From: a virus
Taxonomy: Duplodnaviria; Heunggongvirae; Uroviricota; Caudoviricetes
Length of the DNA stretch: 19,299 nt
Direction: 5' to 3' (one strand)
IMG/VR virus record: IMGVR_UViG_2579778784_000004
Shown: positions 1-19,299 of the stretch, piece after piece
Layout of the letters: every line of letters starts with the position of its first letter
Numbering within the stretch: position 1 is the stretch's first letter
The notes under the pieces: model-generated
What the model was told of the DNA's origin: nothing
Database searches by the model: none
The model's input: only the letters and a program-made list of their open reading frames with translations
Made by a program: the position numbers and the translations under genes

Positions 1-537
1 CTGGGTATAACGGCAAAACAAATTGCCGAAGCCACAGGTAAGAAAAATATGGTTTCCCACTGGTTTGGTGCCAGTCAGTGGCAGTTGCCGAATGAGGCTG
101 ACTATCGGAAGTTACAGGCACTGTTTTCCCGTATAGCGGCAGAGAAGTTTCAGGAACAACAACTGGAACAACCACACCACCAGCTGGTGGCATCTTATGA
201 TTCACTGAATCGCAAATATTCTGAATTGCTGGATGAGTTTAAATCTCTCCGGCGCTATTTCTCCGTATCAGTCTCCGTGCCTTATACCGATGTCTGGACG
301 CATAAGCCCGTTCAGTTCTACCCGGGTAAACATCCGTGCGAGAAACCGGCGGATATGCTCCGGCAAATAATCAATGCCAGTAGTCGACCTGGTGATCTGG
401 TTGCTGATTTCTTTATGGGATCCGGTTCCACAATAAAAGCAGCAATGGCGCTGGGGCGTCGGGCGTTAGGTGTTGAACTTGAGTCAGAGCGGTTTAATCA
501 GACGGTGAAAGAGGTAAGTGAACTGGTGGGGAAATAA
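1..537 (+). CDS. DNA methyltransferase (N6-adenine/N4-cytosine class), C-terminal part; 5-prime end lies outside the window
   Basis: The frame is open from nt 1 (LGITAKQIAEATGKK... precedes the first Met at 49). C-terminal region HPCEKPADMLRQIINASSRPGDLVADFFMGSGST matches the HPTQKP...DPFxGSG SAM-binding end of beta-class amino-methyltransferases. Stop at 535-537. Confidence 0.75.
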   Translation: MGITAKQIAEATGKKNMVSHWFGASQWQLPNEADYRKLQALFSRIAAEKFQEQQLEQPHHQLVASYDSLNRKYSELLDEFKSLRRYFSVSVSVPYTDVWTHKPVQFYPGKHPCEKPADMLRQIINASSRPGDLVADFFMGSGSTIKAAMALGRRALGVELESERFNQTVKEVSELVGK

Positions 538-544
538 TTCTGGT

Positions 545-570
545 GGCCACGTTGCGTGGCCTTTTTATTT
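545..570 (+). terminator. Rho-independent terminator between the methylase gene and the holin (possible tR-prime analogue)
   Basis: Perfect 7-bp stem GGCCACG/CGTGGCC (545-551 / 555-561) with 3-nt loop, followed by TTTTTATTT. Confidence 0.7.
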
Positions 571-613
571 CCAACACAGCACCCGCAAATATCGCGAGGT
601 GAGAGATGACGAA

Positions 614-940
614 ATGCCTCATAACCCAAATACCTGGCTGGACTTGGTCCAGAGCTGGTGGCGTGGAGACACACCGCTGGGTGCAGTGATTATGTCGATC
701 GTTATGGCTGGTTTGCGCATCGCCTATTTTGGCGGTGGTGGTGGCTGGAAGCGAAAAACGCTCGAGATTTTGCTATGTGGCGCTCTGACGCTGACCTTTG
801 CATCCGCTCTTGAGTATGTCGGATGGCCTAAATCACTTTCTGTTGCCATTGGTGGTGGGGTGGGGCTGATCGGTGTCGATGCTATTCGTGGGGCTGCAAT
901 GCGAGTAATCGGTAACAAATTTGGTGGCTCTAAGGAGTAA
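614..940 (+). CDS. Holin, class I (lambda S-like, three predicted TM segments)
   Basis: 108 aa; hydrophobic stretches (LGAVIMSIVMAGLRIAYF, LEILLCGALTLTFASAL, LSVAIGGGVGLIGV) and a charged C-terminal tail; sits immediately upstream of the endolysin. ATG at 614 follows GAGGTGAGAG. The track ORF start at 518 would run through the terminator hairpin, so it is not used. Confidence 0.7.
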   Translation: MPHNPNTWLDLVQSWWRGDTPLGAVIMSIVMAGLRIAYFGGGGGWKRKTLEILLCGALTLTFASALEYVGWPKSLSVAIGGGVGLIGVDAIRGAAMRVIGNKFGGSKE

Positions 941-943
941 TTT

Positions 944-1420
944 ATGCAGGTACTAAATTCCCAGCGTAAAGCTTTCCTTGATATGGTGGCTTGGTCAGAA
1001 GGAACGGATAACGGGCGACAACCGACACGTAATCACGGTTATGATGTTATTGTTGGCGGCGAACTGTTTACTGATTACTCTGATCACCCTCGCAAACTTG
1101 TCACGCTAAACCCCAAACTCAAATCAACAGCCGCCGGACGTTACCAGCTTCTTTCCCGTTGGTGGGATGCTTACCGTAAACAGCTTGGTTTGAAAGACTT
1201 CTCCCCCAAAAGCCAGGACGCAGTGGCATTGCAGCAGATTAAAGAGCGTAGCGCTTTACCTATGATTGATCGCGGTGATATCCGTCAGGCTATCGACCGT
1301 TGCAGCAATATCTGGGCTTCACTGCCGGGTGCTGGTTATGGCCAGTTCGAGCATAAGGCTGACAGCCTGATTGCAAAATTCAAAGAAGCAGGCGGAACGG
1401 TCAGAGAGATTGAGGTATGA
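944..1420 (+). CDS. R: Endolysin, lambda R-type lytic transglycosylase
   Basis: 158 aa; near-identical over most of its length to lambda R as I recall it ([22 protein letters not shown]..., [61 protein letters not shown]). AAGGAG Shine-Dalgarno before ATG 944. Confidence 0.95.
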
Positions 1421-1860
1421 GCAGAGTCACCGCGATTATCTCCGCTCTGGTTATCTGCATCATCGTCTGTCTGTCATGGGCTGTTAATCATTACCGTGGT
1501 AACGCCATTACCTATAAAGAACAGCGCGATAAAGCCACGTACATCATCGCTGACATGCAGAAGCGTCAACGTGATGTAGCAGAACTCGACGCCAGATACA
1601 CAAAGGAGCTTGCTGATGCTAACGCGACTATCGAAAGTCTTCGTGCTGATGTTTCTGCTGGCCGTAAGTGGCTGCGCGTCAAAGCAGTCTGTCCGGACAT
1701 GCATAAAACCACCGCCACCTCCGGCGTGGATGATGGCTCCAGCCCCAGACTTACTGACACCGCTCAACGGGATTATTTCGTTCTCAGAGAGCGCATCGAA
1801 ACCATAACTAAACAATTGAATGGCCTGCAAGAGTATGTGAGATCACAGTGTTCATATTAG
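1417..1860 (+). CDS. Rz: Rz i-spanin (inner-membrane spanin subunit)
   Basis: 147 aa; N-terminal TM segment ([16 protein letters not shown]) followed by a coiled-coil periplasmic domain; ATGA overlap with the R stop; position and length as lambda Rz. Confidence 0.9.
1610..1807 (+). CDS. Rz1: Rz1 o-spanin lipoprotein, embedded in the +1 frame of Rz
   Basis: Lipobox LAVSGC followed by the proline-rich [10 protein letters not shown]...LTPLNGIIS stretch characteristic of lambda Rz1. Lies entirely inside Rz. Start uncertain (1610, 1616 or 1649). Confidence 0.8.
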
Positions 1861-1898
1861 AAAAGTCTTATCATAAGATTTTTGTATATGGATGCATT

Positions 1899-2273
1899 AT
1901 GTCTCAATACGCTCACGCTGCTTTAATCGCTTATCATTTGGTTGCTGATAGCTCAATGCCTCCTCGTGATGCATGGGATGCAGCTGTCGCTGAGGTTACA
2001 GAAAGCGAATCGTCAAGAAAGAAGGTATGCCCAAGGGCAACATTTCTCGCCCTGGCGGATAGCGGTTACCTCAAGAATGTAAAACCACAGCATGGAGAGA
2101 AAAAGGGCGGTAAGTTGTACCAAAGGGCAATTGAAGTTGCGAATCTGATTCTTGATTTGCCCGGAATTAGCAAAGCTGAGCTAGTTGATAAAACTTGCTA
2201 TAAAGACAGGCAAGGGTCTTATGACATTGCTCTAACTCTCGCTCAGCACGGATTACTCCAGCGTCCTCAATAA
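1899..2273 (+). CDS. Hypothetical protein; candidate moron (cargo gene) between the lysis cassette and cos
   Basis: ORF of 124 aa from ATG 1899 (the track ORF starts at GTG 1848 inside the Rz 3-prime end). Visibly more AT-rich than the flanking phage genes, followed directly by an intrinsic terminator. No TM segments and no motif I can assign. Confidence 0.5.
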   Translation: MSQYAHAALIAYHLVADSSMPPRDAWDAAVAEVTESESSRKKVCPRATFLALADSGYLKNVKPQHGEKKGGKLYQRAIEVANLILDLPGISKAELVDKTCYKDRQGSYDIALTLAQHGLLQRPQ

Positions 2274-2291
2274 TATATTAAGTGATTTATG

Positions 2292-2315
2292 GCCTCGCTT
2301 TTAGCGGGGCTTTTT
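2292..2315 (+). terminator. Rho-independent terminator downstream of the moron ORF
   Basis: Stem GCCTCGC/GCGGGGC (one G-U wobble) with loop TTTTA, followed by TTTTT. Confidence 0.65.
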
Positions 2316-2720
2316 CATATCTGAATCTCACCATGCATATCATCACCTGACTGGAACGTCAGGAGAATTCGTTACCGGGATTCGATAAAGGTATTCAAGC
2401 CTGACACATTATGCGCTGTATCGTCGCCGTATTCCCGCATTAACCATGACCGTAGCCCTACGGGGAACTCCTTCTGCGCGAGTGTGCGGGAATAATCAAA
2501 AACGATACACACCGGGTTTTTACCGCGTTTATGATTCGCGGGTTTGTCCCTCATGCTCGCCAGTCCTGTGCGGGGGTGGAAGAAACAGGACACTTACACT
2601 GATTCTTGTGAGCATGATGCTATGCCTTTCTGGATTATCCCGATGCCATTCATGCAGGGTGCTGTATCAGACGCTCGTCAGAGCTGTCAGGCTGACGGGT
2701 CCTCCCGGTGGGGTGGCCTG

Positions 2721-2742
2721 CCACGGGGCGGGAGCGTCGCGG
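2721..2742. other. Candidate cos site (cosN-like; putative 12-nt cohesive-end segment GGGCGGGAGCGT at 2726-2737)
   Basis: ccACGGGGCGGGAGCGTCGCGG resembles the lambda cos junction ACG|GGGCGGCGACCT|CGCGG as I recall it, and is followed by a TGAAATTT motif. It lies about 190 nt upstream of the small terminase start, the same spacing as cosN to Nu1 in lambda. Confidence 0.55.
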
Positions 2743-2911
2743 AAAAAGGCTAGTTTTTGAAATTTCATTCGTCATCACCACTACTGTAATAGATTGATAT
2801 TACAGTGGTTTTATTTTTATGGTGTCGATTTTGATTGTTTTTTGTTCATCACTAACACCGTTTGCCTAAAGTTGTTCGCAAGATGCATGTTTAAAACATT
2901 CTGGAGCGGGT

Positions 2912-3406
2912 ATGGATCGAGAGTTGAAAAATCTGACGCTGAATATCAGTCAACTGGCGGCACTGTCAGGTGTACATCGCCAGACTGCTGCGGCAAGGCT
3001 GCAAAATCTACCCGTTGCAGGGGGGCATGAAAGCAACCTCAAGCTTTATCGGGTGGTTGATATTGTGTCGGCATTTCTGGCATTACCACCGCCGGTTGCA
3101 GAAGGCGAAATGGACGCGCATGAGCGCAAAGCCTGGTATCAGTCTGAACGTGAGCGTCTTAAGTTCGAACAGGAAACGGCACAACTCATTCCGGCCAGTG
3201 ATGTCAGACGGGAGTTTGCCATCTGGGCAAAAGCGGTCGTGCAGGTGCTGGAGACATTACCGGATATTCTTGAACGTGACTGCGGTCTGCAGCCTGCCGC
3301 TGTGAGCCGTGTTCAGTTCATTATTGATGATCTGCGCGATCAGATAGCCCTGCGGGTGACTGAAGCAGGTGCGGATGATGAGGAGGAATTACAGCAGGAG
3401 GAGTAA
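2912..3406 (+). CDS. Terminase small subunit (Nu1-like, N-terminal HTH)
   Basis: 164 aa; N-terminal HTH-like segment (LTLNISQLAALSGVHRQTAAARLQ) and an acidic C-terminus, like lambda Nu1. Directly upstream of, and TAATG-coupled to, the large terminase gene. Confidence 0.8.
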   Translation: MDRELKNLTLNISQLAALSGVHRQTAAARLQNLPVAGGHESNLKLYRVVDIVSAFLALPPPVAEGEMDAHERKAWYQSERERLKFEQETAQLIPASDVRREFAIWAKAVVQVLETLPDILERDCGLQPAAVSRVQFIIDDLRDQIALRVTEAGADDEEELQQEE

Positions 3407-5508
3407 TGCTGAATCAGGAAACCGCAAAGGCAGCACGAACCGATTCAGGTTATATCCTTCGAGCACCGAGACGAATGCGGGTTGCTGATGCCGTTGCTCA
3501 GTATATGCGGGTGCCCATGGGGGCAGGGAACTCAGTCCCGTGGGATCCGCTGGTGGCACCGTATGTTATTGAGCCGATGAACTGCCTGGCCTCGCGTGAA
3601 TACGACGCAGTGATATTTGTTGGCCCGGCACGAACCGGCAAGACTATCGGCCTGATTGACGGCTGGGTGATTTACAACGTGATTTGCGACCCTGCGGATA
3701 TGCTGATCATTCAGATGACGGAGGAAAAAGCCCGCGAACACTCCAAAAAACGACTCGCCAGAACGTTTCGCGTCAGCCCGGAAGTGGTCAGTCGCCTGAG
3801 TCCGAACAAAAATGACAACAACGTTTATGACAGAACATTCCTTGCTGGCAACTACCTGAAAATCGGCTGGCCGTCAGTCAATATCATGTCCTCATCAGAT
3901 TATAAATGCGTCGCGCTGACGGATTATGACCGTTTTCCGGAAGATATTGATGGCGAGGGGGATGCCTTCTCTCTTGCCTCAAAACGTACCACCACATTTA
4001 TGTCCAGCGGTATGACGCTGGTGGAGAGTTCCCCCGGCAGGGATGTGAAGGATGTGAAATGGCGACGGACTTCACCGCATGAGGCTCCACCAACCACGGG
4101 GATCCTGTCGCTCTATAACCGTGGTGATCGCCGTCGCTGGTACTGGCCCTGTCCACACTGTGGTGAGTATTTTCAGCCCTGCGGCGATGTGGTTGCTGGT
4201 TTCCGTGATATTGCCGATCCCGTGCTGGCAAGTGAGGCGGCTTATATTCAGTGTCCTTCCTGTTCAGGACGGATTATGCCTGAACAAAAACGTGAGCTGA
4301 ACGGACGTGGGGTCTGGTTGCGGGATGGTGAATCCATCAATGCGGATGGCAGTCGTTATGGTGATCCCCGACGCTCACGTATTGCGTCATTCTGGATGGA
4401 GGGTCCGGCAGCTGCTTACCAGACACTCTCGCAACTCGTTTACAAACTGCTTACTGCAGAACAGGAATACGAGACAACCGGAAGTGAAGAAACACTCAAG
4501 ACGGTTATCAATACCGACTGGGGATTACCTTATCTTCCCCGCGCCAGCATGGAGCAACGAAAAAGTGAACTGCTTGAGCAGCGGGCAGAGCCAGTTCCTT
4601 CCCGCAGTGTGCCGGATGGCGTTAATTTCCTTGTGGCGACAGTGGATGTGCAGGCGGGACGTCATCGCCGTTTTGTGGTTCAGGTAACGGGCTATGGCAG
4701 CCGTGGCGAACGCTGGATTATTGATCGTTACAACATCACGCAGTCATTGCGCGGTGACAGCGACGGGGAGAGCCAGCGAATTGATCCGGCCAGTTATCCG
4801 GAAGACTGGGATGTCCTGCTGACGGATGTTTTTCATAAAAGCTGGCCGCTGGCCTCCGATCCTTCTCAACAAATGCGACTGATGGCAATGGCGGTGGACT
4901 CCGGCGGTGAAGACGGGGTCACTGATAATGCCTATAAATTCTGGCGTCGTTGCCGTCGTGATGGCCTTGGTAAACGTATTTACCTGTTTAAGGGCGACAG
5001 CATCCGGCGCGCAAAACTGATCACCCGTACATTCCCTGATAACACCGGACGAACGGGCCGACGGGCGCAGGCCGCAGGTGATGTGCCGCTCTGGCTTCTT
5101 CAGACGGATGCCCTGAAAGACCGGGTGAATAACGCGTTATGGCGTGACTCGCCAGGTCCCGGCTATGTGCATTTCCCTGACTGGCTGGGGAGCTGGTTTT
5201 ACGACGAACTGACGTATGAAGAGCGGAGCAGTGACGGGAAATGGAGTAAGCCGGGGCGCGGTGCCAACGAAGCTTTTGACCTGATGGTGTATGCCGAGGC
5301 TCTGGTCATTCTGCATGGATACGAAAAGATCCGCTGGCCGGATGCACCGGAGTGGGCGAGCCGGGAAACCTGGCTGGAGTGTGTCCCGGACAGTACCGAA
5401 CCGTCACCCACACCGGAACCTGTATCCACGCCTGTTAAAAAACAAAAACGGAAGAAAACAGTAACTGACGATGTTAACCCCTGGCTGACTTCCGGAGGAT
5501 GGTTATGA
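3406..5508 (+). CDS. Terminase large subunit (GpA family)
   Basis: 700 aa; Walker A-like VGPARTGKT; CPHCGEYF zinc-binding/nuclease-region motif comparable to lambda gpA ACPHCGEE; AGGAGGAG Shine-Dalgarno. Confidence 0.93.
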   Translation: MLNQETAKAARTDSGYILRAPRRMRVADAVAQYMRVPMGAGNSVPWDPLVAPYVIEPMNCLASREYDAVIFVGPARTGKTIGLIDGWVIYNVICDPADMLIIQMTEEKAREHSKKRLARTFRVSPEVVSRLSPNKNDNNVYDRTFLAGNYLKIGWPSVNIMSSSDYKCVALTDYDRFPEDIDGEGDAFSLASKRTTTFMSSGMTLVESSPGRDVKDVKWRRTSPHEAPPTTGILSLYNRGDRRRWYWPCPHCGEYFQPCGDVVAGFRDIADPVLASEAAYIQCPSCSGRIMPEQKRELNGRGVWLRDGESINADGSRYGDPRRSRIASFWMEGPAAAYQTLSQLVYKLLTAEQEYETTGSEETLKTVINTDWGLPYLPRASMEQRKSELLEQRAEPVPSRSVPDGVNFLVATVDVQAGRHRRFVVQVTGYGSRGERWIIDRYNITQSLRGDSDGESQRIDPASYPEDWDVLLTDVFHKSWPLASDPSQQMRLMAMAVDSGGEDGVTDNAYKFWRRCRRDGLGKRIYLFKGDSIRRAKLITRTFPDNTGRTGRRAQAAGDVPLWLLQTDALKDRVNNALWRDSPGPGYVHFPDWLGSWFYDELTYEERSSDGKWSKPGRGANEAFDLMVYAEALVILHGYEKIRWPDAPEWASRETWLECVPDSTEPSPTPEPVSTPVKKQKRKKTVTDDVNPWLTSGGWL

Positions 5509-5717
5509 ACCAGAATGATATCGAAGCCATGATTCAGCGTTATACGGAAGCTGAAATGGCGGTGCTGGACGGAAAATCCGTCACCTTTAATGGTCAGCAG
5601 ATGACCATGGAAAACTTATCTGAGATCCGGCAGGGACGGCAGGAGTGGGAGCGCCGCCTTGCGGCTCTGATTACACGACGACGGGGGCATCCCGGGTACC
5701 GGCTGGCGAGGTTCTGA
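5505..5717 (+). CDS. Head-tail joining (head completion) protein, gpW-like
   Basis: 70 aa; C-terminal RRRGHPGY resembles lambda gpW C-terminus RRRGPAGF; ATGA overlap with the terminase stop; GGAGG 6 nt upstream of ATG 5505 (the track ORF starts two codons earlier at 5499). Confidence 0.75.
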   Translation: MNQNDIEAMIQRYTEAEMAVLDGKSVTFNGQQMTMENLSEIRQGRQEWERRLAALITRRRGHPGYRLARF

Positions 5718-7225
5718 TGGCAATTCTTGATGATGTGATTGGCGTTTTTTCACCAGGATGGAAAGCGGCAAGGCTGCGTTCCCGTGCGGTGATCCAGGCT
5801 TATGAGGCCGTAAAAACGACGCGGACACACAAAGCCCGGCGGGAGAACCGAACTGCCGACCAGTTAAGCCAGTACGGGGCCGTGTCGTTACGTGAGCAGG
5901 CCCGTTACCTTGATAACAACCACGATCTGGTTATTGGTGTATTTGACAAGCTGGAAGAACGGGTGGTGGGGAAAAACGGGATTATTGTCGAGCCACATCC
6001 GGTATTACGCAATGGGGCCATTGCCCGTGATCTGGCAGCGGAGATACGCACCCGATGGAGTGAATGGTCTGTCAGTCCGGAAGTCACCGGGCAGTTTACC
6101 CGTCCGATGCTGGAACGTCTGATGCTGCGTACCTGGCTGCGCGATGGTGAGGTGTTTGCCCAGATGGTTTCCGGGCGCATAAACAGCCTGACGCCTTCTG
6201 CCGGTGTTCATTTCTGGCTGGAGGCGCTCGAGCCGGACTTTATTCCCATGACCAGTGATGAGAGCAACAGGCTGAATCAGGGCGTGTTTGTTGATGACTG
6301 GGGGCGTCCCGAAAAATATCTGGTGTATAAAAGCCGTCCCGTATCCGGGCGGCAGATGGAAACCAAAGAAGTGGATGCAGAGCGAATGCTGCATCTTAAA
6401 TTTGTTCGCCGTCTGCACCAGATGCGCGGGACGTCTTTGTTGTCCGGTGTGCTGATCCGCCTCAGTGCCCTGAAAGAGTATGAAGATTCTGAGCTGACTG
6501 CAGCAAGGATCGCCGCTGCTCTGGGGATGTACATCCGCAAAGGCGACGGGCAGAGCTATGAACCGGATGGTAATGGCAGCAAGGATAAGGAACGCGAGCT
6601 TACCATTCAGCCAGGCATTATTTACGACGATCTGAAACCCGGCGAAGAAATCGGAATGGTGAAGTCGGATCGTCCCAATCCTAACCTTGAAACTTTTCGT
6701 AATGGTCAGTTGCGTGCCGTGGCGGCGGGCAGTCGTCTGAGTTTTTCCAGTACGGCACGCAACTATAACGGTACTTACAGCGCCCAGCGTCAGGAACTGG
6801 TTGAGTCTACTGATGGCTACCTGATCCTGCAGGACTGGTTTATTGGTGCCGTCACCCGCCCGATGTATCGTGCCTGGCTGAAACAGGCTGTGGCATCCGG
6901 TGTTATCAGGCTACCCCGCGATCTTGACCGTTCTTCACTGTATACCGCGGTGTATTCCGGACCGGTGATGCCGTGGATTGACCCTGTTAAGGAGGCTGAG
7001 GCCTGGAAAATCCAGATTCGTGGTGGAGCGGCGACAGAATCAGACTGGGTACGTGCAGGTGGTCGTAATCCGGATGATGTCAAACGTCGGCGCAAGGCCG
7101 AAATTGATGAAAACCGCAAGCTGGATCTGGTATTTGATACCGATCCAGCCAGTGATAAAGGAGGCAGCAGTGCCGCAACGAAACGACAGGAGCCGCAGCA
7201 TACCGACGACCAGTCCGAAGAATAA
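5717..7225 (+). CDS. Portal protein (lambda gpB family)
   Basis: 502 aa from ATG 5717 (TGATG overlap with the gpW-like stop); large acidic protein in the portal position between gpW and the protease/capsid gene. Confidence 0.85.
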   Translation: MAILDDVIGVFSPGWKAARLRSRAVIQAYEAVKTTRTHKARRENRTADQLSQYGAVSLREQARYLDNNHDLVIGVFDKLEERVVGKNGIIVEPHPVLRNGAIARDLAAEIRTRWSEWSVSPEVTGQFTRPMLERLMLRTWLRDGEVFAQMVSGRINSLTPSAGVHFWLEALEPDFIPMTSDESNRLNQGVFVDDWGRPEKYLVYKSRPVSGRQMETKEVDAERMLHLKFVRRLHQMRGTSLLSGVLIRLSALKEYEDSELTAARIAAALGMYIRKGDGQSYEPDGNGSKDKERELTIQPGIIYDDLKPGEEIGMVKSDRPNPNLETFRNGQLRAVAAGSRLSFSSTARNYNGTYSAQRQELVESTDGYLILQDWFIGAVTRPMYRAWLKQAVASGVIRLPRDLDRSSLYTAVYSGPVMPWIDPVKEAEAWKIQIRGGAATESDWVRAGGRNPDDVKRRRKAEIDENRKLDLVFDTDPASDKGGSSAATKRQEPQHTDDQSEE

Positions 7226-9197
7226 TTCCTGGTTCAGGATGCAGGCTGGTCACCAGAGTGACGCGGATATTTATATTTATGACGAGATTGGTTTCTGGGG
7301 TGTTACAGCGAAGCAGTTTATCAGTGATCTGAATGCACTGGGCGATATCACCCACATTAATCTCCATATTAATTCACCGGGTGGCGATGTCTTTGAAGGC
7401 ATCGCCATTTTTAATGCGCTGAAAACACATGGGGCGTCCATTACCGTTTATGTCGACGGTGTGGCGGCGTCAATGGCGTCGGTCATTGCGATGGTGGGAA
7501 ACCCGGTCATTATGCCGGAAAACACCTTCATGATGATTCATAAACCATTTGGCTTTACGGGCGGTGATGCGGAGGACATGCGCACCTATGCCGACCTGCT
7601 CGATAAGGTTGAGGCGGTTCTGTTACCCGCTTATGCACAGAAAACCGGGAAAACCACCGATGAAATTGCTGCCATGCTGGCGGATGAGACCTGGATGTCC
7701 GGTGCCGAATGTCTGGCACATGGATTTGCTGATCAGGTAACGCCAGCCGTTAAGGCAATGGCATGTATTCAGTCAAAACGTACAGAGGAATTTAAAAAGA
7801 TGCCGGAATCCATTCGAAACATGATTACTCCGCCACGCAACAGTGCTCCACGCGTACAGGATGATGAACCTGCAGCCTCCCGGACGCCAGTGCAGGCAGC
7901 AGCACCCGTGGTGGATGAAAACAGTATCCGTGCGCAGGTACTGGCAGAGCAAAAAGCGCGTGTAAACGGTATTAATGATCTGTTTGCCATGTTTGGCGGG
8001 CGTTATCAGACGCTGCAGGCTCAGTGTCTTGCCGATCCTGAATGTTCGCTGGAGCGGGCCCGCGAAAAGCTGTTGAACGAGATGGGGCGCGAGTCCACGC
8101 CATCCAATAAAAATACCCCGGCTCATATTTATGCCGGTAACGGTAATTTTGTGGGGGACGGGATCCGCCAGGCGCTGATGGCGCGTGCCGGATTTGAAAA
8201 AACCGAACGTGATAATGTCTACAACGGGATGACCCTGCGTGAATATGCCCGTATGTCACTGACTGAACGGGGTATTGGGGTTTCCAGTTATAACCCGATG
8301 CAGATGGTCGGTGCGGCGTTCACACACAGTACGTCTGACTTCGGTAATATTCTGCTGGATGTTGCGAACAAAGCCATTCTGCAGGGCTGGGAAGATGCCC
8401 CTGAAACCTATGAACAGTGGACGCGGAAAGGTCAGTTGTCTGATTTTAAAATTGCCCATCGTGTGGGTATGGGGGGCTTCAGTGCTCTGCGTCAGGTGCG
8501 TGAAGGGGCGGAATATAAATACGTCACCACCGGAGATAAACAGGCCACTATTGCACTGGCGACCTATGGCGAGCTGTTCAGTATCACCCGTCAGGCCATT
8601 ATCAATGATGATCTGAATATGCTGACCGATGTCCCGATGAAACTGGGCCGTGCGGCGAAATCCACTATTGCCGATCTGGTTTATGCCATTCTGACGTCTA
8701 ACCCGAAAATCTCCACAGATAATGTAAGTCTGTTCGATAAAGCGAAACATGCAAACGTACTGGAGAGCGCTGCAATGGACGTGGCATCGCTGGATAAAGC
8801 CCGCCAGTTGATGCGTGTTCAGAAAGAGGGGGAGCGTCATCTGAATATTCGTCCTGCGTTCGTACTGGTACCGACGGCGATGGAGTCTGTTGCTAACCAG
8901 GTCATTCGCTCCTCAAGTGTCAAGGGGGCTGACATTAACGCCGGTATTATTAACCCGGTGAAAGATTTTGCGACCGTTATTGCAGAGCCTCGTCTTGATG
9001 ATAACAGCCAGACCACTTTCTACCTGGCTGCGTCCAAAGGCTCCGATACGATTGAAGTGGCTTATCTCAACGGTGTGGATACGCCATATATTGATCAGAT
9101 GGAGGGCTTCAGTGTGGATGGCGTGACAACGAAAGTGCGTATTGACGCCGGTGTCGCGCCAGTTGATCACCGCGGTCTGGTGAAATGTACGGCGTAA
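7170..9197 (+). CDS. Fused prohead protease (ClpP-like serine peptidase) - scaffold-like linker - major capsid protein
   Basis: N-terminal ClpP-like region (INSPGGDVFEGIAIFNALKTH...ASMASVIAMVG...IHKPFGF), central Ala/Gln-rich linker, long C-terminal capsid-like domain. Start uncertain: GTG 7170 has a strong AAGGAGG Shine-Dalgarno (7158-7164); alternative ATG 7239. Confidence 0.8.
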   Translation: MPQRNDRSRSIPTTSPKNNSWFRMQAGHQSDADIYIYDEIGFWGVTAKQFISDLNALGDITHINLHINSPGGDVFEGIAIFNALKTHGASITVYVDGVAASMASVIAMVGNPVIMPENTFMMIHKPFGFTGGDAEDMRTYADLLDKVEAVLLPAYAQKTGKTTDEIAAMLADETWMSGAECLAHGFADQVTPAVKAMACIQSKRTEEFKKMPESIRNMITPPRNSAPRVQDDEPAASRTPVQAAAPVVDENSIRAQVLAEQKARVNGINDLFAMFGGRYQTLQAQCLADPECSLERAREKLLNEMGRESTPSNKNTPAHIYAGNGNFVGDGIRQALMARAGFEKTERDNVYNGMTLREYARMSLTERGIGVSSYNPMQMVGAAFTHSTSDFGNILLDVANKAILQGWEDAPETYEQWTRKGQLSDFKIAHRVGMGGFSALRQVREGAEYKYVTTGDKQATIALATYGELFSITRQAIINDDLNMLTDVPMKLGRAAKSTIADLVYAILTSNPKISTDNVSLFDKAKHANVLESAAMDVASLDKARQLMRVQKEGERHLNIRPAFVLVPTAMESVANQVIRSSSVKGADINAGIINPVKDFATVIAEPRLDDNSQTTFYLAASKGSDTIEVAYLNGVDTPYIDQMEGFSVDGVTTKVRIDAGVAPVDHRGLVKCTA

Positions 9198-9220
9198 ACG
9201 TCGCAGACAACAACTCTGAT

Positions 9221-9241
9221 GGCCCGTAAGGGCTTTTTTTG
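9221..9241 (+). terminator. Intrinsic terminator/attenuator downstream of the capsid gene
   Basis: GGCCC-GTAA-GGGC hairpin followed by TTTTTTT; a second 7-bp hairpin CAGCCCC-TGTAC-GGGGCTG at 9252-9270 lies just before the next gene. Confidence 0.55.
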
Positions 9242-9283
9242 TACCTGAAATCAGCCCCTGTACGGGGCTGTGCGGAGACAGTT

Positions 9284-9607
9284 ATGGCAAAGAATTTTGT
9301 AGAAGAAGGAAAAACGGTGGCGATTGTTGCCAGTGCAGCCATCAGCAGCGGAGATCTGGTGCAGGTGGGTGATGTTTTTGCGGTGGCGCTGACCGATATT
9401 CCACAGGGTGAAACAGGCGACGGCATGACCGAAGGTGTGTTTATGCTGCCTAAGCTGAAAACGGATGACATGAAAACGGGTAAGAAGGTTTATCTGAAGT
9501 CCGGAAAAGTTCAGCTGACTAACAGCGGCTCTGATCCGCTGGTCGGGGTTGTCTGGGCAGATGCCGGAACCAGTGCAGAAGAAGTGCCGGTAAAACTCAA
9601 TGTCTGA
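9284..9607 (+). CDS. Small head protein, DUF2190-like (putative head decoration/cement protein)
   Basis: 107 aa from ATG 9284 (GGAG Shine-Dalgarno at 9273-9276); Gly/Val-rich, predicted beta-rich; located directly after the major capsid gene. The track ORF start at 9239 falls inside the upstream hairpins. Confidence 0.65.
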   Translation: MAKNFVEEGKTVAIVASAAISSGDLVQVGDVFAVALTDIPQGETGDGMTEGVFMLPKLKTDDMKTGKKVYLKSGKVQLTNSGSDPLVGVVWADAGTSAEEVPVKLNV

Positions 9608-9875
9608 TCCCTTTTCCCGGTTGGCAGCGCGTATGGATGCTATCACGGTCAGAAAGATGGGAAAGACAGCCTCGATTAATGATGTCGATATGACTGTGAT
9701 CCCGGGAGAAACACTGGCAGAGCTGAATGCTCTGTCCGGACCTGCGGTCTCTCTGGTGGTGTTTTCTTCGGGATACCGCCCACGGCGCGGGGATCGCGTT
9801 GTTTATGACGGACAACAATGGACGGTCACACGGCATGAACGCTTTAACGGTAAGCCAATGATCTTTATTGAGTAA
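9600..9875 (+). CDS. Head-tail attachment protein (lambda gpFII-like)
   Basis: 91 aa; SDPFSRLAARMDAITVRKMGKTASI resembles the lambda FII N-terminus and PRRGDRVVYDGQQWTV the FII RRGDTLTIGEENFWV segment, as I recall them. Confidence 0.75.
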   Translation: MSDPFSRLAARMDAITVRKMGKTASINDVDMTVIPGETLAELNALSGPAVSLVVFSSGYRPRRGDRVVYDGQQWTVTRHERFNGKPMIFIE

Positions 9876-9886
9876 AGAGGTGTGGG

Positions 9887-10465
9887 ATGAAGGGGCTTGA
9901 GAATGCCATCCGCAATCTGAACAGCCTTGATACCCGTATGGTGCCACAGGCCAGCGCATGGGCGATAAACCGTGTGGCACAGAAAGCGGTCTCGGTTGCC
10001 ACCCGGCAGGTTGCCGGGAATACCGTTGCGGGAGATAACCAGGTGAAAGGGATCCCCCTGAAACTGGTACGTCAGCGTGTCCGGGTGTTTAAAGCCAGTC
10101 CGTCAGGAAAAATGACGGCCAGGATCCGCGTTAACCGGGGCAATCTGCCCGCCATTAAGCTGGGGACAGCCCGGGTCAGACTGGCCCGGCGTGGTGGAAA
10201 ACTGCAGTACCGTGGCAGTGTGCTGAAGGTGGGTAAATATCTTTTCCGGGATGCGTTTATTCAGCAACTGGCGAATGGTCGCTGGCATGTGATGCGGCGT
10301 ATTGATGGCAAAAATCGTTACCCCATTGATGTGGTGAAAATCCCGCTGTCCGGACCGCTGACACAGGCATTTGAAGATGCCCGCGACCGCATCATTGCTG
10401 CGGAAATGCCGAAACAGCTGGGGTATGCACTGAAACAACAACTGAGGTTATGGCTGACCCGATGA
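9887..10465 (+). CDS. Z: Tail completion protein Z
   Basis: 192 aa, same length as lambda Z; FIQQLANGRWHVMRRIDGKNRYPIDVVKIPLSGPLTQAF matches lambda Z (FIQQLKNGRWHVMQRVAGKNRYPIDVVKIP) closely. Confidence 0.92.
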   Translation: MKGLENAIRNLNSLDTRMVPQASAWAINRVAQKAVSVATRQVAGNTVAGDNQVKGIPLKLVRQRVRVFKASPSGKMTARIRVNRGNLPAIKLGTARVRLARRGGKLQYRGSVLKVGKYLFRDAFIQQLANGRWHVMRRIDGKNRYPIDVVKIPLSGPLTQAFEDARDRIIAAEMPKQLGYALKQQLRLWLTR

Positions 10466-10863
10466 ACCGACATACACAAATCCGCCAGGTCGTACTGGCA
10501 CGCCTTCGGGAACAGTGTGGAGACAGCGCCACGTTTTTTGACGGGCTTCCGGCATTTGTTGATGCGCAGGAACTGCCTGCCGTGGTGGTGTGGCTGAGTG
10601 ATGCTCAGTACACCGGAAAAATGACGGATGAAGATGACTGGCAGGCTGTTCTGCATATTGCTGTCTTCATCCGGGCACAGGCACCGGATTCAGAGCTGGA
10701 TATGTGGATGGAGAGCACCATTTTCCCGGCCCTGAATGATGTACCGGCACTTTCCGGACTCATCGACACCCTGATCCCACTCGGTTTTAACTATCAACGT
10801 GATAATGAGATGGCCACCTGGGCGATGGCGGAAATCACGTACCAGATCACGTACACGAATTAA
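10462..10863 (+). CDS. U: Tail terminator protein U
   Basis: 133 aa from ATG 10462 (ATGA overlap with the Z stop); ATFFDGLPAFVDAQELPAVVVWLSDAQYTG and PDSELDMWMES match lambda U. Confidence 0.92.
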   Translation: MNRHTQIRQVVLARLREQCGDSATFFDGLPAFVDAQELPAVVVWLSDAQYTGKMTDEDDWQAVLHIAVFIRAQAPDSELDMWMESTIFPALNDVPALSGLIDTLIPLGFNYQRDNEMATWAMAEITYQITYTN

Positions 10864-10873
10864 GGAGGTGGCA

Positions 10874-11617
10874 ATGACCACACCAAATCCACTGGCAAAG
10901 ACGAAAGGTGCGGGGACGACGTTCTGGATGTATACCGGCAACGGCGACGCATTTGCGAACCCTTTGTCGGACACTGACTGGCTGCGTCTTGCGATGGTGA
11001 AGGATCTGCAACCTGGCGAAATGACCGCTGATGCAGAAGATGATACTTATCTCGATGATGAAGATGCAGACTGGAAAACGACAACCCAGGGGCAGAAATC
11101 AGTCGGTGATACTTCGGCGACGCTGGCCTGGCGTCCGGGTGACAGCGGGCAGAAAAAACTGGTTCAGTTGTTCGACTCCGGTGAAGTCTGCGCGTTTCGT
11201 ATCAAATATCCCAACGGTACTGTTGATGTTTTCCGTGGCTGGCTGAGTTCACTGGGTAAAACCATTGCCTCAAAAGACGTGATGACCCGCACTGTGAAAA
11301 TCAGCGGTGTGGGGCGTCCGTATCTGGCAGAGGAAGGCACTGAAACAGTGAGCGTTACCGGGCTGACGGTGGCACCGGCATCTGCCAGTGTAAAAGTGGG
11401 AGCAACCACCACGCTGACCTTTACAGTAAAACCTGACGGAGCCAGTGACAAAGCGATCAGTGTGCATTCGTCAGATCCACAGACTGCCACGGTGACCCTG
11501 AACGGGCTTGTAGCCACGGTGAAAGGCGTGAAGCAGGGCAGTGTCAGCATTGTGGGCATGACCGCTGACGGGAATTTTGTGGCTGTGGCTGCGGTGACTG
11601 TCAGCGCTGCAGGTTAA
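10874..11617 (+). CDS. V: Major tail protein V with C-terminal Ig-like (Big_2-type) domain
   Basis: AAGGAGG Shine-Dalgarno then ATG 10874; KGAGTTFWMYTGNGDAFANPLSD, YLDDEDADW and FPNGTVDVFRGW match lambda V; the C-terminal approximately 90 aa are Thr/Val/Ser-rich as in the lambda V Ig-like domain. Confidence 0.95.
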   Translation: MTTPNPLAKTKGAGTTFWMYTGNGDAFANPLSDTDWLRLAMVKDLQPGEMTADAEDDTYLDDEDADWKTTTQGQKSVGDTSATLAWRPGDSGQKKLVQLFDSGEVCAFRIKYPNGTVDVFRGWLSSLGKTIASKDVMTRTVKISGVGRPYLAEEGTETVSVTGLTVAPASASVKVGATTTLTFTVKPDGASDKAISVHSSDPQTATVTLNGLVATVKGVKQGSVSIVGMTADGNFVAVAAVTVSAAG

Positions 11618-11637
11618 CAGGACGATACTCATCATTT

Positions 11638-11661
11638 GCCCCGGTTATCCGGGGCTTTTTT
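11638..11661 (+). terminator. Intrinsic terminator/attenuator downstream of V
   Basis: 7-bp stem GCCCCGG/CCGGGGC, loop TTAT, followed by TTTTTT. Confidence 0.7.
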
Positions 11662-11677
11662 GCAGGTGGAGAACATG

Positions 11678-12064
11678 ATGTTTCTGAAACAGGGCACGTT
11701 TAATTATGAAAAACAGTCCGTGGTGCTCAGTGAGCTGTCCGGGCTGCAGAGAATTGAATATCTGGCGTTTGTTCAGCAGCGAACGGCAAAGTTTGATGCC
11801 GGTGAGGGAGAACTGCCGGAGGCTGAACGACAGATTGCTTTTCTGCGGATGGGGATGGATATCAATGCCTGGCTGGTTTCCCGCTCACTGTGGAATGCGG
11901 ATCAGTCTAAGGATGTAGAGACGCTTTGCGCATCCGTTATTACAACATGGTCGTATGATGCCCTGGGTGCGGGGGCGGAGATGGTTCTGTCGCTGAGCGG
12001 TATGGGGGCCATTGATAATGCCGGGGATGATGAGCATGAGGCGCTGACGCCGGAAAAGTCCTGA
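11678..12064 (+). CDS. G: Tail assembly chaperone G
   Basis: 128 aa from ATG 11678 (GGTGGAG Shine-Dalgarno); MFLKQ... start, LSELSGLQRIEYLA and LSGM motifs as in lambda G. Confidence 0.85.
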   Translation: MFLKQGTFNYEKQSVVLSELSGLQRIEYLAFVQQRTAKFDAGEGELPEAERQIAFLRMGMDINAWLVSRSLWNADQSKDVETLCASVITTWSYDALGAGAEMVLSLSGMGAIDNAGDDEHEALTPEKS

Positions 12065-12402
12065 CGCGGGAAATGCAGTTTGTCATGCGGCTTGCCCGGG
12101 AGTTCCGGCGGGCAGACTGGCGGCGGATGCTGTCGGAAATGTCGGCCACTGAGCTTGGTGAGTGGGGCGATTATTTCCGGATGCAGAGCTTCAGTGATGT
12201 GTGGATGGATGCGCAGTTTGCCTCGCTGAAGGCATTGATCGTGAGAATGGTGTCCGGCAGCAGTGATGCTGCGGTGGCTGATTTCAGCCTTTTACCGGAA
12301 GAGAACGGGATACCGGAGCGAACGGACGAAGAACTGATGCATCTTGGGGAAGGTATTTCCGGAGGTGTGCGTTATGGACCAGATAGCCAACCTGGTCATT
12401 GA
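11678..12402 (+). CDS. GT: Tail assembly chaperone G-T fusion, made by -1 programmed ribosomal frameshift near 12052-12058
   Basis: The -1 frame is open from 12040 to the stop at 12400-12402 and overlaps the last 7 codons of G. The A-AAG slip position (12054-12058) sits two codons before the G stop. The downstream frame encodes a T-like segment (LAREFRRADWRRMLSEMSATELGEW). Confidence 0.65.
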
Positions 12403-15400
12403 TTTGGGGATTGATGCGGCAGAGTTTAAAAATGAAATCCCCCGTATCAAAAACCTTCTGAATGGTGCAGCCAGCGATGCAGAACGGTCTTCTGCCCGTA
12501 TGCAGCGTTTTATGGAGCGTCAGACTCAGGCCGCCCGGCAGACAACGCAGGCGGCGTCTTCGGCTGCAACAGCCGCATCCGTCCATGCGCAGACGGTGGA
12601 GAAGAACGCACAGGCTCATGAACGCATGGCCCGCGAGGTGGAGAAAACCCGCCAGCGTATGGAGGCGCTGAGCCAGAAAATGCGCGAGGAACAGGCGCAG
12701 GCCATGGCTCTGGCGGAGGCTCAGGATAAAGCGGCTGCTGCGTTTTATCGTCAGATTGACAGTGTGAAACAGGCCAGTGCGGGTCTGCAGGAATTACAGC
12801 GTATTCAGCAGCAGATCCGACAGGCCAGAAACAGTGGCGGGATTGGTCAGCAGGATTATCTGGCGCTGATTTCTGAGGTTACGGCGAAAACCCGTGTTCT
12901 TACACAGGCTGAGGAAGAGGCTACCCGACAGAAAGTGGCGTTTATCCGTCAGCTTAAAGAGCAGGCAACCCGCCAGAATCTTTCTTCTTCTGAGTTGCTT
13001 CGTGCTAAGGCTGCCCAACTGGGGGTAAGCAGTGCTGCAGAAGTGTATATCCGCAAAATGGAGCAGGCAGGAAAAGCCACGCATTCGCTGGGGCTGAAAA
13101 GTGCAGCGGCCCGTCAGGAGATAGGCGTTCTGATAGGTGAACTGGCCCGCGGAAATTTAGGTGCGCTGAGGGGATCCGGAATAACGCTGGCTAACCGTGC
13201 CGGGTGGATAGACACATTGATGTCACCGAAAGGCATGATGCTTGGCGGGGTTATTGGCGGTATTGCCGCGGCTGTCTATGGTCTGGGTAAAGCCTGGTAT
13301 GACGGTCAGAAGGAGGGGGAAGAATTTAACCGCCAGCTGTCGCTGACGGGGCATTATGCCGGAGTCACTGCCGGGCAGCTGTGGACGCTCAGTCGTGCTA
13401 TTTCCGGGAATGGTATCACGCAACATGCTGCAGCCGGTGCGCTGGCTCAGGTGGTGGGGAGTGGTGCATTTCGTGGAAACGATATCGGTATGGTGGCGAG
13501 AGCTGCCGCACAGATGGAGCGATCGGTTGGCCAGTCGGTCAGCGATACCATAAATCAGTTTAAGCGGCTGAAGGATGATCCTGTAAATGCCGCGAAGGCT
13601 CTGGACAATGAGCTGCATTTTCTTACTGCCACTCAGCTTGAGCAGATACGCGTCCTTGGGGAACAGGGGCGGTCCAGTGATGCGGCACGGATAGCCATGT
13701 CTGCACTGGCAGAGGAAACCGGTCGGCGTACTGCGGATATTGATAATAACCTCAATGCGCTGGGCAGTACGCTGAAGTATCTGTCTGATTTATGGAGTCG
13801 TTTCTGGGATGCGGCCATGAATATTGGTCGTGAAGACTCGCTGGATGAACAGATTTCCGCTTTACAGGAGAAAGTGTCGCGGGCGAAAAGACTCCCCTGG
13901 ACGGCATCATCTTCTCAGGTTGAATACGATCAGCAGCGTCTTAACGATCTTCAGGAGAAAAAACGCCAGAAGGATTTGCAGGATGCAAAAGAGCAGGCAG
14001 AGCGGAATTATCAGGAGCAACAGAAACGCCGTAATGCTGAAAATGCTGCACTGAACCGGATGAATGAAACGGAAGCTGCACGACATCAGCGTGAAATTGC
14101 GCGTATTAATGCCATGCAGTACGCCGATCAGGCTGTCAGGGATGCGGCGATACAACGTGAAAATGAACGTTACGAGAAAGCCCTGGCATCCGGTAAGAAA
14201 AAAACACGCGAAACCCGTAATGATGAGGCCACCCGGTTATTGCTGCAGTACAGTCAGCAACAGGCACAGGTGGAAGGACAGATTGCTGCTGCAAGACAGT
14301 CAGCAGGCATTGCCACTGACAGGATGACAGAAGCGCATAAACAGCTTCTGGCTCTGCAGCAGCGCATCAGCGATCTGGACGGGAAAAAACTGACGGCAGA
14401 TGAAAAGAGTGTGCTGGCCCGTAAAGATGAACTGATTCAGGCACTGACGCTGCTGGATGTAAAACAGCAGGAGCTTCAGAAACAGACGGCACTCAACGAT
14501 CTGAAGAAAAAAACAATTCAGCTGACCAGTCAACTGGCTGAAGAAGAGCGCGCTCAGCGTCAGCAACATGACCTGGATATCGCCACGGTTGGTATGGGTG
14601 ATCAGCAGCGGCAGCGATATCAGGTACAACTGAGTCTTCGCCAGAAATACCAGCAACAGCTGGAGCAGTTGAGGCGGGATAGTGAGCAGAAAGGGACATA
14701 TAACACGGATGACTACAGAAAGGCCGAGCAGGCGCTGACGGAGAGTCTGAACCGACAACTGAATGAGAATCGCCGTTACTGGCAACAGCTTGAAATTGCT
14801 CAGGGTAATTGGAAAAACGGAGTCCTGCGTGCACTCCAGAATGTCACTGAGAATGCGGATAACACAGCCGGGACAGTGGAACAGTTGTTCACGTCTGCGT
14901 TCAGTAGCATGAGTGACTGGCTGGCGACATTCTGTACTACAGGCAAACTCAATTTCAAATCTTTTACTTCTTCTGTGCTGTCAGATATGTCCAGAATCAT
15001 GGCTCAGATAGCTTTAATGAAAGCGGTAAAAGGCATTGCTTCCGCGCTGCCTTTTGATTTTGTAGCCAATGCTGATGGCGGTGTTTATCAGTCGGCTGAT
15101 TTGAGTCGCTACAGTGGCACGGTGGTTAACCGTCCGACGTTTTTTGCTTTTGCAAAAGGCGCGGGTGTGATGGGGGAAGCTGGACCTGAAGCCATTCTGC
15201 CACTGCGTCGTGGTGCTGACGGTAAGCTGGGGGTTGTGGCGGATATTGGTGGTTCAGGTATGGCGATGTTTGCCCCGCAGTACAACATCGAGATCAATAA
15301 CGATGGCACGAACGGGCAGATAGGTCCTGCTGCCCTGAAGGTGGTTTATGACCTTGGGAAAAAAGCGGCAGCGGACTTTATGCAACAGCAGGCCCGTGAT

Positions 15401-15430
15401 GGTGGTCGGTTAAGTGGAGCATATCGGTAA
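12374..15430 (+). CDS. H: Tail tape measure protein H
   Basis: 1018 aa; N-terminus MDQIANLVIDLGIDAAEF resembles lambda H (DLVVDLSLDAARF) and C-terminus INNDGTNGQIGPAALKVVYD...RDGG matches lambda H; long Gln/Ala/Arg/Glu-rich central coiled-coil region; GGAGG Shine-Dalgarno before ATG 12374. Confidence 0.93.
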   Translation: MDQIANLVIDLGIDAAEFKNEIPRIKNLLNGAASDAERSSARMQRFMERQTQAARQTTQAASSAATAASVHAQTVEKNAQAHERMAREVEKTRQRMEALSQKMREEQAQAMALAEAQDKAAAAFYRQIDSVKQASAGLQELQRIQQQIRQARNSGGIGQQDYLALISEVTAKTRVLTQAEEEATRQKVAFIRQLKEQATRQNLSSSELLRAKAAQLGVSSAAEVYIRKMEQAGKATHSLGLKSAAARQEIGVLIGELARGNLGALRGSGITLANRAGWIDTLMSPKGMMLGGVIGGIAAAVYGLGKAWYDGQKEGEEFNRQLSLTGHYAGVTAGQLWTLSRAISGNGITQHAAAGALAQVVGSGAFRGNDIGMVARAAAQMERSVGQSVSDTINQFKRLKDDPVNAAKALDNELHFLTATQLEQIRVLGEQGRSSDAARIAMSALAEETGRRTADIDNNLNALGSTLKYLSDLWSRFWDAAMNIGREDSLDEQISALQEKVSRAKRLPWTASSSQVEYDQQRLNDLQEKKRQKDLQDAKEQAERNYQEQQKRRNAENAALNRMNETEAARHQREIARINAMQYADQAVRDAAIQRENERYEKALASGKKKTRETRNDEATRLLLQYSQQQAQVEGQIAAARQSAGIATDRMTEAHKQLLALQQRISDLDGKKLTADEKSVLARKDELIQALTLLDVKQQELQKQTALNDLKKKTIQLTSQLAEEERAQRQQHDLDIATVGMGDQQRQRYQVQLSLRQKYQQQLEQLRRDSEQKGTYNTDDYRKAEQALTESLNRQLNENRRYWQQLEIAQGNWKNGVLRALQNVTENADNTAGTVEQLFTSAFSSMSDWLATFCTTGKLNFKSFTSSVLSDMSRIMAQIALMKAVKGIASALPFDFVANADGGVYQSADLSRYSGTVVNRPTFFAFAKGAGVMGEAGPEAILPLRRGADGKLGVVADIGGSGMAMFAPQYNIEINNDGTNGQIGPAALKVVYDLGKKAAADFMQQQARDGGRLSGAYR

Positions 15431-15925
15431 TGGAGACGTTTCACTGGAAAGTGCGCCCGGATATGAATGTGGTATCAGAGCCGAAAGTGGTGACAGTGAA
15501 GCTGGGCGATGGTTATGAACAGCGTCGTGCGGCGGGACTGAATAACCAGTTGTCGACTTACAGCGTGACGATACGTGTTCGTAAATGTGAACACCCATCT
15601 TTAAAAGCCTTTCTGGAACGGCACGGAGCTGCCCTGAAGGTGGTTTATGACCTTGGGAAAAAAGCGGCAGCGGACTTTATGCAACAGCAGGCCCGTGATG
15701 GTGGTCGGTTAAGTGGAGCATATCGGTAATGGAGACGTTTCACTGGAAAGTGCGCCCGGATATGAATGTGGTATCAGAGCCGAAAGTGGTGACAGTGAAG
15801 CTGGGCGATGGTTATGAACAGCGTCGTGCGGCGGGACTGAATAACCAGTTGTCGACTTACAGCGTGACGATACGTGTTCGTAAATGTGAACACCCATCTT
15901 TAAAAGCCTTTCTGGAACGGCACGG
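15329..15925 (+). repeat. Perfect tandem direct duplication (two ~298-bp units, period 299 nt) spanning the H 3-prime end and the M 5-prime end
   Basis: 15329-15626 and 15628-15925 are identical by base-by-base reading; each unit holds the last ~34 codons of H, the TAATG junction and the first 66 codons of M. Confidence 0.85.
15430..15729 (+). CDS. Duplication-generated chimeric ORF: M residues 1-66 fused in frame to the C-terminal 33 residues of H
   Basis: 99-aa ORF METFHWKV...FLERHG|AALKVVYDLGKKAAADFMQQQARDGGRLSGAYR; start overlaps the H stop (TAATG), and its own stop overlaps the start of the intact M copy (TAATG). Confidence 0.45.
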   Translation: METFHWKVRPDMNVVSEPKVVTVKLGDGYEQRRAAGLNNQLSTYSVTIRVRKCEHPSLKAFLERHGAALKVVYDLGKKAAADFMQQQARDGGRLSGAYR

Positions 15926-16058
15926 TGGCGTCCGCGCATTTCAGTGGACGCCACCTTATGACTGGAAGCCGATCAGGGTGGTTTGTCGTAAATGGTCGGC
16001 AAGCGTGGGGGCGTTGTGGGTAACCATAACGGCAGATTTTGAACAGGTCGTGGCATAG
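15729..16058 (+). CDS. M: Tail tip protein M
   Basis: 109 aa, same length as lambda M; FRWKV...GDGY...TYSV...WTPPY...KWS...FEQVV pattern matches lambda M. Confidence 0.93.
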   Translation: METFHWKVRPDMNVVSEPKVVTVKLGDGYEQRRAAGLNNQLSTYSVTIRVRKCEHPSLKAFLERHGGVRAFQWTPPYDWKPIRVVCRKWSASVGALWVTITADFEQVVA

Positions 16059-16067
16059 GAGGCTCTG

Positions 16068-16766
16068 ATGCAGGATATTCCACAGGAAACACATCATGAG
16101 ACGACACGCCTCACTCAGTCAGCCCAGGTGGTGCTCTGGGAAATCGATCTGACAGAGGTCGGTGGTGAACGTTATTTTTTCTGTAATGAGCAGAACGAAA
16201 AAGGTGAGCCGGTTACCTGGCAGGGGCGGCAGTATCAGGCATACCCTATTCAGGGGACGGGATTTGAACTGAACGGCAAGGGCAGTGCTGCCCGTCCGAC
16301 ACTGACGGTTTCTAACCTGCACGGAATGGTCACCGGGATGGCGGAAGACCTGCAGAGTCTGGTCGGCGGAACGGTGGTCAGGCGTAAGGTTTACGCCCGT
16401 TTTCTGGATGCGGTGAACTTCGTCAACGGAAACAGTGACGCCGATCCGGAGCAGGAGGTGATCAGCCGCTGGCGCATCGAGCAGTGCAGCGAACTGAGCG
16501 CGGTCAGTGCCTCTTTTGTACTGTCCACGCCGACGGAAACGGACGGTGCTGTTTTTCCGGGGCGCATCATGCTGGCTAATACCTGCACCTGGACCTATCG
16601 CGGTGATGAGTGCGGTTATCACGGTCCGGCTGTCGCTGATGAATATGACCAGCCGACGTCCGATATCACGAAGGATAAATGCAGCAAATGCCTGAGTGGT
16701 TGTAAGTTTCGCAATAACGTCGGCAACTTTGGCGGCTTCCTTTCCATTAACAAACTTTCGCAGTAA
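16068..16766 (+). CDS. L: Tail tip protein L (Fe-S cluster cysteines at the C-terminus)
   Basis: 232 aa; near-identical to lambda L as recalled (VVLWEIDLTEVGGERYFFCNEQNEKGEPVTWQGRQYQ..., CSKCLSGCKF); AGGAGG Shine-Dalgarno. Confidence 0.95.
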   Translation: MQDIPQETHHETTRLTQSAQVVLWEIDLTEVGGERYFFCNEQNEKGEPVTWQGRQYQAYPIQGTGFELNGKGSAARPTLTVSNLHGMVTGMAEDLQSLVGGTVVRRKVYARFLDAVNFVNGNSDADPEQEVISRWRIEQCSELSAVSASFVLSTPTETDGAVFPGRIMLANTCTWTYRGDECGYHGPAVADEYDQPTSDITKDKCSKCLSGCKFRNNVGNFGGFLSINKLSQ

Positions 16767-16770
16767 TCCC

Positions 16771-17514
16771 ATGACACAGACAGAATCAGCGATTCTGGCG
16801 CACGCCCGGCGATGTGCGCCAGCGGAGTCGTGCGGCTTCGTGGTGAGAACGCCGGAGGGGGAAAGATATTTTCCCTGCGTGAATATCTCCGGTGAGCCGG
16901 AGGCGTATTTCCGGATGTCGCCGGAGGACTGGCTGCGGGCAGAGATGCAGGGTGAGATTGTGGCGCTGGTCCACAGCCACCCCGGTGGTCTGCCCTGGCT
17001 GAGTGAGGCCGACCGGCGGCTGCAGGTGCAGAGTGATTTGCCGTGGTGGCTGGTCTGCCGGGGTGAGATTCATAAATTCCGCTGTGTGCCGCATCTTACC
17101 GGGCGGCGCTTTGAGCACGGGGTGACGGACTGTTACACGCTGTTCCGGGATGCTTATCATCTGGCGGGGATTGAGATGCCGGATTTTCATCGTGAGGATG
17201 ACTGGTGGCGTCATGGTCAGAATCTCTATCTGGATAATCTGGAGGCCACAGGGCTGTATCAGGTGCCGTTGTCAGCGGCGCAGCCGGGCGATGTGCTGCT
17301 GTGCTGTTTTGGTTCATCGGTGCCGAATCATGCCGCTATTTACTGCGGCGACGGCGAGCTGCTGCACCATATTCCTGAACAACTGAGCAAACGAGAGAGG
17401 TATACCGACAAATGGCAGCGACGCACACACTCCCTCTGGCGTCACCGGGCATGGCACGCATCTGCCTTTACGGGGATTTGCAACGATTTGGCCGCCGCAT
17501 CGACCTTCGTGTGA
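16771..17514 (+). CDS. K: Tail tip assembly protein K (JAMM/MPN and NlpC/P60-like regions); long form, alternative start at ATG 16915
   Basis: 247 aa from ATG 16771 just after the L stop. HSHPGG...SEAD JAMM-type motif. The shorter form from MSPEDW (16915) would be 199 aa, the length usually given for lambda K. Confidence 0.88.
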   Translation: MTQTESAILAHARRCAPAESCGFVVRTPEGERYFPCVNISGEPEAYFRMSPEDWLRAEMQGEIVALVHSHPGGLPWLSEADRRLQVQSDLPWWLVCRGEIHKFRCVPHLTGRRFEHGVTDCYTLFRDAYHLAGIEMPDFHREDDWWRHGQNLYLDNLEATGLYQVPLSAAQPGDVLLCCFGSSVPNHAAIYCGDGELLHHIPEQLSKRERYTDKWQRRTHSLWRHRAWHASAFTGICNDLAAASTFV

Positions 17515-18059
17515 AAACGGGGGCCGAAGCCATCCGGGCGCTGGCCACACAGCTCCCGGCGTTTCGTCAGAAACTGAATGACGGCTGGTATCAGGTGCGC
17601 ATTGCCGGGCGTGATGCAGGCGAAAATGAATTATCTGCCCGTCTTAATGAGCCGCTGGCAAATGGTGCCGTGATCCACATCGTGCCGCGTCTGGCGGGAG
17701 CTAAAAGTGGCGGTGTGTTTCAGGTGGTGCTGGGGGCGGCGCTGATTGCGGTGGCATGGTGGAATCCTGTGGGTTGGCTGGGTGCCGCGGCTGTATCGGG
17801 CATGTATGCGGCAGGGGCCAGTATGATCCTGGGCGGAGTGGCGCAGATGCTGGCACCGAAAGCCAGGACGCCCACGGCAGCCAGTACAGATAACGGCAAA
17901 CAGAACACGTATTTCTCCTCACTGGATAACATGGTTGCCCAGGGCAATGTTCTGCCCGTTCTGTACGGTGAAATGCGCGTGGGGTCACGCGTGGTTTCTC
18001 AGGAGATCAGCACGGCAGACGAAGGGGACGGTGGTCAGGTTGTGGTGATTGGTCGCTGA
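17412..18059 (+). CDS. I: Tail tip assembly protein I (ubiquitin-like N-terminal domain)
   Basis: 215 aa; MAATHTLPLASPGMARICLYGDLQRFGRRIDLRVKTGAEAIRALATQLPAF and C-terminal NGKQNTYFSSLDNMVAQGNVLPVLYGEMRVGSRVVSQEISTADEGDGGQVVVIGR match lambda I; overlaps the K 3-prime end by about 100 nt. Confidence 0.93.
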   Translation: MAATHTLPLASPGMARICLYGDLQRFGRRIDLRVKTGAEAIRALATQLPAFRQKLNDGWYQVRIAGRDAGENELSARLNEPLANGAVIHIVPRLAGAKSGGVFQVVLGAALIAVAWWNPVGWLGAAAVSGMYAAGASMILGGVAQMLAPKARTPTAASTDNGKQNTYFSSLDNMVAQGNVLPVLYGEMRVGSRVVSQEISTADEGDGGQVVVIGR

Positions 18060-18077
18060 TGCAAAATGTTTTATGTG

Positions 18078-18100
18078 AAACCGCCTGCGGGCGGTTTTGT
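18078..18100 (+). terminator. Hairpin plus T-run between I and J (terminator-like attenuator)
   Basis: AAACCGCC-TGCG-GGCGGTTTTGT: GC-rich 5-bp stem extended by A-T pairs, followed by a T-run; about 20 nt before the J ribosome-binding site. Confidence 0.5.
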
Positions 18101-18119
18101 CGTTTATGGAGCGTGAGGA

Positions 18120-19299
18120 ATGGGTAAAGGCAGCAGTAAGGGGCATACCCCGCGCGAAGCGAAGGACAACCTGAAGTCCACGCAGTTGCTGAGTGTGATC
18201 GATGCCATCAGCGAAGGGCCGGTTGAAGGTCCGGTGGAGGGATTAAAAAGCGTGCTGCTGAACAGTACGCCGGTGCTGGACACTGAGGGGAATACCAACA
18301 TATCCGGTGTCACGGTGGTGTTCCGTGCCGGTGAGCAGGAGCAGACACCGCCGGAGGGGTTTGAATCCTCCGGCTCCGAGACGGTGCTCGGTACAGAAGT
18401 GAAATATGACACGCCGATCACCCGGACCATCACGTCGGCAAACATCGACCGTCTGCGCTTTACCTTCGGTGTACAGGCACTGGTGGAAACCACCTCAAAG
18501 GGTGACAGGAATCCGTCGGAAGTCCGCCTGCTGGTTCAGATACAGCGTAATGGTGGCTGGGTGACGGAAAAAGACATCACCATTAAAGGCAAAACCACCT
18601 CACAGTATCTGGCATCGGTGGTGGTGGGTAACCTGCCGCCGCGCCCGTTCAATATCCGGATGCGCAGGATGACGCCGGACAGCACCACAGACCAGCTGCA
18701 GAACAAAACGCTCTGGTCGTCATACACCGAAATCATCGATGTGAAACAGTGCTACCCGAACACGGCACTGGTCGGCGTACAGGTGGATTCGGAGCAGTTC
18801 GGCAGCCAGCAGGTGAGCCGTAATTATCATCTGCGCGGGCGTATTCTGCAGGTGCCGTCGAACTATAACCCGCAGATGCGGCAATACAGCGGTATCTGGG
18901 ACGGAACGTTTAAGCCAGCATACAGCAATAACATGGCCTGGTGTCTGTGGGATATGCTGACCCATCCACGCTACGGCATGGGGAAACGTCTTGGTGCGGC
19001 GGATGTGGACAAATGGGCGCTGTATGTCATCGGCCAGTACTGCGACCAGTCAGTGCCGGACGGCTTTGGCGGCACGGAGCCGCGCATCACCTGTAATGCG
19101 TACCTGACCACACAGCGCAAGGCGTGGGATGTGCTCAGTGATTTCTGCTCGGCGATGCGCTGTATGCCGGTATGGAACGGGCAGACGCTGACGTTCGTGC
19201 AGGACCGACCGTCGGATAAGGTGTGGACCTATAACCGCAGTAATGTGGTGATGCCGGATGATGGCGCGCCGTTCCGCTACAGCTTCAGCGCCCTGAAAG
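18120..19299 (+). CDS. J: Tail tip / host specificity protein J, N-terminal 393 codons (3-prime end outside the window)
   Basis: Translation from ATG 18120 gives MGKGSSKGHTPREAKDNLKSTQLLSVIDAISEGP..., matching the lambda J N-terminus as recalled; open to the window end, so the six-frame track lists no closed ORF here. Confidence 0.93.
   Translation, partial: MGKGSSKGHTPREAKDNLKSTQLLSVIDAISEGPVEGPVEGLKSVLLNSTPVLDTEGNTNISGVTVVFRAGEQEQTPPEGFESSGSETVLGTEVKYDTPITRTITSANIDRLRFTFGVQALVETTSKGDRNPSEVRLLVQIQRNGGWVTEKDITIKGKTTSQYLASVVVGNLPPRPFNIRMRRMTPDSTTDQLQNKTLWSSYTEIIDVKQCYPNTALVGVQVDSEQFGSQQVSRNYHLRGRILQVPSNYNPQMRQYSGIWDGTFKPAYSNNMAWCLWDMLTHPRYGMGKRLGAADVDKWALYVIGQYCDQSVPDGFGGTEPRITCNAYLTTQRKAWDVLSDFCSAMRCMPVWNGQTLTFVQDRPSDKVWTYNRSNVVMPDDGAPFRYSFSALK

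Follow-up and report, generated by a model that had tools for sequence, protein, structure and literature searches.

A DUF6979 gene between Rz and cos of lambdoid prophages as a putative moron-type cassette

The slot between the lysis genes and cos of lambdoid prophages has been a repeated source of serum-resistance genes and, recently, of anti-phage systems (Tai/Ati). In the window, that is, the whole 19,299-nucleotide stretch of Caudoviricetes DNA analysed here (IMG/VR record IMGVR_UViG_2579778784_000004), this slot holds a single AT-rich ORF. A first-pass annotation had read it as a moron, namely independently acquired and autonomously expressed cargo followed by its own terminator. The locus raises the question of whether the ORF is a genuine gene, whether it travels independently of the surrounding phage genes, and in which phase of the phage life cycle its product would act. 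The features on which the analysis relies are the following (window positions):

1417 to 1860, plus strand: Rz (i-spanin, 147 aa; PF03245 Phage_lysis, E 1e-39), directly upstream of the cassette
1610-1807: Rz1, embedded in Rz
1795 to 1860, plus strand: AT-rich 3' tail of Rz, which co-travels with the cassette (from GC content, allele alignments and genome counts)
1851 to 1879, plus strand: candidate weak sigma-70 promoter, TTCATA-17-TAAGAT (own PWM scan)
1861 to 1898, plus strand: leader of 38 nt from the Rz stop codon to the ATG, conserved across alleles
1899 to 2273, plus strand: DUF6979 family gene (124 aa, 13.6 kDa, pI 8.5)
2291 to 2320, plus strand: intrinsic terminator with a 9-bp stem, a 3-nt loop and a T5 tail (consensus scan)
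2709 to 2732, no strand: cos, approximate (a linear phage record ends at window position 2720)

A DUF6979 gene under purifying selection

The protein encoded at 1899-2273 matches the Pfam family DUF6979 (PF22399) over its full length (100.3 bits, with a cut-off of 27; residues 1-121 aligned to profile positions 1-127), as well as PHROG 5039 (phrog_5039; residues 1-124 of 124, E 3.7e-72). The earlier statement that it carries no assignable motif is superseded by its membership of this curated family, and no homology to lysis-module genes was found among the profile matches, which are to DUF6979 and PHROG 5039. These full-length matches support ATG 1899 as the start codon, and all homologues likewise begin with M-x-x-Y. 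The annotated start varies among database records, giving products of 141, 124 or 106 aa. Comparison with E. coli, Shigella and Salmonella alleles yielded dN/dS values of 0.19-0.40, with dS reaching 0.93; 1899-2273 is a real gene under purifying selection.

Its GC content is 46.1%, compared with 53.6% in the window, and lies in the 3rd percentile of all 375-bp windows. GC3 is 38.4%, against 49.0% in holin, R and Rz combined (Fisher p=0.041) and 54.2% in the terminase (p=0.001). The gene can be distinguished from its neighbours on this basis, as the first-pass annotation had claimed by eye, and its AT-richness is genuine, though modest relative to the adjoining lysis genes. The AT-rich tract begins within Rz, with 31.7% GC at 1795-1898, and the entire module at 1795-2320 has 42.4%.

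The gene is not an orphan: DUF6979 comprises more than 500 clusters at 50% identity, from both bacteria and archaea. Its members are for the most part found in cellular genomes, as solitary and scattered genes, and some of them adjoin restriction-modification or defence genes; such a pattern is typical of mobile single-gene cargo. A two-gene system was considered and rejected. When the four neighbours on either side were clustered across 42 diverse genome loci, the largest cross-locus cluster spanned 3 loci (DUF4062); at 10 further loci, the immediate neighbours were mutually unrelated. The alignment-based search for loci used a subset of members that share a motif. The 147 neighbours of DUF6979 genes represent 121 Pfam families, none of them lysis-related in the top 25. 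Defence or restriction-modification neighbours are few (mad2 three times, type I MTase twice, AbiLi/AriA twice), a mild enrichment that makes a defence-gene theme suggestive, not decisive. None of the PADLOC-DB v2 defence models matched the 124-aa protein at E <= 1, and no publication was retrieved for DUF6979, PF22399, phrog_5039 or the protein accessions. HepS (PMC13043305) and a paper on co-transfer (PMC9836094) proved unrelated. Two longer family members, P0098 (476 aa) and P0105 (215 aa), contain extra domains without a Pfam match.

Distribution and limits of the cassette

The gene is present, as a single copy, in 248 out of 5,426 complete E. coli genomes (4.6%), and 40 sampled rows of these 248 genomes all list the ORF as an intact CDS. 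Shigella and Salmonella prophages likewise carry the cassette. Among 50,697 phage records, only nine contain the gene, all of them temperate lambdoids; searching with distant family members did not change this. Carriers differ in what lies beside it: at least four packaging modules were found (with lambda-type, DUF1441-type, P27+HNH-type and other terminases), and the neighbouring holins and endolysins also differ. Conversely, two prophages (L004 and L005) share the terS/terL genes at 98% identity, including an identical DUF1441 terS, yet lack the gene. Both its occurrence in 4.6% of the genomes and the variety of packaging modules agree with its description as accessory cargo.

The same holds for the slot. 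In other E. coli prophages, the interval from Rz to the terminase contains iss/bor, a Kazal inhibitor, KilA-N, small ORFs or nothing; the slot after Rz is hypervariable in E. coli prophages, in line with the varied cargo that had been attributed to it. The Tai/Ati defence and counter-defence genes of phi80 occupy the same place (PMC11364771). The position of the gene between Rz/Rz1 and cos is borne out by the linear record of phage mEp460_4F5 (LR595868.1), which is 100% identical to window positions 1-2720 and ends there, 191 bp before terS.

The mobile unit, from approximately 1850 to 2325, is made up of the ORF together with a conserved 47-bp leader and the terminator. This unit has not been inserted cleanly between Rz and cos: its left mosaic joint lies inside Rz, at approximately 1792-1824, and the last ~65 bp of Rz, which are AT-rich, travel along with it. 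Alignments to other E. coli Rz alleles (~78-80% identity) stop at window positions ~1791-1798, and the complete Rz tail with its spacer occurs in 249 complete E. coli genomes, compared with 248 for the ORF. In one Salmonella prophage (L023), a remnant of the Rz tail lies downstream of a complete, different Rz. On the right side, the Salmonella sequences between the stop codon and the terminator, and also beyond the terminator, are unrelated to those of the window. In SfI/ECONIH1-type phages, a 67-aa gene is intercalated ahead of a terminator whose stem (GCCTCGC...GCGGGGC) is the same.

The 38-nt leader has one variable position among eight E. coli and Shigella alleles and is otherwise invariant. 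Compared with Salmonella, 31 out of 38 positions are identical (82%), with the first 16 nt invariant, and the terminator is identical at 28 out of 31 (90%). Both are far better conserved than the synonymous sites of the ORF, which are near saturation in the same comparison (dS 0.93). The leader contains a weak Shine-Dalgarno sequence (GGA) and an imperfect palindrome, AAAAGTCTTAT-C-ATAAGATTTTT, at 1861-1883, which is degraded in Salmonella. No upstream operator shared among DUF6979 family members was detected, Shine-Dalgarno sequences being all that they have in common, and Rfam searches for an RNA element at the cassette returned sub-threshold chance matches only. The cassette is a cleanly delimited single-gene occupant of the slot, under purifying selection and present in about 5% of complete E. 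coli genomes. The analysis supplies its limits, the start codon, a candidate promoter, the repeat architecture of the product and candidate residues for mutation.

Transcription signals and the predicted protein

The intrinsic terminator that had been placed directly 3' of the gene is well supported. A GC-rich 9-bp stem at 2291-2311 is followed by TTTTT, and the predicted RNA fold has -17.1 kcal/mol (z=-3.7), a stability reached by none of 200 shuffles; as described above, it is kept across genera. Upstream, our PWM scan identified a candidate promoter with a -35 element at 1851-1856 (TTCATA), overlapping the final Rz codons and the stop codon, and, after a 17-bp spacer, a -10 element at 1874-1879 (TAAGAT). 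It matches the consensus at 8 out of 12 positions and scores 10.5 bits, at the 96th percentile of the top scores taken from each 200 bp of the window; a consensus scan with a threshold of 9 out of 12 found no site upstream of the gene. Salmonella has TTCGTA-17-TAAAGT at the same position (8.2 bits), and in one Salmonella prophage (L024) the promoter candidate is intact, with an IS insertion immediately before it. Altogether, the case for a promoter of its own is weak. Of the first-pass moron reading, the accessory, mobile nature of the cargo and a terminator that travels with it hold up, while autonomous expression depends on this weak candidate. The gene is co-directional with the late operon and begins 38 bp behind Rz with no intervening terminator, which means that late transcripts antiterminated by Q must run through it.

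The protein is basic and cytoplasmic, and no transmembrane segment or signal peptide was found in it (maximum Kyte-Doolittle 19-residue mean of 1.05), in agreement with the first-pass annotation as regards transmembrane segments. AlphaFold2 produced a confident model (pLDDT 90.5, pTM 0.86) with seven helices and two short strands. Aligning the N-terminal and C-terminal halves with hhalign gave a probability of 88% (E 3e-6) and a score of 29.3, compared with 8.3+/-1.8 (maximum 14.1) for 100 column shuffles. On this evidence, the protein consists of two copies, in tandem, of a helical and possibly winged-helix-like unit of ~60 residues. Homology searches and structure prediction, the checks that had been suggested for this protein, thus provided a family and a confident model but no relative of solved structure, and its fold is possibly winged-helix-like.

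Alignments of 12, 45 and 16 DUF6979 members define a family signature consisting of a stand-alone protein of ~125 aa, an invariant Cys in KKxCP[KR], an A-W motif in helix 2 and two tandem repeats, all of which are present here. The most conserved element across the family is the basic turn and helix start SSRKKxCP[KR] of repeat 1, which reads SSRKKxCPR in this protein; its Cys44 is invariant in 45 diverse members. A weak phmmer match to archaeal Ogt (E 0.67) was discarded, given that Cys44 does not align with the Ogt catalytic Cys. The molecular function is probably nucleic-acid binding, which we infer from these features.

Competing explanations and known systems

On balance, we favour the reading that ~1850-2325 is a horizontally mobile moron-type cassette, expressed in the lysogen, with a putative nucleic-acid-binding product. 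Moron-type cargo is an already known kind of phage extra gene, of which the DUF6979 gene is a further case. The cassette would comprise the conserved leader with its weak promoter-like element, one DUF6979 gene and the intrinsic terminator, and would belong to neither the lysis nor the packaging machinery. It may spread, on the left, through homologous recombination within the conserved 3' part of Rz and, on the right, through variable joints after the stop codon or the terminator. During lytic growth, the Q-antiterminated late transcript would cross the gene. The terminator would be useless against Q-modified polymerase and yet is conserved together with the leader, which argues for an additional, Q-independent transcript. 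This transcript would start at the Rz tail or in the leader, stop before cos and the terminase, and provide low-level expression in the lysogen. The product may bind a generic nucleic-acid target rather than a sequence-variable one and, more tentatively, might give the lysogen or prophage an advantage in its conflicts with other mobile elements. Against lysogen expression stand the sense orientation of the gene, unlike that of the proven lysogen-expressed slot genes bor/iss and tai, and the homologues in Dickeya, Brenneria and IMG/VR phages, which are always co-oriented with lytic genes and would fit expression in the lytic cycle.

These objections form the core of a rather doubtful but still serious alternative, in which the gene is a purely lytic-cycle accessory served by the Q-dependent late transcript (or expressed with Q in other phages) and has no part in lysogenic conversion. 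It might, for example, act in counter-defence or self-immunity, analogous in logic to phi80 AtiEcA. The gene does lie on the late-operon strand, 38 bp after Rz and without a strong promoter, and the phage homologues are found after the CHP02642 gene beside the holin, before the holin or muramidase, or before the terminase. A precedent exists in phi80, where a small sense-strand gene of the slot depends on Q and neutralises the defence carried by phi80 itself (PMC11364771). However, the terminator conserved across genera would have no role in Q-modified transcription, no virulent phage in the 50,697 records carries a family member, and most members occur in cellular, non-prophage contexts, including archaea, a distribution that is unusual for counter-defence genes. 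Moreover, the protein resembles neither Ati nor Tai. That the gene encodes a component or regulator of the lysis module, tied to one Rz/Rz1 spanin allele, is very unlikely. Such a role would account for the near-perfect linkage to one Rz tail in E. coli (248 versus 249 genomes), the constant 38-bp spacing, the identical arrangement in Salmonella and the holin, muramidase or lysozyme genes that adjoin distant homologues (Dickeya, Brenneria, IMG/VR and L014). The linkage to the Rz tail, however, finds its explanation in the overlap of the leader and candidate promoter with the end of Rz. Furthermore, more than 95% of the E. coli genomes with Rz-type lysis cassettes lack the gene, the protein is cytoplasmic, with neither a membrane segment or signal peptide nor a lysis-family match, most family members occur in genomes without nearby lysis genes, and in Salmonella L023 and L024 a remnant or an IS element separates the cassette from the functional Rz.

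We give still less credence to a DNA-binding accessory factor for packaging or cos. The gene adjoins cos/terS in all enterobacterial contexts and in one IMG/VR phage (L083), and a winged-helix-like fold, if correct, would suit such a factor, but the packaging modules and cos regions beside it are unrelated to one another (at least four), most phages with the same terminases lack it, as L004 and L005 do, and homologues occur in non-phage contexts. Hardly credible is the view that the ORF hitch-hikes without a function or is an artefact of annotation in an AT-rich spacer. The inconsistent annotated starts could be invoked for it; it is effectively refuted by the dN/dS and dS values and the full-length match to so large a family, and the intact CDS in 40 out of 40 sampled rows and the confident structure prediction also speak against it.

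Going beyond the favoured reading, a bolder proposal, which we regard as improbable though worth stating, is that DUF6979 constitutes a new tandem winged-helix-like family that recognises nucleic acids generically via SSRKKxCP[KR] and acts in lysogen immunity or exclusion, or its control, with the helix-capping Cys being essential. If so, modified or damaged DNA, DNA ends and structured RNA would be candidate targets of the motif, and a single gene found on temperate phages and on defence or restriction-modification islands would confer immunity or exclusion.

Among known occupants of the slot, lambda bor and E. coli iss resemble the gene in lying directly after Rz in only some lambdoid prophages. 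They differ in being on the opposite strand with their own promoter, whereas the gene described here is on the late strand, and in encoding an outer-membrane lipoprotein, unlike the cytoplasmic DUF6979 protein, which belongs to an unrelated family and lacks a signal peptide. Overall, the lysogenic-conversion genes of the slot (bor/iss, Kazal and tai) are antisense, and the DUF6979 gene is sense. In phi80, TaiEcA/AtiEcA, a defence that inhibits tail assembly and its counter-defence, have the same location, upstream of the packaging module, and the slot holds both lysogen-expressed antisense genes and Q-dependent sense genes (PMC11364771). Their size and predicted fold differ from those of the DUF6979 protein, and comparisons with gp52 (Tai) and gp51 (Ati) revealed no similarity (blastp E >= 19; negative hmmsearch scores), nor did those with the other phi80 slot genes.

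The morons of HK97/HK022-type phages are promoter-gene-terminator units (the Juhala/Hendrix concept), as exemplified by HK97 gp15 (Cumby et al. 2012, as cited in PMC11364771). The cassette shares with them a single extra gene, an atypical composition, a promoter-like element with a terminator, and a patchy presence. It differs in its weak promoter candidate and in its left boundary, which is inside Rz rather than intergenic, and shows no sequence relation to them.

Further parallels are the homologues in Dickeya and Brenneria prophages and in IMG/VR contigs, members of the same Pfam family with 30-35% identity, which have the same length and motif and likewise occur as single genes beside the lysis cassette in temperate phages. 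Unlike the gene described here, which follows Rz, they lie upstream of the holin and overlap the stop codon of the CHP02642 gene, which places them in the other classical cargo slot and in a different transcription unit. The CHP02642 protein corresponds to PF27659 and has a weak match to a DnaJ-type zinc finger; TIGR02642 is described as Q-like.

Gene content and composition

The window holds the right arm of a lambdoid prophage, cos and the left arm. Over positions 1-2720, it matches the end of Escherichia virus mEp460_4F5 (LR595868.1) with 100% identity; the E. coli Combat2C1 prophage shows 100% identity across the whole region.

Features of the window around the DUF6979 gene
49-537, +: DNA methyltransferase, C-terminal end (N6/N4 type, PF01555); the gene continues upstream of the window
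614-940: lambda-type holin (PF05106)
944-1420: endolysin
1417-1860: Rz (PF03245)
1610-1807: Rz1, embedded in Rz
1899-2273, +: DUF6979 ORF
2291-2320: terminator
after the terminator: about 590 bp without convincing genes; the linear phage record ends within it, at 2720
2372-2593, -: 73-aa ORF, hypothetical in some records
2912-3406: small terminase, DUF1441-type
3406-5508: large terminase, gpA-type

The ORF at 1899-2273 is a real gene. The first-pass annotation could assign no motif to its product; judged by a full-length match to the Pfam profile (100.3 bits, cut-off 27) and an end-to-end match to PHROG 5039, the protein is a bona fide member of the uncharacterised family DUF6979. Neither a TM segment nor a signal peptide was found in it, in agreement with the 124-aa product first annotated as free of TM segments. 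Against seven E. coli/Shigella alleles and one Salmonella allele, dN/dS is 0.19-0.40, with dS up to 0.93. Public records (LR595868.1, OM475427.1 and RefSeq) differ in their choice of start codon, namely GTG 1848 (141 aa, overlapping Rz), ATG 1899 (124 aa) and ATG 1956 (106 aa); only ATG 1899, the start common to the whole DUF6979 family, is backed by the family alignment.

The ORF is AT-rich, with a GC content of 46.1% compared with 53.6% for the window (3rd percentile among 375-bp windows), and its GC3 of 38% differs from that of both the lysis genes (49%, p=0.04) and the terminase (54%, p=0.001). The AT-rich tract begins within Rz, positions 1795-1898 having 31.7% GC. A strong intrinsic terminator of its own follows the ORF (2291-2320; 9-bp GC-rich stem and T5; -17.1 kcal/mol, z -3.7), and is 28/31 identical between E. 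coli and Salmonella, amid otherwise unrelated flanks. In SfI/ECONIH1-type phages (SfI, L002; L019 2993-3246; L020), a 67-aa gene (phrog_12304) lies between the DUF6979 stop codon and a terminator that has the stem of the window's own terminator (GCCTCGC/GCGGGGC); the small gene looks as if it had been inserted inside the cassette.

The methyltransferase gene (PF01555) stops 77 bp ahead of the holin start and thus fills the other classical site for cargo, between Q/pR' and the lysis genes. A prophage that lacks the DUF6979 gene (L004) has it too, so there is no linkage between the two cargo genes. Block 2384-2591 (both strands) is shared at 96-98% identity by prophages that carry other cargo (L004, L006), and parts of 1400-2950 are matched in 4715 of 5426 E. 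coli genomes. The 73-aa ORF at 2372-2593 (-) had no PHROG match. In a plus-strand ORF (2446-2760), the first 27 residues match phrog_6954, 'Rz-like spanin' (E 1e-7), a label that is probably a propagated mis-annotation of the conserved pre-cos block. At 2780-2809 (+), a 12-bp inverted repeat, AT-rich and with a T-run behind it, was flagged as terminator-like. It lies about 60 bp past the presumed cos end and about 100 bp ahead of terS, and instead of a terminator it may be an element of the cosB/IHF type or a regulatory one.

Limits and distribution of the cassette

On the left, every other E. coli Rz allele aligns no further than about 1791-1798, and 249 genomes have the Rz tail with its 38-bp spacer at full length, a set that all but coincides with the 248 carrying the gene. 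Three independent left junctions were found: at about 1795 in E. coli, at about 1824 in one Salmonella locus (L022) and, in a Salmonella prophage (L024), at an IS element end at about 1850. The latter element (L024 3710-4914), which has an rve-family transposase, sits exactly in front of the cassette leader. A further Salmonella locus (L023) has a complete Rz of another type, then a remnant encoding the last 33 residues of the window-type Rz, then the cassette. The sequence from 1850 onward is kept in all versions. On the right, homology to SfI-type phages stops at the ORF stop codon (2274) and that to Salmonella just past the terminator T-run, while prophages with other cargo align again only from 2384-2413. 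The E. coli and Salmonella ORFs share 76% identity (dS 0.93) and the 48 nt ahead of their ATG 83%, with an invariant core of 16-22 nt. Leader, ORF and terminator are thus kept amid unrelated flanks and make up the mobile unit. Because the end of Rz travels with the cassette, the unit is not a clean insertion beside Rz.

The ORF is cargo, since its slot is variable, its occurrence in genomes patchy and in phages rare, and its packaging modules varied. In complete E. coli genomes, the post-Rz interval holds DUF6979, iss/bor (antisense), a Kazal-type inhibitor (antisense), KilA-N, 50-aa ORFs or nothing, and around it the 5' part of Rz and the terminase remain similar. The gene occurs in 248 of 5426 E. 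coli genomes, in one copy each and at 90-100% identity, and all 40 rows sampled from these listed it as an intact CDS. Only 9 of 50,697 phage records carry it, representing seven temperate lambdoids (mEp460_4F5, five lambda-like Bievrevirus-type phages and Shigella SfI), a count that was unchanged with distant family members as tblastn queries. It is joined to lambda Nu1/A, DUF1441, P27+HNH and other packaging modules, with differing holins and endolysins; in Salmonella, it adjoins a KilA-N gene, a Phage_portal_3 portal and a Mu_F-like head gene. In E. coli C11, an intact cassette (L018 1337-2022) lies in a prophage that is rearranged and defective, with truncated recT and endolysin pseudogenes; its retention in degraded prophages hints at a benefit to the host.

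The Rz-cos slot of phi80 holds the defence gene tai, antisense and lysogen-expressed, and its antidote ati, sense and Q-dependent (PMC11364771), which confirms the slot as a hotspot for cargo and immunity. The DUF6979 protein shares this slot with Bor/Iss and Tai/Ati but belongs to neither family. In architecture and function, this occupant of the bor/iss/tai slot is a cargo cassette of the moron type. The AT-rich single-gene moron of the first-pass annotation therefore stands as to cargo, terminator, composition and hotspot, but not as a clean single-gene insertion between Rz and cos, the joint being inside Rz and not after it.

The protein and its family

Sequence and profile searches of PDB gave no match to the protein, and Foldseek with the predicted structure returned nothing at E <= 0.001 from PDB and BFVD. 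The two halves of the family profile align with each other (hhalign probability 88%, E 3e-6, score 29.3), well above 100 column shuffles (8.3+/-1.8, maximum 14.1) and a reversed control (8.4), so the protein is a tandem duplication of a unit of about 60 residues. The predicted layout of this unit (helix, helix, turn, helix ending G-hydrophobic-hydrophobic, short strand) is winged-helix-like, and the two short strands, one per repeat, pair with each other in the model. Conservation across the whole family peaks in one element, the basic turn and the start of the helix in repeat 1, S-S-R-K-K-x-C-P-[KR]; Cys44 is invariant in 45/45 diverse members, and the median pI of the family is 9.2. As this element would vary in a family of sequence-specific regulators, we infer that the protein binds a generic nucleic-acid feature.

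An exhaustive HMM search retrieved 521 representatives at 50% identity (E <= 1e-3), almost every one a stand-alone protein of 120-140 aa. An indexed search gave 650 (E <= 1e-5), distributed over Bacillota, Proteobacteria, Spirochaetes, Chloroflexi, Acidobacteriota, Verrucomicrobia, Bacteroidota and methanogenic archaea. We found no mention of the family in the literature, and no PADLOC or NCBIfam model matched the protein itself; membership of a known defence family was rejected for want of a PADLOC match. The neighbours of family members span 121 Pfam families with no conserved neighbour gene, the largest cross-locus cluster covering 3 of 42 loci (DUF4062). Defence, restriction-modification and mobile genes recur without dominating: mad2/DUF4062 (three times), type I MTase and AbiLi/AriA (twice each), SIR2, RhuM, a type ISP restriction-modification enzyme, SLATT+TIR, HicAB, HEPN/MNT and, on archaeal contigs, QueC/TGT-like clusters. 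On archaeal and metagenomic contigs (L008 2995-6378, L013 2251-5378, L050 (-4 to 0)), DUF6979 comes last, after QueC, with a TGT-like gene and a BrxC/BrxD-like ATPase beside it. On another contig (L014 5001-8939), DUF6979 is followed by a cluster that comprises SLATT, a possible TGT-like protein of 324 aa (our own reading of a DSGNYE motif), Ogg-HhH, QueC and TIR. The family may be linked to 7-deazaguanine DNA-modification or defence clusters, perhaps in only two independent lineages.

Expression and likely role

In lambda, Q-modified polymerase from pR' reads through terminators, so the DUF6979 gene must be transcribed in lytic growth; from its sense orientation, we infer late expression with certainty. 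The conserved terminator would act only on Q-independent transcripts, the classical argument for moron expression from the prophage. Expression in the lysogen is plausible, at about even chances, and an own promoter and autonomous expression of this candidate moron are putative. A consensus scan found no + strand promoter upstream of the ORF reaching the 9/12 threshold. Our PWM scan picked TTCATA-17-TAAGAT (1851-1879), the -10 of which ends 19 nt before the ATG, with 10.5 bits (96th percentile of the best score per 200 bp in the window); the Salmonella allele has TTCGTA-17-TAAAGT (8.2 bits) in exactly the same place. As a candidate promoter, it is suggestive only. An imperfect palindrome, AAAAGTCTTAT-C-ATAAGATTTTT (1861-1883, +), overlaps its spacer and -10. 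E. coli and Salmonella share an invariant left arm, but the right arm is degraded in Salmonella (ATAAAGTTTTT), making a conserved operator or hairpin doubtful.

Our best guess at the function is that of a small accessory protein which would bind nucleic acid and benefit the lysogen or prophage when it is in conflict with other elements. The main rival is a helper or counter-defence role confined to the lytic cycle: the gene is sense to the late operon, and distant homologues are always co-oriented with their upstream neighbour, both of which speak against prophage expression. A role in lysis or packaging is unlikely despite the position of the gene, the family match and the localisation prediction ruling out membership of a lysis family.

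The settings of distant homologues also weigh against prophage expression, among them a recurrent two-gene arrangement in a different phage slot. In Dickeya, Brenneria and three IMG/VR phages (L010 5190-6402, L012 5474-6396, L078-L080 ~4136-5402), DUF6979 abuts a CHP02642 gene of about 270 aa, starting 1-2 nt after its stop codon or overlapping it, and stands directly before a holin or muramidase gene. The CHP02642 product (PF27659) has a weak DnaJ-type zinc-finger match (CxxCxGxG), and TIGR02642 is described as Q-like. On other viral contigs, the homologue precedes terS and a gpA terminase or follows a sigma-like regulator.

Follow-up and report, generated by a model that had tools for sequence, protein, structure and literature searches.

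Where would the terminase cut this genome, and does the DNA between its lysis genes and its packaging genes hold a complete site for the purpose? We addressed this around positions 2697-2911 of the window, by which we mean the whole stretch of viral DNA that was analysed (19,299 nucleotides; IMG/VR record IMGVR_UViG_2579778784_000004). Our reading is that this interval is very probably a complete, uncut cos of an integrated lambdoid prophage whose head module is of the mEp460 / Ayreon / cdtI / Gifsy-2 type. The initial annotation had placed a cos between lysis genes upstream and packaging genes downstream, and this setting is borne out, with Rz and a DUF6979 gene on one side and the genes for TerS, a gpA-type TerL and a portal protein on the other (Table 1).

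Table 1. Positions in the window of the predicted cos elements and the neighbouring genes; bp numbers count from the predicted left end.
Feature	Sequence	Positions	Strand	Remarks
Rz lysis gene		1417-1860		upstream of cos
cosQ-like heptamer	GGGTCCT	2697-2703	+	exact match to the heptamer at the corresponding place in lambda
cosN (predicted)	CG / GGGCGGGAGCGT / CG	2724-2739	.	predicted overhang 2726-2737
I2-like spacer	CGCGGAAAAAGGCTAGTTTTTGAAATTTCATTCG	2738-2771	+	poly-dA and poly-dT tracts, from cosN to the first R-like site
R3-like candidate TerS site	TCATCACCA	2772-2780	+	bp 47-55
Inverted repeat		2780-2809	.	9-bp perfect arms, then T-run GGTTTTATTTTTA
I1-like IHF consensus	TATCAATCTATTA (WATCAANNNNTTR)	2787-2799	-	centre of the inverted repeat
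R2-like candidate	TGGTGTCGA	2820-2828	-	inverted R3 copy, 2 mismatches, bp 95-103
R1-like candidate	TCATCACTA	2846-2854	+	direct R3 copy, 1 mismatch, bp 121-129
terS		2912-3406	+	164 aa; Pfam DUF1441, 8.8e-41; PHROG 141 'terminase small subunit', 5.7e-73
terL		3406-5508	+	700 aa; GpA_ATPase PF05876, 8.6e-72; GpA_nuclease PF20454, 1.1e-85

Predicted cosQ and cosN and candidate cosB elements

The proposed cos junction, ACGGGGCGGGAGCGTCGCGG, lies at 2723-2742, just as the initial annotation had it. Within it a 12-mer is bounded by two CG dinucleotides (2724-2725 and 2738-2739) that are identical to those of lambda, and the nicks are predicted to fall at 2725/2726 on the top strand and at 2737/2738 on the bottom strand, which would leave a 12-nt 5' overhang. 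We fetched the lambda ends for comparison, and the claim of four differences in the overhang proved correct: 8/12 bases of GGGCGGGAGCGT equal those of the lambda sequence, GGGCGGCGACCT, with bases 1-6 being lambda's and all four differences (bp 7, 8, 9 and 11) lying in the right half. According to the Feiss lab (PMC4669245), natural variation in cosN is concentrated in bp 7-12 and spares cosQ, the CG flanks and the left half; thus, the differences seen here fall in the half that was already reported to be naturally variable. Judged by these bases, it is plausible that the ends would be incompatible with lambda cos, as had been suggested. A phage with a 2-bp mismatch between its cohesive ends is still viable, with a yield of about 25% (Feiss et al., PMC4669245).

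The cosQ-like heptamer is separated from the predicted top-strand nick by 22 nt, against 23 nt in lambda. The GGGTCCT heptamer upstream of the lambda cos junction is cosQ, and relatives of the window carry at this place either the same seven bases or the variant GGTACTCC. cosQ has been described as a highly conserved 7-bp site (PMC4669245). Homology between the window and phi458 / 606R10 starts just 5' of the heptamer. The initial annotation missed this element, its span beginning at 2700, inside the heptamer. A cos counts as lambda-like when its cohesive ends are 5', 12 nt long and significantly identical in sequence to lambda's, differences being tolerated mainly in bp 7-12 (PMC4669245). Three features by which such sites are recognised are present here, namely 12-mer identity to lambda, CG flanks 12 bp apart and a 7-bp cosQ about 20 bp upstream of cosN. 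We found the composite motif GGGTCCT-N20-CGGGG-N9-CGCGG a single time in the window and in 0/200 shuffles. A 104-aa open reading frame (2446-2760) runs across both cosQ and cosN; we rejected it as a gene, as it matches no Pfam family and has only a 27-residue match in PHROG.

To the right of cosN the sequence is AT-rich (CGCGGAAAAAGGCTAGTTTTTGAAATTT, 2738-2765), as is lambda I2 (bp 18-50), which is conserved and essential (PMC4856287). Bases 13-33 of this spacer region (CGCGGAAAAAGGCTAGTTTTT) are identical in cdtI, PhiR40_1, phi458 and 606R10 although cosB or TerS differs among them, are nearly invariant in 79 close relatives and are strongly conserved in a more diverse set. The position of TCATCACCA agrees with that of lambda R3, reported at bp 50-65 (PMC9026076), making it a candidate for a TerS binding site, and relatives have (G)TCATCATCAT or CATCACCACC at bp 45-57. 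Together with the two further R-like 9-mers it flanks the IHF site (bp 47 on the plus strand, 95 on the minus strand and 121 on the plus strand), an arrangement that is marginal when the window is taken alone, as 6% of shuffles do equally well. Across the family, RTGTCGA, at about the place of the R2-like candidate, is followed 21-22 nt later by GTTCRNCW, at that of the R1-like candidate, in 32/48 loci, and the same layout of R3, inverted R2 and R1, with other motifs at the same distances, recurs in Fels-1, Gifsy-2, LLS and many genome loci. The candidate elements follow the order of lambda cosB, R3-I1-R2-R1 (PMC9026076), but are packed more closely.

The perfect 9-bp inverted repeat that had been noted, ACTGTAATA-N6-TATTACAGT, is present (arms 2783-2791 / 2798-2806), and a repeat search extends it to arms of 12 nt (2780-2791 / 2798-2809) with one mismatch and 92% complementarity. 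The initial annotation offered it as a cosB/IHF or small-terminase site. The first part of this proposal stands to the extent that the repeat frames an IHF consensus, but better candidates for R sites lie outside the repeat. That consensus is the sole perfect match in the 19.3-kb window, for which 0.47 are expected window-wide; its core, YAANNNNTTGATW, is kept in 76/79 unique close relatives, with the changes concentrated at the N positions; and cdtI has a perfect IHF consensus at bp 64-76, offset by 2 bp, within an otherwise unrelated cosB. The repeat itself keeps 8-12 of its 12 pairs in 78/79 unique relatives. Its few changes among the 79 are mostly non-compensatory and give no informative signal of covariation, and Rfam returned over this region just a sub-threshold chance match at 2237-2318. 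The simplest reading of the inverted repeat is that it frames a predicted I1-like IHF site.

Finally, terS had been said to begin at the distance from cosN at which Nu1 begins in lambda. The figures are indeed close (counted from the predicted left end, terS opens at base 187 with its ATG at 2912, and lambda Nu1 starts at base 191), but the distance is not diagnostic, since values among relatives span 54-235 nt and mostly lie at 97-138.

Conservation of the site and the ends of related genomes

To place the site among its relatives we used loci encoding TerS homologues, comprising 66 genome loci and 80 IMG/VR loci, the latter with TerS at least 99% identical. The spacing between CC[AG][CA]G and CGCGG is exactly 12 bp in 55/56 anchorable diverse loci, drawn from Enterobacterales, Pasteurellaceae, Marinobacter and other sources. 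In this diverse set, C at -5, G at -1 and G at +3 are each conserved at 98%, and positions 4-12 of the overhang are variable; the conservation of positions 13-17 and of the T-run is partly circular, because both belonged to the anchor. The closer IMG/VR loci have CG flanks 12 bp apart in 80/80 cases, and 57/80 are identical to the window over a 38-bp cos stretch. Their overhang is GGGCGGGAGCGT in 63, ends in GCGG in 14 (13 by anchored count plus locus L134) and takes another form in 3 with single or double changes, the variation being confined to positions 7, 11 and 12, in keeping with the rule that bp 7-12 are where cosN varies in nature (PMC4669245). Shorter spacings between the flanks occur in some relatives, with 11 bp in VT1-Sakai, 10 bp in CP-1639 and 9 bp in the mEp460_4F5 record, the deletion in the last being seen in that single record only. 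An O157:H7 prophage locus other than the 11-bp variant has the normal 12-bp spacing. Cr-LKS3, a cyanophage whose TerS is 40% identical to the window's, has experimentally determined 5' cohesive ends of 9 nt at a lambda-like cosN (PMC9303873). Given these 9-nt ends and the 9-11-bp spacings, overhang length in the wider family is not absolutely fixed.

Indirect evidence on the nick positions comes from where deposited genomes begin and end. The genome of phage cdtI, reportedly the subject of Asakura et al. 2007, is held as a circular record (AB285204 / NC_009514) that begins GGGCGGGAGCGTCGCGGAAAAAGGCTAGTTTTT, 33 bases identical to window positions 2726-2758, and ends ...GGGTCCTTCCGGTGGGGTGGCCTGCCACG (...CCACG). 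The depositors' base 1 is therefore exactly the predicted top-strand nick. The record of Hafnia phage yong2 opens with CGCGGG directly to the right of the 12-mer, at the equivalent of 2738, and the 12-mer itself stands at its end. Ayreon, whose TerS is 99.4% identical and whose genome was assembled from virion DNA, agrees with the window up to 2728 and picks it up again precisely at 2738, the gap being taken up by about 150 nt of chimeric filler that includes a copy of terS 3245-3316. We read this junction as an assembly break at the physical ends. The proposal of a lambda-type uncut cos is thus upheld by the opening of the cdtI record at the predicted nick, by the 12-bp spacing and by a TerL homologous to gpA.

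The cosQ-cosN-cosB of mEp460, Ayreon, phi458 and vB_EcoS-569R4 match the window, and their TerS proteins are 98.8-99.4% identical. There are small allelic differences, including point changes in the palindrome, and at overhang base 12 mEp460 has G in place of T, as do 13 of the 80 IMG/VR loci by anchored count; 569R4 is 97% identical over window positions 2400-3500. Three of these, mEp460, Ayreon and phi458, are viable phages with the same or a near-identical cos. None of the four records has a cos annotation, and a text search of the literature for the overhang sequence returned unrelated eukaryotic or viral primers only.

Terminase genes and prophage context

The gene downstream of cos had been called a small terminase, a call that PHROG supports, whereas its family in Pfam is not that of lambda Nu1: DUF1441 is the sole Pfam match and membership of Nu1 fails. 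A profile of 28 TerS sequences aligned to lambda Nu1 with hhalign (probability 45%, E = 2e-4) gives a match that is weak, though collinear and with the N-terminal HTH in register. In an AlphaFold (AF2) model of TerS (pLDDT 79.7), Foldseek found nothing at E <= 1e-3 and just weak wHTH / MerR-like matches, among which the best local one was 6hn7_B (72 residues, probability 1.0, E = 0.04, TM 0.57). 6HN7 is the RppC-lambda TerS(1-98) complex, and chain B is taken to be the TerS fragment. The predicted N-terminal domain thus looks like the DNA-binding domain of lambda TerS, and on the strength of the profile and the model the DUF1441 TerS probably acts like Nu1 although it lies outside Pfam Nu1.

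The large subunit is more easily placed. TerL shares 25% identity with lambda gpA across 623 aligned positions (BLASTP, E = 5e-19), and against Pfam it matches the gpA families only, with no match to a large terminase of the P22/T4/SPP1 type or the HK97 type. Sequence searches of the PDB with TerS and TerL gave no match. Downstream of terL lie a lambda-family portal gene and then a ClpP-capsid fusion, which RefSeq labels 'ClpP-like prohead protease/major capsid protein fusion'. With the DUF1441 TerS, gpA TerL, lambda-family portal and fused ClpP protease-major capsid protein in this order, the head/packaging module is of the Gifsy-2 / Fels-1 / cdtI / mEp460 type.

An integrated prophage, or else a concatemer-like assembly, had been deduced initially from the uncut state of cos. 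Uncut cos alone is insufficient for this, because many phage records are also deposited in permuted order; the conclusion of an integrated prophage nevertheless holds, because window positions 1-3689 are identical to a prophage integrated in the chromosome of E. coli Combat2C1, with sparse differences beyond. Positions 2600-3000, which are 100% identical to that chromosome, are matched in 2120/5426 complete E. coli genomes. Gene order in the Combat2C1 prophage is integrase, immunity region, Q, holin, endolysin, Rz, cos, terS, terL, head and tail. In RefSeq records the small terminase is labelled just 'DUF1441 family protein', and no cos is marked over the region examined.

What the data show directly are the sequence elements with their order and conservation, the families of the encoded proteins and the location in a prophage. 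The mechanism that we propose is modelled on lambda, and the exact nick positions, the binding of IHF and TerS and any activity of this prophage are predictions. After induction, the small terminase would bind the R-like cosB sites through its predicted N-terminal winged-HTH, and IHF would bend the DNA at the consensus inside the inverted repeat. This would anchor the gpA-type large terminase on cosN, where TerL would make its two nicks 12 bp apart, top strand at 2725/2726 and bottom strand at 2737/2738. The product would be virion DNA with 5' overhangs GGGCGGGAGCGT. Packaging would proceed rightward into terS and terL and would stop at the next cos by way of cosQ (GGGTCCT) and cosN.

Alternative readings and comparison with known systems

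Several alternatives bear on this reading. That the likeness to lambda cosN is a chance product of G+C-rich sequence, with the DNA packaged by a headful (pac) mechanism or through a 3' cos, is barely credible: the analysis found no support for it, the composite motif was absent from all 200 shuffles, TerL matches gpA families alone in Pfam, and the position and spacing of the site are conserved across Enterobacterales and Pasteurellaceae. It is highly improbable, too, that cos is real but is nicked a few bases away or with an overhang of another length, such as 9-11 nt. Such a shift would suit the shorter spacings of VT1-Sakai, CP-1639 and mEp460_4F5, the left contig break of Ayreon at 2728 rather than 2725, and the 9-nt ends measured in Cr-LKS3, which belongs, though distantly, to this TerS/TerL lineage (PMC9303873), but it has against it the CG-flanked 12-bp spacing of 55/56 diverse and 80/80 close loci, the cdtI and yong2 records that open exactly at both predicted nick positions, and the confinement of the 4F5 deletion to a single record. 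The prophage could also be defective, with an intact cos that is a relic never cut, or cut only by the terminase of a helper. A tail-fibre gene fragment that is an annotated pseudogene in the near-identical Combat2C1 prophage points in this direction, and the cryptic state is common among E. coli lambdoid prophages. We nonetheless consider this quite unlikely, given that terS, terL, the portal gene, the ClpP-capsid fusion and the tail genes are uninterrupted reading frames, that the prophage also has integrase, immunity, Q and lysis genes, and that the cos is the same as that of most relatives (the 57/80 loci identical over 38 bp).

A narrower question concerns the inverted repeat, which together with its T-run (2780-2809) might be an RNA hairpin or intrinsic terminator instead of an IHF or TerS element. 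The sequence does score as a weak terminator-like hairpin, with a stem of 12 pairs, a loop of 6 nt and TTTATTTTTA as its tail; its predicted RNA fold, at -17.1 kcal/mol (z = -4.3), is matched in stability by 0/200 shuffles; and LLS-type cosB has a hairpin and T-run at the same place. However, the stem has only 3 G-C pairs, its innermost pair is broken in 50/79 relatives and the changes are mostly non-compensatory, while the IHF core survives in 76/79 with variation in the N positions, and cdtI has an IHF consensus at the same distance without this palindrome. We therefore regard a terminator in place of an IHF site as unlikely, and attach a similarly small likelihood to the function that it might serve, which would be to shield the lysogen's terminase genes against read-through until Q-modified polymerase overrides it. 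This is in any case a minor and non-exclusive rival to the IHF reading, as the roles of terminator-like hairpin and IHF site are compatible with each other. A broader proposal, which we think very unlikely, is that DUF1441-type cosB is a distinct compact solution, with the palindrome doubling as a terminator or insulator that silences the terminase genes of the lysogen, in a lineage that tolerates or sets varied overhang lengths. If this were true, the 9-11-bp variants (VT1-Sakai, CP-1639 and mEp460_4F5) would offer a natural system for studying how nick spacing is gauged.

Returning to the reading of a complete cos of the lambda type, the feature is already known, because the cdtI record of 2007 starts at the same cosN and because the Feiss laboratory has published surveys of such sites. 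It has little importance beyond correct annotation. For annotation its value is that the predicted cos fixes the virion ends and the direction of packaging in a very common E. coli prophage family, and accounts for oddities in deposited genomes, such as the Ayreon junction and the start of mEp460_4F5.

The comparison with cdtI shows how the site is shared between different packaging modules. Like the window, cdtI has the 12-mer GGGCGGGAGCGT and an identical next 21 bases, a left flank that is nearly identical from cosQ, and a TerL with 88% identity, which becomes virtually complete from about residue 380 on. Unlike the window, its cosB is unrelated from base 34, its TerS is 42% identical and the N-terminal half of its TerL has diverged. 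cdtI thus probably carries a different packaging-specificity cassette on the same cosQ-cosN, as read from these sequences. We liken this mosaicism to that of lambda and 21, which share cosQ-cosN and differ in cosB/TerS specificity (PMC4669245), and regard it as a further case of a cosQ-cosN common to phages with different cosB/TerS cassettes.

Phages LLS and mEp213 have the same module, with a DUF1441 TerS (about 57% identical) and a gpA TerL. At the homologous place LLS is annotated with a '5' extended single-strand cohesive site GGGCGGCGCGCT', followed by CGCGGGAAACGGCTAGTTTTT, and its authors inferred this 12-nt 5' end by comparison with lambda and with mEp213 (PMC12315714, where Vahanian et al. 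2017 and M. Feiss are cited). In contrast to the window, overhang bases 7-11 differ in LLS/mEp213 and cosB is shorter: terS comes at base 130, and the R1-like site overlaps its start codon. Relative to the cosN variants of Gifsy-1 and N15 in the Feiss lab surveys, the window adds a change at bp 7, and whereas the head module of Gifsy-1 is of the phage 21/lambda Nu1 type, that of the window is of the Gifsy-2 / Fels-1 type. With lambda itself the window shares the order and approximate spacing of the predicted sub-sites, the cosQ heptamer, the CG flanks and a homologous TerL. It differs from lambda in the rotational symmetry of cosN, which as read from the sequence extends to 8/16 bp here and to 10/16 bp in lambda, and in the greater compactness of its candidate cosB, where the R2-like and R1-like candidates stand at about bp 95 and about bp 121.

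Origins of the DNA flanking cos

The features of the interval between the lysis genes and cos, together with one between the packaging site and terS, are collected in the table below. The hairpin with its following T run resembles an intrinsic terminator; the record of phage Ayreon (MF807953.1) likewise has a terminator annotated downstream of its lysis genes. The coding status of both open reading frames is doubtful: the plus-strand frame gave no Pfam family and a PHROG match of 27 residues only, and for the minus strand RefSeq carries a hypothetical CDS of 183 nt at about 2372-2554. The sequence at 2400-2591 is 85-98% identical to lambda-like phages (434, 'Lambda_4C10' and 2B8), in which the matching region precedes the right end by a few hundred bp. 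This argues that the DNA to the left of cos is, judged from sequence, of lambda-type right-arm origin; the packaging genes are of Gifsy-2 type.

Features of the window between the lysis genes and terS
Feature	Position	Strand	Remarks
G+C-rich hairpin, then TTTTT	2291-2311		shortly after the DUF6979 gene (1848-2273)
ORF	2372-2593	-	lysis-to-cos interval
ORF	2446-2760	+	spans cosQ and cosN
Partial palindrome TGTTCGCAAGATGCATGTTTAAAACA	2873-2898		within the extra bases between R1 and the terS ATG

Apparent exchange within the packaging region

Comparison of window 2726-5508 with positions 1-2832 of phage cdtI revealed a sharply mosaic relationship. The two are identical from cosQ through base 33. 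Divergence then runs through cosB and terS, the latter 42% identical, into the N-terminal half of terL, and beyond about residue 380 of terL the sequences are again essentially identical. This pattern looks like the exchange of a packaging-specificity cassette. Most relatives have the terS start codon overlapped by the R1-like motif GTTCAYCATC, a candidate TerS site; in the window, ~58 additional bases (2855-2911) separate R1 from the terS ATG, as they do in PhiR40-type phages.

Variation at cosQ and cosN in related records

In the Ayreon record, overhang bases 4-12 give way to ~150 nt of chimeric sequence (about 905-1060), which fills the space from the equivalent of window 2728 to that of 2738 and contains a copy of part of terS (window 3245-3316). 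The 'putative late gene regulator' CDS annotated there probably arose through faulty assembly at the cos ends. A prophage of E. coli O157:H7 F6667 has cosQ as GGCTCCT versus GGGTCCT, with cosN otherwise identical, a change that reflects either natural variation in cosQ or a packaging-termination defect.

Upstream of terS in two prophages related to Stx phages, CACG and CGCGG are separated by 11 nt (GGGCGGGCGGG; VT1-Sakai, AP000400) and 10 nt (GGGCGGGCGG; CP-1639, AJ304858), versus the usual 12. These spacings could be true length variants, sequencing errors in G/C runs, or the mark of a defective cos. Positions 1-30 of the mEp460_4F5 record (LR595868.1), equivalent to window 2721-2745, read CCACGGGGCGGGAG-CGCGG. 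Here the 12-mer has lost three nucleotides (CGT), leaving the conserved flanks just 9 bp apart, a deletion absent from all 80 IMG/VR loci and all six other phage records compared; the record represents either a laboratory variant or an artefact of assembly at the genome ends. The resulting spacing equals the measured 9-nt overhang of the cyanophage Cr-LKS3 (PMC9303873).

Follow-up and report, generated by a model that had tools for sequence, protein, structure and literature searches.

Organization of the H/M Region and of the Repeat

The window analyzed here is the entire 19,299-bp contig JJNT01000059.1 from a 2014 multi-contig draft genome of E. coli (GCA_000696545.1). Around the border between the tail genes H and M, the following features were recorded:

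12374-15430, plus strand: intact H gene encoding the tail tape measure protein of 1018 aa (gene call; PF06791, PF24622 and PF09718; match to lambda gpH, PDB 8iyk_H)
15329-15626, plus strand: first copy of the repeat unit, comprising the C-terminal 33 codons of H, the TAATG overlap, and M codons 1-65 plus 2 nt
15430-15729, plus strand: chimeric open reading frame of 99 aa, joining M residues 1-66 to the last 33 residues of H (translation; KDO87695.1 / WP_286364064.1)
15627, no strand: junction base A, probably filler or erroneous; T in both parental flanks and not a natural allele
15628-15925, plus strand: second copy of the repeat unit, starting with the first base past a site that distinguishes two prophage types
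15729-16058, plus strand: intact M gene encoding the tail tip protein of 109 aa (match to lambda gpM, PDB 8iyk_M)

The deduced M protein covers PF05939 over its full length (135.7 bits) and matches PDB 8iyk_M with an E-value of 1.1e-36, and H matches PDB 8iyk_H with an E-value of 4e-21, 9e7m_Ha being aligned to its last ~32 residues. The chimera, in turn, aligns to positions 1-74 only of the 108 positions of the PF05939 profile. The H stop codon TAA (15428-15430) overlaps the ATG at 15430-15432, and the chimeric frame ends in a second TAATG, so that both stop/start overlaps are preserved, as an earlier sequence-only reading of the contig had stated; the upstream GGAG is retained as well. Translation also reproduced the coding consequences described in that reading, namely intact H, a 99-aa in-frame fusion of M 1-66 to the last 33 residues of H, and intact M. 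The fusion stays in frame because 299 leaves a remainder of 2 on division by 3, the same shift (+2) by which the reading frames of H and M are offset.

A repeat search and a scripted string comparison showed that bases 15329-15626 and 15628-15925 are identical at 298 of 298 positions, in agreement with the perfect tandem duplication across H/M reported before. TRF returned one array at 15329-15925 (period 299, 2.0 copies, 100% matches, score 1194) and no second tandem repeat anywhere in the 19.3-kb window. The previously given unit of 299 bp holds as the TRF period, but not as the templated length: each copy contributes 298 templated bases, to which one odd base, the A at 15627, is added. This A is foreign to the locus, as T occupies both of its potential templates, 15328 and 15926. 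The sequence spanning the junction of the two copies contains ...GGAACGGCACGGAGCTGCCCTGAAGG...

The parental breakpoints are flanked by CCT followed by GCTGCC on the left and by CACGG followed by TGGCG on the right. T is the sole base that these flanks could share, and A is found at the junction in its place; no microhomology was thus detected at the parental breakpoints. The GCT that had been proposed as junctional microhomology merely opens the unit, whereas TGGCG follows the second copy. Furthermore, a natural or paralogue allele at M codon 66 (GGT>GGA) was considered as the source of the A and was rejected, since none of the 1,893 homologous places examined across 1,771 complete genomes of E. 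coli carries it.

These observations bear on the possibility that the isolate's prophage underwent a genuine and very recent 299-bp tandem duplication. Such an event would have proceeded by homology-independent illegitimate recombination or end joining and would have left one untemplated or mutated junction base. The deposited sequence does hold both copies, the TAATG overlaps, the GGAG motif and the in-frame chimera; that the copies are 100% identical is in keeping with a recent origin, and graph assemblers normally output only k-mers found in reads. In E. coli and phage lambda, copies duplicated in tandem by a real event are typically joined at a microhomology of a few bases; none exists in the contig, and the A at its junction corresponds to neither flanking base and to no natural allele. 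The in-frame outcome has a chance expectation of one in three. Taking these points together with the comparative and geometric results presented below, a genuine duplication is considered unlikely.

Occurrence of the Junction and of the Chimera in Other Genomes

The comparison with related genomes, which the earlier reading had recommended, revealed that the duplication is absent from them. All close relatives are single-copy and span the region in 802 bp, as compared with 1101 bp in the query. A 54-mer across the junction had 0 matches among 5,426 complete genomes of E. coli and among 50,697 phage records, and a 26-mer search allowing any base at the junction gave 0 matches in IMG/VR, the GTDB representative genomes and the JGI metagenomes.

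At the protein level, the chimera forms a one-member cluster from one contig among ~15 billion proteins, and the normal M protein was found on more than 1000 contigs. Among 5.8 billion cluster representatives, both halves of the M-H architecture were covered by the query itself only. Matches of odd length were examined as candidates for further M-H chimeras, and those inspected turned out to be frameshift or contig-end scrambles. Accordingly, no recurrence of the architecture that would indicate a functional M-H fusion family was observed in the other phages or genomes searched. This uniqueness across all genomes, phages, metagenomes and proteins searched argues against a genuine duplication.

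Prophage Types and the Distinguishing Site Next to the Repeat

Two types of paralogous lambdoid prophage, A and B, were distinguished; related strains carry both. The features relevant to this distinction are:

15328, no strand: dimorphic site CCT/CCG (Pro, synonymous), T in prophage type A and G in type B
13865-17192, no strand: A-type segment, identical (0 differences) to the PG20180057 prophage of type A, lying in otherwise B-type surroundings and containing the repeat

Site 15328 directly precedes the repeat unit and is the last site distinguishing A from B before 434 nt that are identical in both types. The G allele is common, with exact 61-mer matches in at least 686 complete-genome records. 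Moreover, the two co-resident prophages of PG20180057 differ only at 15328 within the 380 nt compared around the unit, and this site opens one of only four stretches of the contig that are at least 299 nt long and identical in the two PG20180057 types.

Contig segments show 0 differences from the two PG20180057 prophages over kilobases, and for this reason the sequenced strain is regarded as closely related to genomes carrying both prophage types. Like these close relatives, it very probably harbors at least two paralogous lambdoid prophages.

A switch of prophage type exactly at the junction was considered and dismissed, since a single A-type relative is identical to the contig over more than 1 kb to the left and to the right of it. 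It is likewise unlikely that the B-A-B mosaic of the contig arose from a low-k hop or from random bubble popping, given that more than 100 consecutive sites are of one type and that the switch intervals measure 35-37 nt. Regarding the mosaic itself, near-natural equivalents exist for its left switch; neither its right switch nor the exact H protein was seen outside this contig.

Geometry of the Contig Ends

The position of the repeat was compared with that of the contig ends. Two pieces of the contig are proposed:

1-15626, no strand: putative piece C1, position 299 counted from either end being a distinguishing site (299 and 15328)
15628-19299, no strand: putative piece C2, whose true start would be the equivalent of 15329

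At the left end, the contig first departs from the A-type prophage (L001, L003, L005) at position 299, i.e., after 298 nt from the contig start, and the end itself sits within a 325-nt block (-26 to 298) that is identical in types A and B. At the right side of C1, the distance is the same (15626 - 15328 + 1 = 299). The unit length of 298 therefore equals the value of k-1 as gauged independently from the left end of the contig.

In a null simulation, random tandem duplications were placed on the contig. For a duplication to begin directly behind a distinguishing site and to keep its whole unit within type-identical sequence, the probability was P = 3.4e-4, decreasing to P ~5e-7 once the length of 298 was also required, the geometric coincidences having been recognized post hoc. 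A genuine duplication offers no account of why its start and length should equal assembly-node boundaries, which has a probability of ~3e-4 to 5e-7 under random placement.

The right end of the contig is not explained by the reference genomes compared. IHE3034 differs at the predicted site 19001, but it also differs at later sites, from 19010 onward, and the 19001 allele followed by 298 identical nt occurs in no complete genome. Furthermore, the contig passes without a scar through the remaining three of the four stretches of at least 299 nt shared by the PG20180057 types, from which it follows that the second prophage cannot equal the PG20180057 types throughout.

An Assembly Join as the Probable Origin of the Repeat

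Based on contig geometry and comparative absence, the repeat is in all likelihood an assembly-join artefact, in which a k-1 overlap between two pieces would have been left untrimmed. An assembly artefact had been listed as an alternative in the sequence-only reading, and it is now favored by the uniqueness of the junction, the foreign base and the node-boundary geometry. The reading's headline scenario, a microhomology-mediated duplication giving a translated chimera that could interfere in tail-tip assembly, finds no support in view of the missing microhomology, the foreign base, the unique junction and the node-boundary coincidence.

In the proposed scenario, the genome would have been assembled with a graph assembler (de Bruijn or string) at a k or fixed read length of 299. 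A copy-specific node would extend from 298 nt before the first distinguishing site to 298 nt after the last one, and the next node, common to both prophage copies, would begin at the first base past the last distinguishing site, neighboring nodes overlapping by k-1 = 298 nt. C1 (1-15626) would represent the copy-specific node and C2 (from 15329) the following one. A later joining or scaffolding step may then have abutted C1 and C2, leaving between them a single base that is filler or an error (A, 15627), and the unmerged 298-nt overlap would appear as a perfect tandem duplication. The in-frame M-H reading frame would be a by-product of this join; most likely, the 99-aa chimera is a product of the assembly and does not represent a real gene.

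For this model we infer both a k or read length of 299 and a joining step between C1 and C2. Reads of ~300 nt would be required, plausibly from a 2014 MiSeq 2x300 run or, in the case of a string-graph assembler, reads of 299 nt. Among de Bruijn assemblers, a k of 299 would be exceptionally large, and this counts against the join model, as do the fact that the filler is a called base A and not N, the unexplained right contig end, the stretches crossed without a scar and the post hoc recognition of the geometry. An initial variant assuming a read length of exactly 300 with a miscalled last base was replaced, since only 299 plus a filler base fits the left contig end.

Several elements of the model have precedents. 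Variant sites derived from repeats were described at a set distance from the ends of contigs, namely k for de Bruijn and the read length for string-graph assemblers; this signature was shown for ABySS, ALLPATHS-LG, SOAPdenovo2 and SGA (PMC5368935). SOAPdenovo2 was also reported to put gaps between contigs that actually overlap (PMC5368935), and short-read assemblies contain erroneous tandem duplications adjoining gaps (PMC5632298).

A further possibility is that the bulk genome lacks the junction and that it entered the sequencing data either from a minority subpopulation, such as rearranged induced phage DNA, or from chimeric library fragments, and was then taken up by the assembler. Lambdoid prophages induce spontaneously and thereby yield heterogeneous extra copies, and an artefact of ligation or chimera formation would be consistent with the odd base and the missing homology. 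However, assemblers normally prune low-frequency chimeras, and such an origin leaves unaccounted for both the unit start right after the paralogue-distinguishing site and the equality of the unit length with the contig-end overhang. It is therefore deemed very improbable.

Implications for Tail Gene Annotation

The biological significance of the repeat is regarded as small. The database entries WP_286364064.1 and KDO87695.1, annotated as 'phage tail protein' in RefSeq/UniRef, most likely represent an artefact and should not be taken as evidence for tail-gene innovation; the apparent gene gain in the prophage is most likely artefactual, too. From a methodological point of view, the case illustrates that reads are not required for recognizing an assembly-join artefact: the start and length of the unit are compared with how far the first paralogue-distinguishing site lies from the contig end. 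The same geometry check is worth using on other 'perfect tandem duplications' in draft contigs.

If the duplication were real, the M(1-66)::H(C-terminal 33) protein would be a translated product of the region between H and M, with a possible disturbing effect on the assembly of the tail tip. In lambda, gpH residues 818-849 form a trimeric coiled coil that binds the gpI trimer (PDB 9e7m chain Ha, 8iyk_H; PMC12617516, PMC11101478). The duplicated H segment is homologous to this region, making a biological effect conceivable. The 99-aa protein, in which a truncated gpM N-terminus would be joined to exactly the tape-measure coiled-coil segment that docks on the gpI trimer, would then be expressed at M-like translational coupling and might serve as a decoy, poisoning the tail tips of its own or of related lambdoid phages during assembly, which is an improbable and speculative scenario. 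The M part of the chimera is devoid of the last 43 residues of the domain, and an autonomous fold is therefore questionable. A true duplication would constitute a natural experiment on the interaction of the gpH C-terminus with gpI; nothing in the present results favors it.

Comparison with Known Systems

The contig shows the same gene order as the lambda tail-tip module H-M-L-K-I-J (PDB 8iyk, 8iyl, 8k35, 9e7m), with matching Pfam families, and it shares the TAATG overlap of H and M with its relatives. The number of H/M junctions is different: two occur in this contig alone, whereas one is present in lambda and in all 1,770+ related E. coli prophages.

Genuine short-homology duplications of E. 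coli and lambda are likewise arranged head-to-tail with initially identical copies, and they can fuse genes in frame. The contig differs from them in its missing microhomology and its foreign junction base. Moreover, genuine duplications have no reason to coincide with assembly-node boundaries, whereas the unit of the contig does.

Parallels are also provided by false duplications in vertebrate genomes, which are also perfect and local, are confined to one assembly and give rise to false gene models. Those duplications vanish in better assemblies and were verified with long reads, whereas the present call is made from geometry and comparative absence. The work on contig-end signatures (PMC5368935) differs from the present case in that its topic was variant-calling bias, the k values studied were 70-121 as compared with 299, and the gap here consists of one called base instead of Ns. 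The signature itself is shared by this contig: counted from either end of C1, position 299 is a distinguishing site, and the 298-nt overlap equals the repeated unit.

The H/M repeat as deposited and its coding consequences

The window covers contig JJNT01000059.1 in full (19,299 bp; E. coli draft assembly GCA_000696545.1). It carries an ordinary lambdoid late region, with the expected Pfam family for each gene, in the order terminase, portal, ClpP-like protease/capsid fusion, Z, U, V-like tube protein, G, T, H (tail tape measure), M (tail tip), L, K, I and the start of J. Tandem Repeats Finder reported one array in the whole window, at 15329-15925 (period 299, 2.0 copies, 100% matches, score 1194), and the perfect tandem repeat across the H/M junction described in the sequence-only reading is thus present in the deposited sequence. 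A repeat search, with string identity confirmed by script, showed that 15329-15626 (copy 1) and 15628-15925 (copy 2) agree at 298/298 nt (100%). Of the claimed 299-bp perfect duplication, these 298 nt stood, and the remaining base did not: the single A at 15627 between the copies is untemplated by either flank, the possible templates 15328 and 15926 both being T. Moreover, the GCT microhomology suggested for the junction is absent; TGGCG stands after copy 2.

The proposed coding consequences (intact H, a 99-aa chimera, intact M and the TAATG junctions) were borne out by translation:

Reading frames at the H/M junction
15428-15430, + strand: stop codon TAA of H, overlapping the ATG at 15430-15432
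15430-15729, + strand: chimeric ORF of 99 aa, M residues 1-66 joined to the C-terminal 33 residues of H, closing in the second TAATG
15729-16058, + strand: intact M, 109 aa

The chimera is in frame because 299 equals 2 modulo 3, which is also the frame offset from H to M. It matched the M family at profile positions 1-74 of 108 only.

Search for the junction and the chimera in other sequences

Close relatives, namely complete E. coli genomes (identity up to 100%) and phages including PhiR47_1, HannyBb, mEp460 and cdtI, were all single-copy, the 1101-nt repeat-spanning query aligning to them as two pieces over 802 bp. A junction-centred 54-mer, built so that neither half seeds alone, had no match in 5,426 complete E. 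coli genomes and 50,697 phage records, and a 26-mer allowing any junction base had none in IMG/VR, GTDB representative genomes and JGI metagenomes. Among approximately 15 billion proteins, the chimera (KDO87695.1 / WP_286364064.1) formed a one-member cluster from one contig, whereas normal M was represented on more than 1000 contigs. A homology search revealed no second protein spanning both the M and H halves, and the odd-length matches inspected were frameshifted or contig-end scrambles. Furthermore, A at M codon 66 was found in 0 of 1,893 homologous places, and the junction base is therefore not a natural allele.

In an M homologue (protein P0028) on a 1,228-bp ENA metagenome contig, a 28-residue insertion follows '...FLERH', after which the sequence continues with 'LLERHGG...'; this disruption lies at most one codon from the junction position of the window repeat and may be a small insertion or one more assembly scramble. 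Several singleton ORFs from Logan/ENA/NCBI draft contigs (proteins P0017, P0021, P0046, P0075, P0085, P0098) link parts of M or of the C-terminal end of H with phage sequences of unrelated kinds, among them Z-like and lysozyme sequences, which shows that it is not rare for draft assemblies to contain scrambled gene models around this conserved H/M region.

Paralogous prophages and contig composition

Strain PG20180057 and similar strains harbor two paralogous lambdoid prophages whose structural modules are nearly identical: type A (locus L003, at dusA) and type B (locus L004). The window was compared with both, the repeat being collapsed:

Segments of the contig by prophage type
1-3500 and 10001-13901: type B, 0 differences from B
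13865-17192: type A, 0 differences from A
17158-19299: type B, 0 differences from B

Since 0-difference matches to both types were obtained, the sequenced strain is closely related to genomes carrying A and B. The repeat is located inside the A-type segment.

Along the contig the PG20180057 types alternate as B-A-B, with switch intervals at 13865-13901 and 17158-17192. This mosaic could have arisen by real gene conversion (3.3 kb) between prophages residing in the same host or could be one more problem of the assembly. Its H protein (KDO87694.1) occurs on one contig only among the approximately 15 billion proteins. For the left switch region natural equivalents exist at 99.7-99.8%; for the right one no complete genome matched above 99.1%. 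In the otherwise near-identical dusA prophage of E. coli SCU-484 (L001, 21373-27289), K, I, J, lom and the tail fibre genes are all annotated as frameshifted or partial pseudogenes, which suggests either that this 'complete' assembly contains indel errors or that the prophage is decaying. In related prophages, defence-type cargo is located directly downstream of the tail fibre genes: strain 24AR0142 has a TIR-domain anti-phage reverse transcriptase there (L005, 26881-28485), and IHE3034 has a reverse transcriptase plus SLATT-domain protein (L006, 26626-28525).

Geometry of the repeat and origin of the junction

A single base separates the two PG20180057 prophages within the 380 nt read around the unit. 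It corresponds to 15328, which adjoins copy 1 directly on the left, and is T in type A and G in type B; G is a common allele there, at least 686 records having an exact 61-mer match to it. Left of 15328, A/B differences are frequent; the 434 nt right of it are identical, and in the whole contig only three other A/B-identical stretches reach 299 nt. Copy 1 ends at 15626 (15328 + 298), and the first base of copy 2 corresponds to 15329. At the left contig end, position 299 is the first site separating the contig from type A (L001, L003, L005). As the A/B-identical block there extends from -26 to 298, the start of the contig does not coincide with the edge of this block and instead lies precisely 298 nt ahead of the distinguishing site. 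Piece 1-15626 hence has a copy-distinguishing site at position 299 counted from either end; the next piece opens with the first 299-mer without such a site, and the 298 nt by which it overlaps piece 1-15626 are the repeated unit itself. In a null simulation, tandem duplications placed at random started right after a distinguishing site with a wholly type-identical unit at P = 3.4e-4, and at ~5e-7 when length 298 was also required, both coincidences having been noticed post hoc.

Comparable patterns are documented. Copy-distinguishing sites lie at position k from contig ends in ABySS, ALLPATHS-LG and SOAPdenovo2 assemblies and at read length in SGA assemblies, and a scaffolder can put gaps between contigs that overlap (PMC5368935). 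Short-read assemblies also contain erroneous tandem duplications beside gaps (PMC5632298). Observed here are the identity of the copies, a junction base foreign to both flanks, the absence of the junction from the collections searched and the two 298/299 coincidences; beyond these, we infer a second prophage in the strain, the k or read-length value and a joining step. A graph assembler with k (or a fixed read length) of 299 would have broken the path where the two prophage copies become indistinguishable, and the copy-specific piece 1-15626 and the piece from 15329 would later have been abutted with one filler or erroneous base, the 298-nt overlap staying unmerged. Such a k is unusually large and implies ~300-nt reads, plausible for 2014, or a string-graph assembler.

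Against such a join, the filler base reads A instead of N. At the right contig end (19299, inside gene J), IHE3034 is polymorphic (G/A) at the predicted site 19001 and also later (19010 onward); 0 complete genomes carry the 19001 allele followed by the identical 298 nt, and this end lacks the position-299 signature among the compared references. Moreover, the contig shows no scar in the three remaining A/B-identical stretches of 299 nt or more, so a second prophage in this strain must differ somewhere from the PG20180057 types. Because of these points, the inferred k and the post hoc nature of the coincidences, some room is left for a genuine duplication private to the isolate, which is nevertheless improbable given the uniqueness, the foreign base and the 298/299 geometry, and less still for a junction confined to minority or chimeric molecules. 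The repeat is thus very probably an assembly artefact, an alternative that the sequence-only reading had itself named beside the biological duplication. The chimera is accordingly not regarded as a new biological feature; it is likely a false gene model, carried into RefSeq and UniRef.

Comparison with the lambda tail

At the G/T junction (12045-12075, end of G, CCGGAAAAGTCCTGA), the lambda-type slippery heptamer GGGAAAG is absent, its three matches in the window lying elsewhere; a G-T frameshift site, if used, would therefore be unlike that of lambda. M matched lambda gpM (PDB 8iyk_M, E = 1.1e-36), and the H C-terminus matched lambda gpH (8iyk_H). In lambda, gpH 818-849 forms a trimeric coiled coil bound to the gpI trimer within the tip, and the hexameric gpM ring sits above gpL/gpJ (PMC12617516, PMC11101478). 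The gpH chain of PDB 9e7m (32 residues) aligns with the same H C-terminal segment as is repeated in the window, and the chimera, if real, would therefore carry the gpI-docking helix.
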